A stretch of 64,000 nucleotides of DNA from an uncultured Methylomirabilota bacterium (GCA_963705305.1 OY970067.1:5184001-5248000); one strand, 5' to 3'. Positions 1-64,000 are shown, counted from the stretch's first letter. Translations and numbers: made by a program. The notes: generated by a model not told the origin, from the letters alone.

Positions 1-146
1 GCAGCGGACAGCTCTGCTTGGGCAGACGGTCCAACGTACGATGGAGCATGCGTCGGCATCCCCGAGGTCGCAGAGCGGTTGCTCGGCCTGAGGCAATCCC
101 GTTCGCTCGCTGGTCGGACGGTTCCGGAAGAGGGGAGGAGCAGGAT

Positions 147-551
147 ATGAGTGAGATGGCAGACCGGCGACGCGTGGCGCGGGTCACCGTCCCGCGACAC
201 CCCGGCGGCCCGGAGCTGGAGCTCCAGCTGGTGCGGATCCTGGATCTGAGCCCTCTGGGGGCCCGCATCGAGCATCCGGAGCCGATGCGCGAGGGGGTGG
301 TCTGCTATGTGGATCTCCCGCCCGCCTTCGGGCGGATCCGCCTCACCGGCCGGGTGGTGTGGAGCGAGGTCCGCGTCAGCGAGCAGACCGTTGAAGGCGA
401 ACGGCGCCGCCACTACCAGAGCGGGATCGAGTTCGTCGCGCTGACCGAGGAACAGCAGATCACCCTGGAGGCCGCACTGGAGATGTTCGCCGTGCGATAT
501 CCCGACGACGCACCGCCTGCCGGCAATCCATCGCCGCACGACGTTTCGTGA
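147..551 (+). CDS. PilZ-domain protein (c-di-GMP receptor family)
   Basis: GGAGGAG RBS then ATG at 147; RRRVAR (RxxxR) and DLSPLG (DxSxxG) motifs, GRVVW and GIEF PilZ strands. Confidence 0.8.
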   Translation: MSEMADRRRVARVTVPRHPGGPELELQLVRILDLSPLGARIEHPEPMREGVVCYVDLPPAFGRIRLTGRVVWSEVRVSEQTVEGERRRHYQSGIEFVALTEEQQITLEAALEMFAVRYPDDAPPAGNPSPHDVS

Positions 552-776
552 GGGGCGGCGGGACCCCCTGCGCCTGACGGCTGTCCTCTCCCCGGCCGCT
601 CGCCGTAAGACAAGCGTCATCCCGACTGCCCCAGACCCCCCGCAGGGGACAGAACCTGCGCCATCGCCGCGCTAAACGACGGTGCGTCTGCCCGCCATCG
701 CCTTGACGCCGGCGGCCCCCGCCTGTCGGCCCTGCCTCCGGACCTGCCGCAGGGACACTGCCCCACTCGAGACTAC

Positions 777-927
777 CTCACCGCCAAGCCGCTAAGAATT
801 TCATGGCTGAAATGGGCGGAGCCCCCAAGGACTGGAACTGCATCACGTCCGCTAGCCGGTGCTCCAGTGCCGTGAATCATGCCCACCGGGATCTCTCCAA
901 TATCGAGCCTTGGCGTCATGGCGGTTG
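777..927. repeat. Palindromic-ended dispersed repeat, copy 1
   Basis: 907-927 is the exact reverse complement of 38610-38630 (21 bp); 777-788 is the exact reverse complement of 38678-38689 (12 bp); the two ends are also partly complementary to each other. Confidence 0.7.
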
Positions 928-1160
928 TAGAGTCCTTTCGGTCCACGCTCTATTGACAGGCCCCTAGCCGTCCGTCAGCGTCCGATCAGCTCGGCATGGG
1001 GGGAGACCGTCACGGAGCTCGGCAGGTCCCGCGCTCTGGCGGTCCGGAGAGGCGGAGACGGTGCACCCGCCGAGTTTCCTGCTTTCGCGTCGACGGGGAG
1101 AGAGACAGGCAACCACCCGGCCTTGGGGGCAGGGCCGTTCGAAGGACCGGAGGGACGGTG

Positions 1161-1415
1161 ATGGGGCAGCCGAAAGTCTTCTCCATGTGCGTGCGATGCC
1201 GGGATGACGACGGAAAACACGATGTCCCCGCCACCCACCGACTCCAGGTGCAGGAAGTGGGGACGGCGTTGCCCCGTGAGGTGTGGGGATGCAAGGCCCA
1301 CGTCGCCAAGGCCTACGCCCAGATCATTGCGACGCGCCGGCCGCTCGACGCCTTCGTCCATAACATGGAGACGGGACAATGCCTGGCCAAGGCTCGTTTG
1401 CGGTGGGAAGACTGA
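1161..1415 (+). CDS. Small Cys-containing hypothetical protein (84 aa)
   Basis: GGAGGG RBS upstream; CVRC motif plus GCKAH; fits the gap convergent with the TRAP permease. Confidence 0.5.
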   Translation: MGQPKVFSMCVRCRDDDGKHDVPATHRLQVQEVGTALPREVWGCKAHVAKAYAQIIATRRPLDAFVHNMETGQCLAKARLRWED

Positions 1416-1496
1416 GAGGGCGCGCGAGCGTCAGGGGCAGGCGGTTTGTGGGAGCCTCTTGCGCAAAACCGGTCGGCCTCCCCGAAGCCTCCCGTC

Positions 1497-3443
1497 CTAC
1501 CCGCTCAGGCCGAACTGGGCGGGCAGGAAGAGCGTGAACCAGGGCACAAAGGCGACAATGAGGAGTCCGATGCACAGCACGATGACGTAGGGAATCATCT
1601 CCCGGGAGGACTTCTCGATCGTCGTCTCGCACACCGCACACGCGATATAGAACCCAATCCCTACCGGGGGCATGAAAGCCCCAATCCCCATGGCGATCAA
1701 TAAGACAATCCCATAATGCAGTTCGCTAATGCCGATCTTCCCTGCGATAGGCAAGAGGATGGGCGCCATAATAAGTAAGGCCGGCAATCCTTCCAGGATG
1801 AGTCCGGTTACGATGAGCAGGACGATGGACGCGAGGATGAAAGCCCATTGGTCGTGACGGATCCCGCTCAGGAGCCCCACGAGTCGGTCCGGCAGGTCAG
1901 CCACGGTGAGCGACCACGCAAAGCTGGATGCGCCTCCCGTGATGAACAAGATCATGCCGGTGATGGATGCGCAATCAACCATCCCCCGAATGAACGTTCG
2001 GAGCCCCAACTCGTGGTAAATGATACAGGCAAGAACGAGCCCGTACACCACGGCGAACGACGAGACCTCCGTCGCGGTGCCCACCCCGGCGAGGATGCCC
2101 CCGAAAAGGATCACCGGCATGAGCAGGGGCAACAATCCCTGCAGCGTCGCCTTGGCGAGATAGCGCAAGGTCGCCCGGGGCGGCCGTGGCGTGGTGGACC
2201 TTCGAAACTGAAAATAGATCAGCACCATCAGGCAGACCCCGATCACGGCTGCGGGGATCAGCCCGCCAATGAACAGGGTACCAAGAGAGATCGTGGTCAC
2301 TGCCGCGAGCACGAGCATGGGAAGGCTCGGAGGGACCGTCTCCCCCATGACGGCCGCCGACGCCAGCACGGCCGTGGCCTTTTCGAGGCTGTACCCTTCC
2401 TTGCGCAGCATGTCCCGCATCACGAACCCCACGGCGGCTACGTCGGCTGCCTTGGACCCCGAGAGGCCGGACACAATGTACATGCTCACGACCATGACCT
2501 GGAACAGCCCGCCGCGGACATGGCCGACGAATGCATGCACCATGTGGACGAGACGGCGACTGATCCCCCCCTCGTTCATGATCGTGCCAGCGAGAATGAA
2601 GAACGGGATGGCCAGGAGGACGAATCCGGTAATCCCCCGCATCATCGTCTGCGACAGCATGATGGGAGGCATCCTGCCCGCCGCGTGCAAATAGCAAAGC
2701 GTGCTCAGCAACAGCGAGAAGCCCACAGGAAGCCCCATCAGGACGGTGATAAAAAAGATCGCCAGGTCTAAGTAGAGGGCCGCGTCGCCGGCGAACCATG
2801 GCCGCCAGGTCTGCCGGGTTGCCACAAGGGTGAGAATGAGAACCGCAAGTCCGCATCCTATCGCCAGGACGGTAGGCCGATGCTGGATGAGGAGGCGATC
2901 AACGGCTGTGATTGCAAGTACAAGCATGCATAGAATGAATGGCAACACATACCAGCTGGTGTGCACCTGCAGGACGGGGGTCAGGTCGTTCCAGCGCTCA
3001 AGGACGAATGAGTAGCCGCTCATTCCCATCGTGACCGCGACGATGAGAACCAGAAATTGGATCAGCGCAAAGCACGCGCGGCGCCACCGCATCGGCAGCG
3101 CATCCAGCAGCGTCCGAATATACGCGTGTTCGCCCCGCCGATACGAGAACGCCCCGCCCAAGAAGGCGATTGTGGTGAGGGACATCTCCGCCGGTTCGTT
3201 GGTCCAGACCCACGGAATGCCGAAGAGCGAGCGACCCAGCGTGCTGAGAAAGACCACGCCGAGCTCCGCGATCAGCGCAGCGGCAAGAATAGCCTCCAGC
3301 ACCGCGTCGATCACCCCCGGCACAGAGCGATCAGAGCCCTCCCTGCCGCCGGCCGCTCGCGGCTCCTCTGTGAGCCCTGCCATGGAACCTGTTGCGTCAT
3401 GGGTCGAGAGGCTCCTGATCGAACCATTCTCTTCCTTCCTCAT
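1497..3443 (-). CDS. TRAP transporter fused small+large permease (DctQM)
   Basis: N-terminal DctQ-like part (WTNEPAE...RRGEH) followed by DctM motifs LLAIPFFILAG, GLSGSKAAD, PPVG; start could alternatively be 3383. Confidence 0.9.
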   Translation of the reverse strand: MRKEENGSIRSLSTHDATGSMAGLTEEPRAAGGREGSDRSVPGVIDAVLEAILAAALIAELGVVFLSTLGRSLFGIPWVWTNEPAEMSLTTIAFLGGAFSYRRGEHAYIRTLLDALPMRWRRACFALIQFLVLIVAVTMGMSGYSFVLERWNDLTPVLQVHTSWYVLPFILCMLVLAITAVDRLLIQHRPTVLAIGCGLAVLILTLVATRQTWRPWFAGDAALYLDLAIFFITVLMGLPVGFSLLLSTLCYLHAAGRMPPIMLSQTMMRGITGFVLLAIPFFILAGTIMNEGGISRRLVHMVHAFVGHVRGGLFQVMVVSMYIVSGLSGSKAADVAAVGFVMRDMLRKEGYSLEKATAVLASAAVMGETVPPSLPMLVLAAVTTISLGTLFIGGLIPAAVIGVCLMVLIYFQFRRSTTPRPPRATLRYLAKATLQGLLPLLMPVILFGGILAGVGTATEVSSFAVVYGLVLACIIYHELGLRTFIRGMVDCASITGMILFITGGASSFAWSLTVADLPDRLVGLLSGIRHDQWAFILASIVLLIVTGLILEGLPALLIMAPILLPIAGKIGISELHYGIVLLIAMGIGAFMPPVGIGFYIACAVCETTIEKSSREMIPYVIVLCIGLLIVAFVPWFTLFLPAQFGLSG

Positions 3444-3543
3444 GACGCCTCTCCCAATCACGGGCGAAGATAGTGGAACACGACCGTGGGGAGGCTGGAC
3501 ATTGGTGGAAAAATGGCCAGCCTCCCCGGCTTGAAGCAATATC

Positions 3544-4527
3544 CTACTTTATGGCCTGAAGTCGCTCATACAGACCGGGCTTCCATAAGGTCTTGTCCAG
3601 CCTTGCGACGGCCGGCTGCACCGCCTTCCGGAAGGCGGCGATATCCGGTTCGATCAAGGTCATCCCCTTGGTTTGCAAATCCCCCATCAGCTTCTTCTCG
3701 AAGGCCGGGGCCAGCGTGTTCGCGTACGCCGTCGCATCCTTCCAGGCCGCGAGAATGAGCTGCTGCTGGTCGGGCTTCAAGGTGTCGAACCACTTCTTGG
3801 ACATCTGGTACTTCGCGGCGGCGTACACGTGGCGTGTGCCAATCAGGTATTTCTGCACTTCGTAGTACTTGTAACTCCAGATGGATTCCAGCGGGTTCTC
3901 CTCTGCTTCCGCCACACCGGTCTTCAGCGCCATATACACCTCGGGGAAGCTCACGACGACGGGCGCCGCTCCCAGGCTCTTCCAGATTTCCACCCAGGAC
4001 TTCATTTCTGGGACACGAAGCTTTATCCCCTTCAGATCGGCGGGTGTCTTGATCGGTCGGTTGGCCGTGAGCCACCTAGCACCGCGGTACACAATTCCGA
4101 CCGTCATCACCCCTCGTTCCTTGAGGAGCATATCATTCACTTCTTTCCCGAAGGGCCCGTTCCAGAATTTCCAGAAGTGATCCGCATCCCGCAGAGCGTA
4201 GGGAACCTCGTACACCATCCACTCGGGATAGAAGATGGCCACATCGCCGGAGCCCATCGCGCCCATTTCCAGCCCGCCCGAGCTCATCGCCTCGAACACC
4301 TCTCGCTCGCCACCCATTGCACCGCCGATATGCAAGTGGACTTCCATGTCCCCCTTGCTGCGCTGCTCGACCAGTTCTTTGAATTTCTCCAGCCCGAAGT
4401 GGACCGGGGCGTCCGGACCATAGACAGATCCGATGTTCAATGTAAGCTTGGGGGCCGCCCCCGCCGGCACGACCATTGCGACGCTCACACAGGCCGCCAT
4501 GACGAGCACCCACACCCTGAATCTCAT
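3544..4527 (-). CDS. dctP: TRAP substrate-binding protein (DctP family)
   Basis: Signal peptide; DLKGIKLRVP, EVYMALKTGV, ENP motifs; GGAGG RBS. Confidence 0.92.
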   Translation of the reverse strand: MRFRVWVLVMAACVSVAMVVPAGAAPKLTLNIGSVYGPDAPVHFGLEKFKELVEQRSKGDMEVHLHIGGAMGGEREVFEAMSSGGLEMGAMGSGDVAIFYPEWMVYEVPYALRDADHFWKFWNGPFGKEVNDMLLKERGVMTVGIVYRGARWLTANRPIKTPADLKGIKLRVPEMKSWVEIWKSLGAAPVVVSFPEVYMALKTGVAEAEENPLESIWSYKYYEVQKYLIGTRHVYAAAKYQMSKKWFDTLKPDQQQLILAAWKDATAYANTLAPAFEKKLMGDLQTKGMTLIEPDIAAFRKAVQPAVARLDKTLWKPGLYERLQAIK

Positions 4528-4928
4528 CGCTTCCTCCATGCCAAGAATGGCCATCCCAACACCGATCCGCCGTTCTCGCCTCCGACTTCTTCTCCAAGCG
4601 AACCCGCCCGCCCACGGGACCGGCCCCACCAGTCCCCCGCCGCCCAGATCCCCGGTCCAGAAGGCAGCCGCCATACGCCCGGCGATCCGCACGCCCGAAA
4701 CGCCGTCCCGCGATCCCTGCGCCTCGCCCGGCGGCCACCCGGGTCGATGTGCCGCCCGATCTCGACGGACAGATGAACCACATAGGGAGGCCGCCCGGGG
4801 AAGGGCCGACTGTCGCGGAGTATCTCACGGAAAACAACGACGTTCAATCTTTTGATCGGTCCCTGTCCACACATCGGACCAGCTCCCGGAGCTGCGCATG
4901 TCCCTTCGCCCCCACCGTATCTTTCCCC

Positions 4929-4989
4929 TTGACTGTGCCAGAGGCTGAGAGGTAGTCTCCATTTTGTCGTACAATAATCAATGACAATA
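4929..4989 (+). promoter_or_regulatory. Sigma70-like promoter with GntR-type operator
   Basis: TTGACT (4929)-18 nt-TAGTCT (4953), followed by the palindrome TTGTCGTACAA (4964-4974) in the divergent dctP/DUF296-gntR interval. Confidence 0.5.
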
Positions 4990-5038
4990 CCGTGTCCGGA
5001 CGCAGGCAATTCTGTCCTGCATACGCGGGGGGCTTGGG

Positions 5039-5485
5039 ATGGAAGTCATGCGAAGTCGGCTGACCGCTGATATGATCCTGGTGCGGTTTGACCCGGGGGA
5101 GCTGCTTCTCGAGGGACTCCGGGAACTCATCAAATCGGAAGACATCAGGATGGGGGTGGTGGTCTCCGGAATCGGAACATTCAGTGACTGCCGCATCCAC
5201 CACTCGGTGGCAGGGTACCCGCCGGACCTGATGACCCGGCATCAACATTATATCGAGCTGAAGGGCTCCTACGAGATTGCGGCCATCCAGGGGATCATCG
5301 CCGACGGCGAGCCGCATCTGCACGTGACCCTGTGCGAGGGCGACAAGACGATCGCGGGGCATCTGGAGGACGGCTGCAAGGTCCTCACCCTGGCCGAACT
5401 CGCGATTGTGAAGGCCGACGCAGGCCGTGTGCGGCGGGTGGCGCGCGGACCCGCACGGATTCGCCAGCTCACCGCGGAGGAGTAG
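5039..5485 (+). CDS. PPC/DUF296 domain protein
   Basis: VRFDPGE, SGIGTFS, HLHVT, AGHL motifs. Confidence 0.85.
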   Translation: MEVMRSRLTADMILVRFDPGELLLEGLRELIKSEDIRMGVVVSGIGTFSDCRIHHSVAGYPPDLMTRHQHYIELKGSYEIAAIQGIIADGEPHLHVTLCEGDKTIAGHLEDGCKVLTLAELAIVKADAGRVRRVARGPARIRQLTAEE

Positions 5486-5547
5486 GGCGGATCTGCGGGA
5501 AGCGCTATTTCCCTTCGGACACACCGCCTCCTCTGGCAGGGGCCGGA

Positions 5548-6225
5548 ATGACCAGCGAGACCGTCTACAGGACACTGGAAGAGGAGATCATCCTGGGTCG
5601 CCTGCGGCCGCGGGAACGGCTTCCCGAATCTGCACTCTGCGTCCGGCTCAAGGTGAGCAGAACCCTCCTGCGCGAAGTGTTTCGCCGGCTCGAGGCCGCC
5701 GGCCTGATCGCATTCCAGCGCAACTGCGGGGTCTCCGTCCGGGACTTCAGCCCGGCGGAGGTCGAGGATGTCTACTACTTTCGGTCGGCGCTCGAGCGGG
5801 CCGCCATTCCCCTCATCGTCCAGCGGGTCCGCCCCGAAGACATTCGGGAGCTTCGGACCATCGGCCGCGAGTTCGAGGCAGTCTGCCGAGGGGGAGACAT
5901 GTCCGCGATGATCCTCACCAACTTGGCGTTTCATCGGCGATTGGCCCGGGTGTGCCGGAATGAATTTCTCCGGCAGTCACTGGAAGTATCCCACCTGCAG
6001 ACGCACCAGATTCGCTACGTCGCGTGGTTGAGTCCCGCCCGCATCCAGCGCTCGATCCGGGAGCACAAATCGATCCTTCGATCACTCGTCCAAAGAGACG
6101 CCGCTACGCTCTGGCGGGTGGTCCGGGCCCACCTGGCGGCCGGACGAGGCGATTACCGCCGCATCTTCCCGGTCGGGGAGGTTTCGGGGCCTCGCGCAGA
6201 CCGGCGCCGTCCCGCGACCAGATGA
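5548..6225 (+). CDS. GntR-family regulator with FCD domain
   Basis: LRPRERLPE...VSRT wHTH; NLAFH and EH...H FCD motifs. Confidence 0.9.
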   Translation: MTSETVYRTLEEEIILGRLRPRERLPESALCVRLKVSRTLLREVFRRLEAAGLIAFQRNCGVSVRDFSPAEVEDVYYFRSALERAAIPLIVQRVRPEDIRELRTIGREFEAVCRGGDMSAMILTNLAFHRRLARVCRNEFLRQSLEVSHLQTHQIRYVAWLSPARIQRSIREHKSILRSLVQRDAATLWRVVRAHLAAGRGDYRRIFPVGEVSGPRADRRRPATR

Positions 6226-6256
6226 CCCTCCGGCAGCGGCGGAGTGGGAGGCACCC

Positions 6257-7747
6257 ATGGAAGCAAAGCGAACACCGGCAGACCCGGCAAAGAAAGCGGC
6301 TGATTCCTGGTGCAGGCGCTATGGGCTCGTGCTCGCCTGTATCACCGGCCTGGCAATCTGGCTCCTTCCCCTGTCCGGCATCAACCCGACACAGCACAAG
6401 CTCTTATCCATCTTCGGCGGCGCCATCGTGCTCTGGGTGACCCTTGGCGTGAGTTTCGCCGTCAGCATCTTCTTCATCACCTGCCTGCTCTATTTCTGGG
6501 TCGGCAATGTCACCGGGCAGATGAAGGGCGGCGCCTTGGTCCGCAGCACCGATTTCGCGCTGTCCGGATTCTCCGCCGCCAACCTCTGGCTGATCGTGAC
6601 CGGGTTCGTCATCTGTATTGCCATGACCAAGACGGGCGTCGCCAAGCGCCTTCTGCTCCACATCGTCCGGGCCTTGGGCCGGCGTCCGTTCGGCGCCATC
6701 ATGGCCGCCTCGCTGACCAATTACGTGATTGCACCCTTCACGCCGAGCAACACCGCCCGGGCGCTGGCGATGGTTCCGGTCGTCGAGGGAATCGCGGAAT
6801 CGTACCAGGTCACCCCGGGGGAAAGTAATTTCGGCCGATCCTTGGCGCTGTCCATGGCTCTGGCAAACAACATCACGGGGTCGGCCTTCCTGACCGGAAC
6901 CATCCCGAACGTGATGTTCATCAGCGCGATCGTCGGGGCGGTGGGGGCCTCGGCGTACACGAGCTGGAGCTACTGGACGCTTGCCGCGGCGCCGACGAAT
7001 CTCCTGCTTCTCTTTTTCACGGGATGGTTTCTGCTCAAGATGTTTCCTCCCGAGATGGCGGAGATTCGCGGGGGGTTGACGCGGGTGCAGGACGACCTGA
7101 ACGCGATGGGGCCGATGTCAGGTGCGGAGAAGAAAGCAATCGGCTATTTCTTGATCGCGGTCCTGCTGTGGGCCACGGACAGATGGCATGGCCTGAACGC
7201 GACCATGATCGCCTTCGTGGTGTCCTCCCTGATCTTCATGCCTTGGGCCGGGGTGCTGGAGTGGAAGGACACCCAGAATTCCCTCCCGTGGGAGCTGGTC
7301 ATATACGTGGGGGGCGTGACGACCCTGAGCACGGCGCTCTCCCAGTCCAAGGCCGTGGATGTGGTGTTCAAGAGCCTCTTCGCTTCCCTGGGGCTGCAGC
7401 GGATCTCGGAATTCACGCTCCTGATCCTGCTGATCGGCTTTACGATCTTCAGCCACGTGTTCTGGTCGACGACCACGTCCATGACGGGCGTCATGGCGCC
7501 GATCTATGTCAGCGTCGCCCAGTCGATGGGCTTCGACGTCGCCAAATTCTGTCTGCCGCTGGCCATCATGATGGCGTATGCCCTCTTCTTCCCGTTCAAC
7601 ACCAACGGCAACATCATCTTGCTGGGGACCGGGTACTTCACCCCCAACGATCTGCTCAAGTCATCGGCGCCGATCGGGATCGTCATCTGGATTGCCTGGA
7701 TCATCACGGCGCTGACGTGGTGGCGATTCATCGGGTTGATCCCCTGA
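6257..7747 (+). CDS. DASS/SLC13 family anion:sodium symporter
   Basis: PSNTAR and FLTGTIPN motifs, many TM helices, WW..IG C-terminus. Confidence 0.88.
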   Translation: MEAKRTPADPAKKAADSWCRRYGLVLACITGLAIWLLPLSGINPTQHKLLSIFGGAIVLWVTLGVSFAVSIFFITCLLYFWVGNVTGQMKGGALVRSTDFALSGFSAANLWLIVTGFVICIAMTKTGVAKRLLLHIVRALGRRPFGAIMAASLTNYVIAPFTPSNTARALAMVPVVEGIAESYQVTPGESNFGRSLALSMALANNITGSAFLTGTIPNVMFISAIVGAVGASAYTSWSYWTLAAAPTNLLLLFFTGWFLLKMFPPEMAEIRGGLTRVQDDLNAMGPMSGAEKKAIGYFLIAVLLWATDRWHGLNATMIAFVVSSLIFMPWAGVLEWKDTQNSLPWELVIYVGGVTTLSTALSQSKAVDVVFKSLFASLGLQRISEFTLLILLIGFTIFSHVFWSTTTSMTGVMAPIYVSVAQSMGFDVAKFCLPLAIMMAYALFFPFNTNGNIILLGTGYFTPNDLLKSSAPIGIVIWIAWIITALTWWRFIGLIP

Positions 7748-7829
7748 GCCTCGCCATCCGATCATCGTCCGGGCAGCGCGCGACACCCCAGGGCGCGGGG
7801 ACGCCGCGTGCCGCTCGGCGCGGAAGGGA

Positions 7830-9083
7830 TCACGGGCCGCTGCCGCCGGCCTCCCGATACACTGCCAGGGCGGCATCCACCGCCGCCCCGCGCGGCAGAG
7901 GGAACCGCTCAGCCGCCAGCGCGGCCTCCAGCGCGGCCAGCGTGACGACGACGGCATCCTTCCGGGCGTTGTATCCCATCGTCCCGATTCGCCAAATTCT
8001 TCCCGCCAGGGGACCGAAGGCGCTTCCGATCTCGACGCCGAAGTCCGCGAGCATGCTCGCGCGCACCCGATCGCCCGCCACCCCCGCCGGGACGCACACC
8101 CCGGTGACATTCGGCATCTTGTGGCGCCGGTCGCCGAAGATCGTGAGTCCCATGGCCTCGAGGCCGGCCGTCAGGGCCCGGCCGGCCAGGGCATGCCGGG
8201 CGAACACGCGCTCCGGCCCTTCGGCCAGGAAGATCCGGGCGCACTCCCGGGCGGCGTACAGCATGGACGTGGCCTCGGTGTGGTGATTGGTGCCCTTGTC
8301 GCTCCAGTAGTCCAGGATCATGGGCAGGTCGAAGTAGTTCGACCGGATCACCGCGGTGGCGGGGGGCTGATAGCCCGCCGGGCGGAGCCCCTCCTCCAGG
8401 TGATGCCGCCGGAATATGAGGTCGGCCAGCCGAGCCGAGATCGTGATGGGGGCCGCGCCGGGCGGACCGGCGAAGCATTTCTGCAGCCCGCTCGTGGCGC
8501 AATCGATCCCCCAGGCATCCACCGGCAGGGGGGTCCCCCCGAACGAGGCCGTGGCATCCACCAGGAGCAGCACCCCGTGCCTTCGGCAGATCATGCCGAT
8601 GTCCTCGAGCGGCTGCAGCATCGCGGTCGAGGTTTCGCCGTGGCAGAGGGCCAGCAAACGAGGACGGTGCTCGAGAATCGCGGCCTCAATCTGTGCCGGG
8701 TCCAAGACCGTCCCCCAGGGGGCGTCGACGGTCCGCAGATCCGCACCGATTCGCCGGGCGATCTCGATCTGGAGCTGGCCAAAGCGGCCGAAGTTGCCGA
8801 CGAGCACCCGCTCCCCCGGCTCGATCGCACTGACCAGGCCCGCCTCGACGGCCGACCGCGCCGTTCCGTCCAGCACCAGGGTCCACTCGTTCGCGGTCTC
8901 GAAGACCTGTCGATACAAGCCCATGGTCTCCCGCATGTACGCGCGGAACTGGGGATCGAACTGTCCCAGGAGACCCGCCGACATGGCACGCAAGACGCGG
9001 GGGTCTGCATTGACGGGACCGGGGCCCATGAGCAGCCGGGGCGCAGGGTTGATCTCGGCGGGTATCGGTGCTTTCGTTGCCAT
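7830..9083 (-). CDS. pucG: Class V PLP aminotransferase, PucG/(S)-ureidoglycine-glyoxylate transaminase-like
   Basis: LMGPGP, GQFDP, HGETST, GLQKC, SNYFDL, NHHTEAT, WRIGTMG. Confidence 0.8.
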   Translation of the reverse strand: MATKAPIPAEINPAPRLLMGPGPVNADPRVLRAMSAGLLGQFDPQFRAYMRETMGLYRQVFETANEWTLVLDGTARSAVEAGLVSAIEPGERVLVGNFGRFGQLQIEIARRIGADLRTVDAPWGTVLDPAQIEAAILEHRPRLLALCHGETSTAMLQPLEDIGMICRRHGVLLLVDATASFGGTPLPVDAWGIDCATSGLQKCFAGPPGAAPITISARLADLIFRRHHLEEGLRPAGYQPPATAVIRSNYFDLPMILDYWSDKGTNHHTEATSMLYAARECARIFLAEGPERVFARHALAGRALTAGLEAMGLTIFGDRRHKMPNVTGVCVPAGVAGDRVRASMLADFGVEIGSAFGPLAGRIWRIGTMGYNARKDAVVVTLAALEAALAAERFPLPRGAAVDAALAVYREAGGSGP

Positions 9084-9275
9084 GGTTCTCCCTGTTTCAC
9101 GCCGGGTCGTTGGGTGCGCTGTCCCAGGCTGATGTCCTGAGAGGGGAGGGACCGCATGCGCACACCGGCGAGGCGGTTCCGGAGCCGGGCAGAATCACGG
9201 GGGCGCACTCCGTGCGCCCCCGTTCATCACCGTGATGCCGGCCGCCCCACCTTCAGCGGACGCCGGCTCCCGCGC

Positions 9276-9470
9276 TCATTTTTTTTCCAAATGCTTATCG
9301 ATGTAATACAACCCCGCAATACACAGGAAGGCGACGTAAATCACCGCAGCCATCCAGAAGGCCAGGAAGGGCAGCCCGAGGACTATCGGCTGCACCCGGT
9401 TGACAAAGGGGACCATGCCGATCGCCCACACAAAGGGAATCAGGGTCAGCACAACCTTGAGGGCTTTCAC
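9276..9470 (-). CDS. DUF3311 small membrane protein (SSS partner)
   Basis: NRVQPIVLGLPFLAFW signature; adjacent to the SSS gene. Confidence 0.8.
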   Translation of the reverse strand: MKALKVVLTLIPFVWAIGMVPFVNRVQPIVLGLPFLAFWMAAVIYVAFLCIAGLYYIDKHLEKK

Positions 9471-9586
9471 GGCTTCACGCTCCTTTCAGAGGATCCAGAC
9501 ACCCCGGCTTGAGACAGTGTCCCTTCGCCTCATCCATCCATCGGCGTGACCGACGATGGCCGTCCACGCCGGTTCCCGCGTCGGCG

Positions 9587-11047
9587 CTACTCTCGGGCCG
9601 TCGCCCTCTCCGGGGAGTACGTCATCAGACTGATGAGCACGAACAAGATAAAGTTGACGGCGAGCGCGAAGAACCCCGCGTTCAAGTGCATGCCAAGGAC
9701 GGGGGTCGGATCCAGCTTGTTCAGCATGAGGTAGAAGACCAGCCCCTCGCCCACAACCAGCCCGATGTAGGCGGCCGGGCGGGTGGCCTTCTTCCAGAAC
9801 AGACCGAGGACGATCAAGGGGAAGAACTGGGTCACCCCCGAGTAGCCGGTGAGCAGCAGGTTGACCAGCATGTTGGGGGCGAAGATCGCGAGCGCGAGGG
9901 CCACGGCGGTCAGCACGAGCACGACGACTTGGGCGAGCTTCCGAAGACTGTCGGGTGCGGCCTGCCGCCCGAGCGTCTTCCCGTAGATGTTCCGGGTGAA
10001 CAGCATCGACGTGGACAGGAGGAGATCGGCGGCGGGGATCATGCAGGCCAGGGCCCCCGCGCCGCCCACCAGCCCCAGGGCCCACCCGGGAAACGTCTTC
10101 CGCACGATTTCCATGAAGGCCATATCCGGGGTCTTGAGCGCAGGCACCAGCACCAGCAGCGCCGTGAACCCGATCAGCATCGGAAAGAGCATGCAGATCT
10201 GGTACAGCGGCAGGAACACGGCATTGTGCCGCAGGACTTCCGGACTCTTGGCGCTGAAGCTGTTGGCCTGGAGGTGGGGCCACATGTAGAACCCCAGGCT
10301 GGTCAACGCCACGGTGGACATCAGCCAGCTCACATCCAGGGTCTTGGTGCCGCCGGGCAAGGCCAGGTATCCGGGCTTGGCGGCATCCAGGGCTCTGAAC
10401 ATGCCGCCCAGGCTGCCGAAGTAATGGATCGGCAGGTAGAGGCCGAAGAAGACGACGGCCACGATCATGACGACGTCCTTGACAATGGCGGTCGTCGCGA
10501 CCCCGCGCAGTCCGCTCAAGTAGACGAACGCGGCCACCATGGCGAACGCGATCAGCATCGCCGGCACCCGCGTGATGGCGCCGGAGGAGCAGGTCTCGAT
10601 GATGAGGCCCAACCCGGTCAACTGGAGCTGCAGGTAGGGAAGCAGGAAGGCCACTCCCACCACGGCCACCAGGATGCCCAACACCTCGCTCTTATAGAGG
10701 TGGGCTACCAGGTCCGGCTGGGTCATCAACTCGTGCTTCCGCCCGATGGGGGACATGGCCGGCAGGACGTAGTAACCGACGACGTACGCCAGGGCTCCAT
10801 AGGCGAGGATGTAGAACGTCGGGCCGCCCCGGGCATACGCCCACCCGCTTCCGCCGAGAAAGGCGAAGGCCGTGTAGATCTCGCCGGCCAGGACGAACCA
10901 GCTCAGTCCTCGGCCGAAGCTCCGTCCCGCGATCGCCCAGCCTTCGAGATTCATGTGCTTGTGCAGCAGACCGGGGATCAGCCCGACGACGGTCGCGCCA
11001 ATCACGAAAAGAAAGATCAGCAGGAGAGGCATCGCTTGAGAACTCAT
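9587..11047 (-). CDS. Sodium:solute symporter family protein
   Basis: AGRS, GEIYTAFAFLGGSGWAY, PYLQLQL, GLRG motifs; GAAAGGA RBS. Confidence 0.9.
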   Translation of the reverse strand: MSSQAMPLLLIFLFVIGATVVGLIPGLLHKHMNLEGWAIAGRSFGRGLSWFVLAGEIYTAFAFLGGSGWAYARGGPTFYILAYGALAYVVGYYVLPAMSPIGRKHELMTQPDLVAHLYKSEVLGILVAVVGVAFLLPYLQLQLTGLGLIIETCSSGAITRVPAMLIAFAMVAAFVYLSGLRGVATTAIVKDVVMIVAVVFFGLYLPIHYFGSLGGMFRALDAAKPGYLALPGGTKTLDVSWLMSTVALTSLGFYMWPHLQANSFSAKSPEVLRHNAVFLPLYQICMLFPMLIGFTALLVLVPALKTPDMAFMEIVRKTFPGWALGLVGGAGALACMIPAADLLLSTSMLFTRNIYGKTLGRQAAPDSLRKLAQVVVLVLTAVALALAIFAPNMLVNLLLTGYSGVTQFFPLIVLGLFWKKATRPAAYIGLVVGEGLVFYLMLNKLDPTPVLGMHLNAGFFALAVNFILFVLISLMTYSPERATARE

Positions 11048-11248
11048 CGTGGGTTTCCTTTCGTTAAAGGCCGGTTCACCCATCCACCCGAAACATGACC
11101 GGCAAGGATGCAAAGCCACCCGGCGGCGGCCCCCGGAACCCACCAGGCCCCATGCCGCGGGCGCCGTCTTGGGATCGTCTCCATTGCCCCGTGAACATGA
11201 CCGGCCGCATTCCCCCTCCGCCCGGGCAAGCCGGCACAACGGCGATGG

Positions 11249-12568
11249 CTATTTCGACGCGAGAATCGCGTTGTAGAGGGCCGCAAAGAACTCCGCACCG
11301 TTCGGGATGACTCGCTCGTCCAGGTCGAAGGTCGCGCTGTGGTGGCCGCCGGAGATGGGGGTCCCCAGCAGCGCGAACAGGGCTTTCCCGCCCCGGCTCT
11401 GCACCCGCTCCATCATCACCGTCACGTCCTCGGACGCATTGAAGGCCGCCTCCGGCACGACCTCCGTGACCGACGGCAGCGTCGCGGCGACCCGGCCCCC
11501 CAGTTCCACGAGCTCGGCCGAGTTGCGCGCGCTCAGCCCGGTGGCGGCCGGCTTGATCTCCAGCCCGAGGTCATACATCCGCGCCGCGCCCTCCAGCACC
11601 TCGCGCGCCCGCGCGACCATGTACGCATTGATCTCGTTCGTCACCCCTCGGGTCTCCATCCGGAAGGAGGCCCTGTCGGGGATGACGTTCCAGGTCGTGC
11701 CCGCCTGGAACACGCCCACATTGACGCGCGACGCCCCCAGGCCGTGCCGGGCGATGGCGTACAGGTTGGTCACCGCCGCGCAGGCCCCCAGCAGGGCGTT
11801 CTTGCCTTCATCCGGCCGGAGACCCGCATGGGTCGCCCGCCCCGTGTAGGCGACCTCGAAGCGGGACATAGCCAGAAAGCTGTGGACATTCAAGGCGATC
11901 TGGCCGACGGCTTTGACGCTCAGGCCGACGTGCCCCCCGATCAGGTAGTCGACGTCCTCCAGGTGGCCCCGATCCACCATCGGCTGGGCGCCGCAGCAGG
12001 TCTCCTCGCTCGGCTGAAACAGTAGCTTGACCTTTCCCCGGATCCGCTCCCGGTTCTCCGCGAAGTGGCGAGCCAGCAGCAGACCGATGGCCGTATGGGC
12101 GTCGTGCCCGCACATATGGGCATAGCCGGGATACTTTGAGACGAACCCCTCGCGGGCCGGCCGATGGGACGGCTCGCTGGACTCGAGCACCTCGTTCGAG
12201 TCGATGTCGAACCGGAAGGCCACGGTCGGACCCGGGGACGGCCCCTCGAGCAGTCCGACCACGCCGGTGAGGCCTGCTCGGGCTGGGGCGAGGAACTTCT
12301 CCTTGGCCCCGTCTCGGAGCGCCCGGTCATACTCGGCCTGCAACTGGTCGGGGCTCGGCGGGAGCAGTTGCCCCTGGGGGGAGATCACGTCCCGGCCCTG
12401 GAGCACTTGGTACCCCCAGTCCGACAGCTTCTCGGCCACCAGCCCCGTGGCGTAGAATTCGAGCCAGGAAGGCTGCGGGTGCTGGTGCAGGTCGCGGCGC
12501 CACGCGATGGCGTCCCGGCCGTGTGCCGCGATGGCCTGCTCGGGGGAATGATCGGTACAGGGTTTCAT
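11249..12568 (-). CDS. M20 family amidohydrolase (AbgA-like)
   Basis: RRDLHQHP, RFDID, HMCGHDAH, FQPSEE, SED, GHH motifs. Confidence 0.88.
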   Translation of the reverse strand: MKPCTDHSPEQAIAAHGRDAIAWRRDLHQHPQPSWLEFYATGLVAEKLSDWGYQVLQGRDVISPQGQLLPPSPDQLQAEYDRALRDGAKEKFLAPARAGLTGVVGLLEGPSPGPTVAFRFDIDSNEVLESSEPSHRPAREGFVSKYPGYAHMCGHDAHTAIGLLLARHFAENRERIRGKVKLLFQPSEETCCGAQPMVDRGHLEDVDYLIGGHVGLSVKAVGQIALNVHSFLAMSRFEVAYTGRATHAGLRPDEGKNALLGACAAVTNLYAIARHGLGASRVNVGVFQAGTTWNVIPDRASFRMETRGVTNEINAYMVARAREVLEGAARMYDLGLEIKPAATGLSARNSAELVELGGRVAATLPSVTEVVPEAAFNASEDVTVMMERVQSRGGKALFALLGTPISGGHHSATFDLDERVIPNGAEFFAALYNAILASK

Positions 12569-13293
12569 CGAACCGCCCTCGCTTTCACAGGTGGATTATC
12601 GGCCCAGGGCCGAGGCACAGAAGGAATCTGACAGATGCACAGCCACCCGTTCCTCCCTCCGCGAGACCCCTTGACGTATCCCGCGCGAGCCGGCGCGGGG
12701 ACCGATCTGAGACCGGAATGTCCGGCGCACGTGGGCCCGGCTACGCCGGACCCCGCGGCGGGGCGTCGGGTCCGCCGGCATGACCGGAGATGTGCACCCG
12801 CGGCAGACAAAGGCTTTGCACGGGCAGCAGGGGCCCGGGAGGTGGACGGGAAGCAACCGAATGGTTCAAGGAGGGAAAACCGACGAACGCCGAGTTCGCC
12901 ACCCAGCGCGCAGGCAGGAGGAGTCGTTGGGGCTGTACCGGAGTCGTATCGGCAGTCGCCGCACCATCGGCGAGCAGCGCCTTCCGACACTTCCCTTGAG
13001 TACGGAGGAGTCCGAGAGCAAAATGCGCAACCAGCCAGAGGAACGCCGGCATCACCGCGTTTCGCCAAACCGGCAGCCGGAACGTCTCCACCCTGGCACC
13101 CCCCCTACCGGGCCGACGCCGACTCACAGATCCTGGCGGGGCACGGTAGGCTGAACGGTCGCCCCTGTCAAGCCGGGGGAAGCGAGGTTGTCCTGTGAGG
13201 GATACAACGGCGAACTTGCTCCGCCGCCAGATCCTGGAAGCAGGGACCAGCGACCCCTGGGTCCCTCGGGATTACCATGACCAACCCACAGGA

Positions 13294-14073
13294 CTACGCC
13301 GTCGGCCAGGGATTCCCCGCAAGGAACCCGCCGTCCACCGGAATCGTCTGGCCGGTGAGGTAATCCGAGGCACTACTAGCCAGGAATACGGCGAGCCCGG
13401 CCACGTCCCGCGGCGTTCCGAACTTCCCCTGCGGGACGTGCTCTTGGACCCAGCGAATGCGCTCCGGCCCCATCTGGGCGGTCATGGGAGTGGTGATCCA
13501 TCCAGGGGCAATCGCGTTCACCTGGATGTTGTGCGGGGCCCATTCCAGCGCAAGGGCTTTGGTGAGGCTTACGATGCCCGCCTTGCTGATCCCGTACGGA
13601 GATATGCGATGAAAACCGCGGTAGGCCGTCATGGAGGCAATGTTGATGACTTTGCCGTGCTGTCGCTCGACCATATGCTTTCCAACGGCCTGGCAGAGGA
13701 AGTAGGCGCTGCGCAGGTTGGTATTGATCACCTCTTCCCAGCCCGCCACTGTCGCTTCGAGGACCGTCATGCGACGCTGGATGCCTGCGCAATTGACAAG
13801 AATGTCAATGTGTCCGAAGGCGTCCACAACCTGCCGGACTGCATCGGAGAGGCCTGCCATGTTTGCAATATCGTAGGGGACCGCCAGGGCCCTCCGATCC
13901 CCCGCTCGGATCCGTCCTGCAACTCGCTCCAGGTCGTCTCGGGTCCGTGCCATGAGTGCCACATCTGCGCCTGCCTCGCCCAGCCCAAGGGCGATTCCCT
14001 CGCCTATCCCCCTCCCCGCTCCCGTCACCAGCGCTACCCGACCCTCCAGCCGGAAGCTGTCGATGATGTTCAT
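13294..14073 (-). CDS. SDR oxidoreductase (gluconate 5-dehydrogenase/KduD-like)
   Basis: TGAGRGIG, YGISK, VNAIAPG, VDGG. Confidence 0.88.
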   Translation of the reverse strand: MNIIDSFRLEGRVALVTGAGRGIGEGIALGLGEAGADVALMARTRDDLERVAGRIRAGDRRALAVPYDIANMAGLSDAVRQVVDAFGHIDILVNCAGIQRRMTVLEATVAGWEEVINTNLRSAYFLCQAVGKHMVERQHGKVINIASMTAYRGFHRISPYGISKAGIVSLTKALALEWAPHNIQVNAIAPGWITTPMTAQMGPERIRWVQEHVPQGKFGTPRDVAGLAVFLASSASDYLTGQTIPVDGGFLAGNPWPTA

Positions 14074-14207
14074 CCCACCCTCATATGGCGGACACCAGGT
14101 CCGGACGGTGCTCGCTTCCCCTGTTTCTAATCACGTGGGAATCGGCCCGATTGAAATTGACCGGCCGGGCCGGGGCATCGGCCCGCCCCGGCCGGTCTCA
14201 TACTTCC

Positions 14208-15177
14208 TCAGAATGGCCAGTGAAGGCTGTAGATGCTCCGCCCCCCCGGGGCCAAGGGCCCCTTGATTACGGCCTCGATCTCTTCTTTGGGCCGCATCGT
14301 GATCTCTCCGATGGGCGGGAGCTTGCCGGGCGGGAATGCCGTGCGAATATCTTCCAACAGCCTGACCATGTAGTCCAAGAGGGCCCGCACTCCCGGATAC
14401 GCCTTTTCGGCGGTCGCCTTGGTGGCTTTGCCCACCACGCCAGGCTGATAGGCGGCAACCTCCATGGGCGTGCAGCCGACTTGGCCGTACCAGGCGATGG
14501 GTCGGTGCAGGAGGTTTCCGGCCTTGTCAAGGTGTCCCTCAGGGAGGTAGCCACGCAGCTCCGTATCGACGGCCTCCTTCATGTCAATGAATTCGGGGAA
14601 CAGGGCCAGCGACCAGGAGGTTTCCACTTCGTCCGCGTGGATGAACGACGTTCTCGTAGGGGCCGCCGTCCTTCTGCGTCTTGAAGTGCTCCTGAACGGC
14701 ATGGTACCAGTTCAAATTGATGAAGACCCCCGGCACCTGAAAAGTCTTTGCAAACTGGTGGATGGCTGTGGGGATGACGTACTCCTGCCCGTGGCCGTTG
14801 AGCAGGATCTGCTTGCGGAAGCCCATGTTCCAGAGGCCAACCATGATTGCCTTGAGGTAGCCGACGAACGTCTCCTCTGGCACGATGACGGTTCCTGGCA
14901 TACCCATATGGTGGTAGGGATGGGAGCCATACCACATCGGCTGGGCCACCGTGCAACCGGTTTGCTGGGCCACCAGCTCCGCCATGCGCGTCACCAGGAA
15001 GGTGTCCTCTCCGATACAGGCGTGGGGGCCATGCGCCTCGGTGGAGCCGACTGGCACGATGATGATATCGTTCTGCTTGAGTCGTGCTTCGATCTGCTTC
15101 CAGGTCATGGTCTGGAGGTAGATCTGATCCGCTGATTCCATGTGGCCGCCGTTCGGCGGCAATGTCCAGTCACCCAT
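14208..15177 (-). CDS. iolN: Creatininase-family hydrolase, IolN (3-dehydro-scyllo-inosose hydrolase)-like; +1 frameshift at ~14650
   Basis: PVGSTEAHG, GEDTFL, LNGHGQE, GGPYE|TSFIHADEVETSWSLALFPE, DKAGNLLHRPIAWYG; span is 323 codons + 1 nt, and removing one A restores a 322-aa protein. Confidence 0.78.
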
Positions 15178-15406
15178 GAAAGGCCTCCTTATCAACCTGC
15201 CGTACGGCCTCCGATGGGCCAGATGCCGACGGCCGGTCAGAACGATAACACCCGGAAACCTGTCGGGCCCGTGGCAGCGCGCACAAGAACTGGACGTCTG
15301 CAGTAAACCCGACGCACCTACGTTGGACTTTAGCCTCGAGAACGTCTACAGTTCAGCACCCGAGGGTGCCGCAACGCAGAATCCGCACCCATGTCTTGCG
15401 CGGCCA

Positions 15407-15607
15407 CTACCCGCTACACAAAGGTGTTGAAGATTCGTTTGTCAATAGGCGCGATTCCCCCGTGGTTACAGCGCATTCCGTCCTTTTCGGATTGGGCTGG
15501 CATCGAGGAAGATTTCCTCCCCGACAAGGCGTTCCGATTCGGTCAACCAATTCATGCTGTTACTAGCGAAACGCCGACCGTTATCAACACCTTTGTGTAA
15601 CGGCTAG
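15407..15607. mobile_element. MITE-like element (~200 bp, non-coding)
   Basis: CCGCTACACAAAGGTGTTGA (15411-15430) and TCAACACCTTTGTGTAACGG (15584-15603) are 19/20 inverted; flanked by CTAC and CTAG. Confidence 0.7.
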
Positions 15608-15672
15608 GCGCGGCCATGGCTCTGGGTAGACTGTTCAGTGGCAGTCCCCCACCGCTCATTGCCTGGATGGCC

Positions 15673-16650
15673 TCAATCCGCCTTAATCCCGAACTTCTTT
15701 AGCTTCTCGATCTTCGCCTTCTCAAAGGCGGCGGCGTTTTCTTTGGTGATAACAGACGCCATGCCTGAGCCGACCTTCGTCTCTTTGGGCGGCTTCTCGC
15801 CCTTGAGGAGGAATTTGGCCGTCAGGTCCACGCCGACGAAGCCCTGATCAAAACCATTGGAGTCCACCGTACCGGCCAGCTCACCGTCCTGGATTGCCTG
15901 GAGCGCCTCGGGAATGCCGTCGATGCCGGCCACGAGAATCTTCCGCCGAGCGTCCTTAATGGCCTCCTTGGCGCCCAGGGACATGGCGTCGTTCGCGCAA
16001 AGGACCATGTCGATTTTCGGAAACCGAGTCAGGAGGTCCTCCATGACCTTCATGGCCTCCTCCCGGTTGTACTTCGCCGTGGTCGAGGCCAGAACCTTGA
16101 TGCCGGGGGCTTTCTTGAGGACTTCCTGAATCCCCTGCAGGCGTTCGATTGCCGAGGAGGCGCCGGTCGTCCCCTCGAGGATGACCAGGTTCCCCTTCCC
16201 CTTCAGGGTGTCCACTGCATACTGCCCGAGGATCCGACCCAGGACCAAGTGGTCGACCCCGGCATACCCGATAACCTTCCCGCCGGCCGCAAGGGTGTTA
16301 ACGTTAAAGACCGGAATGTTGGCTTCGTTCGCCCGCTCGATGCCCGACACGATACCGGCACCGTCGATGGGCACGATGACGATGGCATCCACCTTTTTCT
16401 GGATCAAATCCTCCATGATCCGGATTTGGTTGTCGACAGCGTACTTCTCAGGAGCCAGGGTGGTGAGCTGAATGCCGTACTGCTTGGCCGCGGCCTCTCC
16501 GCCCCACTTCATCTCGACAAAAAAGCGATTGGTGAGATCTTTCACCACCAGAGCGACGTGGATGTCTTTGGGGTCCTTGGCGACGGCCCCTCCTGAAAGG
16601 GCTAGAACAGCGGCCAGGGCCATGCTCGTGAGCCATACGAAGCGCTTCAT
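15673..16650 (-). CDS. Sugar ABC transporter substrate-binding protein (RbsB-like)
   Basis: Signal peptide, NRFF, QKKVDAI, CANDAM, GIDG motifs. Confidence 0.9.
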   Translation of the reverse strand: MKRFVWLTSMALAAVLALSGGAVAKDPKDIHVALVVKDLTNRFFVEMKWGGEAAAKQYGIQLTTLAPEKYAVDNQIRIMEDLIQKKVDAIVIVPIDGAGIVSGIERANEANIPVFNVNTLAAGGKVIGYAGVDHLVLGRILGQYAVDTLKGKGNLVILEGTTGASSAIERLQGIQEVLKKAPGIKVLASTTAKYNREEAMKVMEDLLTRFPKIDMVLCANDAMSLGAKEAIKDARRKILVAGIDGIPEALQAIQDGELAGTVDSNGFDQGFVGVDLTAKFLLKGEKPPKETKVGSGMASVITKENAAAFEKAKIEKLKKFGIKAD

Positions 16651-16693
16651 GTCTCGTTCCCTCCTCTGGGAATACGGGTAGGAATACCGACAC

Positions 16694-17629
16694 TCACCTA
16701 GCAACCTTGCCTCGCCTCCTGATGACATGGTCGATGATTACCACCAGGATGATGACGAAGCCGACAAAGAAGTCCTGAAAGCGGGCCGGAAGTCCCAAGA
16801 GGTTCACGCAGTTGCCGACCACGGCCATGACGATCCCGCCCAGGATCAAACCCAGGACGCTGCCCTCCCCTCCCGAGAAGGCAATGCCGCCAATGACGGC
16901 CACGGCGATGCCTTCCAGCGGCCACATCACGCCCAGGTCGGCGTCGGCGGCGTTCAGGCGCGCGATGTAGACCAGCCCGGCCAGTCCGGCCAGCAAGCCC
17001 GAGAGTGCGTAGATCTGGATGAGGTTCCGGTCCACCGATAGGCCCGAGAAGCGGGCGGCCTCGGTGTTGGTCCCCACGGCGTACGTCACCCGGCCGAAGG
17101 TCGTCTTGGTCAGAATCAGGTGCAGGAGGCCGATAACCGCGGCGGTGAGGAGCACCGGCATGGGGATGGGGCCCACGAAGCTCTTTCCCAGCCAGGTGAA
17201 GCTCCGAGGGAAGCTATGGATGGAGGTGCCCTGCGTGTAGGTCATGGCCAGCCCACGCGCGATGTACATCATGCTGAAGGTCATGATGAAAAAGGGGAGC
17301 CTGAATTTGGCGATCATCACCCCGTTCAACAGGCCGCCCAGGGCCCCGCCGGCCAGCCCGACCAGGATCCCGCAGAACACGTACTCCCGGACGATCAGGC
17401 TGGCCGCCAGGCAGGAGGAGAGCGCAGCCAGGGAGCCGATGGAGAGATCCAGGCCCGCCACCAGCATGCTCAGGGACACGCCAGAGGCGATGAGGGCCAG
17501 GAGGAAAGCCTGGCGGAGCAGATTGATCAGGTTGGGCTCTGTCCCGAAGCGCGGGACGAAGACCCAAGCCACCGTGAGAATGAGGATCACCGCCATCAAG
17601 CGGAAGAGGGCGCGCCCAGAGAGCTTCAT
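16694..17629 (-). CDS. Sugar ABC transporter permease
   Basis: GLDLSIG, FGR..YAVG.N.EAARFSG, AVIGG. Confidence 0.92.
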   Translation of the reverse strand: MKLSGRALFRLMAVILILTVAWVFVPRFGTEPNLINLLRQAFLLALIASGVSLSMLVAGLDLSIGSLAALSSCLAASLIVREYVFCGILVGLAGGALGGLLNGVMIAKFRLPFFIMTFSMMYIARGLAMTYTQGTSIHSFPRSFTWLGKSFVGPIPMPVLLTAAVIGLLHLILTKTTFGRVTYAVGTNTEAARFSGLSVDRNLIQIYALSGLLAGLAGLVYIARLNAADADLGVMWPLEGIAVAVIGGIAFSGGEGSVLGLILGGIVMAVVGNCVNLLGLPARFQDFFVGFVIILVVIIDHVIRRRGKVAR

Positions 17630-18628
17630 TCAGGCCTTCGAAGCGTTCGCCGGCGACCCGACGAGGCGCCGCTTGAGGTTGCGGATGACTTGGTAGAGGC
17701 TCTGGTTCTCGGCAACGTAGGCCAGGATGAGGATCAAGCCCATCAAGACGAGCTGGAGATAGAGGTTGACCCCCGCCATGTCGAGCCCGTTCCGCATGGT
17801 GGCGATGAGGGTGACGCCGACGAGCGTTTGCGCAACCCCGCCTTTGCCACCCAGCAACGAGGTTCCCCCCACGACCACGGCCGCGATGGAATCGAATTCA
17901 TAGCCGATGGTGTCGATAGCCTGGGCGGCGTTCGAGCGGGCCAGGAACAGGATGCCCGCCAGCCCGGCCATGAAACCACAGAAGGTATACACCAAGGTCT
18001 TTATGAGGGTCACCCGGATGCCCGAGAGTCGCGCCGCTCCCTCGTTGCCGCCGATGGCGTAGATGGCGATGCCGTATGGCGTGCTTTTGAGAAACCCGTG
18101 AAGGACAAGGAAGGCTGCCGCCACCAGAAGAAGCGGGACCGGCAGGCCCAAAATCACTCCATCGTGCAATACCCGTAGTGTCTGCGGGAAACCGGTCAAG
18201 ACCCGCTCTTCGGTAATGATCAATGCCGCGCCCAAGGCCATGCCCCACATGCCGAACGTGGGCACGAAGGGGTTGATCCCAAGGAGACTGTGGACCGATC
18301 CATTGCAGAGCCCGCAGAGCATGGCCACGCCCAGGCCGACCAGCGCGGCTAGAACCGGCGCCAGATGCAGCTTGAGCATCAGGAGGGCGGTCACACAGGA
18401 GGTCAGGCCCATGACGGCGCCCACGGAAAGGTCGATACCGGCCAGAAGAATGACGAACGTCTGGCCAAACGCCACCAGTGCGAGGACGCTGCCCTGCCGG
18501 ACGACATTCACCGCGTTGGAAAGGGAGAAGAAGTTCTTCGAGAGCAGTGAGAAGAAGCCGATCATGCCCAGGGTGATGACGATCGGCCCGGAGCATGCCA
18601 ACCGCAGCCTGCCCGCCTGGCGCGACAT
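17630..18628 (-). CDS. Sugar ABC transporter permease
   Basis: GIDLSVG, YAIGGNEGAARLSG, AAVVVGGTSL.GG.G. Confidence 0.92.
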   Translation of the reverse strand: MSRQAGRLRLACSGPIVITLGMIGFFSLLSKNFFSLSNAVNVVRQGSVLALVAFGQTFVILLAGIDLSVGAVMGLTSCVTALLMLKLHLAPVLAALVGLGVAMLCGLCNGSVHSLLGINPFVPTFGMWGMALGAALIITEERVLTGFPQTLRVLHDGVILGLPVPLLLVAAAFLVLHGFLKSTPYGIAIYAIGGNEGAARLSGIRVTLIKTLVYTFCGFMAGLAGILFLARSNAAQAIDTIGYEFDSIAAVVVGGTSLLGGKGGVAQTLVGVTLIATMRNGLDMAGVNLYLQLVLMGLILILAYVAENQSLYQVIRNLKRRLVGSPANASKA

Positions 18629-18634
18629 GGCAGC

Positions 18635-20126
18635 TTACCCTCCCACCGCGCACTTCATAATGCGCTCCTGATTTGCCTCCTGGTGGGCGAACTCGCCGGC
18701 GATCTTCCCATCGCACATGACGTAAATGCGGTCGCTCATCCCCAGGATCTCCGGCATTTCCGAAGAGATCATCACAATCGGGGTGCCCTGAGCCACCAGG
18801 TCGTCCATGAGGCGGTGGATCTCCAGCTTGGCGCCGACGTCGATACCGCGAGTCGGCTCGTCCAGGATGAACAGCTTCGCCTGCGTCGCCAGCCACTTGG
18901 CCAATACCACCTTCTGCTGGTTGCCGCCGGACAGGTATTGAACCAGCTGGCTCAGACTCGGGGTTTGAATTCGTAAGCGGGTGACAAAGTCCTGTGCAAC
19001 CGCCCGTTCCGTTGCCGCGTCGATCCATCCCCGGGGAAAGAGGCGCTTAGCGGCGGCCAGGATGATGTTGTCCGAGACCGGCCGAATCTGGAACAAACCC
19101 AAGGACTTGCGGTCCTCGGTCACGAAGGCCAGACCCAGTTTTGCGCCGGCCACCGGTGAATCGATGCTCACGGGGCTCCCGAAGAAGCGGATCTCGCCCG
19201 ATTCTGGCCGATCGATGCCGAAGATGATCCGGGCCAAGGCGGTCCGCCCCGAGCCGACCAGCCCGGCCAGACCTACGATCTCACCGCGACGAACGGTGAG
19301 GCAGAACGTCCTCGAGAACTCCCGGCAGGGAGACATGTCTCAGTTCGAGGGCCACCTCCCCCGGCGGCTGGCGACGGCGCGGGAACTGATCGGTGATCTC
19401 CCGCCCCACCATCATCCGGATCAGCTCGTCGATGCGCGCCTTGGCCACGGGAACCGTCCCGATCCGGTGACCATCCCGCAGCACCGTAACCCGGTCGCCG
19501 ATCTGCTGGATCTCCTCGAGGCGGTGCGAGATATAAATGATGCCGATGCCCTTGGTCTTGAGGAGGCGGATCATCTTGAAGAGGGCATCGGTCTCTTTCT
19601 CAGCCAACGTATCGGTGGGCTCGTCGAAGATAACAATGCGCGCCGCCATGGATAGAGCCTTCGCGACCTCCACCATCTGCTGCTCGGGGACCGACAGGGA
19701 TTTGACTTGGGCGTCCGGGTCGATGCGCTGCCCCAGGGAGGCGAGGATTTCCACCGTTCGCGCACGGGCAGCCTTTTTGTTCACACACAGCCCCCCCCTA
19801 CGCCGCGGCTCGCGTCCCAGATAGACGTTCTGGGCCACGGTCAACTCGGGCAGGAGGTTCATCTCTTGGTAAATCGTGGCCACACCCAACCGCTGGGCGG
19901 CGCGAACCGAGTCGATGGTGACTTGCTCGCCCGAGAGGATGAAGCGACCCCCGTCTTTCGGGTAGACGCCCGAGAGGAGCTTGATCAAAGTGGACTTGCC
20001 TGCCCCGTTCTCTCCGATGAGGACGTGAACCTCGCCCGGGTACAAATCGAAGTCGACCTTGCTCAGGGCGGTCACGCCGGGAAAGGACTTGGAGACACTC
20101 TCGACTTTCAGGAGCGGATCAGCCAT
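18635..20126 (-). CDS. Sugar ABC ATP-binding protein (RbsA-like); +1 frameshift at ~19307
   Basis: GENGAGKST and DEPT in the first half; GLVGSGRT, LSGGNQQK and DEPTRG in the second half; span is 497 codons + 1 nt. Confidence 0.88.
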
Positions 20127-20206
20127 GGACGCTCTCGACGGCGGCTCGAGCGACTCGTCAGTCGCCCCCGCCTGGCGGGGCGGTGGGCGGATGCACTGCA
20201 CGAAAG

Positions 20207-20227
20207 AATTTAAATATAATTTAAATT
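20207..20227. promoter_or_regulatory. Palindromic operator AATTTAAAT-N3-ATTTAAATT upstream of the ABC operon
   Basis: Perfect 9-3-9 inverted repeat overlapping the -10 region of a minus-strand TTGACA (20240-20245). Confidence 0.65.
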
Positions 20228-20383
20228 GATCGAAAACCGTGTCAAGGGGAAAAATCACTCCTCCTGGATGGTGGCCGGCCTCGATTCCCCTAAAGCCTTT
20301 GTTTAAACGGGATATGCGGGAATTTCTTTGGCCAGAGCCACGCCTGCGAGGCTTCGCACCCTTTGGCCGCGCCTTCATTCCCC

Positions 20384-20411
20384 TTGACAGGATTGAAATT
20401 GAATTTAAATT
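20384..20411 (+). promoter_or_regulatory. TTGACA promoter with a second operator copy, upstream of the XRE/cupin gene
   Basis: TTGACA at 20384; GATTGAAAT-TGA-ATTTAAATT (20391-20411) matches the first operator with 2 arm mismatches. Confidence 0.6.
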
Positions 20412-20550
20412 ACTTTCTGGAGGGAGGCTCACTCAGGCGGGCGTCCTCCCGGACAGTTTTGCGGTTCAGGGGGCCCATTCGGAAGGACAATCTGCCGGAC
20501 AAGCAACAGACTGACCCTGTTCCAGATCAAGGGTACCCGCAGAGGATGCG

Positions 20551-21120
20551 ATGACCAGCCATATTCCGGGTGTTGGGAAGAGGATCCGCGAGATACGCAA
20601 GAGCAGGCGATTGACACTGAAGGCGGTCGCCGATTGCGCCAAGGTCACGCCGAGTCTCATCAGCCAGCTGGAACGCGGAAAGGCAAACCCTTCCCTCGGC
20701 GTGCTCAACCTGATTGCAGGGTGTCTGGAGGTGGGTGTCGCGTCCCTGCTCGAATCGCACGAGCAGGGCGGCATTCGGTCGCCGGTCTTGCACAAGAAAG
20801 ATCGCAAGACACTCCTGACCGAGAACGGAAGACTGCAGCTCTTGTCAAAGCAGTATGACTTGAACTGTGAGTTCGTCCTGAACGAGTGGACGCCGAGCAG
20901 GCCGAGCGGTCGTGAGAAGGTCACTCACGTCGGGGTGGAGTGCGGATATGTTATTCAGGGGAAATTGACGGTGGAATTGGGGGAGGAAATATATACCCTG
21001 GTCGCCGGCGATAGCATCACATTTCCATCGACAGTCCCCCATCGATTGTTTAATCCCGGTCCCTATACCACGGTCGCCGTCTGGGTGAATTCCATCCCCT
21101 GGCTCTTCAGCAACAAGTGA
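20551..21120 (+). CDS. XRE-family HTH regulator with C-terminal cupin
   Basis: SLISQLERGKANPS HTH; HVGVECGYV...GDSITFPSTVPH cupin. Confidence 0.9.
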   Translation: MTSHIPGVGKRIREIRKSRRLTLKAVADCAKVTPSLISQLERGKANPSLGVLNLIAGCLEVGVASLLESHEQGGIRSPVLHKKDRKTLLTENGRLQLLSKQYDLNCEFVLNEWTPSRPSGREKVTHVGVECGYVIQGKLTVELGEEIYTLVAGDSITFPSTVPHRLFNPGPYTTVAVWVNSIPWLFSNK

Positions 21121-21223
21121 TGAATCCCGCGTGCCGCCATGGCGGTCTGCTGGCACATCAGGCAGCCCCCGGGATGCCGGGGGTTGCCTTGGATGGCGGC
21201 GCCGGCCTGCAGGTCCCGACGCC

Positions 21224-21955
21224 TCAGACGGGCGCGACCCTGCCAAGCTCGTCGATTTGCCGTTCCACACTCTCGGGCTCTTCCTCCCGCCGGCCGCCCA
21301 CCCCCTGATCGAATGCATGGAGGATCCCGATCATGCGGTGGAATGGGACGCCCACGAGGAGCTGGTCCTCGGCAAAGCCCGCCAGTCGCCGGGCGCCAAA
21401 ATCGAGGAGAGACAGCCCGATCTCCCCGGTGACAACCGGGTAGGCAACCCCCGTCCGGCAGGCCGGGCCCGACAGCTCGGCCTTCATGGAGCGGCCGTCC
21501 CAGTAGCCTGCAAAGCCCAGGAGATGGTGGAGCGATCCGGGCCTCCCCACGAAGATCACCAGGTCCGGGAGGACCTCCGTCCGCGAGAGGGGCGCGAAGA
21601 CGACGTGGCTTGCCATACCCGCCGGGGGCGGGACCGTTTGCTGCCCGCGGTGAATGGCCACCCGCGAGCAGTAGACCTTCTCCTTGTGCACGAGGAAGTC
21701 CACCAGCTTCTCCCGCCCCTGAGGAGGCATCTGCCCGAGGCCGAGGCTCACCAGGCCCCCCGGACAGCCGCAGGTCTCCGCGGTGATGGTGACGTCTTCG
21801 CCCTCGCTGGCTTTCTTCAGGGCCTGGCAGACGGACACCTTTCCCTGAGGGGCGCTGGTCCCCGGCGCCGGGGCGCCTGCGAAGGTTACCGCGACGGGAT
21901 CCGTGCCAAGGTTCAGCTCTCGCTTCAGCCTGGGAGACCACTGTTGCCAATACAT
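21224..21955 (-). CDS. DUF169 family protein
   Basis: PVAV, CQA, CPGG...LG, PDLV, C...A.P, GAR pattern; GAAAGGAGG RBS. Confidence 0.75.
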   Translation of the reverse strand: MYWQQWSPRLKRELNLGTDPVAVTFAGAPAPGTSAPQGKVSVCQALKKASEGEDVTITAETCGCPGGLVSLGLGQMPPQGREKLVDFLVHKEKVYCSRVAIHRGQQTVPPPAGMASHVVFAPLSRTEVLPDLVIFVGRPGSLHHLLGFAGYWDGRSMKAELSGPACRTGVAYPVVTGEIGLSLLDFGARRLAGFAEDQLLVGVPFHRMIGILHAFDQGVGGRREEEPESVERQIDELGRVAPV

Positions 21956-21991
21956 GTTCGCCCTCCTTTCCACTCGCCCTCCCGGCCCCCG

Positions 21992-23203
21992 TCACTCGCC
22001 GGCCCGGGCCCCCCCGGCCGTCGCGAGGGCCAGGAATTCGTCATCGGTGAGCGGCCGGTGATGCGCGATGCCCGCGCGCTGGCAGGCCAGGAGGATCTGG
22101 CCCATCTGCTCGGGGGAGGCGGTCAGGCCGTACTCGGCCAGCTTCTTGGCCACCGCGCCCAGGTCGCTCCACTTCCCCACCACCACCCGGGGTGAGCGGC
22201 CAACCACCTCGGGCTCGAAGGGGAAGACGACCGGGCGGGCGCCCGCGGCCTCCATGGCGCTCCCGGTGCCCCACTGCTCCACGCTGAAGGCTCCCTTCCC
22301 CGTGATGGGCTTGAAATAATCCACAGGGATCCCGCTGATCTCCTCGACGAGGCGGCTCAACCAGGGCAAGAGGTCGAGGCGGATGCCGGTGTCCACCCCG
22401 TAGAGGATTTCCAGCGCCATGGCCACCTCGTCCAGGGGGGCATTTCCGGCGCGGTACCCCAGCCCGTTGACCGCCACGTTGAGGCCGGTGGCGCCCGCCT
22501 CGTAGGCCGCCAGGACATTGGCCGTCGAGAGGCCGAAGTCGTTGTGGCAGTGGACGTCCACTTCCAGTCCGCTCCACTCGCGGACCTGGCGCACGAGGAA
22601 CCCGACCGCACCGGGCCGCGCCACGCCGTAGCTGTCCACAACGGTGACGGCCGACGCCCCCGCCTCCTTGCCCACCCGGACCGTCTCCTTAAGCTGGTCG
22701 AGGGGGGCGCGAGTGCCCTCCACGATGAACAGGTTCACCTTGCAGCCCGCCTTCCGCGCGGCGGCAATCTGTTGCGCCGCCTCCTCCACGAGCTCGGCGC
22801 GGGAGCGGCGCAGGTGGTGCCGCTGGTGCTCTTCCAGGATCCGGTACCAGACCATGACGTGCCGCACCCCCAGCTCGAGCACCCGCTCGACCCGCCCGGG
22901 GTGCCAGGTCACGTAGAGGTCCAGAGGGAGCCTGCGGCGCAGAATGGCGCGCACGGCTTCCAGCCATCCCGGGACGGTCAGGAACAATTCCATCCGCTTG
23001 AGGCCCACCCTGGCCAGCGCCTCCGCGATGGACACCTTGTCCTCGACTGTGAACGCCACGTCGGCGCACTCCTCCCCATCCCGTACGGTGATATCGTGCA
23101 GCTCGACGGGCCGAGGCGGAACCCGGATGCTCGGATCGAAGTTGTGCGGGCTGCAGAACCACTCAGCGGTTCGCCATGGGGCAGACTGCGCCTCTCTCGC
23201 CAT
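21992..23203 (-). CDS. DRE-TIM metallolyase (LeuA/homocitrate synthase-like), no regulatory domain
   Basis: DITVRDGEE, HCHNDFGLSTAN, NGLGYRAGNA, GKWS; GGAGGT RBS. Confidence 0.82.
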   Translation of the reverse strand: MAREAQSAPWRTAEWFCSPHNFDPSIRVPPRPVELHDITVRDGEECADVAFTVEDKVSIAEALARVGLKRMELFLTVPGWLEAVRAILRRRLPLDLYVTWHPGRVERVLELGVRHVMVWYRILEEHQRHHLRRSRAELVEEAAQQIAAARKAGCKVNLFIVEGTRAPLDQLKETVRVGKEAGASAVTVVDSYGVARPGAVGFLVRQVREWSGLEVDVHCHNDFGLSTANVLAAYEAGATGLNVAVNGLGYRAGNAPLDEVAMALEILYGVDTGIRLDLLPWLSRLVEEISGIPVDYFKPITGKGAFSVEQWGTGSAMEAAGARPVVFPFEPEVVGRSPRVVVGKWSDLGAVAKKLAEYGLTASPEQMGQILLACQRAGIAHHRPLTDDEFLALATAGGARAGE

Positions 23204-23421
23204 GTCTCTTACCTCCGTCTCCAGTCTGAAGGACACACGTGCATCGATTCCTCACTGTCAAGCCACACATCGGGTGGACCGGTGCGTGGCGCCGTCGCCG
23301 TCAGCCTCCCCCGCAGTCCCCCTTTTCTTGGTCAGATACTCGATGCGCGGGATTTGCCTTCTCGGATGGCCCCGCGGCAAAGAATAGCGCAAGCCGGCTC
23401 GCGGCGCCACGCTCCCTTCCT

Positions 23422-24186
23422 TCAATGGGCGGCCAGCAGGGTCCCCAGGGGATGCAGCAGCGGCTGCAATGCCTTCAGCGCAAGGAGGCCGGCCGCATCG
23501 ATCGTCAGGTGGGCGACGATGGCCGGCCAGAGGCTCCCGCACCAGACCACCAGGGCCCCCAGGGCGAGTCCGGCCGTGGTCGTTTGGAGGAGGCCTAGGG
23601 CGCCCTGGTAGCCGTGGCCCGCCCCAAAGCAGAGTGCCGTGATCCCCACGGCGAGCCCGTCGCGGCGCCAGGCGGCACCGGAGGTCTCCGGAACCGGCAG
23701 CGCCGCCCGCACTCGGCCGAGCAGGAAGCCTCGAAAGACCACTTCCTCCCAGACGGCGGCGAAAGCGGCCAGCGGCAGGATCGCAGCCATCGGGAGATCC
23801 GCGAGGGTCCCAAGCCAGGCCAGCCGGCCCGCCACCACCCCCGCGAGATTGCCGTGCAGGGCAAGGTACCCGGCACTGAGGAACAGGTTCGCCGCATACG
23901 CCCCCCCGACACCCAGGAGGCCCCAGCCGATCGCCGCCCACACCGGCTGCCGCTGGAGGCCGAGTGAGGTCCGCCACGAGACGTCGCGCCGGAGAAAGAA
24001 GCCCACCGCGAGGAGCATGATGGAGCCAAGGAGGAGCGCTGAAAGCAGCGGCTCCGCAAGACGATCCAGCCCACCGCCGAGCAGGAGCCCGCCTCCGTAG
24101 ACGAGGCTGTAGAAGAGCGCCAGGAGCGTTCCGGCCTGGCGCCCCGCCGCGGGGGCCGAGAGACAGGCTGGAAAGGGAATTGGCAT
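23422..24186 (-). CDS. CPBP (Abi/CAAX) intramembrane metalloprotease
   Basis: EEVVFRG, FGAGHGYQG, AH...D motifs. Confidence 0.85.
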   Translation of the reverse strand: MPIPFPACLSAPAAGRQAGTLLALFYSLVYGGGLLLGGGLDRLAEPLLSALLLGSIMLLAVGFFLRRDVSWRTSLGLQRQPVWAAIGWGLLGVGGAYAANLFLSAGYLALHGNLAGVVAGRLAWLGTLADLPMAAILPLAAFAAVWEEVVFRGFLLGRVRAALPVPETSGAAWRRDGLAVGITALCFGAGHGYQGALGLLQTTTAGLALGALVVWCGSLWPAIVAHLTIDAAGLLALKALQPLLHPLGTLLAAH

Positions 24187-24397
24187 GCGGTCAGTATACT
24201 CCCGCTACCTGGACACAGACAGCAGCCTTTTTCAGCCGGCCCACCCTGGCGCTCGGAGTGGAGGCTCCGGGCGAGAGCCCGTGACGATTATATGAGGTTG
24301 CCGCATCCCCGTCCCCCAAATTACTGGCGCCCTGCCGGACCCGCGTGCTATACATGGCAGCGCTCCGTATCCCACGAAGCATCCCCGGGGGACCCCT

Positions 24398-25291
24398 GTG
24401 GCCCGTACGTATGCGCTTCTCCTGCTCACGACCGTTTTCTGGGGGGGCACGGCGGTCGCCGGCAAGCTCCTCATCCAGGACGTCCCGCCGCTCACCGCGG
24501 GCGTCCTGCGCTACGGGATCACCGCCCTCCTCCTGCTTTTGCTCTTCCGGAGCCAGCTGCCCTCCGCCTGGTCCCTGCGGAGCGAGGACCGGTGGCTGCT
24601 CTTCTGGATCGGGATCTTCGGCACGTTCCTGAATCACGCGTTTTTCTTCCTGGCGTTGTCCTACGCTCCCGCCACCCACGGCGCCCTCATCCCCTCCACC
24701 ACCAGCCCGGTCTGGACGATCCTGCTGGCCGCTCGCCGTGGGCAGGAGCGTATTTCCCGGATCCAGATGGTGGGGATGGCGCTGTGCATGGTGGGCGTCG
24801 TCCTGGTGGTCCATCCGGCGCGCTTGCTGACGGGAAAGGGGCTCGGCGTTCTCCTGGGCGACGGCCTCTTCATCATCGGCGGGGTGGCCTGGGGGGTCTA
24901 CTCGTACCTTTCCGCCGTGGCGATGCGGCGCCTCAACCCTGTCACGACCCTGGCCTTCGGGATGGTGGTCGGCACCCTTTTCTTGATCCCGACTGCACTG
25001 ATCGAACGACCCTGGGCCACGGTCCGCTTGGCCCACCCCTCTGCCTGGATCGCCCTGCCGGTCCTGATCGTCGCCTGCACGCTGGTTGCCTACCTCTGGT
25101 GGAACGTCGCCCTCTCCCGAGTCGGTGCCGGCCGGACCGCCATCTTCACCAACCTGGTGCCGCTATTCGGTGTGCTCCTCTCCTGGCTTCTCCTCGGGGA
25201 ACGCCTCGAGCCGATCCAACTCGCGGGCGGATTCCTCGCCGTGGCCGGCGTGGTCGCCTGCCAGCAGCCGGCCCAGCGGATGCCGCGGTAG
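24398..25291 (+). CDS. DMT/EamA family transporter
   Basis: FWGG...K, two EamA repeats, NLVP.FG...LGE. Confidence 0.88.
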   Translation: MARTYALLLLTTVFWGGTAVAGKLLIQDVPPLTAGVLRYGITALLLLLLFRSQLPSAWSLRSEDRWLLFWIGIFGTFLNHAFFFLALSYAPATHGALIPSTTSPVWTILLAARRGQERISRIQMVGMALCMVGVVLVVHPARLLTGKGLGVLLGDGLFIIGGVAWGVYSYLSAVAMRRLNPVTTLAFGMVVGTLFLIPTALIERPWATVRLAHPSAWIALPVLIVACTLVAYLWWNVALSRVGAGRTAIFTNLVPLFGVLLSWLLLGERLEPIQLAGGFLAVAGVVACQQPAQRMPR

Positions 25292-25454
25292 TTCCACCGC
25301 ACCGGTGGTGCGGCCGGGCAATGCAGCCGCAATCCCCCTCGTCTTCGATGCCTGCCGTGGGTGCTCCTTCTCCATCGCGCACCTGCTGGCCGGTTGGAAT
25401 CCAGGTAAAAAGCACTTGACAATGGGTCGGAGGATGGGATACGTGACCCCAGGA

Positions 25455-25776
25455 ATGCGTACCCGAGTAACACAAGGCACAGCCAGCCGATATTTCATCC
25501 AGTCCCTTGCGCATGGCCTGAGGGGTCTGGAGTGCCTGGGCCAAGCCCCGGAGGCGTCCGCGCTCGGGGATCTCGCCCGCCAGTCGGGAACGACGAAGGT
25601 CTCGGCCTAATGCCACCTGGGACCCTTACCTCGGGAAGGGGAAATCGATTGCAGCCATTGAGGTCCTCGCGCCACCTGTCCGCACGAGCCTGAAGGCGCT
25701 CGTGGAGAGATTTGTCCCGGCTTTCAAGAAGGCGAGCCGGGAAATCACGGATATCCTCGGGACCCGGAGCGGATAG
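25455..25776 (+). pseudogene. IclR/PcaR-family regulator with nonsense codon and large internal deletion
   Basis: N-terminal FIQSLAHGLRGLE..LGDLARQSG HTH ends at TAA 25608; C-terminal IAAIEVLAP..LVERFVPAFKKASREI follows about 30 nt later in another frame. Confidence 0.75.
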
Positions 25777-25796
25777 CGGGAATCGGAGGGAATCTT

Positions 25797-26459
25797 GTGG
25801 TGAGGCGAGTCGGAGCGGAAGAGGCGGTAGGGCTCCTCCTGAAGGATGGCATGACCCTCATGGTCGGCGGATTCGGGCTGGTCGGCGCGCCGCTGACCTT
25901 GATCGGGGCTCTGAATGCGAGCGCACGCAGGGATCTCACCATTATCAGTAACAATCTGGGAGAGCCTGGGAAGGCGCTTGGCCAAACGCTCCGGCTGGGG
26001 AAGGTGCGCCGCGCGATCGGGTCGTTCTTCACAAGTAACCCCGACGTGGCGGAGGCCCGAGCGCAAGGAAGGATCGAGGTCACGCTCATCCCCCAGGGAA
26101 CGTTCTCCGAGGCGATCCGGGCCGGAGGGGCGGGACTCGGCGGCTTCTACACTCCCACGGGGGTCGGGACTCTCCTGGCGGAAGGAAAAGAGGTCCGCGA
26201 GATCAACGGCAAGATCTACCTGCTCCAGGAACCCCTGCGGGCGGACGTGGCGCTGGTGCGCGCCCATAAGGCGGACCGGCTCGGCAATTTGGTGTACTAC
26301 AAGACGGCCCGCAATTTCAACCCGATGATGGCCACCGCCGCAGACGTGGTGATTGCGGAGGTGGATGAGGTCGTGGACGTGGGCCGGCTGGACCCCGAGG
26401 CCATTGCGACCCCCCACCTGTATGTGGATTACCTTGTCCTGGCCAAGGAGAAAATATGA
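25797..26459 (+). CDS. 3-oxoacid CoA-transferase subunit A (PcaI/ScoA/AtoD-like)
   Basis: MVGGFG, ISNN, PQGTFSEAIRAGGAG, GNL.Y..TARNFNP.MA. Confidence 0.92.
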   Translation: MVRRVGAEEAVGLLLKDGMTLMVGGFGLVGAPLTLIGALNASARRDLTIISNNLGEPGKALGQTLRLGKVRRAIGSFFTSNPDVAEARAQGRIEVTLIPQGTFSEAIRAGGAGLGGFYTPTGVGTLLAEGKEVREINGKIYLLQEPLRADVALVRAHKADRLGNLVYYKTARNFNPMMATAADVVIAEVDEVVDVGRLDPEAIATPHLYVDYLVLAKEKI

Positions 26460-27103
26460 ACGAGAAAGAGCTGATCGCGAGCCGGGCGGCCGCACTTCTG
26501 CAGCCTGGCTGGGTGGTCAATCTGGGGATTGGGATCCCCACCCTGCTTCCCCGGTTCATCGCTGCGGACTCCATCTGCTTCCAGACGGAAAATGGCCTGC
26601 TGGGCGTCGGTCCCCCGCCGGAGAAGGACCAGGTGGATCCGAACCTTGTGGATGCGGGGAAGCGGTCCGTGACGGCGCGGCCAGGCGCCGCTTTCTTTGA
26701 CAGCGCCGCGTCCTTCGCCATGATCCGGGGCGGCCACGTGGACGCGGTCGTCCTGGGGGCGCTCCAGGTGGACGAGCAGGGGCGGGTGGCGAACTGGCTG
26801 TTGCCCGGCGAGCCCGTCCTCGGCGTGGGCGGCGCCATGGACCTCATGTCGGGGGCCAGGACCGTCATCATCGTGATGCTCCACACCGCCAAGGACGGGG
26901 CGCCGAAGCTCGTGCGGGAGTGCTCCCTGCCGCTCACCTCGCTCAGGCCCGCAGGCTGGGTGGTGACCGAGATGGCCACCTTCCGTCACGACGATACAGG
27001 GCTCGCCCTGGTGGAGTGCGCGCCGGGCGTGTCGGTCGAGACCGTGCGTGCGCGGACGGGGGCGCAATTCCGGGAGGGCCTGCTGCTGGGCCGTGGGCGA
27101 TGA
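26456..27103 (+). CDS. 3-oxoacid CoA-transferase subunit B (PcaJ/ScoB/AtoA-like)
   Basis: VNLGIGIP, QTENG (catalytic Glu), GGAMDL, CSLPLT. Confidence 0.92.
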   Translation: MNEKELIASRAAALLQPGWVVNLGIGIPTLLPRFIAADSICFQTENGLLGVGPPPEKDQVDPNLVDAGKRSVTARPGAAFFDSAASFAMIRGGHVDAVVLGALQVDEQGRVANWLLPGEPVLGVGGAMDLMSGARTVIIVMLHTAKDGAPKLVRECSLPLTSLRPAGWVVTEMATFRHDDTGLALVECAPGVSVETVRARTGAQFREGLLLGRGR

Positions 27104-27173
27104 GGACACCCTGCTCCCCGCCCGCTGCAACCCCTTCCCTGGCCCGCGGGGCGATTCCCCTGGAGAGGGCGGC

Positions 27174-27935
27174 GTGACCTTCGACTTTGCAGGGCAGGTT
27201 GTGCTCATTACCGGGGGGGCCGGCGACATCGGCCGGGCCGCCGCTGGGGGTTTCCTGCGCGCCGGCGCCGGCCGGGTGGTGCTGCTCGACGCCGCGTCGG
27301 CGGCGCTGGCGCGCGCCGCCGACGAGCTGAGCCGTTCCCATCCGGGCCAGGTCCGCGGCGAGGTCGCCGACGTGGCCGACGTCGCGGCCACAGGCGATGT
27401 GGTCCGGCAAGTCCTCGCCACCGAGGGGCAAGTGGATGTGCTGTTCAACGTCGCCGGGGTGAACCGGCGCAAGCCAGCCCTGGACATCACGCCGGAGGAC
27501 TGGGACTACATCCTCGGGGTGAACCTGCGCGGCCTCTTCTTCATCACCCAGGCGGTGGGACGTCATATGGTGGCGCGTGGCCGCGGCGCAGTGGTGAGTG
27601 CCGCCAGCGTGTCCAGCGTGCGCGGTCACCCGAATCTCGCGCCGTACGCCGCCAGCAAAGGTGGCATCGCACAGCTCACGCGCGTCCTGGCGCACGAGTG
27701 GGCGCCATTTGGCGTGCGGGTGAACGCCGTCGCTCCCGGGTACCTGGAGACCGGCCTCACGCGCGATTATCTGGCCGACCCGGCGGTGCGGTCCGCCGTC
27801 CTCTCCAAGATCCCCTTGGGCCGCCTGGGCGGCCCCGCGGATCTGGTCGGCGCTGTACTCTTTCTGGCATCCAGCCTTGCCGCGTATGTAACCGGGCACA
27901 TCCTCTTCGTCGACGGCGGCCGAACTGTGGACTAG
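27174..27935 (+). CDS. SDR oxidoreductase
   Basis: TGGAGDIG, YAASK, VNAVAPG, VDGG; GGAGAGG RBS before GTG. Confidence 0.88.
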   Translation: MTFDFAGQVVLITGGAGDIGRAAAGGFLRAGAGRVVLLDAASAALARAADELSRSHPGQVRGEVADVADVAATGDVVRQVLATEGQVDVLFNVAGVNRRKPALDITPEDWDYILGVNLRGLFFITQAVGRHMVARGRGAVVSAASVSSVRGHPNLAPYAASKGGIAQLTRVLAHEWAPFGVRVNAVAPGYLETGLTRDYLADPAVRSAVLSKIPLGRLGGPADLVGAVLFLASSLAAYVTGHILFVDGGRTVD

Positions 27936-27945
27936 CGCGGGACGC

Positions 27946-29148
27946 GTGGGGGTCGAGTTGGTAGAAGCCTGGATCATCGATGCGGTCCGGACCCCGATTG
28001 GAAAGGCCGGCGGCCAGTTCGCCGCCGTGCGCCCCGACGACCTCGCTGCCGTCGTGTTGCGGGCTGTCCTTGACCGGCGAGGTCTCCCCGCCTCGGAGGT
28101 CGAGGACGTCTACCTGGGGTGCGCCAACCAGGCCGGGGAGGACAACCGCAATGTGGCCCGGATGAGTCTGCTCCTCGCCGGCTATCCAGAGTCGGTGCCG
28201 GGTGCCACCGTGAATCGCCTGTGCGGGTCAGGCATGGAGGCGGTCGTCCAGGCCGCGCGCGCTATCACGGCAGGGGACGGTCACGTATTCATCGCGGGCG
28301 GGATCGAGTCGATGTCGCGGGCTCCCTGGGCCATGCCCAAGCCGGACAAGCCCTTCACGCGCGGCAACGCTACCCTGTATGACACCGCGCTCGGGTGGCG
28401 CTTTGTGAACCCGCGGATGGAGGCCCTGGGCCACACGGAAACGCTGGGCCAGACAGCGGAGAATCTCGCCTCTGAGTACCACATTGCCCGGGAGGCCCAG
28501 GACCGCTTCGCCCTGGCGAGCCACCGGAAGGCGGTAGCGGCCCAGGACGCCGGCGCCTTCGCCGACGAGCTTGTGCCCGTCGATGTCAGGGAAGGGAAAG
28601 CGACGGCGGACGAGTGCCCGCGCCGGGACACCTCCCTCGAGAGACTGGCGAAGCTCGAGCCCGCCTTCCGGAAGGGAGGCAGCGTCACCGCCGGCAATTC
28701 GAGCCCGCTCAACGACGGGGCGGCGGCCCTTCTCGTCGTCTCCGACACTTACGCCCGCGCCCACGGGCTCGCGCCCCTGGCGCGCATCCTGAGCAGCGGC
28801 ACGGCCGGTGTCCCGCCGCGTGTCATGGGCATCGGTCCTGCCCCCGCTGCACAGAAGGCCCTAGAGCGGGCGCGGATCACCCTGACCGGGGTGGATCTCA
28901 TCGAACTCAACGAGGCCTTTGCCGCCCAGGCCCTCGCTGTCTTCGCTGCCTGGGGACTCGATGCTCAGGACCCCCGAGTCAACCCGCAGGGTGGGGCCAT
29001 TGCTCTCGGCCATCCGCTCGGGTGTTCGGGCGCGCGCATCATCACGACCCTCGTTCACAGCCTGCGCCGCCAGGGTAAGTCGATCGGTCTCGCATCGATG
29101 TGCATCGGCGTGGGGCAGGGGATTGCGCTGGTCGTAGAGCGGATATAG
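27946..29148 (+). CDS. Thiolase, PcaF/PaaJ-like
   Basis: GCANQAGEDNRNVARM, NRLCGSG, NEAFA, GHPLG, CIGVGQG. Confidence 0.92.
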   Translation: MGVELVEAWIIDAVRTPIGKAGGQFAAVRPDDLAAVVLRAVLDRRGLPASEVEDVYLGCANQAGEDNRNVARMSLLLAGYPESVPGATVNRLCGSGMEAVVQAARAITAGDGHVFIAGGIESMSRAPWAMPKPDKPFTRGNATLYDTALGWRFVNPRMEALGHTETLGQTAENLASEYHIAREAQDRFALASHRKAVAAQDAGAFADELVPVDVREGKATADECPRRDTSLERLAKLEPAFRKGGSVTAGNSSPLNDGAAALLVVSDTYARAHGLAPLARILSSGTAGVPPRVMGIGPAPAAQKALERARITLTGVDLIELNEAFAAQALAVFAAWGLDAQDPRVNPQGGAIALGHPLGCSGARIITTLVHSLRRQGKSIGLASMCIGVGQGIALVVERI

Positions 29149-29149
29149 A

Positions 29150-29774
29150 ACAGGGCCGTCCAGATATCCTGTTCCTTCCCGAACCTCCTGGCGGCCGGGC
29201 AACTGACCAGCAACCCGCTTCCCTCGAAGCAAGCCCCCACAGCAATGACATTCGCCAGCGGCAGATACTCCGGGACGTCCGCCGCGGCCACCTTGCCTCT
29301 CGGGACGAACAGCACTCCCTTGAAGATGCTCACGAAATCCGCCAGGACGGCAGTGCCGCCCGCCGCCCGCGCGGGGTAGAACTTCAATGTGCGGAGCCCG
29401 GCGGAGACGGCGACCATGGCCTCGGATGCCATCTGGACACCCGGCAAAAACGGCAGCGGACTCCGGGCTGCCGCTTCGATGAGCGCCGGAGTCAACCCTG
29501 GGCTCAGGGCAAATTAGGCTCCCGCCGCCGCGGCCCGATCGAAATCCTCCGGCTGCCGGAGCGTTCCGGCCCCTACGGCCATCTCCTGGAACCTCTCCCG
29601 GATCGCCCGAATTCCCGCCATCCCCTCCGCGGTCCTCAGGGTGATTTCCATGACCCGAAGACCGCCGGCCAACAGGCTTTCGGCGATCCGGAGCCCCTCA
29701 TCCACCTTCCGGATCGTCATGATCGAGAGCACGCCCTGGCGGCCGAGGATCTGTCGAAGCGCTTCATCTTTCAT
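29150..29774 (-). pseudogene. eda: KDPG/KHG aldolase pseudogene
   Basis: EITLRT, VGAGT, AGA*FALSPG (in-frame TAA at 29514-29516), LKFYPA; C-terminus degenerate, 3' end approximate. Confidence 0.8.
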
Positions 29775-30350
29775 CGCGCACCTTCCCGACGGACCGCGTC
29801 GAGCAACGTATCCACCTGTCGATTCGGAGCCGCGCCATCTTCGTTGTCCAGCACGAGCTTCACATACCAGGGGATTTTATACGGGCCTCGGGCCAGGAAC
29901 TCGTTCCAGTGCTCGAGCTTCCATCGATCCCGCACCTCCCCCCGGACTTGCAGCCGTCGGTAGGCCGTCTCGGGTGACACGTGCACCCACACCGGAAAGA
30001 ACGCCGCCCTGCGGGACTGGCAGGCGTCTCGCATCCGGCCGGTCCAGACGGCATCGTCCAGCTCCGATGCCAATGGGGCGTCCAGCACCACGACCTTCCC
30101 CATCTCAAGGTGGTCGAAGGCCACGCCTTCGAGTACCTCGTATTGGAGCGGCCGGACATCCCGCCAATAGACGGGGCTGTCCCGGTCCACGCCGACCCCC
30201 AGCGCCGTCAGGAGCCTGTCCACCCACCTCCCGAGCACGAAGTCCTTATCGAGGAGCACAGCGTTCCCTATTCGACGCACCAGCTCGTGCCCGAGCCGCG
30301 TCTTGCCGGCGCAGGCCCCACGCTGCGCCCCCGTGAATCGGAAGCGTCCC
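29771..30350 (-). pseudogene. P-loop (AAA_33-like) kinase with damaged 5' end
   Basis: AGKT, LLDKD, VVLDAP, RRL..RG..RD..KL; no clean start or RBS and the Walker A lead-in is distorted; stop overlaps the eda start. Confidence 0.55.
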
Positions 30351-30613
30351 GGCCTTACCGGATTCCCACCCACCGAATAAGGGTGCGCTAAAGAAAATCG
30401 CTCGAAGGCAAGGGACAACTCCTTCCGGGATCTTACGGCTATCTGGGGAACAGTTCGTACGCATGTATAGAAAGCGCTAGCCCGATTCCGAAAATATCTC
30501 ACCGCCAACCCCTGTAGACAATTTCGTGATTTATCTATTTGGCTGATTATGTAATTTGGCAGTACGATGGGAACAAACTCCCGAACCAGTACTCTTTCGG
30601 AGGGTGAGAGACA

Positions 30614-31204
30614 ATGCGAGAACAAACGATCGTCTATTTTGACAAGCCCGGCAGCGAGAACACCGAGGCAGTGCTCCGCCTTGCCAACAGACGGGCGCGG
30701 GAGCTCGGGATCACGAAGATCCTGGTCGCCTCCACTGTCGGGGAGACGGCGGTGAAAGCGATGGAGGTCTTCACGGGGCTGACGGTAGTCGTCGTGACCC
30801 ACGCCGCGGGGACCCGGGACCCGAACACCCAGGAGTTCACCGAGGCGAACCGGCAGCTCGTCGAGAAAAAAGAGGGCGTCCTGCTCACGGCGACCCATGC
30901 GCTGGGCGGGCTCGTACGGGCGATGAGCCAGGTGACGGGGCCGCTTCCGGGCCAGACCGGGGGGACGGTCGAGGCCGTCGCTCAGACCCTGCGGGTGCTC
31001 GGGCAGGGGATGAAGGTGGTCTGCGAGATCGCGGCGATGGCGGCAGACGCAGGCTTGGTCCGAACGGACGAGGAGGTGATTGCCATCGCCGGGACCGGGG
31101 CCGCCGGTCGGGGGGCGGACACCGCCGTCGTCGTGCAACCTGCCAATGCCTACAGATTCTTTGACACCCGGATCAAGGAGATTCTCTGCAAACCCCGCCT
31201 CTAA
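30614..31204 (+). CDS. Pyruvate-kinase C-terminal-like domain protein (COG1751/MTH1675-like)
   Basis: YFDKPG.ENT, VASTVGETA, GQGMKVVCEIAAMAADAG, GADTA, CKPR. Confidence 0.85.
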   Translation: MREQTIVYFDKPGSENTEAVLRLANRRARELGITKILVASTVGETAVKAMEVFTGLTVVVVTHAAGTRDPNTQEFTEANRQLVEKKEGVLLTATHALGGLVRAMSQVTGPLPGQTGGTVEAVAQTLRVLGQGMKVVCEIAAMAADAGLVRTDEEVIAIAGTGAAGRGADTAVVVQPANAYRFFDTRIKEILCKPRL

Positions 31205-31465
31205 CGGGTCGACGGAAAGTCCGCTTGCCCGAGAGACAAGAACTCTAGCAACGTCGATGGGCCGGGGAACACATCAAGGAGAGGAACACGGATTGCGTGT
31301 CGATCCCAGCCCCCCACACCCTCGGGAAGCTACTCGATGAGTCGCCTTGGACGCCTTGGAGACCAAATGGCCGACCCCGAGGAGAGCGTGTTCAGCGTCT
31401 GGCTGGCGGGGAGGCTTCGTTGGGATTGGTGAGAGCGGACTAATCTGACAAAAGGAGAAGCGAGG

Positions 31466-32326
31466 ATGGATGAAAAAATCGTCAGCTTATACTCGGACTA
31501 CATCCGTGGATCGCTAGCTCGTCGCGAGTTCCTCAAGAAATTGTCCGCGCTCGCTGGTGGCACGGCTGCGGCGAACGCCCTGCTGCCGTTGCTGGAACAG
31601 AGCCATGCGAGCGCCGAAGTAGTCGCCCAGAATGATCCTCGGCTCAGGACGGACGAGGTCCAATATCCTGGCGCAACAGGTGATGTGCGGGCCTATTGGG
31701 CGAGACCGAAAGGCGAGGGCAAACTCCCTGGCGTGATCATCGTCCATGAAAACAGGGGGCTGGTGCCCCATATCGAAGACGTGACCAGGCGGGTGGCGCT
31801 GGAGGGGTTTGTGGTGATGGCTCCGGACGCCTTATCGCCGCTCGGGCGGACGCCGGCAGATCCGGCTACCGCTCCAGCGATGATTCAGACGCTGGATCCG
31901 CAGGCGACCGCACAAAATTACCTCGCGGCGGTCAAGTATCTGATGAGCTCCCCCGCCTGCACTACCCGGGTGGGAGTCGTCGGCTTCTGTTGGGGTGGAG
32001 GAATGGCCAATCAGCTGGCCGTTCACTCCCCGGAGTTGAGCGCCGTGGTCCCCTTCTACGGGATGCCGCCTGCCCCTGAGGAGGTGCCTCAGATCAAGGC
32101 GTCGTTACTTCTGCATTACGCTGGGCTGGATGAACGGATTAATCGGGGGATTCCGGCATACGAGGCCGCTTTAAAAAGGGCGTCCGTGGATTACCGGCTC
32201 TATATGTATGAGGGCGCCAAGCATGGGTTTTTCAACGACTCAAACCCTGAGCGGTACAACCAGGAAGCGGCCCGACTCGCGTGGGAGCGCACCATTTCCT
32301 TCTTGAAGGAGAAACTTCAAGAATAA
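31466..32326 (+). CDS. Dienelactone hydrolase family protein (YghX-like)
   Basis: RREFL twin-arginine-like N-terminus, HENRGL, GFCWGG, HGF.ND. Confidence 0.9.
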   Translation: MDEKIVSLYSDYIRGSLARREFLKKLSALAGGTAAANALLPLLEQSHASAEVVAQNDPRLRTDEVQYPGATGDVRAYWARPKGEGKLPGVIIVHENRGLVPHIEDVTRRVALEGFVVMAPDALSPLGRTPADPATAPAMIQTLDPQATAQNYLAAVKYLMSSPACTTRVGVVGFCWGGGMANQLAVHSPELSAVVPFYGMPPAPEEVPQIKASLLLHYAGLDERINRGIPAYEAALKRASVDYRLYMYEGAKHGFFNDSNPERYNQEAARLAWERTISFLKEKLQE

Positions 32327-32424
32327 CGGTCGGTACGCCATCCACAGGGGTATCGTGGGTTGTCGGAACGAGGGGGAGGTCGGCAAGCGGCTGTGCCGGG
32401 TTCCGAGCTTCCACGTTCAGCGGA

Positions 32425-33684
32425 TCATTTGCCCAAGCAGCACTGCTTGTACTTGCGGCCACTGCCACACGGACACGGGTCATTCCGACCCGTTCGGGGG
32501 CTTGCCTGGGCAGTCTTCGCATGCGCCACCATCAGCTGGCGCTCAAGGGGCTGCCGGTGCGCGAGGGCGGATACCTGTGCCACGAAGGGCTGGCAGTGGG
32601 TGAAGAAGCGCTTATAGCCCGCACACAGGTAGTTCAGGCCCTTCTCATCGTCGGGCATACGAAGGAGGCGATCCTTCGGGCACCCCCCGTGACACATCTG
32701 CCGCACGTCGCAGGCCTGGCAATAGCGGGGTAACGTGTCCACCTTCGCCTGCCCGAATGCTCTCTGCGCGGGACATTCCAGCAGTTCGGCCAGGGGAGTC
32801 TCCCGGATGTTCCCCAGGCGGTGGTCCGGGTTGACGAAGTGATCGCACGAGAAGACGTCGCCGTTGTGTTCGATGACGGGGACATCCCCGCAGGTCTCCC
32901 GAAAGATACACAGCGCCTGCTCTCGCCCAAGGGCAGTTCGCGCCGCCTCCTCGAATATCTGCACCTTGATCCGCCCGATGTCCTGGCGCACCCATTCGTC
33001 GAAGATGGCGCAGAGAAAATTGCCCCAGGCGAGAGCGGGCACGCTGCGGAGGCTGACACCCCCCTCTCCGCCTGGCTGCGGTTCGACCAGAGGCAGGAAC
33101 TGCACGTATTGCGCCTTGATCTCCTTGAAGAACCGGTACACCGAGGTAGGTGACTGGACGTTCTGTGCATGGACCACGCACAGGATATCGCACGGGATGC
33201 GATGCTGCCGCAAGAGCTTATACCCCCGCATCGATCGCTTGTGGGTGGGGTGCTGGCCCTTGGTGACCCGGTAGAGATCGTGCAGATCCTGCGGTCCGTC
33301 CAGGCTGAGGCCTACCCCAAACCCCTCGACAGCCAAGAAGCGGCACCAGGCCTCGTCGAGGAGGGTGCCATTGGTCTGCATAGCGTTGGTGATGCGTCGG
33401 TGAGGAGGCTGATACTTGCGCTGCAGGGCCACAATTTTCCGAAAGTAGTCCAGCCCCAGGATGGTCGGTTCTCCGCCATGCCAGCAAAAGCTGATCACCG
33501 ACCCGGGCGAGGCCGCGATGTGCTGAACGATATACGCCTCCAGGAGGTCGTCGGGCATTCGATACGACTCGGTCTCTGGAAAAAGACGCTCCTTCTCCAG
33601 GTAGTAGCAGTAGTGACAGGCCAGGTTGCAAATCGAGCCAGCCGGTTTCGCAAACACCTGGAATTCGCGCGACGCTCTGACCAT
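32425..33684 (-). CDS. Anaerobic sulfatase maturase (radical SAM/SPASM) with C-terminal SEC-C motif
   Basis: CNLACHYC, WHGGEP, SCDHF, CQAC...CHGGCP, GRNDPCPCGSGRKYKQCC. Confidence 0.9.
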   Translation of the reverse strand: MVRASREFQVFAKPAGSICNLACHYCYYLEKERLFPETESYRMPDDLLEAYIVQHIAASPGSVISFCWHGGEPTILGLDYFRKIVALQRKYQPPHRRITNAMQTNGTLLDEAWCRFLAVEGFGVGLSLDGPQDLHDLYRVTKGQHPTHKRSMRGYKLLRQHRIPCDILCVVHAQNVQSPTSVYRFFKEIKAQYVQFLPLVEPQPGGEGGVSLRSVPALAWGNFLCAIFDEWVRQDIGRIKVQIFEEAARTALGREQALCIFRETCGDVPVIEHNGDVFSCDHFVNPDHRLGNIRETPLAELLECPAQRAFGQAKVDTLPRYCQACDVRQMCHGGCPKDRLLRMPDDEKGLNYLCAGYKRFFTHCQPFVAQVSALAHRQPLERQLMVAHAKTAQASPRTGRNDPCPCGSGRKYKQCCLGK

Positions 33685-33884
33685 TCGTCAATCCACCATT
33701 CTGCTCTGTCTCCACTGATGGGTCCACCGACAATGGTAATTCAAAGCGGCTCCCAACGCCAGCAGGCGCAGCAGTGGATACGTATTGCGATGAGGATAGA
33801 GGAGCGACCAAGTACAATAATAGGGGGGCAGTTTTTTGTTGCGTCCCTCGTGAGCGACCTGTTCGATCTCGCGGTTACCGTTCG

Positions 33885-34055
33885 CTATTTGGTCAACTTC
33901 GCAGCAGCCTTGCGGGCCGTTTCAAAGGCCTTATCGAATTCCTCCAGGGCAAAGTGATGGGTGAGCACGGGCGTGATGTCGATGTTGGCCGAATTGAGGA
34001 TGTCAGCCGCCTCGGTCCAGGTCGAGAACATTGTCCGTCTCGTGATCCCGTATAC
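33885..34055 (-). pseudogene. 3' remnant of a Zn-dependent (Tdh-like) dehydrogenase
   Basis: Own translation: VYGITRRTMFSTW..DITPVLTHHFALEEFDKAFE..*; no 5' part. Confidence 0.65.
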
Positions 34056-34063
34056 CGGGGAAG

Positions 34064-34350
34064 TAGGGGACGTTGCAAGTTACGTCGTCTTGAGCACCCT
34101 GCCCAGGAGGTGGCCCCACTCGCGCGCGAACGCCGCCCCTCGGCGGGTCGCCTGGTAGACCACGGCGGGGTGGATCCCCAAGAGGGGCGCGAGGAAACGC
34201 CCGGGGTGCCCGAGCCGCTCCACCCAGAGGTAGGCGATCCCGGCCCGGGCACGGGAGACGGCCGGGCTACGGCCCCCGCCCCGAAGGGCCGCAGGCGAGA
34301 TCCCCACGTGGGCGCAGAGCGGCTCCGGGGCGTCGGCGGGCACGAGCCGC
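34064..34350 (-). mobile_element. 3' remnant of a RAYT/IS200-like transposase (C-terminal HTH) with its end
   Basis: ALRGGGRSPAVSRARAGIAYLWVERLG..LAPLLGI..VYQA..RG then TAA and CAACGTCCCC; left boundary of the remnant approximate. Confidence 0.6.
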
Positions 34351-34360
34351 CGCACGGCCG

Positions 34361-34905
34361 GGCGACGGTGCTCTTCGATCGGTTCCACCTCACCCGGTAC
34401 GCGACCGACGCCGTAGACACCGTCCGGCGGCAGATGTGGCGGCAGCTGGCCGAGGCGGAGAAACTGGCCTTCAAGCGGACGCGGTTCCTCTGGCTGAAGA
34501 ACCCGGAGAACCTCCGCCGGGACGAACGGACCGGCCTGTCGGGGCTCCTGCGGCTGAATGCTCCCATCGTGCGGGCGTACCTCCTCAAGGAGGACCTCCG
34601 CCGGTTCTGGGACTACCGGTATACCGCCTGGGCCGAGGTCCACCTCCGGCAGTGGTGCTGGCAGGCGAGCCACAGCCGGCTGGCCCCCTTCACGAAGCTG
34701 GCGCAGACCCTCCGGACCCATCGGGATAACATCCTGGCGTGGACCACGCTCCGGGTCACCAACGGGGCCCAGGAGGGCATGGACAACAAGGCGAAGGCGA
34801 TCAGTCATCGGGCGTTCGGCTTCCGGACAACGTGGACGTACATTGCGACCATCTACCACTGCTGTGCGGAGCTCCCGCTTCCCTGACACTTTCGGGAGAG
34901 GGGCC
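34361..34905 (+). mobile_element. 3' remnant of an ISL3-family element
   Basis: FDRFH, LKNPENL, AYLLKE, TNG..EG..NK.K.I..RAFGFR; stop at 34886 followed by a putative right end GGGAGAGGGGCC. Confidence 0.85.
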
Positions 34906-34931
34906 CCTTATTGCTTTCAATAAGAACCCCA

Positions 34932-35402
34932 TCAGCGATCCGAGGTGGGGGCCGGTATCGTTTCCGTCGGGTTCCCTTCTTTGGCTAAGGAAAGCGCCAC
35001 GTCAACATCGGAGCCTAAACCGGATACGGGCCACCACTCGTGGCTCGAATTAACTTCCGTTCCGAGTTTCTGGCCCTTCCCATCATAGAACACTCTCAGG
35101 ACCCACCGATAGTGGCGTGGCGTGCGCAAGTCCACCTCATATTTCGTCACGTATTTAGCAAACGGAGGCGCTTGATTCGCCCGCAAGGGAGGGTCCCACA
35201 GGAAATATTTAGACGTGGCATCCTCCAGGATCCAATACGTCAGAGTGTCGCCGTGTTTCACGGCACTGTCTGCGTCCACATAGCTCGCTCTGGCTGCTCC
35301 GGGAAGTTTCACCCACTGTGCTGCAGATGCGCTCCCCGCGGTAAGGGCGACCAACATCAATGGCCCCAACACCGCGGTCACCAGTCGTTTTGTCCTGTTC
35401 AC
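34932..35402 (-). CDS. Secreted hypothetical protein (surface-adhesin E-like)
   Basis: Signal peptide ..ASAAQW, YVDADS, YD..G, W.PV pattern; GAGGT RBS before GTG. Confidence 0.6.
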   Translation of the reverse strand: MNRTKRLVTAVLGPLMLVALTAGSASAAQWVKLPGAARASYVDADSAVKHGDTLTYWILEDATSKYFLWDPPLRANQAPPFAKYVTKYEVDLRTPRHYRWVLRVFYDGKGQKLGTEVNSSHEWWPVSGLGSDVDVALSLAKEGNPTETIPAPTSDR

Positions 35403-35538
35403 GTTTCGACCTCGCTGGATGTATTTCTGCTTGCCAGATCTGGAGTTCACCTTCTACCTAGATCCTCACGTCGGCAAATCTGGGGATTGAGACGAGCGAG
35501 TTCGCGTCCACTGGTTGCACGAACAATTCGGTCCTGTC

Positions 35539-35928
35539 CTACGTCGGCTTATTGGTCCTCAGCGCTTTAATCTCCTCCATCATGAGACGGATATCCTCGG
35601 GATTCCCCTGGTGCCGCTCTCGACTCTCGATGACCCGCTTCGCTTTCCGGATCAACTCTTGGCGTACTTCCTCGGACGGTGGGCACTTCAACCGCCCATC
35701 GCTCGGGTCATAATTTCGTTTAAACGCGTTGCAGCGGAAACACGCCACGACCAGATTCTCCGACTTCTCCTCGCCGCCTATTGCTTTTGGGATGCGGCGG
35801 TCCGAGGCGAGTTGTCGCCACGTTGAGTACATCGTTCCATCAAAGCCGCAATAGGCGCATTCACAACCTCCCTGCACAAACGCTCCCTACCCTCCAGGAA
35901 ATGACCGGTCCCAGCCAATCTTCGACAT
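35539..35928 (-). pseudogene. HNH endonuclease-like gene with an in-frame TAG
   Basis: GGAGG RBS + ATG 35928, TAG at codon 14; CAYCG, DRRIPKAIGG (His lost), NLVVACFRCN..K. Confidence 0.7.
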
Positions 35929-36096
35929 GGGGTCCTCCAGTCATCCAGCTTCTCATAGTATCTCGGCACGATGGGTCAGATGGATAACCCATGTGCATCA
36001 AGGCAGCGAAATGTATAACCCCCCGATTCCACCAGAACAATGCTCATTATCGGTCATTAAGCGATTCAAGAACTCTTCCACCTCGATACCGATCCT

Positions 36097-36405
36097 CTAC
36101 TCCTTCTTCGGCTCTACAGTACTAACCTCCTTTGGCTTCGCACTCACCCTTCGCTTTTTGACCACCTTAGCAGCGGCCTTTTTGCGATCGGCCCAATATT
36201 TCCGCATGCGCTGACTGATCCGTTTTCTCGCTGCCGCACTCATTTTTCGCGTATTGCGGGATCTGGGTTTGACGGCTGAGGACTTCCTACTGCGAGATCG
36301 TCCCAATACTGCTTGAACTGAAGCAATCTGACGATCCAGGTGTGCCCGCTCTTGTTCGAGTTGCCCAAGTGCTTTGATGAGTATTGTTCTTAATTGAAAA
36401 GCCAC
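36097..36405 (-). CDS. Small Lys/Arg-rich protein, possibly nucleic-acid binding
   Basis: AAGGAGG RBS; N-terminal coiled coil, MSAAARKRISQRMRKYWA motif, basic tail. Confidence 0.8.
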   Translation of the reverse strand: MAFQLRTILIKALGQLEQERAHLDRQIASVQAVLGRSRSRKSSAVKPRSRNTRKMSAAARKRISQRMRKYWADRKKAAAKVVKKRRVSAKPKEVSTVEPKKE

Positions 36406-36450
36406 ACATCCTCCTTGCTAATTGGAAAAAGAAGGTTTATGTGTTTTTTA

Positions 36451-36479
36451 TCTATATTTGCTTCCTAGGCATTTGTCAA
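36451..36479 (-). promoter_or_regulatory. Sigma70-like promoter of the small basic protein gene
   Basis: TTGACA-17 nt-TATAGA on the minus strand. Confidence 0.6.
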
Positions 36480-36746
36480 GTTTACCACGTTGCGCCCGAG
36501 TATTTCGTTCACATTCGCTTAAATTGAAAACCTAGACAACTGCTGGAAGGACGGTGAGAACGATGCTACTGGGATGCGCGATGAAATATGTAAAACGGAT
36601 TCGAGAGAGGACGAAGTAGCAAGTGCGAAGAAAGGGTTAGAAAGCATTTTACCTGAGGAAGATGAAGCGCCGTAGTCTGGGTATTATATGGCTTCCCAAG
36701 AGGGCGAAGATCGGCACTAGATGGAAAGGGGTTCGGTGGCGTGAAG

Positions 36747-36818
36747 GCTTAACGCTCGCGTTCACCAGCCGTGAGCGAGCATTGCGGTCGAGCGGGTTGG
36801 TGCAGCGCGGGGTTGGAC
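36747..36818 (-). other. Integron attC recombination site (72 bp)
   Basis: Minus strand GTCCAAC (RYYYAAC)...CGCGCTGCACC...GGTGAACGCG...GTTAAGC (GTTRRRY); imperfect palindrome with one extra base in the left L box. Confidence 0.8.
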
Positions 36819-36897
36819 AGGCCCAGGAACACAGCACCCCCCGCTCGCGCTCAGGGGCATGTGGACCTGGCCCGGTGTCGCGGACACAAGCAAGCAG

Positions 36898-37165
36898 TCA
36901 CTCACGGTCTCCCGGATTGTTGGCGTAGAGGTCGATGCCGTTCGCGTTCGCGTACGCTTCTGCTTGTGACTGGTCCATCGTGTCCGCCCACTCACCGCAA
37001 CTCCAGAACGTCTTCGCCCATGCCTGTGATCGCGTCCATCACGTACGGACTGCCAAACGTCCACTGTCGGTCGCGCCAGACCTCTGGGTAAAACAACTTC
37101 CCCGGCGAGCTTCGCTGGCGGATCAAGCCGTACTTGTCGCTGAACCAGAACTTGAACTCAACCAC
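36898..37165 (-). CDS. Cassette-borne hypothetical protein (~88 aa); +1 frameshift at ~37009
   Basis: AGGAG RBS + GTG; span is 89 codons + 1 nt; repaired read ..GMGEDV|WSCGEWADTMDQSQAEAYANANGIDLY..; lies between a core site and the attC. Confidence 0.55.
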
Positions 37166-37243
37166 GGCTTGCTCCTGTCGGTGCGCCCGAACGGCCAAGT
37201 AACAGCTATCGTGCAAGCATGCAGACTCCGTGCTGACGGCTCT

Positions 37244-37303
37244 GCCCAACTGCGCATATATGACTTCCGCAGAAGAACCATATCTGGCATTGGGTTCGCA
37301 TAA
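37244..37303 (-). other. attI-like site (core GTTGGGC)
   Basis: Minus strand ..TCATATATGCGCA GTTGGGCAG; 8/9 complementary to CTGTCCAAC at the start of the downstream attC; no attC-type palindrome precedes it. Confidence 0.5.
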
Positions 37304-37869
37304 CACCCAATGAATCGCAGGGGGAGAAGCGAAAGAATCGGTGGAGGGAGCGTATCGAAGGCTGTATACGGTGTCAACCAGAATTGGCCTCAGCCCAGAA
37401 ACACGGGAACACGGATGGCAGAAAATGTTGAGGTGACGAAAGAGAATCGCCTAGGTGAGATATGGCTGTCCAGAGAAGATTGAAACAGGCTGCGATAACC
37501 CTGCTGAAGGTGTCGAGAAAAATATTGGTCTCTCAGGTGGCGGGTTTAATTTCGATATGCAGCATTCTCGGACCAGCAACACGGGTTACCGGCACCTTAA
37601 GATGAGCATGATGAGCGAAATCAGACTTTAAGCAGGTCGGAGAATTTCCAGAAATTCTATTGGCCAAAAGCCGTCGAATCCCCTTGGCCATCCGACCCCG
37701 AGTTGCAGAAGTTTGTTCTTGAATCCTATCGCCAAAAAAATCTCAATTGTACACTTACCAGAACAACTGCTATCGAATTGGCAGTGCTACTAAATCGCCA
37801 CCTGTTGTGCCACCTCCAGCCCCTTCCAGTCCCCTGTGGCTTTTTTGCCACAGTAACCCAAGTACCTAT

Positions 37870-37908
37870 AAAAACTACAACCCACGGAATTCGTGGGTTG
37901 TAGAAAAA
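37870..37908 (-). terminator. Intrinsic terminator-like hairpin downstream of tRNA-Sec
   Basis: 12-bp stem CTACAACCCACG/CGTGGGTTGTAG followed by TTTTT on the minus strand. Confidence 0.65.
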
Positions 37909-37910
37909 GC

Positions 37911-38005
37911 TGGCGGAGGCGTGTGGGAATCGAACCCACCTAGCACGGGTTAGGCGCCACGCTGGTTTTGAAGACCAGGAGGGCCACCAGGCCCAATCCG
38001 CCTCC
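37911..38005 (-). tRNA. selC: tRNA-Sec (anticodon UCA)
   Basis: 95 nt, GGA start, D arm with TGGT loop, CTGGT-CTTCAAA-ACCAG anticodon arm, long variable arm, GTTCGATTC T loop, GCCA end; selB lies 2 kb away. Confidence 0.97.
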
Positions 38006-38092
38006 GGGGGGTGACCATGCTGGTCGACGATGCGACCGCCATTTCCCAGCCAACCGCCGGTACGACATAGGGGTCCGGGACTCTCAACGCTA

Positions 38093-38452
38093 TCAGGACT
38101 TTTGGCTTGGCGGCGGGGCGATACCTTTGGCCTTGTTGATAAAATCCGCAATCAGCTCCGAGTCTTCCTTCTTCATGTGCAAGAACTTGATGCCCATGCC
38201 GGCCGGGAACGAAGTCCGAGACGGAGTGCTGTTCGTCCACACCACGATTCCCTGAACTTCAAAACGATGATCGACTCCCGGCAAAGTGAAGCGCACAACC
38301 ACCGGCCGGTTCAGAGTTAGGGGCTGCTGCGTTCGGATGAAGATTCCGCCGCCACTGATGTTCTTGCTATAGGCCGCCAGAAACTCCTGCGCCGTTCGAT
38401 ACTGAACCTCCAGTTCAGCCTCGACCCGGTCTTCCCGCCGCCGCTCGGCCAT
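38093..38452 (-). CDS. PilZ-domain protein (TIGR02266-like)
   Basis: ERRREDR, NISGGGIFI, VVW, GMGIKF; GAGGAGG RBS. Confidence 0.88.
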   Translation of the reverse strand: MAERRREDRVEAELEVQYRTAQEFLAAYSKNISGGGIFIRTQQPLTLNRPVVVRFTLPGVDHRFEVQGIVVWTNSTPSRTSFPAGMGIKFLHMKKEDSELIADFINKAKGIAPPPSQKS

Positions 38453-38609
38453 GCACACATCCTCCTCGGTTCTGTTGCCCGCTCAAACCCGTGTGACGCT
38501 ACCAAAGCGCGCTCCAGAACACAAGAAAAATAAGAGCGTGTTTCATTGCGTGCAAACGACCGGTCCAGTATGATTTCCAAGAGATTGCCCTTCAACGGAA
38601 AGAACTGGT

Positions 38610-38689
38610 CAACCGCCATGACGCCAAGGCCGCTCCTTTCAATTTCGAACTTCGAAATTCGAATTTTCCCCTGGCGCCTTGGCGGTGAG
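38610..38689. repeat. Palindromic-ended dispersed repeat, copy 2, containing three (N)TTCGAA heptamers
   Basis: Ends match copy 1 (777-927) in inverted orientation; TTTCGAA CTTCGAA ATTCGAA at 38643-38663. Confidence 0.7.
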
Positions 38690-38721
38690 ATATTTCCGGA
38701 AGGGAGTTAGGAGGGGATCGA

Positions 38722-39696
38722 ATGCTGACGGCCGTGCCGGGATTTCAGGTGGGACATGCCACCGATGAGACAGGCTGCACCGGATGCACGGTCATCCTGT
38801 GCCCCGAGGGAACGGTGGGCGGAGTGGATATCCGAGGATCCGCTTCCGGAACGCGGGAGATGGACGCGCTGTCCCCGCTCCACCTCGTGCCGCACGTGCA
38901 CGCGGTCCTGCTGGCCGGCGGTTCCGCATTCGGCCTGGATGCAGCCGCCGGCGTCATGCGCTACCTGGAAGAGCGCGGGGTCGGCTTTGATGTGGGCCTG
39001 ACCCACGTGCCCATCGTTCCCACCGCCATCCTGTTCGACCTTCGCCTGGGCGACCCCCGCGCCCGCCCGGACGCGGGCATGGCCTACGCGGCCTGCCGCC
39101 ACGCCTCCGCGGGTCCGGTCCCGGAAGGCTCGGTGGGGGCCGGAGCCGGCGCCTCGGTCGGAAAGCTCTTCGGCATCAGCCGGGCCATGAAGTCGGGGCT
39201 CGGCACGGCCTGGCGGGAGCTGTCCGGGGGAGTGCGCATCGCCGCTCTGGTCGTGGTGAATGCGTTCGGTGACGTGCGGGATCCGCATACCGGAAACTTG
39301 CTGGCCGGAGCGCGGGAGGCGCCCGGCAGCCGACGCCTGGTGGATACCGCTGAGGCCATGCGACAGGGCAGCGCCCCCCGGGGCTACAAGCCGGAAAATA
39401 CGACCCTGGCCGTTGTTGCCACCGATGCCCGGTTCGACAAGGTCCAGGCGACCAAGCTGGCCCAAATGGCACAGCACGGCCTGGTGCGGACTATCAGCCC
39501 CGTCCACACCATGCTGGATGGAGACCTGGTCATCGCCCTGGCCGGGGGTGAGGGACAGGTAGAGTTAAACGCCGCCGGCGTGATCGCCGCCGACGTCGTC
39601 GCCGAGGCCGTCCTGCGCGCTATCCGACAGGCCAAGTCGCTGGCCGGCCTGCCCGCCTGGGCGGACCTGCAGCCCGCCCAGGCGGGCCCCGACTGA
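38722..39696 (+). CDS. P1/S58 family (DmpA-like) peptidase
   Basis: VGH, TGCTV, GTRE, GGSAFGL, NAFGD, NTT, DGD. Confidence 0.9.
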   Translation: MLTAVPGFQVGHATDETGCTGCTVILCPEGTVGGVDIRGSASGTREMDALSPLHLVPHVHAVLLAGGSAFGLDAAAGVMRYLEERGVGFDVGLTHVPIVPTAILFDLRLGDPRARPDAGMAYAACRHASAGPVPEGSVGAGAGASVGKLFGISRAMKSGLGTAWRELSGGVRIAALVVVNAFGDVRDPHTGNLLAGAREAPGSRRLVDTAEAMRQGSAPRGYKPENTTLAVVATDARFDKVQATKLAQMAQHGLVRTISPVHTMLDGDLVIALAGGEGQVELNAAGVIAADVVAEAVLRAIRQAKSLAGLPAWADLQPAQAGPD

Positions 39697-39712
39697 TCCG
39701 AAATCCGCTGTC

Positions 39713-39913
39713 TTAGGCCTTCTTGTTCCTGGAATCCTTCTCGTCGTTCTTCTTGGGGGTCACGTCGATCGCATCCTTGCCTGCCACCGAGTCCTTGAAT
39801 CCGCGGATGGCTTTGCCGAGGCCGCTTCCGATATCCCCCAGGCGGTTGGTCCCGAAGATCAGCAGGATGATGACAAGGATGACGAGAAGCTCCGGCAAAC
39901 CCATCCCGAACAT
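39713..39913 (-). CDS. tatA: Twin-arginine translocase TatA/E
   Basis: [16 protein letters not shown]...[12 protein letters not shown]. Confidence 0.92.
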
Positions 39914-40055
39914 GGCACTTCTCCTTGGAAGTTAACACCGATGATGGCCTAGAATCCCCTAGCTTCCGGAGGATGTCAACCGAAAATGGGGCCGGGCGCT
40001 CCCCGCCATCCGCGTCCCACGTGCCGCTGGGGCCAGCCCCGCTTCCCCGCCTTGA

Positions 40056-41963
40056 TCAATACGGCACCCGCTCGTCCCCCTGGCGCCGGGTGACCCGGGC
40101 GGCGTCTAGGTGCTCCAGGTAGGGGATGGCGTACTTGCGCGAGACGCCGAACAGCTCCTTCATGGCGGCGACGTTGATGGTCGCCTGGCCCTGAAAATGC
40201 CGGGCGATCCGCTCCCGCAGCTGCGCGTAGCTGTCGCGGTGCAGGTAGAGATCCTCCGCCAGCCTGACCAGGACTCCATCATCCACCAGGCGCCGGAAGA
40301 CGGCCTGGCCCGCCTTCCGATCCGTCCCCAGTCCCGCCAGGGCCGCATCCGGGGCGGGGGGCTGAAACGCCGCAGCGCGGAACGCGGCCTCGATCTTCTC
40401 CTTCAGACCTTCCTCCGCTATCGACAGGGTCGGCCGGTGACCGGCCTGGCGGACCTTGTCCCGCTCCACGGCGATTTTTCCCGCCGCTGCCAGGCGGGCG
40501 AGCATCCACCCGAAGGTGGCCGGATTGAGCCGGCTGGAGAGTTTGCTCCGCAGCTCTTCTTTGGGCAGGCCGTCTTTCAACGGCTCCTTGGCGTGAAAGT
40601 CGCCCAGCCGGCCCTCGATTTCCTTCTCCAACTGCTTGACCCGATCGGCGTGGAGGAATCCGCTTTCCCCCTTGTTTCCCACGGAGACTGCCGCTCCGCC
40701 TTCCACCAACTCGCGCAGGCTGGCGGTGACGGTAGCCGCATCCAGGTCGCTCCGCGTCCCCAACTCTTCGCCAGACAGGGGCGCGAATCCTGTCCCGAGC
40801 AGCAGGCGCTCCACCCGCTCGGTCGGCCGTCCCTGCTCCAGGACGCGAAGGTGCTCGATCACCTTGGCCCGCGGCCGCCTGGCCTTGGGCGGATTCGGAT
40901 CCAGGATGCTCCCCCCGCCGATGGTGACGGCGGGCGAGTAGCTTCGGATGACGTAGTGGTCACGGGACAACGCTGCCGACGGGGACTCCAGCCGCAGGTG
41001 CACGTACGCCTGCTCTCCCGGCCGCAGCTCTTCCCGGTCCAGCAGCACCACGCGCGCCAGCCGCTCGCTGGTTCCGAGGTGAAAGCGAACCCGCGCGCGG
41101 TTCGCCAGCGGGCGCGGGGCATCCGCCAGGAGGGACAGCGTGGCGTCGAACCCCTGCGACGGGCGCAGCACACCCGGGGCGCACAGCACGTCCCCCCGCT
41201 CGATCTCCGCCACCTCCAGCCCCGGCAGGTTCGCCGCGGTCCGCTGCCCCGCGACCGCGCGCTCCACAGTCTGGCCGTGAACCTGCAGACGGCGCACCCG
41301 CGACCGAAGGTCCTTCGGCAGGACCGCCACCTCGTCTCCCACCGCCAGCGACCCGGTCCACAGGGTGCCCGTGACGACCGTCCCGAAGCCCTTGATGCTG
41401 AAGACCCGATCGATCGGCAGGCGCAGAATCCCCTCGGTGCGTCGCGGCTCGACGGCCGACGCCTGCGCCTGAAGGGCCTCCAGGATCTGCGGCAACCCTT
41501 CCCGGGTGACGGCGGAGCAGGTGATGATGGGGCAGCCCTCCAAAAACGATCCCCGCAAGGCCTGGGCCACGTCCTGCTGGACCATTCCCAGCCAGTCCGC
41601 CTCGACGAGGTCCGCCTTGGTCAGGGCTACTAGGCCGCGCTTGACCTGCAGCAACTCGCAGATGTGGAGATGCTCCCGCGTCTGCGGCATGACCCCTTCG
41701 TCGGCGGCGATGACCAGGACCACCAGGTCGATCCCGCCCACGCCGGCCAGCATAGTCTTGACGAAGCGCTCATGGCCGGGCACGTCCACGATCCCGGCCT
41801 GGGTCCCGTCCGCCAGGTTCAGAAAGGCGAACCCGAGCTCGATGGAGATCCCGCGCTCCTTCTCTTCCTTGAGCCGGTCGGTATCGATGCCGGTAAGGGC
41901 CTTGACCAGGGTTGTCTTGCCGTGATCGATGTGGCCCGCGGTCCCGATGACGAGGTGTCGCAT
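40056..41963 (-). CDS. selB: Selenocysteine-specific elongation factor
   Basis: [28 protein letters not shown]-terminal winged helices with [13 protein letters not shown]. Confidence 0.97.
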
Positions 41964-42207
41964 GCGCCGCGCTCCTTGATCGGCTGACTATAGCGTGTCA
42001 CCCAGAGCCAGACAAGCCCTCCCCGGGGAGCTCGGAGCGGGCACGGGCGAACAATGGCGGAGTTCGGGGGGAGAGGCTGCAGCCCCTTCGGTGGGCGCCG
42101 CCGCAGCCGGAGAGGCCCCCGAGGGCAATTGGGACCTCTGAATTTGAAGAAAATCGGTCTTGGCGATCCGGGCACCCAGCTCTCGGATGGAGCGATTGGG
42201 GAATCCG

Positions 42208-42837
42208 TCAGGCGAGATGTTTTTGCACGGCCGCGAGGACCCGGTCGCGAAGCTCTCGGCCTTGCGTCTCGGCCGCCCGCAGCCGCTCCATCCGCCCCGC
42301 CCGGTAGGCCTCGTCTTTGATTGCCCCCAGGTTGATCCGAACGTTGAGGGCGCCCCCCTCCAGCGCCGCCCCGGCCAAGACGGCACTGACCCCTGCGTCC
42401 GAGGCGGCGCTGGGGGTCCCCTGCTCCGCCACCTGGAGCGCAAGCTCCAACAGCCGCATCGCCCGGCCGCAGAGCCGGAGCGGGGGTTCGACCGCCGCCT
42501 TGTACGCTTCCTGGACGGCTCGCGAGCGCTCGGCCTGCTGGTCCGCCGTCTCCTTCGACATGCGGAAGGCGGCCATCACCAGGTCAAAGGCCCGGGCGTC
42601 CTCGTCCGCCAGGGCCAACAGCTCGCGTCGGAGCGCATCCGCCTCCGTGGCGAGCGCCTCCATCGACTCCGCCCGGTCGGCGAACTTCTTGCTCTTGGCC
42701 GTGGTGCGGGCCACCATTGCCGCCAGGGCGCCGGCCAGGGCGCCGGCCAGGGCCGAAGCGGACCCTCCGCCCGGCGTGGGCGCCTCGGACGCCAGCACCT
42801 CTGTAAACTCCTCCACAGACATCTGGGCGAATCCCAT
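42208..42837 (-). CDS. Formiminotetrahydrofolate cyclodeaminase family protein
   Basis: ASEAPTPGGGSASAL, D..AF, SDAGV, NVRINL. Confidence 0.9.
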   Translation of the reverse strand: MGFAQMSVEEFTEVLASEAPTPGGGSASALAGALAGALAAMVARTTAKSKKFADRAESMEALATEADALRRELLALADEDARAFDLVMAAFRMSKETADQQAERSRAVQEAYKAAVEPPLRLCGRAMRLLELALQVAEQGTPSAASDAGVSAVLAGAALEGGALNVRINLGAIKDEAYRAGRMERLRAAETQGRELRDRVLAAVQKHLA

Positions 42838-42956
42838 CGCCTGGCTCCTTCCACCCGGCACAGGCCGTCGCGCGTCCCGGTTTCTATCCTTGGCCAATTG
42901 GGACGGCGCTCGGCGCCGGCCAGGGCCGGTTTGCAGCCTCGACCCGGGTTCCGCAT

Positions 42957-43850
42957 CTACTCCGGGATCAGATGATACTCGATGATCTTCTTGGCGCTGA
43001 AGTCGGGCAGCTGGAGATAGTAGCTCACGACCTCCTCCACCGCCTCGATGGGCACCATGCCGATCAGCTCGCATTCCTTGACGAGCACCCCGTAGCGCGC
43101 CGCCTCGGCCCGGATCAGCTCCACCGCCCGGTGGATGGGGGTCTTCTGGTAGTTGACCAAGTTCATGGACACCTGCACGATCCCCTGGCCCTCCAGGCGA
43201 AGCCCCATGGCCTTCACAAACCGCAGCCCGCCGCCGATGTGGCGGACGGCATTGGCGATCTTTTTCGCCACCTCCAGGTCGCCGGTATGCAGGTTGACAT
43301 TGAAGGCGATGAGCGGCATCCGGGCGCCCACCGCCGTGACGCCCGACTTCGGATTGAGCGTCTGCGGGCCCGCATCCACCGACCAGTCGGGATCCTGGAG
43401 CTTCCTGGGCATCCCCTCGTACTCCCCCTTCCGGATGTCGGCTAGGTTGCGGCGGGACTCCCGGGTGCAGGCCTGCTCGTAGAAGAATACCGGGACCCGG
43501 TGCCGCTCGGCATAGGCCGTGCCGAAGCGGCGCGCGATCTCAACCGCCTCGGCCATGGTCATCCCGCGGATGGGGATGAAGGGGATGACATCCACGGCAC
43601 CCATGCGCGGGTGGCTGCCCGTATGGGTCCGCATATCGATCAACTCGACGGCCCGCGATACCACCGCCATGGCCGCGGTCTCCACCGCCTCGGGCGTCCC
43701 CAGGAAAGTGGAGTCCGCCCGATTGTGGTCCTTGTCCATGGACAGGTCCAGGATCTTGACGGGAAACTGCTGCAGGACCTTCTCCAGCTCTTTCAGAAAG
43801 CTCGGGTCCCGCCCCTCACTGAAGTTCGGCACACACTGCAGGATCCTCAT
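42957..43850 (-). CDS. ftcD: Glutamate formimidoyltransferase
   Basis: CVPNFSEGR, DHNR, HPRMGAVDVIPF, IRKGEYEG, QVSMNL. Confidence 0.93.
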   Translation of the reverse strand: MRILQCVPNFSEGRDPSFLKELEKVLQQFPVKILDLSMDKDHNRADSTFLGTPEAVETAAMAVVSRAVELIDMRTHTGSHPRMGAVDVIPFIPIRGMTMAEAVEIARRFGTAYAERHRVPVFFYEQACTRESRRNLADIRKGEYEGMPRKLQDPDWSVDAGPQTLNPKSGVTAVGARMPLIAFNVNLHTGDLEVAKKIANAVRHIGGGLRFVKAMGLRLEGQGIVQVSMNLVNYQKTPIHRAVELIRAEAARYGVLVKECELIGMVPIEAVEEVVSYYLQLPDFSAKKIIEYHLIPE

Positions 43851-43971
43851 CGGCGACGGCCCTCCCCTGGCGGTGAATCGCTGTGTCCGACCTCATCCGC
43901 GAAATGGCGAGGAAGATACCACGACGGCCCGCAGCCGGCAACCGGCGCCGCCCGGTCCCCGGGCGGCCTGC

Positions 43972-44409
43972 CTAGCGGCCGATGTCCTCGTTCCACAGCT
44001 CCGGATGGGCGCGGATGAAGTCCGTCATAAGGCAGATGCAGGCGGGCTCTTGCAAGGTGGTCACCTCCACCCCGCGGGAGGCCAGCAGGGCCTCTTCTCC
44101 CCGGAAGGTTCGATTCTCCCCCACCACCACCCGCGGGATGCCGTACAGCACAATGGCCCCGCTGCACATGGCGCAAGGGGAGAGCGTGGTATAGAGGGTA
44201 CAGTCCCGGTAGACAGAGGCCGGCTGCCTCCCGGCGTTCTCCAGGGCGTCCATCTCCCCGTGCAGGATGGCGCTGCCCCGCTGGACGCGCCGGTTGTGCC
44301 CCCGCCCGAGGATTTGCCCGCGGTGGACGAGAACCGCGCCGATCGGGATCCCGCCTTCGCGCAGCCCCTGTTCGGCCTCCTCGATTGCGGCCTGCAGATG
44401 CGGATCCAT
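43972..44409 (-). CDS. Zn-dependent nucleoside/cytosine deaminase
   Basis: HGE, PCAMC, W.EDIG. Confidence 0.9.
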   Translation of the reverse strand: MDPHLQAAIEEAEQGLREGGIPIGAVLVHRGQILGRGHNRRVQRGSAILHGEMDALENAGRQPASVYRDCTLYTTLSPCAMCSGAIVLYGIPRVVVGENRTFRGEEALLASRGVEVTTLQEPACICLMTDFIRAHPELWNEDIGR

Positions 44410-44708
44410 AGGGCCCTCCTCCGGACAGCGACTCAGGCCTCCTGCACGAGATGGGGCAGCGCCGCCGGCAACTCCAGCGACGGCCCGACCGCGCCGCCGT
44501 CAGGATGTCCCCGGCCACGTAGTGTGCAGGCGGGAAGCCCCCCAGGCCGCCCGCCGACCACGTGCGGCTGCCGTGAATTGCGCGGACCTGGAGGAAGAGA
44601 ATAACGCCTGCGGGATCCCATCCGTCGGGGTCGCCGGTCGATGCGGGGTCTGCCCGCCCCGGATTATCAGGCGGCCGGCGCCCCCCCAACGCGCGGGGCG
44701 GCGCAGGC

Positions 44709-45725
44709 TCAGTAGCTCATCGCGTCGAGCTTCACCTTTCCCCGGAAGATGTAATAGATGCTGGCCGTATAGGCCAGCACCAGCGGCACCCCGATCACCG
44801 CGATGACCAGCATGATGGTCAGCGTCTTGGGGGAGGAGGCCGCGTTGTAGATCGTCAGGCTCAGGTCGGGATCCGGACGGGACAGCACCAGGTAGGGAAA
44901 GATCCCGATCGCCACCAGCACCATCAGCCCCACCATGGTGGCGCCCGAGGAGAGAAACGCCAGGAAGTCCCGCGCGTAGTAGATCTCCCGGGGAATGTTG
45001 GCCACCGCCAGCATGGTGAGCACGGGCACCACGAAGAAGATCGGATAGTCCCGCATGTGCTGGCTCATGTGGGGCACATACAAGAGCGTGGCCATGGTCG
45101 TCAGCCCGTAGCAGACGATGAAGAAGATCATGCAGTTCTTGACCCAGCCGCGGGCGATCTCGTGCAGCTCCCCCTCCGTCTTGAGCACGGTATAGATCGC
45201 CCCGTGCATCATGAACAGGGCCAGCGTGGTGAAGCCCACCAGCAGCGCGTAGGGATTCAGCAAGCCCAGGAAGGTCCCCGCGAACTCCCGCTGGGCGTCC
45301 AGCGGCACCCCCCAGACGATGTTGCCGAAGGCCACCCCCAGGAGGAGGCTGCAGCCGATGCTGGCCGCGGAGAAGCTGACGTCCCACGTCCGCCGCCACC
45401 AGCGAGGCTCCAGCTTGCTGCGGAACTCGATGGCCACGGCCCGGAAGATCAGCATGAACAGCAGCAGCATGAAGGCCAGGTAGAAGCCGGAAAAGACCGT
45501 GGCATACACCTCCGGGAAGGCGGCAAAGAGGGCCCCCCCGCCCGTCACCAGCCAGACCTCGTTGCCATCCCACACGGGCCCGATGGCGTTGATCATCATC
45601 CGCCGGTGCTCGTCCTTTGCGGTCAGCAGGTGGAGCGCTCCCACCCCCAGATCGAAGCCGTCCAGGAACGCGTACCCCGTGAGGAGGACGCCGACCAGCC
45701 CGAACCAGATGATGTTCAGATCCAT
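44709..45725 (-). CDS. cydB: Cytochrome bd ubiquinol oxidase subunit II
   Basis: DGFDLGVG, WDGNEVW, FP..YA..FSG.Y, LTI.NA.SS. Confidence 0.95.
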   Translation of the reverse strand: MDLNIIWFGLVGVLLTGYAFLDGFDLGVGALHLLTAKDEHRRMMINAIGPVWDGNEVWLVTGGGALFAAFPEVYATVFSGFYLAFMLLLFMLIFRAVAIEFRSKLEPRWWRRTWDVSFSAASIGCSLLLGVAFGNIVWGVPLDAQREFAGTFLGLLNPYALLVGFTTLALFMMHGAIYTVLKTEGELHEIARGWVKNCMIFFIVCYGLTTMATLLYVPHMSQHMRDYPIFFVVPVLTMLAVANIPREIYYARDFLAFLSSGATMVGLMVLVAIGIFPYLVLSRPDPDLSLTIYNAASSPKTLTIMLVIAVIGVPLVLAYTASIYYIFRGKVKLDAMSY

Positions 45726-45733
45726 GACCACAC

Positions 45734-47080
45734 TCACTTGGGGCGGTAGGCCACTTCCAGGTCGTCGTCCAGCGGGCCGTGCCGGATCTTCTGGTCCAGC
45801 AGATAGATGAACAGCACGAACAGCGCCAGATAGATCAGGACAAACAGCACCAGCGAGACGACGATCTTCTGCGGCGAGACCGTGGGAGACGTCGCAGCCG
45901 CCGTGCGCATCAGCCCGTAGACGATCCAGGGCTGCCGTCCCAACTCGGCAGTGAACCAGCCCAGCTGGTTGGACATCTGCGGCCCCAGCACGGCGAACAC
46001 GAAGATCCAGAGCAGCCACCGGCATTCGAACAGGCTGCCGCGCCACCAGAGGAAGGCTCCCAGAAGGCTGAGGGCGATCAGGCCCATCCCGATCCCGACC
46101 ATGAGGTGAAAGCCCTGGAAGACCGGATTGACCGGCGGACGATCCTGGGGCGCGAAGGCGTTCAATCCAGTGACCGGGGCGGACGTGCTCCCGTGCAGCA
46201 TGAAGCTCAGCATCCCGGGCAGGCTGATTCCGGCCACCCGCTGATCGGCTTCGTTCACCCAGCCGAACAGGTACAGGCCCGCCGGCGCCGAAGCCGGAAA
46301 GTGCGCCTCCATGGCGGCCAGCTTGCTGGGCTGGTATTCGCCCGCCACCCGCGCGCTCAGGTCCCCCGTGACCAGCGATCCCAGCGAGGCCACCACCGCC
46401 ACCACGAGTCCGATCTTCATCGAGGACTTGGCAAACTCCACGTGTCGCCGGCGAAGGAGGTAGTAGGCGCTGACGCTCAGGACCAGGAAGGCCCCCGCCT
46501 GCCAGGCCCCCAGCACCGTGTGGGTCAGGCGGGTCATGAAAGAGGGGCTGAACACCACCGCCCAGAAATCCACGACCTCGGCGCGGCTGCGCAGGGCGGA
46601 CTGGACGATGTGAAAACCCGCCGGCGTCTGCATCCAGGAGTTTGCCACGATGATCCAGATGGCGCTGAAGTGGGCCCCCAGGGCCACCATGACGGTCGAG
46701 AACATGTGCATCCGGGGGCTGACCTTGTCCCAGCCAAAGAGGAGGACGGCCAGGAATCCGGACTCCAGGAAGAAGGCGAAGATGCCTTCCGCCGCCAGTG
46801 CGCTGCCGAAGACGTCGCCGACGAACCGGGAGTAGGTGGCCCAGTTGGTCCCGAACTGGAACTCCAGCACCACGCCGGTGGCCACACCCAGCGCGAAGGT
46901 CAGGCCGAAGATCCGGGTCCAGAACTTGGTCATCTGCTGGAGGACCGGGTCGCGGGTCTTGAGGTACCTGGCCTCCATGAGGACCAGGATCACCCCGAGG
47001 CCAATGCTGAGCGGCGGATAGATGTAGTGGAAGGATGCGGTCAGGCCAAACTGGATTCGCGAGAGCAGTGCCGGATCCAT
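45734..47080 (-). CDS. cydA: Cytochrome bd ubiquinol oxidase subunit I
   Basis: FHY, EFQFGTNW, NSWMQTP, QPSKLAAME, GRQPW. Confidence 0.95.
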   Translation of the reverse strand: MDPALLSRIQFGLTASFHYIYPPLSIGLGVILVLMEARYLKTRDPVLQQMTKFWTRIFGLTFALGVATGVVLEFQFGTNWATYSRFVGDVFGSALAAEGIFAFFLESGFLAVLLFGWDKVSPRMHMFSTVMVALGAHFSAIWIIVANSWMQTPAGFHIVQSALRSRAEVVDFWAVVFSPSFMTRLTHTVLGAWQAGAFLVLSVSAYYLLRRRHVEFAKSSMKIGLVVAVVASLGSLVTGDLSARVAGEYQPSKLAAMEAHFPASAPAGLYLFGWVNEADQRVAGISLPGMLSFMLHGSTSAPVTGLNAFAPQDRPPVNPVFQGFHLMVGIGMGLIALSLLGAFLWWRGSLFECRWLLWIFVFAVLGPQMSNQLGWFTAELGRQPWIVYGLMRTAAATSPTVSPQKIVVSLVLFVLIYLALFVLFIYLLDQKIRHGPLDDDLEVAYRPK

Positions 47081-47174
47081 GGCGTGGGTGCTCCTCGGCC
47101 TCACACGTTATACCAACAGTCCCTCCAAGGCAAGTCGAGATCGCCAGGGCTGACCGGGGAGTCCCGGGCGGGTT

Positions 47175-47696
47175 TCAGCGCCCTCTCTTGGCCCGCGAGG
47201 CCCGCCGTCCGACCAGCCACAGCTGCGTGAAGATGCCGGCAAGGCACAGGGCCAGCAGGGCCACGCCTGCCAGCGGCCGGTGCAGGCCCGCCCCCTGAGC
47301 CACGAGCGCGGCCCCGATTAGTGACGACAGCAGGATCAGGGTCCACTCGAAGGCCGCCAGCATCAGTAGTCCCCCCACCACGCCCCCGAGCAGCACCCAC
47401 ACCCAGGCTGCCCCGCCGCCTCGACCCCACAAATGGAGCAGGTAGGAAACCGTGTAGGCGCCCGCTGCGATTCCGGCCAGGGCGATGGCGAGGGTTTGCA
47501 ACACCAAGGCCAGGATGGCCCCCACAACTCCGGCGGCCAGTGCCAGCGCCCAGAGGAGCCATGGGGGCTGACCCGCAAAGGCGGTCGTGGCAAATCGCAT
47601 CCCGGCCACGACGCCCAGGGCGCCCACCAGCAGCCAGAAGAGCCGGCGCCCCAGGCCGAGCAGACACGCCCCCAGCACGACTTGCAGGATATCCAT
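47175..47696 (-). CDS. DUF4203-like membrane protein
   Basis: G.RLFW...G, Gly/Ala-rich TM helices, SS..GA, G...Q. Confidence 0.7.
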   Translation of the reverse strand: MDILQVVLGACLLGLGRRLFWLLVGALGVVAGMRFATTAFAGQPPWLLWALALAAGVVGAILALVLQTLAIALAGIAAGAYTVSYLLHLWGRGGGAAWVWVLLGGVVGGLLMLAAFEWTLILLSSLIGAALVAQGAGLHRPLAGVALLALCLAGIFTQLWLVGRRASRAKRGR

Positions 47697-47786
47697 GAGC
47701 CTCTCTCACCGGGGCGGGCCGCGGCAGGTCACTCAGCTGACACGTCCTTCCGGCGATCCGGCGATTCTCGGGCTCTGAGCAGCCTG

Positions 47787-48509
47787 CTAGCGCATCCCGA
47801 TCCACGGGAGAAGGACGATGCCGATGAAATCCTGGAGGAAATGCATGACCATGGGGGCCGTCAGGCTGCCCCGCCACAGGTAGACCAGGGCGAAGATCAG
47901 CCCCATCGCCCCCACGGCCACGACCCCCGCCGATCCCTCGTACGCATGGCCGATAGCAAAGATCGCCGTCGAGAGGATCACCGCGGCGGCGGCGCTTCCC
48001 GTCACGGCCTGAAACCGCAGGATGAGGTACCCCCGGAAGATGGTCTCCTCCGCCACGGCCACGACCACCACCAGCAGGAGGGCCAGCAGAAGCTCCTTGC
48101 CGCCCCGGATGCCGAGCAGGGACTGGACCGGCTTCGACGGGCTGGACAGTCCGGCCGCCCGCAGGATCGCCCCCAGCGAGGCCGCCCCCAAGAAGAAGGG
48201 AGCGAACAAGACAAGCCCCAGCACTGCCTCCCTCCACCCCTCCCCCGGCGTCCAGCCCAGCCGCGCCAGCGGCTCGCCGTTTCGCCAGGCGAAGAAGAAG
48301 ATCAGGCTCACCAGCGCCAGGTCGCGCAGGATGGCCGACGAGGCCAGCAGGATGAAGCTCGAGTTGGCGCGACGCACGATGAAGAGGGAGAGGAGCATGG
48401 ATGGGACGATCAGGAACAGGAAGACTAGTACCTCCCAGAACTGCTCCGATCGGCCGGGCTGCCGTCGCCGCTCCTCGTTGGGAACGATCTCTTGCGAGGG
48501 GTCCGTCAT
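47787..48509 (-). CDS. CPBP (Abi/CAAX) intramembrane metalloprotease
   Basis: EETIFRG, FAIGHAYEG, MHFLQD. Confidence 0.88.
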   Translation of the reverse strand: MTDPSQEIVPNEERRRQPGRSEQFWEVLVFLFLIVPSMLLSLFIVRRANSSFILLASSAILRDLALVSLIFFFAWRNGEPLARLGWTPGEGWREAVLGLVLFAPFFLGAASLGAILRAAGLSSPSKPVQSLLGIRGGKELLLALLLVVVVAVAEETIFRGYLILRFQAVTGSAAAAVILSTAIFAIGHAYEGSAGVVAVGAMGLIFALVYLWRGSLTAPMVMHFLQDFIGIVLLPWIGMR

Positions 48510-48520
48510 GACCCCCCCCG

Positions 48521-48724
48521 TCACCGATTGCGCCGATCGGGCTGGTAGAGCTCCTGCTCGGCCTTCCAGAACGGGCAATGGTCGGCGTGCCAGCGGTGAT
48601 GCAGGATCCGGCCGATCCACGACTCCGGCCGCCTCCGTCCATAGACGCACAGCGGGCAATGATGACACGCCGCGCCCAGCAGGCGACGCAGGGCGTCCGG
48701 CGCCTCTCTCACACGTCCATCCAC
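48521..48724 (-). CDS. Small Cys/His-rich hypothetical protein (67 aa)
   Basis: GGAGGT RBS; CHHCPLC and HHRWHADHCP; fills the msrB-CPBP gap in the same orientation. Confidence 0.7.
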   Translation of the reverse strand: MDGRVREAPDALRRLLGAACHHCPLCVYGRRRPESWIGRILHHRWHADHCPFWKAEQELYQPDRRNR

Positions 48725-48767
48725 GGTCCACCTCCGGTTCCCGGTCGGCTGGCACCGGGATCCACCC

Positions 48768-49196
48768 TCAGTCGACGAGCTCCGGCAGACGCTCTCCTTC
48801 CGGCACGAACTCCAGCGCCAGGCCGTTGTTGCACCAGCGCTGGCCGGTGGGAGCCGGCCCGTCGCTGAACACGTGCCCCTGATGGCCGCCGCAGCGGGCG
48901 CAGTGGTACTCGGTGCGGGGGAGGATCAGCTTGAAGTCCCGCCTGGTGCCGATGTGGCCGGGCAGCGGCTGGGTGAAGCTAGGCCACCCCGTGCCGCTCT
49001 CGAATTTGGCCTGGGAGGCGAACAGCGGAAGGTGGCAGGCGGCGCAGATGTACGTCCCGGCGCGCTTCTCCCGGTTCAGCGGGCTGGAACGGGGGGGCTC
49101 CGTCGCCTCCTCGAACAGGACCTCATAGCGATCCGGCGGCACGGCCTGGCGCCACGCCGCAGGGGGCTTCTCGAGCTTCGCGATCGGCTCCGACAT
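48768..49196 (-). CDS. msrB: Peptide-methionine (R)-S-oxide reductase
   Basis: CAAC, SGTGWPSF, CARC, GHVF.DGP, RWCNNG. Confidence 0.95.
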   Translation of the reverse strand: MSEPIAKLEKPPAAWRQAVPPDRYEVLFEEATEPPRSSPLNREKRAGTYICAACHLPLFASQAKFESGTGWPSFTQPLPGHIGTRRDFKLILPRTEYHCARCGGHQGHVFSDGPAPTGQRWCNNGLALEFVPEGERLPELVD

Positions 49197-49302
49197 ATTA
49201 CCGCTCCTTCCTCAATGGCTTCCCACCCGTGCAGGGCCTCTGTCACGGTCACGCAGAGAGCGCGCCGGGACGCTCGGCCCGGGCGCCCGCGGCTGCGACG
49301 AC

Positions 49303-49797
49303 CTACGGCAACCGGAGCTCGAATTGCTGCTCCTTAACCCGCGTCCCCCACTGGGTTCCCCAATGCTGCTCGACCAGTTGGAAGCCGTGCTTCTCGTACA
49401 GATGCCTCGCCGCGTCGAGCCCCTCGAAGGTCCAGAGGAAGACCCGCCGGTAGCCTTTGCTGCGACAGAATTCGATTGCCGCCGAGAGGAGCCTGTCGCC
49501 GATTCCTTTGCCGGCCAGCGCCTCGGATACGATGAACCACCGCAGGTGCGCACCCTCCCCCTCGGCGTGCAGCCCATCGATGGCAATGCAGCCTTCCACC
49601 CGCCCCGCCACCGAGGTCGTCCAGAAGCCGTCGGTGAGGTCATCGTATCGCCCCAAAAATACCGCCAATCCGGCGGCCACCTTCGACTCGAAGAACGGGC
49701 CGAAGCCCCAGTGGGCGTGGTAGTAGGTCCCATGCAGTTCGACCACGCGGCCGATGGCGCCCGGTACGTACCCCTTGACGATCTCAATGTCCGACAT
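49303..49797 (-). CDS. GNAT family N-acetyltransferase
   Basis: LRWF, G.GIG..L, LWT...L.AARHLY.K.GF; AAGGAG RBS. Confidence 0.88.
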   Translation of the reverse strand: MSDIEIVKGYVPGAIGRVVELHGTYYHAHWGFGPFFESKVAAGLAVFLGRYDDLTDGFWTTSVAGRVEGCIAIDGLHAEGEGAHLRWFIVSEALAGKGIGDRLLSAAIEFCRSKGYRRVFLWTFEGLDAARHLYEKHGFQLVEQHWGTQWGTRVKEQQFELRLP

Positions 49798-49915
49798 GCG
49801 CGCTCCTTGGAGGGCCGACCCGCCCCCATCCCGTCGGGCCGCCTCTCCGCCGGCCGCCCGGTGTCTCCGTTCCGGGCCGTAGTGATGCCGGCAGGCGGGC
49901 GGCACGATGGTCCTC

Positions 49916-50185
49916 CTATCGCCTGCGTCCCCTACGCCTCCCCTGGCCGCTAATGTGGTCTGCGATCAGGAGCCCCGCCGGCACGCCGATGATCAGCGCC
50001 AGATACGCCGGCATCCCATTCTCGACGACATAGGGAATCACGGACACTCGCTTGCCGAGGGCCAAAACGACGAGGAGGGGCAGGCCGAACATGACGAAGA
50101 GCGTCGTCAGCGCAGGCACGATGCGCGACAGGAAGGCACGGGCGCTCTCCCCGCGCCTGCGCCGATAGAATTCCAGGCTGAACAC
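49916..50185 (-). CDS. Small hypothetical membrane protein
   Basis: Two hydrophobic segments, basic C-terminus, G-rich RBS before GTG. Confidence 0.45.
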   Translation of the reverse strand: MFSLEFYRRRRGESARAFLSRIVPALTTLFVMFGLPLLVVLALGKRVSVIPYVVENGMPAYLALIIGVPAGLLIADHISGQGRRRGRRR

Positions 50186-50392
50186 GGCACCCCCCTTGCC
50201 GTATCCGGACACACGCGACTGTCTCGGAGGCGCAGACACGCGGCTCGAAGGCCGCCGGGCGCGCCGGGCTTCCGCCCGGATAGCGCCCCGGAGCCGGCTG
50301 GATCGAAGCCTAGTGCCTCTCCCTGCCTCCTGTCAAGATTCCTCCCTGAATTGCCGTTGACGGGGCGTTTGCCTCAGGACTATCCTTCCCCA

Positions 50393-50534
50393 AATCTCCG
50401 GCTAACGTGTCCATCGCCTCTGCGGGGCACCGCCCATCGGGTGCAGCCAGGTCCGATGCGGGCAGCCAGCCCCGCGGCCATGATTGCGGGCGCCACACGG
50501 GTGCGTTACTGCCCTGCGACGTTATCCGGAGATT
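50393..50534 (+). ncRNA. Candidate structured RNA in the hutH leader
   Basis: Terminal 15/16 stem, nested internal stems, begins about 7 nt after TTGACG-18-TATCCT. Confidence 0.4.
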
Positions 50535-50569
50535 AAGGCCTTCCTGAGCCCCTTGCCAAGGAGTGCAGA

Positions 50570-52099
50570 ATGTCGCCGATACAGCTGGATGGAGAACGCC
50601 TGACGCTGGAGGAGGTCGAGCAGGTCGCCCGGCACGGGACGGCTGTACGGCTGGATCCGGCCGCCCGGCCGAAGATCCTGGCGGCCCGCGCCCTGATCGA
50701 TTCCGCCCTCCAGCGGGAACAGGCCGTCTACGGGGTGAGCACCGGCTTCGGCCCGCTCAGCGATGTGTTCGTCGGCGCGTCCGATCGCGAGGCCCTCCAG
50801 CGGAATCTCATCCGCAGCCACGCCGTGGGGATCGGCGAGCCCATCGGCGAAGCCGAGACGCGGGCCACCGTGCTGCTGCGCGCCAACGTCCTCGCCAAGG
50901 GGTATTCCGGCGTCCGGCCGGAGATCATCGAGCTCCTCTGCGAGCTGCTGAACCGCACCGTCCACCCCATCATCCCCGAGCGGGGATCCGTCGGGGCCAG
51001 CGGCGACCTCGCTCCCCTGGCCCACCTGGCCCTGGTCCTCATCGGCGAGGGAGAGGCAAGGTACCACGGGGAACGGCTTTCGGGAGGCGAGGCCCTCGGG
51101 CGCGCTGGCCTGGCCCCCGTGACGCTGCAGGCCAAAGAGGGTCTGGCCCTGATCAACGGGACCTGCGGCCTGACGGCGATCGGGGCGCTGGCTCTGATGC
51201 GCGCCGAGCGTCTGCTCACGCTGGCGGACGTGGCGGGCGCCATGACGCTGGAGGCGCTCCGGGGCTCGTTCGTGCCCTTCGATCCGCGCCTCCAGGCCGT
51301 GCGCCCCCACCCGGGCCAGGCGCGCACGGCGGAGAACCTCCGGCGCATCCTTCCGGACTCCGAGATCAACGTCTCGCACAGAGATTGCGGGAAGATCCAG
51401 GACAGCTATACGCTCCGCTGCATCCCTCAGGTGCACGGGGGCGTCCGCGACGTTCTGGCCTTCGCCCGGAGCACGCTGGCCCGGGAGCTGAACGCGGCCA
51501 CCGACAATCCGCTGGTCTTTGCCGATACCGAGGCGATCCTTCCTGGCGGGAACTTCCACGGCCATCCCGTGGCCCTGGCCCTGGACGCGGCCGGGTTGGC
51601 GTTGGCCGGGCTCTGCGGCTTCCTGGAGCGGCGGATCGAGCGGCTGGTCAACCCACAGTTGAGCGAGCTGCCGCCTTTCCTGGTGCAAGCCAGCGGCCTC
51701 AACTCCGGCTTCATGGTGGCCCAGATTTCGGCCGCCGCCCTCGCCTCCGAGGCCAAGCTGCTGGCCTCGCCTGCCTCCGTGAACTCCATCCCGACTTCCG
51801 GCAGCAAGGAGGATTTCGTCAGCATGGGCTGGCTGGCCTCCGTCAAGCTGGCGCAGATCGCGGACCTCCTGTCCGCCGTCCTGGCCCTGGAATTTCTCTG
51901 CGCCGCTCAGGGCCTGGATTTCCTGCTGCCCCTGCGCCCAGGGCGGGGGGCCTGGGCGGCTCACCAGACGATCCGACAGCAGGTCTCCCACCTGGAAGAA
52001 GACCGGTCCCTGCGGGCCGACGTGGACCGGATCCTGACGCTGATCGAGGGCGGGACACTGCTGGCCGCCGTGGAGGGTGTGGTCGGCGCGCTCGGCTGA
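50570..52099 (+). CDS. hutH: Histidine ammonia-lyase
   Basis: YGVSTGFG, NLIRSH, GSVGASGDL (MIO), QDSYTLRC, DNP, GGNFHG. Confidence 0.95.
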   Translation: MSPIQLDGERLTLEEVEQVARHGTAVRLDPAARPKILAARALIDSALQREQAVYGVSTGFGPLSDVFVGASDREALQRNLIRSHAVGIGEPIGEAETRATVLLRANVLAKGYSGVRPEIIELLCELLNRTVHPIIPERGSVGASGDLAPLAHLALVLIGEGEARYHGERLSGGEALGRAGLAPVTLQAKEGLALINGTCGLTAIGALALMRAERLLTLADVAGAMTLEALRGSFVPFDPRLQAVRPHPGQARTAENLRRILPDSEINVSHRDCGKIQDSYTLRCIPQVHGGVRDVLAFARSTLARELNAATDNPLVFADTEAILPGGNFHGHPVALALDAAGLALAGLCGFLERRIERLVNPQLSELPPFLVQASGLNSGFMVAQISAAALASEAKLLASPASVNSIPTSGSKEDFVSMGWLASVKLAQIADLLSAVLALEFLCAAQGLDFLLPLRPGRGAWAAHQTIRQQVSHLEEDRSLRADVDRILTLIEGGTLLAAVEGVVGALG

Positions 52100-52231
52100 C
52101 CCCCACCAGCGGATTCCTGGGCGAGACGAAAGGCGGATCGGCGGCCGAATTGGCCGCCGATACCGAGGTCAAGCGGGCGTACCGGGGGTGGATGAGATGC
52201 CCGCACCCGGTCGCCTCGGGCATCGGAATCC

Positions 52232-53110
52232 ATGCTGAAAGAGACGCGGGCCGTCATCACCGTTCTCGTCGGCGCCAGTCTGCTGGGGTCCCTGGGGGCC
52301 TGGGGGCGGGCCATCTACCGGTACGAGGGGGACCCGATGACTGTCGTCACCTGGCGCGCGCTCATCGGGTCGGCGGCGCTGGCCGGGGTCCTGGTGACCG
52401 CGCGCCCCGCCCTCCTCCGCATACGCCCGCGCGATCTCCCCTTCTTCGCCCTCTACGGCTTCTGCGGCGTCACGCTGAACTTCTGGGCGTATTTCTCGGC
52501 CATAAAGTTCACGACCCTGGCAGTGGCCATCACGCTCTTGTATACGTATCCGGCTTTCGTGGCCGTCCTCGCGGCCCTGTTCCTGGGGGAGCGCCTCACG
52601 GCCGGGAAGTGGTTCGCCATCGCCGTCACCCTTGCGGGATCGGCCCTGGTGGCCCAGGTGTACGCCGCCGATTTTGTCCGGTTGAACCTGAAGGGGATCC
52701 TCTTCGGCCTGGCGACCGGGATCAGCATGGCTGCGTACAGCATCTTCGGCAAGTGCGCCACGTCGCGGTACCCGCCGTGGACCGTTGTCCTGTACGCCTT
52801 CGCCGCCGGCAGCCTGTTCCTCGCCCTGGGGACCGGCCCCCGTCTGTTCGCCGCAGCCGGGTATCCTGTCGCCGCCTGGCTCTGGATCGTCGGATTGGCC
52901 CTGATTCCCAGTCTGGGCGGCTACGCCCTCTACACCACCGGGCTGCGCGACCTGCCGGCCAGCCGGGCCAGCGTCATCGCCACCTGGGAGGTGGTGACCG
53001 CCGCCGGCCTTGGCTGGCTTCTCTTCGGCGAACGCCCGACGCCGCCCCAGGTGATGGGTGCGGCGCTGGTCTGCCTCGGGATCTGGTGGATCCAACGCCC
53101 CGAGGCCTGA
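52232..53110 (+). CDS. DMT/EamA family transporter
   Basis: Two EamA repeats, LLYTYP, FLGE, LFGE. Confidence 0.88.
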   Translation: MLKETRAVITVLVGASLLGSLGAWGRAIYRYEGDPMTVVTWRALIGSAALAGVLVTARPALLRIRPRDLPFFALYGFCGVTLNFWAYFSAIKFTTLAVAITLLYTYPAFVAVLAALFLGERLTAGKWFAIAVTLAGSALVAQVYAADFVRLNLKGILFGLATGISMAAYSIFGKCATSRYPPWTVVLYAFAAGSLFLALGTGPRLFAAAGYPVAAWLWIVGLALIPSLGGYALYTTGLRDLPASRASVIATWEVVTAAGLGWLLFGERPTPPQVMGAALVCLGIWWIQRPEA

Positions 53111-53329
53111 GTCACTTCCCAACGCGCCCGGCCGTCGTCCAGGCTCCCCTGCCATCGCGGCACTTCCCGGCGCGGCCGACGGCCTCCGAGCCGGCGCCGG
53201 ATCCATCCCCCGGAATGGCTGGCATCCGCCGATCTCGGATTATTCGTTTCCGTGATGGCGCGAAGTGGGATATATTGGGGCCTCCTGGAGGCGCACGGCC
53301 TCTCGATGGGGAGGCGTAGGGAGGAAGGA

Positions 53330-54793
53330 ATGCGCACAATGCTGCTCAACCCGCCCTCGTTCGAAAAGTTCGACGGGGGGGCGGGCGCCCGATATCAGGC
53401 CACGCGGGAAATCACCTCGTTCTGGTACCCTGTCTGGCTGGCCTATGCGGCCGGCCTCATCCCGGAGAGCCGCCTGGTGGACGGACCGGCGCAGGGCATG
53501 ACCCCGGCCCAGACCATCCGGATGGCGCAGGAGTACGAATTCCTGGTCGTGTTCACCAGCACCGCCGGCTTTCGCAACGATGTCCGGCTGGCCGAGGCGA
53601 TCAAGGACGCAAACCCCGCCGTGCGGGTGGCCTTCGTGGGGCCGCACGTCACGGTCAAGGCGGCGGAAAGCCTCGAGGCATCGCGCGCCATAGACTTCGT
53701 CGTCCGGCGGGAGTTCGACTTCGCCGTGGCGGAGTACGCGGCGGAGCGTCCGCTGGAAGCGATCCCGGGGGTGAGCTATCGGAAGAACAGCCATATCGTC
53801 CACACCGAGGACCGGCCGCCCCTCGACGATCTGGACTCCCTTCCCTTCGCGGTGGACATCTACAAGCGCGACCTGGACATCCGGCGCTACAACATCCCCT
53901 ACCTGCTGCACCCGTACGTCTCCTTCTACACGTCGCGCGGCTGCCCGGCCCTCTGCACGTTCTGCCTGTGGCCCCAGACCATCAGCGGACATCCCTGGCG
54001 GACGCGGAGCGTCTCCAACGTGGTCGAAGAGGTCCGCCGCTGCCGGGCCCACTTCCCCGAGGCCAGGGAGATCTTCTTCGACGACGATACCTTCCCCTGG
54101 GCCAAGCAGCGCACACTGGAGGTCTGCAAGGCGCTGAAGCCGCTGGGGGTGACCTGGTCCTGCAACTCGCGGGTGCACACCGACCGCGAGACCTTGCAGG
54201 CGATGAAGGACGCGGGGTGCCGGCTCATGGTGGTGGGCTTCGAATCCGGCGATCCGCAGATCCTGAAGAACATCAAGAAGGGGGCCACCGTCGAACAGGC
54301 GCTCGCCTTCATGAAGCACTGCAAGCAGGTCGGCCTGGCCGTCCACGGAGACTTCCAGATCGGCCTGCCCGGCGAGACCCCCGCCACCATCGAGAAGACG
54401 ATGGAGTTCGCCAAGCGGCTGGACCCCGACACGATCCAGGTGTCCATTTCCCACCCGTATCCGGGGACCGAATTCGACGCGTATGTCCGCCAGCATGGAT
54501 ACCTGACCGACGACGACATGGCGGACGAGTGCGGGCACCAGCTGCCGAACATCAACTACCCCGGCCTGGACCGGCGCTACATGGTCCAGAAGGTCGAGGA
54601 ATTTTACAGCCGCTACTACTTCCGCCCCCGGGTGGTCTGGCGGTTCCTCACGCGGGCCGCGCAGGACACCGCCGAGATGCGCCGGCTCTTTCAGGAAGCC
54701 AAGGAGTTCTTCCGCGTGCGGGCCAAGCGGCGGGCTTTCGCGGCAGGAACGGATGCCCGAAAAGACGACCGGACGGTCGCCTCGCAGGGGTAA
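53330..54793 (+). CDS. hpnJ: Hopanoid biosynthesis radical SAM protein HpnJ
   Basis: PPSF..FDGGAG.RYQA.REI.SFWYP.WLA, RGCPALCTFCLWPQT, FFDDDTF, FY..YYFRP. Confidence 0.88.
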   Translation: MRTMLLNPPSFEKFDGGAGARYQATREITSFWYPVWLAYAAGLIPESRLVDGPAQGMTPAQTIRMAQEYEFLVVFTSTAGFRNDVRLAEAIKDANPAVRVAFVGPHVTVKAAESLEASRAIDFVVRREFDFAVAEYAAERPLEAIPGVSYRKNSHIVHTEDRPPLDDLDSLPFAVDIYKRDLDIRRYNIPYLLHPYVSFYTSRGCPALCTFCLWPQTISGHPWRTRSVSNVVEEVRRCRAHFPEAREIFFDDDTFPWAKQRTLEVCKALKPLGVTWSCNSRVHTDRETLQAMKDAGCRLMVVGFESGDPQILKNIKKGATVEQALAFMKHCKQVGLAVHGDFQIGLPGETPATIEKTMEFAKRLDPDTIQVSISHPYPGTEFDAYVRQHGYLTDDDMADECGHQLPNINYPGLDRRYMVQKVEEFYSRYYFRPRVVWRFLTRAAQDTAEMRRLFQEAKEFFRVRAKRRAFAAGTDARKDDRTVASQG

Positions 54794-54826
54794 CGCGCCG
54801 CCGCTGGACGTCCCGGGGGATCCAGG

Positions 54827-55987
54827 GTGATTCGAGAGCTGCTGTCTGCCGCCTTCTTCCTCCCCGCCCTGATCGGCAGCGGGTTCGGGTGTGCCTGCCT
54901 GGTGGCGGTCCTCTGGCTGTTCCGTGATCGGCAGTCGCCTGCCGGCCCTCCCGCCCCGACGCCGCCGGTGACGGTCCTGCGCCCGATCCGCGGCCTCGAT
55001 CGGCAGCTCCTCGAGAACCTGCGCAGTGTCTGCCGCCAGGACTACCCGGTATTCCAGATCGTGTTCTCCGTCCAGGATGGGGATGATCCGGCCCTCCCGC
55101 TGCTCTGGCAGGTCCAGCGAGAATTCGGGGAGGAGCGGGTGGCGGTGGTGGTCCACAGTCTCACGGCCGGCCCCAACGGCAAGGCCAATAACCTGCTGGG
55201 CGGCCTGACCGCCGCGCGCCACGATCTCCTCGTCATCAGCGACAGCGACGTGCACCTGCGTCCCGACTACCTGCGGGCCATCGTGCGCCCCTTCGCCGAT
55301 CCCCGGGTCGGGTGCGTCAACACGCTCTTTAGAATCGGACAGGCGCGCCGCTGGTACGAGCGGATGAGCCTGTTGCACCTCAACGCCGACTTCCTCCCCG
55401 CCGCCGTCTTCGCCTACCTGATCGGCGCCGCGGGCTTTACGCTGGGACCCTCGGTGGCCATCCGGCGCACCACGTTGCAGGCAATCGGGGGATTCGAGGC
55501 GCTTGCCACGTACCTCGCCGAGGATTACGAGATCGGGCGCCGGACGCTGGATCTGGGTCAGCGGGTCGTCCTGCTCCCGTACATGGTCGAGGTGGCGGCG
55601 AATCATCCCAGCGCTTCCGCCTGGTTGAGGCATCAGGTGTACTGGGATCAGAACTCGCGCGCGGCCAGGCCGATGGGGTATTTTGGCAGCATCCTGATCC
55701 GGTCGGTGCCGTTCGCGCTGCTGTGTGCCCTGGCGCGAGGCCTGGATTCCATCGGGATGGGCGTCCTGGCCGGAGCGTTGGGGGTCCGTGCGGCAACGGT
55801 GGCCGGGATCCTGTGGCGATTTCAGGATCGGGAGGGACTGCGGAGCCTTCTCCTCCTGCCCCTCCAGGATATCCTCGGCGTGGCCACCTGGGCCCTGGCG
55901 TTCACGCAGCGCACGGTCGTCTGGCGAGGCCAGAAGTACCGGCTCACCACGGGCGGGCGGATGGAGCTGTCCCGCGGGAAGGCGTGA
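54827..55987 (+). CDS. hpnI: HpnI-like glycosyltransferase (ceramide glucosyltransferase-type GT2)
   Basis: PVTVLRP..G, QDYP, NGKANNL, ISDSD, IGGF...LAEDY, QVYW, VVWRG; directly after hpnJ. Confidence 0.82.
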   Translation: MIRELLSAAFFLPALIGSGFGCACLVAVLWLFRDRQSPAGPPAPTPPVTVLRPIRGLDRQLLENLRSVCRQDYPVFQIVFSVQDGDDPALPLLWQVQREFGEERVAVVVHSLTAGPNGKANNLLGGLTAARHDLLVISDSDVHLRPDYLRAIVRPFADPRVGCVNTLFRIGQARRWYERMSLLHLNADFLPAAVFAYLIGAAGFTLGPSVAIRRTTLQAIGGFEALATYLAEDYEIGRRTLDLGQRVVLLPYMVEVAANHPSASAWLRHQVYWDQNSRAARPMGYFGSILIRSVPFALLCALARGLDSIGMGVLAGALGVRAATVAGILWRFQDREGLRSLLLLPLQDILGVATWALAFTQRTVVWRGQKYRLTTGGRMELSRGKA

Positions 55988-56027
55988 CATGCCACGCCGG
56001 AACGCGCACTATGTGGAGGAACGCCCT

Positions 56028-56417
56028 ATGCTTCGTGTTGCCCTCGCCATGATCGTGGGGTCCGCCGCCACGGCCATGGGACAGATCCTGATCCGCCGGG
56101 GAATGCAGCAGATCGGCTCCCTGGAAGTCCACACACCGGCGGCCCTGGTCGCCTACTTCTCCCAGGTGGTGGTGAACCCCAACGTGATCGGCGGGACGCT
56201 CCTCAACGGAGTCTTCTACTTCCTCCTGCTGGCCGTCCTGTCCTGGGCGGAGGTGACGGTGGCAGTCCCGTTTACCGCGCTCGAGTACGGTTTCGCGGCC
56301 ATCCTGGCCATCACCATCCTGCAGGAGTCGGTTCCGTTCATCCGCTGGGTGGGGATCGTGCTGGTGATCGTCGGGGTGCTGCTGATCAGCTTGAGCGGGT
56401 CGGGGGGAGCGGCGTAG
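56028..56417 (+). CDS. Small EamA/SMR-like membrane protein
   Basis: Four TM helices, GQ....GM, LSWA.V.VA.P, L.E.V...RW.G. Confidence 0.78.
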   Translation: MLRVALAMIVGSAATAMGQILIRRGMQQIGSLEVHTPAALVAYFSQVVVNPNVIGGTLLNGVFYFLLLAVLSWAEVTVAVPFTALEYGFAAILAITILQESVPFIRWVGIVLVIVGVLLISLSGSGGAA

Positions 56418-56603
56418 CACGCTGCTGAAAAAGGCCCATCTGCCGCGTTGGCGTGCTCGCGCGGCGCTGCGGTGTACGAGCGAAGTACGCCTCGCACCTG
56501 CACCCATCCTTCGGATGGGTACCCGGCGCGCCGCCTTGCCGTTCGGCGGGCTCACGGTCCCGAGCGAAGTCGAGGGACATCTGGACCTTTTTGAGCAGCC
56601 TGC
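56417..56603. repeat. Palindromic MITE/REP-like element
   Basis: GCTGCTGAAAAAGGCCCA...TGGACCTTTTTGAGCAGC imperfect terminal inverted repeat; internal ACCCATCC/GGATGGGT hairpin. Confidence 0.75.
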
Positions 56604-56676
56604 GTAAAAACCGGTATTTACTACCCAGCGAGCCGTTGAAGGACGATCGGCGGCTACCACGGGAAAGGGATCGGGC

Positions 56677-57813
56677 ATGCGGACGATCAAGCCGTTTCAT
56701 CTCGACCTGACCGAGGCAGAGATCGAGCGATACATGCAGGAGTCGGGGAGGATCCTTCGCTCCGGCACGCTTATCCTGGGGGAGTACACCGCCCGCTTCG
56801 AGCAGGCATTCGCCCGGTACGTCGGTGCACAACACGCCATCAGCGTCAACAGCGGATCGGCGGCGCTGGAGTTCCTCCTGCGGCTGAAAGACGTCGAGGG
56901 CAAGGGCGTGCTGGTGCCGACGAACACCAACTTCGCCACCGTGGCGGCAATCCTGCGGGCAGGCGGGCAGGTGAGGTACCTGGACATGGACCGGGCCACG
57001 TTCGCGCCGACGCTGGCCATGGTCCAAGAGGCGGTCGAAGGCCGCGCGGCCCGCGAGGGCGGCCCCATTGCCGGCGTTCTGTGGGTGCACATCGGGGGGG
57101 TCATCTCGCCGGAGTTTCCCGACGTCGTTCGCTACTGCCGCTCGCGGGGCCTCTTCGCCCTGGAAGACGCCGCCCACGCCCACGGCAGCCAGCTCGGCGG
57201 CGTCCGGTCGGGCGTCCTGGCGGACGGAGCCGCTTTTTCCTTCTTCCCCACGAAGGTGATGACCACCTGCGAGGGCGGGATGATCACTACCAACGACGAC
57301 CGGGAGGATTACCTGGCCCGCTCCTTCCGGAATCAGGGGAAGCGCGGGATGGACTACGGGGGACTGCACACGGATTTCGGCAACAGCAGCCGCATGACCG
57401 AGCTGCATGCCCTGCTCGGGCTGATCCAGCTCGAACGGCTGCCGGCCATCCTGGAGCGACGGGCGGCGGCGGCCCGGGCCATCACGCGGGAGCTAGACCG
57501 GGCCGGCATCGGGTACTGCCCCACCGCGCACATGGACGCGGCCAGCCACTACAAGCTGATCGTGCACGTGCCCGACGGCACGACGGCGGACGCCGTGCGA
57601 AAGGGGATCGCGAATGACGGGGTGATCGCGGGGGGCGGGGTCTACGAGATCCCCTGCCACCTGCAGCCGGTCTTCGCCGGGATCGGGACGGGCGGCGCGC
57701 TGCCGGGCGCGGAGTGCTGGTGCCCGCGGCATGTCTGCCCGCCGCTCACGTCCAGCATGACGGAAGAAGACGCCGTCTTCGTCGGCCACACGGTGGTCAA
57801 GCACATGCGCTGA
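56677..57813 (+). CDS. DegT/DnrJ/EryC1/StrS family PLP aminotransferase
   Basis: VNSGSAAL, EDAAHAHG, FSFFPTKVMTTCEGG, NQG, RM.E..A. Confidence 0.92.
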   Translation: MRTIKPFHLDLTEAEIERYMQESGRILRSGTLILGEYTARFEQAFARYVGAQHAISVNSGSAALEFLLRLKDVEGKGVLVPTNTNFATVAAILRAGGQVRYLDMDRATFAPTLAMVQEAVEGRAAREGGPIAGVLWVHIGGVISPEFPDVVRYCRSRGLFALEDAAHAHGSQLGGVRSGVLADGAAFSFFPTKVMTTCEGGMITTNDDREDYLARSFRNQGKRGMDYGGLHTDFGNSSRMTELHALLGLIQLERLPAILERRAAAARAITRELDRAGIGYCPTAHMDAASHYKLIVHVPDGTTADAVRKGIANDGVIAGGGVYEIPCHLQPVFAGIGTGGALPGAECWCPRHVCPPLTSSMTEEDAVFVGHTVVKHMR

Positions 57814-57831
57814 GCGGGCCGGGGGGAGAGG

Positions 57832-59139
57832 GTGACGAGCATGCGGGTGGATTTTGCGGTTGTCGGGGGCGGCATCGCGGGGCTGGCCATCGCGGAGCTG
57901 CTGCAGCGCAGTGGTGCATCGGTCCTCCTGGTGGAGAAGAACGCGCGATTGTGCGGCGAGGCCTCGGCAGAGCAGCAGGGCTGGTTCCACACGGGGGCCC
58001 TCTACGCCGCCCTGCCGAACCAGTTCTTCCTGCGGGCCCTCGTGGGCAACCTGGACGATCTGATGGACTATTACGGCGATTTCCCCGCGATGAACCTGCG
58101 GGTGGAAAAGCACCTGTCCACGACGATCCGGGAGGGCTGGTTCTCCAACCGGACCAACTTCTACGCCTACACCGGCCTGCGCGGCGTGAGCTGGTCCTGG
58201 AAGCTGCCCTGGCTCGTGGCCCTCAACCGGGCCAGGCAGCGGATGTCGTGGTACGAGGGCCTGGACGCCTCTCGCAGCGTCAGCCGGCAACTGGGCATCC
58301 GGACGAAGCCGACGAAATACGTGATGCATGCGTCCCGGCTGGGGGCGAACCTGGAGCACGTCGCCTTCGTCCTCAAATCCCGGGACCGGGGGCTGAACGC
58401 CCCCTGGATCATCTCGGATCTCGCCCGGAGCTTCCTGGCCAACGGAGGTCAGGTGCGGCTCCAGACCTCGGTTGTCGGCGTCGAGCCGGGCGCGCTGGCG
58501 GTGGAGGAGGGAGAGCAGCGGACGAGGGCGCGGATCACCGCCCGCCACATCGTCCTGGCGGCGGGGAAGGAGAGCCGGGCCTTCGACCCCATGATCCGGG
58601 TCTTCGCCAGTCCGATCCTGGTGGTCAGACCCGCTCTCACGGATGTCAACTTCGTATACATGACCCCGCACATGCCGCGCACGTTGAACCATCTGTTTCA
58701 CCGCACGGACGGGATCGAGTATTCCGTTCTGGGCAACGCCACCTACTTCGATGCCACCACAGGGGCGGACCCGTACCGGGATCAGGCCTGGACGCACATG
58801 ACCGGTGTGGCGCGGCGCCTCTTTCCCGGTTTCGATGAATGCCAGGCCGCTCTCTACTTCGGCTACAAGACCGAGGTCACGTCATCCTCGAGCATCCGGA
58901 ACTACCTGTATCACATCCTCGACCGCGACGGGTACACGCTCGCCTTGCCCGGCAAGTTCAGCCTGTGCTTCAGTCTGGCCGTGAATGTCTGCCGGCATTT
59001 CGGAATCGAGCCGGTGGAGCGGGTGCGCCTGGCCCCCTCCGAGAGCGTTCTCGGCCTGATCGAAGAGCCCCGGCATCTGCGCATCGCCAGGGGGATCGCC
59101 GAGAACTCGACGGCGCCCCTGCCCCGCCAGCTTGGGTAG
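57832..59139 (+). CDS. FAD-dependent oxidoreductase (DAO-like, unusual)
   Basis: VVGGGIAG, LVEK, AS..QGW.H.G, VLAAG, PGKFS. Confidence 0.8.
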   Translation: MTSMRVDFAVVGGGIAGLAIAELLQRSGASVLLVEKNARLCGEASAEQQGWFHTGALYAALPNQFFLRALVGNLDDLMDYYGDFPAMNLRVEKHLSTTIREGWFSNRTNFYAYTGLRGVSWSWKLPWLVALNRARQRMSWYEGLDASRSVSRQLGIRTKPTKYVMHASRLGANLEHVAFVLKSRDRGLNAPWIISDLARSFLANGGQVRLQTSVVGVEPGALAVEEGEQRTRARITARHIVLAAGKESRAFDPMIRVFASPILVVRPALTDVNFVYMTPHMPRTLNHLFHRTDGIEYSVLGNATYFDATTGADPYRDQAWTHMTGVARRLFPGFDECQAALYFGYKTEVTSSSSIRNYLYHILDRDGYTLALPGKFSLCFSLAVNVCRHFGIEPVERVRLAPSESVLGLIEEPRHLRIARGIAENSTAPLPRQLG

Positions 59140-59171
59140 TGCCTGGCGGCTACTTCGGCGTCGTCAGATCG

Positions 59172-59204
59172 AATGACCCATTGACCAATCTGCAATGACC
59201 AATG
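59172..59204. repeat. Degenerate AATGACC heptamer array
   Basis: AATGACC C ATTGACC AATCTGC AATGACC AATG. Confidence 0.45.
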
Positions 59205-59257
59205 CGGCCCGGACCGGGGACCGGGCCAGCCCCGCCCTCCACCCTTGCCTCTCGAAA

Positions 59258-59286
59258 TTGCAGGCCGCCGGGGTCCGGGGTATAAT
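59258..59286 (+). promoter_or_regulatory. Sigma70-like promoter of hutU
   Basis: TTGCAG-17 nt-TATAAT. Confidence 0.6.
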
Positions 59287-59358
59287 CCCCACATTCACCC
59301 CGCGGGCTTCCGGCAGACTCCCAGAGTGTCGAACGGTCCGCGACAGGAGGGATGCGCC

Positions 59359-61029
59359 ATGCCTCCGACCCAGGCACCGAAGGAGCCCATCCGCGCCCCC
59401 CGAGGGGCCACCTTGACCTGCAAGGGCTGGCACCAGGAGGGGGCCCTGCGCATGCTGATGAACAATTTGGATCCCGAAGTGGCCGAGCGCCCGCAGGATC
59501 TGGTGGTCTACGGCGGGGCGGGCAAGGCGGCCCGGAACTGGGAGTGCTACCACCGCATCGTCGAGAGCCTGAAGGCCCTGGAGAACGACGAGACCCTGCT
59601 GGTCCAGTCCGGGAAGCCGGTGGGGATCTTCCGGACGCACACCTTCGCCCCTCGCGTCCTGATCAGCAACGCCATGCTGGTGCCCGCCTGGGGCACCTGG
59701 GAGAAGTTCCGCGAGCTGGAGGCGCTGGGCCTGACCATGTACGGCCAGATGACGGCCGGCAGCTGGATCTACATCGGCACCCAGGGAATCCTGCAGGGCA
59801 CCTACGAGACCTTTGCGGCGGCGGCCCGAAAGCATTTCGACGGCAGTCTCAAGGGCACGCTGACCCTCACCGCCGGCCTGGGCGGGATGGGGGGCGCCCA
59901 GCCGCTGGCCGCGACCATGAACGACGGCGTCATCCTGGCCATCGAGGTGGATCCCGAGCGGATCGAGAAGCGGGTCAAGACGGGCTACTGCGAGGTCATG
60001 ACGACGAGCCTGGAGGAGGCCCTCGACCTGGCCCTCGGGGCCAAGCGGGCCGGCACTCCCAAGTCCATCGGCCTGGTCGGCAACGCCGCCGAGCTGCACC
60101 CGGAGATCCTGAAGCGCGGCGTGCTGCCCGACCTGGTCACCGACCAGACCTCGGCCCACGACCCCCTGAACGGATACGTGCCGGCCGGCCTGACCGTGGA
60201 GCGGGCCCGCGAGCTGCGCGCCACCAAGCCCGACGAGCACATCGCCCGCGCCCTCGACTCCATGGCCGTCCACGTGCAGGCCATGCTGGAATTCCAGCGG
60301 CGCGGCGCGGTCGTCTTCGACTACGGCAACAACATCCGCCAGCAGGCCCTGGGCCGGGGCGTGAAGAACGCCTTCGACTTCCCCGGCTTCGTCCCGGCCT
60401 TCATCCGGCCCCTGTTCTGCACCGGCCACGGCCCCTTCCGCTGGGCCGCCCTGTCCGGCGACCCGGCCGATATCGCGAAGATCGACGGCGCCATCCTGCG
60501 GGAGTTCAAAGACAACGCCCACCTGGTCCGCTGGATCACTATGGCCCGGGAGAAGATCCATTTCCAGGGACTCCCGGCCCGGATTTGCTGGCTGGGGTAC
60601 GGCGAGCGGGACCGCCTGGGCCTCCTGGTCAACCGGATGGTGCGCTCGGGCGAGTTGGCCGCCCCTGTCGTCTTCGGCCGCGACCATTTGGATTCGGGCT
60701 CGGTGGCCTCGCCCAATCGCGAGACCGAGGCCATGCGGGACGGGAGCGACGCGATCGCCGACTGGCCGATCCTGAACGCCCTGCTCAACACCGCCGCCGG
60801 CGCCTCCTGGATCTCGGTCCACCACGGCGGGGGAGTCGGCATCGGCTATTCCGTTCACGCCGGCATGGTGGTCGTGGCCGACGGGACCCCCGAGACCGAG
60901 CTGCGCCTCCGGCGGGTGCTGACCACCGATCCGGGCACCGGCATCATGCGGCACGCCGATGCGGGCTACCCCGAGGCCATCGCCGCGGCCAAGGAGAAGG
61001 CCGTCAAGATCCCTGGGCTGACAGCTTAA
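59359..61029 (+). CDS. hutU: Urocanate hydratase
   Basis: [49 protein letters not shown]. Confidence 0.97.
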
Positions 61030-61102
61030 GCTGCGTGTTTCAGCATCCGCCCTGCGTCCGAGGGTCTTCCCGTTGGAGCCGTCCTCCGGCTGGAGGTCCA
61101 CC

Positions 61103-64000
61103 ATGATCTCTCTGGGGCAGTTCTTCATGGCTCGCCGGCGCGAGATCCTCATCTGGGGCGTAAGCCTCCTGGCCGCCTTCACGCTGCTGGGTTTCTTCGC
61201 CGTCCCCCCGATTCTGAAGTCTGTCCTGACGAAACAACTGACCGCCGCTCTCCACCGCGATGTGACCATCCGGGAGGTCCGCTTCAATCCGTTTGCGCTC
61301 TCCACCACGCTGCGCGGCCTGACGATCAAAGAGCCCCAGGGACCGGAGACCTTTGTCTCTCTCGAAGAGCTGTACCTGAATCTCGAGGCCTCCTCGGTAT
61401 TCCGATGGGCCATCGTCATCAAAGAGCTCCGCCTGAGCAAGCCCTTCCTTCGCATCGTCCGCCGCCAGGATCAGACCTACAGCTTCTCGGATCTCCTCCA
61501 GAGCCGAGAGGCGCCGCAGCCCCCACCGCCAAAGCCGCTGCGCTTCTCCGTCAACAACATCCGCATTGTGGACGGGGGAGTGGATTTCCTGGACGAGACC
61601 GTGGGGAAGACGCATACGGTCCGGGAGCTGAATATCGGCATCCCCTTTCTCTCGAATATTCCGTCCAGGATCAATACCTTCGTCCAGCCGGGCCTCTCGG
61701 CGGTGGTGAATGGGACGCGCTACACCCTCCGAGGAGAGACCAAGCCGTTCGCCGAATCGCTGGAGACGTCGCTAAATCTCAACATTGCCGACCTCGATCT
61801 TCCGTACTACCTCGCCTACCTTCCACAAGACCTGCTGCATTTCACGCTCCCCTCGGGCCGACTGGATGCGAAGCTCACCATCGGCTTTGTGCGCCGACAG
61901 AAGGCCGCGCAAACCCTGACCGTCAAGGGCGATATCGGCCTCCGCAGCGTCGCGGTGGACGACCGGAAGGGTGATCCTGTGGTTCGCCTGCCGGCCTTCA
62001 ACGTCGGGATCGCCTCTGCCGAGCTCTTCACCCGAACGGTGCATCTCTCCAGGGTGTCCCTCCAGTCGCCCGAACTGACGGTGCGCCGGGGAAAGACGGG
62101 CACCATCAATCTGGAGACCCTGCTCCCCACGCCGGGTCCTCCGAAAGCAGCCGCCGGGCAGGCAGCCAAGCCCGAGGGAGCGGGTCTTGTCCTGGACGTC
62201 GACGAGATCAGTGTGGCCGGGGCAAAGGTCCTGTTCTCCGACCGCCTGCCGCCCCTCCCCTTCAAGACCACCCTGGATCCCATCGATCTCAAGATCACGC
62301 AGCTGAGCAACCGCCCGAATACCAGCGGATCCTATAGCCTCGCAGCAAAGACGGAGGCCAAAGAAGGGCTGGCGCTGGCCGGAACTTTTTCCCTCACGCC
62401 GCTTCTGGTAGAGGGCACGGTCCAGGCCACGCAGGTCCCACTCACGAAGTACGCCCCTTACTACAGCGAGAGCGTTCTCTTTGACGTCGAGAGCGGGAGG
62501 CTCGATCTCTCCAGCCGGTATCGGTACGCCCAGGGAGAAAGGAAGCCCGAGATCACGGCGTCAGGGGGGGCGGTATCCGTATCTGCGCTCCGGCTCAGGC
62601 GGCGCGATGAGACCGAGGACATCCTCCGGATTCCCAGCCTCGTCATCAAGGAGATCGCGGTTGACCTGTCCAGGCGGCGCCTGACGGTGGGAGGGCTCTC
62701 CACCCAGAAGGGGATAGTTCGCGCGATTCGTCTCCCCAGCGGGGAGGTGAACCTGCAGAAGCTCACGGCCCCGGCACCGCCACCTCCGCCTGGTGCCGCC
62801 ACGGCCGCCGCCGCGGAGCCACAGCCCTGGATCGTCCACGTGAATCGGCTGGCCGTGGACCAGTACACGGCGACGCTCGAGGACCGCAGCCTCTCCGAGC
62901 CCATCACCCTGACGGCAGAAGCAATTCGCCTCACCGCCGAGAATCTCTCGACGGAGAAGAACGCCACGGGGACGCTGAGTCTGGCCCTGCTCCTCGACCA
63001 GACTGCCAAGATCTCGACCGCATCCACAGTGGGCCTGGATCCGATCCGCGCAGAAGGTCGGGTACAGGTATCCGGTCTCGTCCTTCACCGGTACGCGCCC
63101 TTCTACAAAGACCGAATCCTCTTCGATCTGCAGGACGGAACGCTCGACCTGGCATCGACCTATCGCATCCTCCGGGCGAAAGACTCCTTGGATGTCAAGC
63201 TGACCGGCCTCTCGACCTCGATCACGGCGCTGCGCCTCAAAACACGGGACACGAATCAGGAGTTTCTAAGCATCCCGAACCTGGCCATCCGGAATACCGG
63301 TGTGGACCTGTCCCAACAGGACGTCACGGTCGGCGATCTCTCCACCGAGGGGGGAACCGTCCTCGTCTCCCGCTCCCCACAGGGTGAGCTGAACCTCGCG
63401 TACCTCCTCCCACGCGCCACGAGCGCAGCCCGGTCTGCTGCGGCCAGTCCAGCGGCAGCCCCGGCCCCGGGCTTGCCGTCGAATCCAACCCGCCCCTGGA
63501 CGGTCAAGGCAGGTGCCATCTCCGTGAATCGGTACCGGATCCAGGTCACCGATGCGGTCCCGCGCGAGCCGGTGAAGCTGGACCTTGAGGACCTGAATCT
63601 GAAGGCAGAGAATCTCTCGACGGCGGAGAACGCCCCGGCGGGAAAGGTCTCACTCGGCCTTCGCCTGGGCAAAGGGACCGTCTCCGTCGAAGGCGCGGTG
63701 CGGGTCGCTCCCGTCCTGGCCGACCTGCAGCTCGCCGTCAAGGAGATCCACATTCGCCCGTTCCAGCCGTACATCGCCGACAAGGTGAAAGTCACCATCG
63801 CGGACGGTCGCATATCAACCAGCGGCCGTCTCCATCTGAGCATCAAGGAGCCCGCCGGACTGGAGGCGAAATATACGGGGGACACCACCCTGGGCAAGTT
63901 CAGCGCCATCGAGAAAGACAGCGCCGAGGACATCCTGAGATGGGAATCCCTGGCCCTGCACGACCTTTCCGTGGGCTACAACCCTCTCTTCGTCCGCGCC
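61103..64000 (+). CDS. DUF748-domain protein, 3' truncated by the window edge
   Basis: GGAGG RBS, N-terminal TM, V.FNPF.L, FSDLL, repeated NL..L modules; same frame at both ends with no stop reported. Confidence 0.85.
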   Translation, partial: MISLGQFFMARRREILIWGVSLLAAFTLLGFFAVPPILKSVLTKQLTAALHRDVTIREVRFNPFALSTTLRGLTIKEPQGPETFVSLEELYLNLEASSVFRWAIVIKELRLSKPFLRIVRRQDQTYSFSDLLQSREAPQPPPPKPLRFSVNNIRIVDGGVDFLDETVGKTHTVRELNIGIPFLSNIPSRINTFVQPGLSAVVNGTRYTLRGETKPFAESLETSLNLNIADLDLPYYLAYLPQDLLHFTLPSGRLDAKLTIGFVRRQKAAQTLTVKGDIGLRSVAVDDRKGDPVVRLPAFNVGIASAELFTRTVHLSRVSLQSPELTVRRGKTGTINLETLLPTPGPPKAAAGQAAKPEGAGLVLDVDEISVAGAKVLFSDRLPPLPFKTTLDPIDLKITQLSNRPNTSGSYSLAAKTEAKEGLALAGTFSLTPLLVEGTVQATQVPLTKYAPYYSESVLFDVESGRLDLSSRYRYAQGERKPEITASGGAVSVSALRLRRRDETEDILRIPSLVIKEIAVDLSRRRLTVGGLSTQKGIVRAIRLPSGEVNLQKLTAPAPPPPPGAATAAAAEPQPWIVHVNRLAVDQYTATLEDRSLSEPITLTAEAIRLTAENLSTEKNATGTLSLALLLDQTAKISTASTVGLDPIRAEGRVQVSGLVLHRYAPFYKDRILFDLQDGTLDLASTYRILRAKDSLDVKLTGLSTSITALRLKTRDTNQEFLSIPNLAIRNTGVDLSQQDVTVGDLSTEGGTVLVSRSPQGELNLAYLLPRATSAARSAAASPAAAPAPGLPSNPTRPWTVKAGAISVNRYRIQVTDAVPREPVKLDLEDLNLKAENLSTAENAPAGKVSLGLRLGKGTVSVEGAVRVAPVLADLQLAVKEIHIRPFQPYIADKVKVTIADGRISTSGRLHLSIKEPAGLEAKYTGDTTLGKFSAIEKDSAEDILRWESLALHDLSVGYNPLFVRA

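What the first reader, a model, noticed from the sequence alone, without database searches (positions are those of the whole stretch)
53330..59139. hpnK-less hopanoid tailoring cluster with an added aminotransferase and FAD oxidoreductase
Seen: co-oriented hpnJ, hpnI, a small EamA protein, a DegT aminotransferase and an unusual FAD oxidoreductase (the last two 18 nt apart), with no hpnK deacetylase in the window. Established: BHT cyclitol ether is made by HpnI (GlcNAc transfer), HpnK (deacetylation) and HpnJ (ring contraction); DegT enzymes aminate keto-sugars or keto-cyclitols. Inference: oxidation plus transamination could install the amine without HpnK, or build a new amino-sugar/aminocyclitol head group on a hopanoid or other lipid, with the EamA protein as flippase. 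This is the best candidate for an undescribed pathway here. Caveat: a repeat element separates the last two genes from hpnJI.
Basis: partly seen in the sequence, partly recalled or inferred. Interest (0 to 1): 0.78.

Follow-up and report, generated by a model that had tools for sequence, protein, structure and literature searches.

The report
HpnK-less hopanoid head-group cluster
A bacterial gene cluster for decorating hopanoid membrane lipids lacks the usual deacetylase and instead carries a conserved aminotransferase plus flavoprotein pair, which probably supplies the amino sugar by another route.

Summary
The window carries hpnJ, hpnI, a 129-aa EamA protein, a DegT aminotransferase and a DAO-fold flavoprotein ("FADox"), all on the + strand. 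DegT and FADox are 18 nt apart, and there is no hpnK in the 64 kb.

The linkage is conserved. Of 23 loci with an orthologous FADox, 17 have DegT beside it, 11 have hpnI and 9 have hpnJ (Nitrospirota, Alphaproteobacteria). Cyanobacteria including Trichodesmium carry hpnI-DegT with a distant FADox homologue. hpnK was found in 0 of 52 such loci but in 4 of 4 canonical hpnIJK loci.

HpnI next to DegT/FADox forms its own clade (100/100 support, 26-30% identity to HpnK-linked HpnI) with an altered (Q/R)xxRW motif. HpnJ instead follows taxonomy.

The same DegT-FADox pair also sits in Nitrospira polysaccharide clusters, so it is a portable amino-sugar cassette, not a hopanoid-specific one.

Best reading: FADox oxidises a sugar hydroxyl and DegT aminates the ketone. 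A distinct HpnI puts the free-amine sugar on bacteriohopanetetrol, HpnJ contracts the ring, and no deacetylase is needed.

This is not shown biochemically. Genome-wide absence of hpnK was not testable here.

The parts
53330..54793 (+). hpnJ, a B12-binding radical SAM enzyme proposed to carry out the ring contraction. The longest ORF starts at GTG 53252.
   Evidence: TIGR03471 709 bits against cutoff 577.6, with PF04055 and PF02310. ATG 53330 has an RBS. CPALCTFC motif. 70-72% identical to Nitrospira HpnJ and 46-49% to canonical HpnJ.
54827..55987 (+). hpnI-like GT2/GT21 glycosyltransferase of the DegT/FADox-linked clade
   Evidence: TIGR03472 319.4 against cutoff 310, PF13506 125.6 bits. Separate clade with 100/100 support. 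25-33% identical to HpnK-linked HpnI. Motif HQVYWDQN in place of HE(L/T)RW(S/L)RT. About five hydrophobic segments.
56028..56417 (+). Small EamA/DMT half-size membrane protein (129 aa), a candidate flippase or exporter subunit
   Evidence: PF00892 32.6 bits. ArnE about 22 bits, below its cutoff of 92. Conserved between hpnI and DegT in L001-L007 and L015, that is 8 of 23 loci.
56418..56676 (.). Spacer holding an imperfect palindrome of about 180 nt (arms 56421-56442 and 56579-56600). It is absent from the equivalent position in relatives.
   Evidence: In L001 the EamA ORF ends at 8778 and the DegT ORF starts at 8830.
56677..57813 (+). DegT/DnrJ/EryC1-family PLP sugar aminotransferase
   Evidence: PF01041 290 bits. 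Invariant PLP lysine K193 in FSFFPTK. 61-71% identical across Nitrospirota, Alphaproteobacteria and Cyanobacteria. Best PDB relatives are a scyllo-inositol transaminase and perosamine synthetases.
57832..59139 (+). FADox, a DAO-fold FAD-dependent oxidoreductase of a small unnamed family and the proposed sugar dehydrogenase
   Evidence: PF01266 75.8 bits, GGGIAG motif. AF2 model pLDDT 81.5. The best folds are glycerol-3-phosphate dehydrogenase and oxidase. Only 112 cluster representatives at E<=1e-30 out of 1.84 billion. DegT is adjacent in 17 of 23 orthologous loci.
52232..53110 (+). Full-size 10-TM EamA transporter upstream of hpnJ. Its membership of the cluster is doubtful.
   Evidence: PF00892 144.5 bits. 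No tblastn hit in the related loci. It lies between hutH and hpnJ.

Best explanation
This is an HpnK-independent branch of the bacteriohopanetetrol (BHT) glucosamine / cyclitol-ether pathway.

Proposed steps:

1. FADox, a flavoprotein with the fold of glycerol-3-phosphate dehydrogenase, oxidises a secondary hydroxyl of a sugar to a ketone.
2. The DegT aminotransferase converts that ketone to a free amine.
3. A distinct HpnI clade attaches the sugar to BHT.
4. HpnJ contracts the amino-hexose to the aminocyclitol ether.
5. Where present, the 129-aa EamA protein moves the cationic glycolipid across the inner membrane.

Because the amine is never acetylated, no HpnK deacetylase is needed.

I favour oxidation and amination at the nucleotide-sugar stage, before HpnI, at roughly 60:40 over action on the BHT-glycoside.

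Shown here: the gene content, the conserved linkage, the absence of hpnK from these loci, the separate HpnI clade, the fold of FADox and the intact PLP lysine. Inferred: every chemical step, the carbon that is aminated, the order of steps and the flippase role.
For: 1. **Linkage.** Of 23 loci with FADox at 42-68% identity, 17 have DegT beside it, 11 have hpnI and 9 have hpnJ. Two of the six without DegT have FADox cut off at the contig edge. The loci come from Nitrospirota and Alphaproteobacteria. Among 29 loci with a distant FADox homologue (about 25% identity, mostly Cyanobacteria), 7 have DegT, 7 have hpnI and 3 have hpnJ. These include Trichodesmium erythraeum IMS101.
2. **hpnK.** It was found in 0 of 52 loci and not in the window, but in 4 of 4 canonical hpnIJ loci, 0 to 6.5 kb from hpnJ.
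3. **HpnI.** It splits by context, not taxonomy: 18 DegT/FADox-linked rows against 6 HpnK-linked rows, 100/100 support, branch length 1.8. Identity is 46-57% across phyla within the clade and 26-30% to the canonical clade.
4. **HpnJ.** It follows taxonomy instead. Alphaproteobacterial DegT-linked HpnJ is 64% identical to canonical HpnJ, and the branch between them is 0.12. This fits the same downstream substrate reached by a different upstream route.
5. **HpnI motif.** The (Q/R)xxRW motif is HQVYWDQN here and HE(L/T)RW(S/L)RT in canonical HpnI. Two arginines are lost and an aspartate gained, which fits a different, possibly cationic, donor.
6. **Enzyme features.** DegT keeps its PLP lysine. 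The best structural matches of FADox are alcohol-oxidising GlpD and GlpO.
7. **Portable pair.** The same pair follows a GT2 in Nitrospira polysaccharide clusters. Those DegTs intermix with the hopanoid-linked ones in the tree. Neither protein has a membrane segment.
8. **Literature.** hpnI and hpnJ without hpnK were reported and left unexplained in subdivision 1 and 3 Acidobacteria (PMC5462960, passages). Trichodesmium is reported to make BHT cyclitol ether (PMC5516240, passages).
Against: - No biochemical or lipid data exist for any carrier of the cluster.
- hpnK could lie elsewhere in this genome. Only 64 kb here, and at most 10 kb on each side of FADox in the relatives, were seen.
- The loci were found through FADox. 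The fraction of this HpnI clade, or of hpnK-less genomes, that has the pair is therefore unknown.
- The canonical comparison set is small: 4 plasmid loci from 2 proteobacterial classes.
- The pair is not hopanoid-specific. Six of 23 loci are polysaccharide clusters.
- Three gammaproteobacterial loci (L011, L018, L020) have FADox without DegT.
- FADox folds equally resemble amine oxidases (NikD, glycine and sarcosine oxidase).
- In cyanobacteria FADox is only about 25% identical, and in most of those loci (22 of 29) neither DegT nor hpnI is nearby.
- A 259-nt palindromic spacer separates DegT-FADox from hpnJ-hpnI-EamA in this window, so co-transcription is not assured.
Confidence: 0.55

Rival explanations
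1. The pair builds a new head group rather than replacing HpnK. HpnI transfers GlcNAc or another sugar. FADox and DegT then add a further or differently placed amine, for example a 3-amino or 2,3-diamino sugar. The product is an undescribed amino-glycosyl or aminocyclitol hopanoid.
For: The HpnI clade is very divergent. An extra BlsE-like radical SAM gene is conserved in 6 of the loci: L015, L016, L017, L021, L045 and L050. HpnA lies directly upstream of FADox in L015. The DegT family includes 3-, 4- and 6-aminotransferases (for solved relatives).
Against: HpnJ is hardly changed relative to canonical clusters. That would be unexpected for a very different substrate. Trichodesmium, which carries the cluster, is reported to make BHT cyclitol ether of ordinary mass (PMC5516240, passages). 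That identification is by mass spectrometry and would not exclude an isomer.
Confidence: 0.2
2. FADox and DegT act after glycosylation, on the lipid-linked sugar. HpnI transfers a neutral hexose to BHT. A membrane-associated FADox oxidises it in the manner of DprE1 on decaprenyl-phosphoribose, and DegT then aminates it.
For: The closest folds of FADox, GlpD and GlpO, include membrane-associated quinone-linked enzymes; that property is recalled, not tested. A GT2 gene lies directly upstream of DegT in both the hopanoid and the polysaccharide contexts. A small EamA follows in 8 loci.
Against: Essentially the same DegT (61-71% identity, intermixed in the tree) would have to accept sugars on two different lipid carriers. 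Neither protein has a predicted membrane segment. The polysaccharide-cluster GT2 shows no match to polyprenyl-phosphate transferases above weak generic GT2 hits.
Confidence: 0.2
3. DegT-FADox is functionally unrelated to hpnIJ in this genome. It would be a polysaccharide or LPS amino-sugar cassette that merely lies next to them, set apart by the palindromic spacer.
For: Six of 23 orthologous loci are polysaccharide clusters with carbamoyltransferase, GT4 and WecA-like genes and no hopanoid genes. A 259-nt structured spacer precedes DegT in the window.
Against: Adjacency to hpnI recurs in 11 of 23 type-A and 7 of 29 type-B loci across three phyla. FADox also sits beside HpnA and near HpnN. The window has no other glycosyltransferase near the pair.
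Confidence: 0.08

Closest known systems
[quoted passage not shown] 2015, known to me only through passages of PMC12583986 and PMC13459092)
   Same: An HpnI-family GT2/GT21 and an HpnJ B12-radical SAM enzyme, both passing the NCBIfam equivalog cutoffs. The lipid acceptor and ring contraction are presumably the same.
   Different: No HpnK in the locus. HpnI belongs to a separate clade with a changed (Q/R)xxRW motif. DegT, FADox and a small EamA are added.
Arn pathway for lipid A aminoarabinose: ArnA, ArnB, ArnC, ArnD, ArnE/F (recalled)
   Same: The same logic: oxidise a sugar, aminate it with a DegT-family enzyme (ArnB), transfer it to a lipid with a GT2 (ArnC), and flip it with small EamA/SMR-like subunits (ArnE/F).
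   Different: The oxidant here is a DAO-fold flavoprotein, not the NAD-dependent SDR ArnA. The lipid is a hopanoid, not undecaprenyl phosphate. There is no formyl protection or deformylase. The ArnE match is far below cutoff.
Dehydrogenase plus DegT pairs that turn a sugar hydroxyl into an amine: GnnA/GnnB, WbpB/WbpE, NtdC/NtdA, RifL/RifK (recalled; WbpE, NtdA and AHBA synthase appear among the PDB relatives)
   Same: A two-step conversion of OH to C=O to NH2 on a sugar, encoded by adjacent genes.
   Different: Those dehydrogenases are NAD-dependent Gfo/Idh/MocA enzymes. Here the partner is an FAD enzyme of the DAO/GlpD fold.
Flavin-dependent sugar oxidations: DprE1 on decaprenyl-phosphoribose, and NeoQ/BtrQ with NeoB/BtrB in aminoglycoside 6'-amination (recalled)
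   Same: FAD-dependent oxidation of a sugar hydroxyl. In the NeoQ/NeoB case this is followed by transamination.
   Different: Different flavoprotein folds (VAO/PCMH and GMC) and different substrates.

Membership tests
HpnJ (TIGR03471) | Score above the equivalog cutoff over the full length | tested here: met
   709.2 bits against 577.6, profile positions 1-471 of 472
HpnJ (TIGR03471) | B12-binding domain plus radical SAM CxxxCxxC | tested here: met
   PF02310 and PF04055. CPALCTFC at residue 205 of the 487-aa form.
HpnJ (TIGR03471) | Converts BHT glucosamine to the cyclitol ether | not testable with these tools
   Function is known only from a B. cenocepacia knockout (PMC13459092 passages)
HpnI (TIGR03472) | Score above the equivalog cutoff | tested here: met
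   319.4 against 310, a marginal pass. Relatives are named HpnI by NCBI.
HpnI (TIGR03472) | Groups with HpnI of hpnK-containing clusters | tested here: not met
   Separate clade with 100/100 support. 25-33% identity to them.
HpnI (TIGR03472) | GT2 DxD and (Q/R)xxRW motifs | tested here: inconclusive
   DSD is kept. The second motif reads QVYW where canonical HpnI has ELRW or ETRW.
HpnI (TIGR03472) | Uses UDP-GlcNAc as donor | not testable with these tools
   No assay was possible. The motif change suggests another donor; this is inference.
HpnK (YdjC-type deacetylase) | A homologue present in the cluster | tested here: not met
   No tblastn hit at E<=1e-4 in the window or in L001-L052. Present in L053-L056.
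DegT/DnrJ/EryC1 aminotransferase (PF01041) | Full-length domain match and the PLP-binding lysine | tested here: met
   290.4 bits, profile positions 5-359 of 360. K193 is invariant in 18 of 18 aligned sequences.
DegT/DnrJ/EryC1 aminotransferase (PF01041) | Membership of a named equivalog (PseC, ArnB, DesI, WecE and others) | tested here: not met
   The best is PseC at 157.8 bits against cutoff 423.5
DAO-family flavoprotein (PF01266) | Domain above cutoff, GxGxxG motif, two-domain GR2 fold | tested here: met
   75.8 bits against 27.9. GGGIAG. Foldseek E down to 1.8e-17, TM up to 0.63, to GlpO and GlpD.
DAO-family flavoprotein (PF01266) | Membership of a characterised subfamily (GlpD, ThiO, SoxB, DadA, L2HGDH) | tested here: not met
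   NCBIfam hits cover only the first ~60 residues, all far below their cutoffs
ArnE/ArnF-type small flippase | Equivalog score | tested here: not met
   About 22 bits against cutoff 92. Only the general EamA domain passes, at 32.6 against 28.2.

The most novel reading that the evidence does not exclude
A small, unnamed family of DAO-fold flavoproteins, together with a dedicated DegT aminotransferase, is a previously unrecognised way to make a free-amine sugar. Bacteria in several phyla (Nitrospirota, Cyanobacteria including Trichodesmium, some Alphaproteobacteria and probably Acidobacteria) would use it with a distinct HpnI clade to make BHT glucosamine and cyclitol ether without HpnK. That would explain why many producers have hpnI and hpnJ but no hpnK. 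The same cassette would feed cell-surface polysaccharides.
Probability: 0.45. Interest if true: 0.8.

Novelty: new variant of a known kind. Interest (0 to 1): 0.72.

Why it matters
[quoted passage not shown] They are used as biomarkers; unsaturated BHT-CE, for example, is used for Trichodesmium (PMC5516240).

Genome surveys predict their production from hpnI, hpnK and hpnJ. On that basis Acidobacteria lacking hpnK were judged unable to make the cyclitol ether (PMC5462960).

If a DegT-FADox route replaces HpnK, three things follow:

- Those predictions are wrong for several phyla.
- The current HpnI model lumps two clades that may use different donors.
- A new flavin-dependent route to amino sugars is added to glycobiology.

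The hypothesis is directly testable by knockout, heterologous expression and a two-enzyme assay.

Tried and rejected
- **Complex prediction.** DegT with FADox gave no verdict (score 0.00, controls not run). It counts neither for nor against binding.
- **Protein atlas.** The search with FADox returned only generic DAO clusters.
- **PDB sequence search.** With FADox it matched only the Rossmann N-terminus.
- **Rfam.** No family matched in 50000-62000.
- **Promoter and terminator scan.** Nothing informative in 53000-59400.
- **Spacer as a repeat.** Looking for more copies in the window found none.
- **Supplementary tables.** The PMC copy of Lawrence et al. holds one short PDF with no HpnI or HpnK entries. 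The PNAS 2019 letter has no readable supplement, and its Figure 1 is not held.
- **Desaturase idea.** I considered FADox as a hopanoid desaturase, because Trichodesmium makes unsaturated BHT-CE. I rejected it because FADox is coupled to DegT in polysaccharide clusters as well.
- **Amination after ring contraction.** I considered amination of the cyclitol after HpnJ. I rejected it as the main reading because the pair occurs without HpnJ.
- **The 10-TM EamA (52232-53110).** I considered it part of the cluster. It is not conserved in the related loci.


Full report
**What is in the window**

The region 53.3-59.1 kb holds five + strand genes.

| Gene | Coordinates | Key evidence |
|---|---|---|
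| hpnJ | ORF 53252-54793, likely start ATG 53330 | TIGR03471 709 bits vs cutoff 577.6; B12 and radical SAM domains; CPALCTFC |
| hpnI | 54827-55987 | TIGR03472 319.4 vs 310, a marginal pass |
| small EamA | 56028-56417, 129 aa | PF00892 32.6 vs 28.2; ArnE only about 22 bits vs 92 |
| DegT | 56677-57813 | PF01041 290 bits; PLP lysine K193 |
| FADox | 57832-59139 | PF01266 75.8 bits; GGGIAG |

- Gaps between the genes are 33, 40, 259 and 18 nt.
- FADox matches no named NCBIfam equivalog beyond its first ~60 residues. PDB sequences match only its Rossmann N-terminus.
- The block, together with a 10-TM EamA gene at 52232-53110, lies between hutH (50570-52099) and hutU (59245-61029).
- The ORFs I scanned in the rest of the window are transport and central-metabolism genes. 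None is shc, hpnH, hpnG or a YdjC/HpnK protein.
- tblastn with three HpnK proteins finds nothing in any frame of the window.
- The 259-nt spacer before DegT contains an imperfect palindrome of about 180 nt. It is unique in the window and has no Rfam match.

**Is the arrangement conserved?**

FADox belongs to a small, well-delimited family.

- The word-indexed search found 171 proteins at E<=1e-5. The few named ones come from Nitrospirota, Chloroflexi, Gammaproteobacteria and Geminicoccaceae MAGs and carry only generic names.
- A profile search of 1.84 billion cluster representatives found 112 at E<=1e-30 and 252 at E<=1e-10.

A scan of one genome per species with the FADox alignment returned 52 loci. 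I screened them by tblastn and by Pfam and NCBIfam.

*Type A: 23 loci (L001-L023) with FADox at 42-68% identity.*

| Feature in the locus | Loci (of 23) |
|---|---|
| DegT | 17 |
| hpnI | 11 |
| hpnJ | 9 |
| small EamA | 8 |
| BlsE-like second radical SAM | 4 |
| HpnL-like flippase-domain protein | 3 |
| HpnA | 2 |
| HpnN | 1 |
| NodU-like carbamoyltransferase (polysaccharide cluster) | 6 |
| hpnK | 0 |

- Seven Nitrospira loci show hpnJ, a 317-aa membrane protein of unknown family, hpnI, EamA, DegT and FADox in that order.
- Four alphaproteobacterial loci show FADox placed divergently from DegT-(EamA)-hpnI.
- Of the six loci without DegT, two (L019, L023) have FADox cut at the contig edge. 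Three are gammaproteobacterial (L011, L018, L020), and there FADox is paired with a D-amino-acid-dehydrogenase-like gene. In L011 it lies near HpnN and HpnA.
- L022 is fragmentary.

*Type B: 29 loci (L024-L052) with a 480-520-aa homologue about 25% identical. These are Cyanobacteria, plus one planctomycete contig and one contig of 64% G+C labelled Nitrosopumilus.*

| Feature in the locus | Loci (of 29) |
|---|---|
| DegT | 7 |
| hpnI | 7 |
| hpnJ | 3, plus one partial at a contig end |
| hpnK | 0 |

Trichodesmium erythraeum IMS101 (L051) has hpnI, DegT and the FADox-like gene in a row.

*Canonical comparison.* Four hpnJ loci on Burkholderiaceae and Methylobacterium replicons all carry hpnK, abutting hpnJ or up to 6.5 kb from it.

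**Two kinds of HpnI, one kind of HpnJ**

*HpnI tree (24 rows).*

- The 18 HpnIs linked to DegT or FADox separate from the 6 HpnK-linked ones. Support is 100/100 and the combined branch length is about 1.8 changes per site.
- The alphaproteobacterial DegT-linked HpnIs do not join Methylobacterium HpnI.
- Identity is 46-57% across phyla inside the clade and 26-30% to canonical HpnI.
- Ten positions are fixed differently between the clades. They include the GT2 (Q/R)xxRW region, which reads HQVYWDQN here and HE(L/T)RW(S/L)RT in canonical HpnI.

*HpnJ tree (17 rows).* It follows taxonomy. Alphaproteobacterial DegT-linked HpnJ is 63-66% identical to canonical HpnJ, and the branch separating them is 0.12.

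*Rows left out.* The partial L050 HpnI and L044 HpnJ at contig ends were excluded.

*Caveats.* The canonical set is small, and the other loci were ascertained through FADox.

*Database naming.* NCBI's HpnI model passes both clades, so annotation currently hides the split. The clade is widespread: at least 120 database clusters are 51% or more identical to the window's HpnI. Some are named HpnI in Nitrospiraceae, Thermodesulfobacteriota and Acidobacteriota MAGs.

**The pair is a portable cassette**

- In Nitrospira and related loci L008, L009, L010, L012, L019 and L023 the pair sits in polysaccharide-type clusters. Their order is GT2 (about 300 aa), DegT, FADox, carbamoyltransferase and a WcaI-like GT4. 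WecA- or WbaP-like transferases, methyltransferases, a Wzx-like protein and in one case GDP-mannose dehydratase accompany them.
- Those DegTs are 66-69% identical to the window's DegT. They intermix with the hopanoid-linked ones on short branches.
- DegT is unusually conserved, with mean column identity 71% over 18 sequences from four phyla.
- Neither DegT nor FADox has a predicted membrane segment.

**What FADox looks like**

The AlphaFold model built on the 24-sequence alignment has mean pLDDT 81.5 and pTM 0.85.

- The best PDB folds are alpha-glycerophosphate oxidase and E. coli glycerol-3-phosphate dehydrogenase (E 1.8e-17 to 1e-15, TM up to 0.63).
- Next come PA4991, NikD, glycine and sarcosine oxidases and L-2-hydroxyglutarate dehydrogenase.
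- The fold therefore fits oxidation of a secondary alcohol to a ketone but does not exclude amine oxidation.

**Mechanism proposed**

1. FADox oxidises a sugar hydroxyl.
2. DegT transaminates the ketone.
3. Clade-2 HpnI puts the sugar on BHT.
4. HpnJ contracts the ring.
5. The small EamA, where present, moves the product across the membrane.

With a free amine from the start, HpnK is superfluous.

I favour action on the nucleotide sugar before transfer, for three reasons. The cassette works with unrelated glycosyltransferases. Both enzymes look soluble. HpnI, rather than HpnJ, is the diverged partner, and it has lost two arginines and gained an aspartate in a substrate-lining motif.

Action on the BHT-glycoside remains a serious alternative. 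Which carbon is aminated is unknown. The conservation of HpnJ argues for something close to glucosamine.

**Literature**

What I saw of each paper:

- Passages of PMC12583986 and PMC13459092 give the HpnI/HpnK/HpnJ scheme of Schmerk et al. 2015, which I did not read. They also state that in Alphaproteobacteria the three genes are usually all present or all absent.
- Passages of PMC5462960 report that subdivision 1 and 3 Acidobacteria have hpnI and hpnJ but lack hpnK. The authors inferred that these bacteria cannot make the cyclitol ether.
- Passages of PMC7231039 list hpnIJ, without hpnK, in Leptospirillum.
- Passages of PMC6744863 say that hpnK does not follow the pattern of the other hopanoid genes in marine cyanobacteria. 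The figure was not visible.
- Passages of PMC5516240 cite Talbot et al. 2008, which I did not read, for unsaturated BHT-CE in Trichodesmium.
- Passages of the Lawrence et al. preprint show that HpnI, HpnJ and HpnK were annotated by TIGRFAM without benchmarking. Its per-species tables could not be read and may bear directly on the hpnK question.

Searches combining hopanoid terms with DegT, aminotransferase, FAD-dependent, cyclitol ether, Nitrospira or hpnK found no paper linking a DegT or flavoprotein to hopanoid head groups. The library does not cover most subscription journals.

**Verdict**

The linkage is conserved far beyond chance and across phyla, and the cluster is a distinct, apparently undescribed variant of the BHT glucosamine / cyclitol-ether pathway. 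The proposed chemistry is inferred, and genome-wide absence of hpnK remains to be shown.

Noticed in passing
window 50570-52099 and 59245-61029: hutH and hutU, which I recall are usually neighbours, are separated by the 7-kb block of EamA, hpnJ, hpnI, EamA, DegT and FADox. The G+C of the block (0.674) is close to that of the flanks (0.705 and 0.694). A formiminotransferase gene lies at 42957-43850. This looks like an insertion into a hut locus.
   Followed up: partly
window 56418-56676: An imperfect palindrome of about 180 nt with 22-nt terminal arms and MFE -113.5 kcal/mol. It is a single copy in the window and absent from the same position in Nitrospira loci. It could be a MITE/REP-like insertion or a regulatory hairpin.
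   Followed up: partly
L015:14145-15296, L016:1007-2200, L017:8593-9705, L021:8451-9575, L045:5750-6841, L050:13945-15018: A second radical SAM protein is conserved at 65-73% identity next to these clusters in Alphaproteobacteria and Cyanobacteria. Its best match is the BlsE cytosylglucuronate decarboxylase model, far below cutoff. It is absent from the window's cluster, and its role is unknown.
   Followed up: partly
L001:6157-7110 and the equivalent position in L002-L007: A conserved membrane protein of about 300-317 aa with no Pfam or NCBIfam family lies between hpnJ and hpnI in all seven Nitrospira loci. It is not present in the window.
   Followed up: partly
L053 and L055 (Paraburkholderia graminis and Burkholderia sp. 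plasmids): These canonical loci carry two hpnI paralogues, one next to hpnJ and one next to hpnK. The two form separate subclades in the HpnI tree.
   Followed up: partly
L011, L018, L020 (Gammaproteobacteria MAGs): Here FADox has no DegT. It is paired divergently with a D-amino-acid-dehydrogenase-like flavoprotein. In L011 it lies near HpnN and HpnA.
   Followed up: no
L030 and L009: L030 is labelled Nitrosopumilus but has 64% G+C and bacterial hpnI-DegT-FADox genes. L009 is labelled Bacteroidota but carries a Nitrospira-like cassette (63-64% identity). Both look like misbinned contigs.
   Followed up: no
L017:11290-12424 and L022:2396-4520: DegT in L017 matches in two pieces in different frames. 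FADox in L022 matches in three scattered pieces. These may be pseudogenes or assembly errors.
   Followed up: no
L015:8907-9956: HpnA (TIGR03466, 497 bits) lies directly upstream of FADox on the same strand in the Geminicoccaceae locus. It also lies near FADox in L011. This hints at a functional tie between HpnA and this flavoprotein.
   Followed up: no
tables: Besides the window's own contig, seven contig lengths occur in both the FADox and the HpnI top-120 hit lists: 224262, 10630, 85547, 21400, 34973, 28480 and 11008. This suggests further co-located pairs in metagenome data. Matching by length alone is not proof.
   Followed up: no
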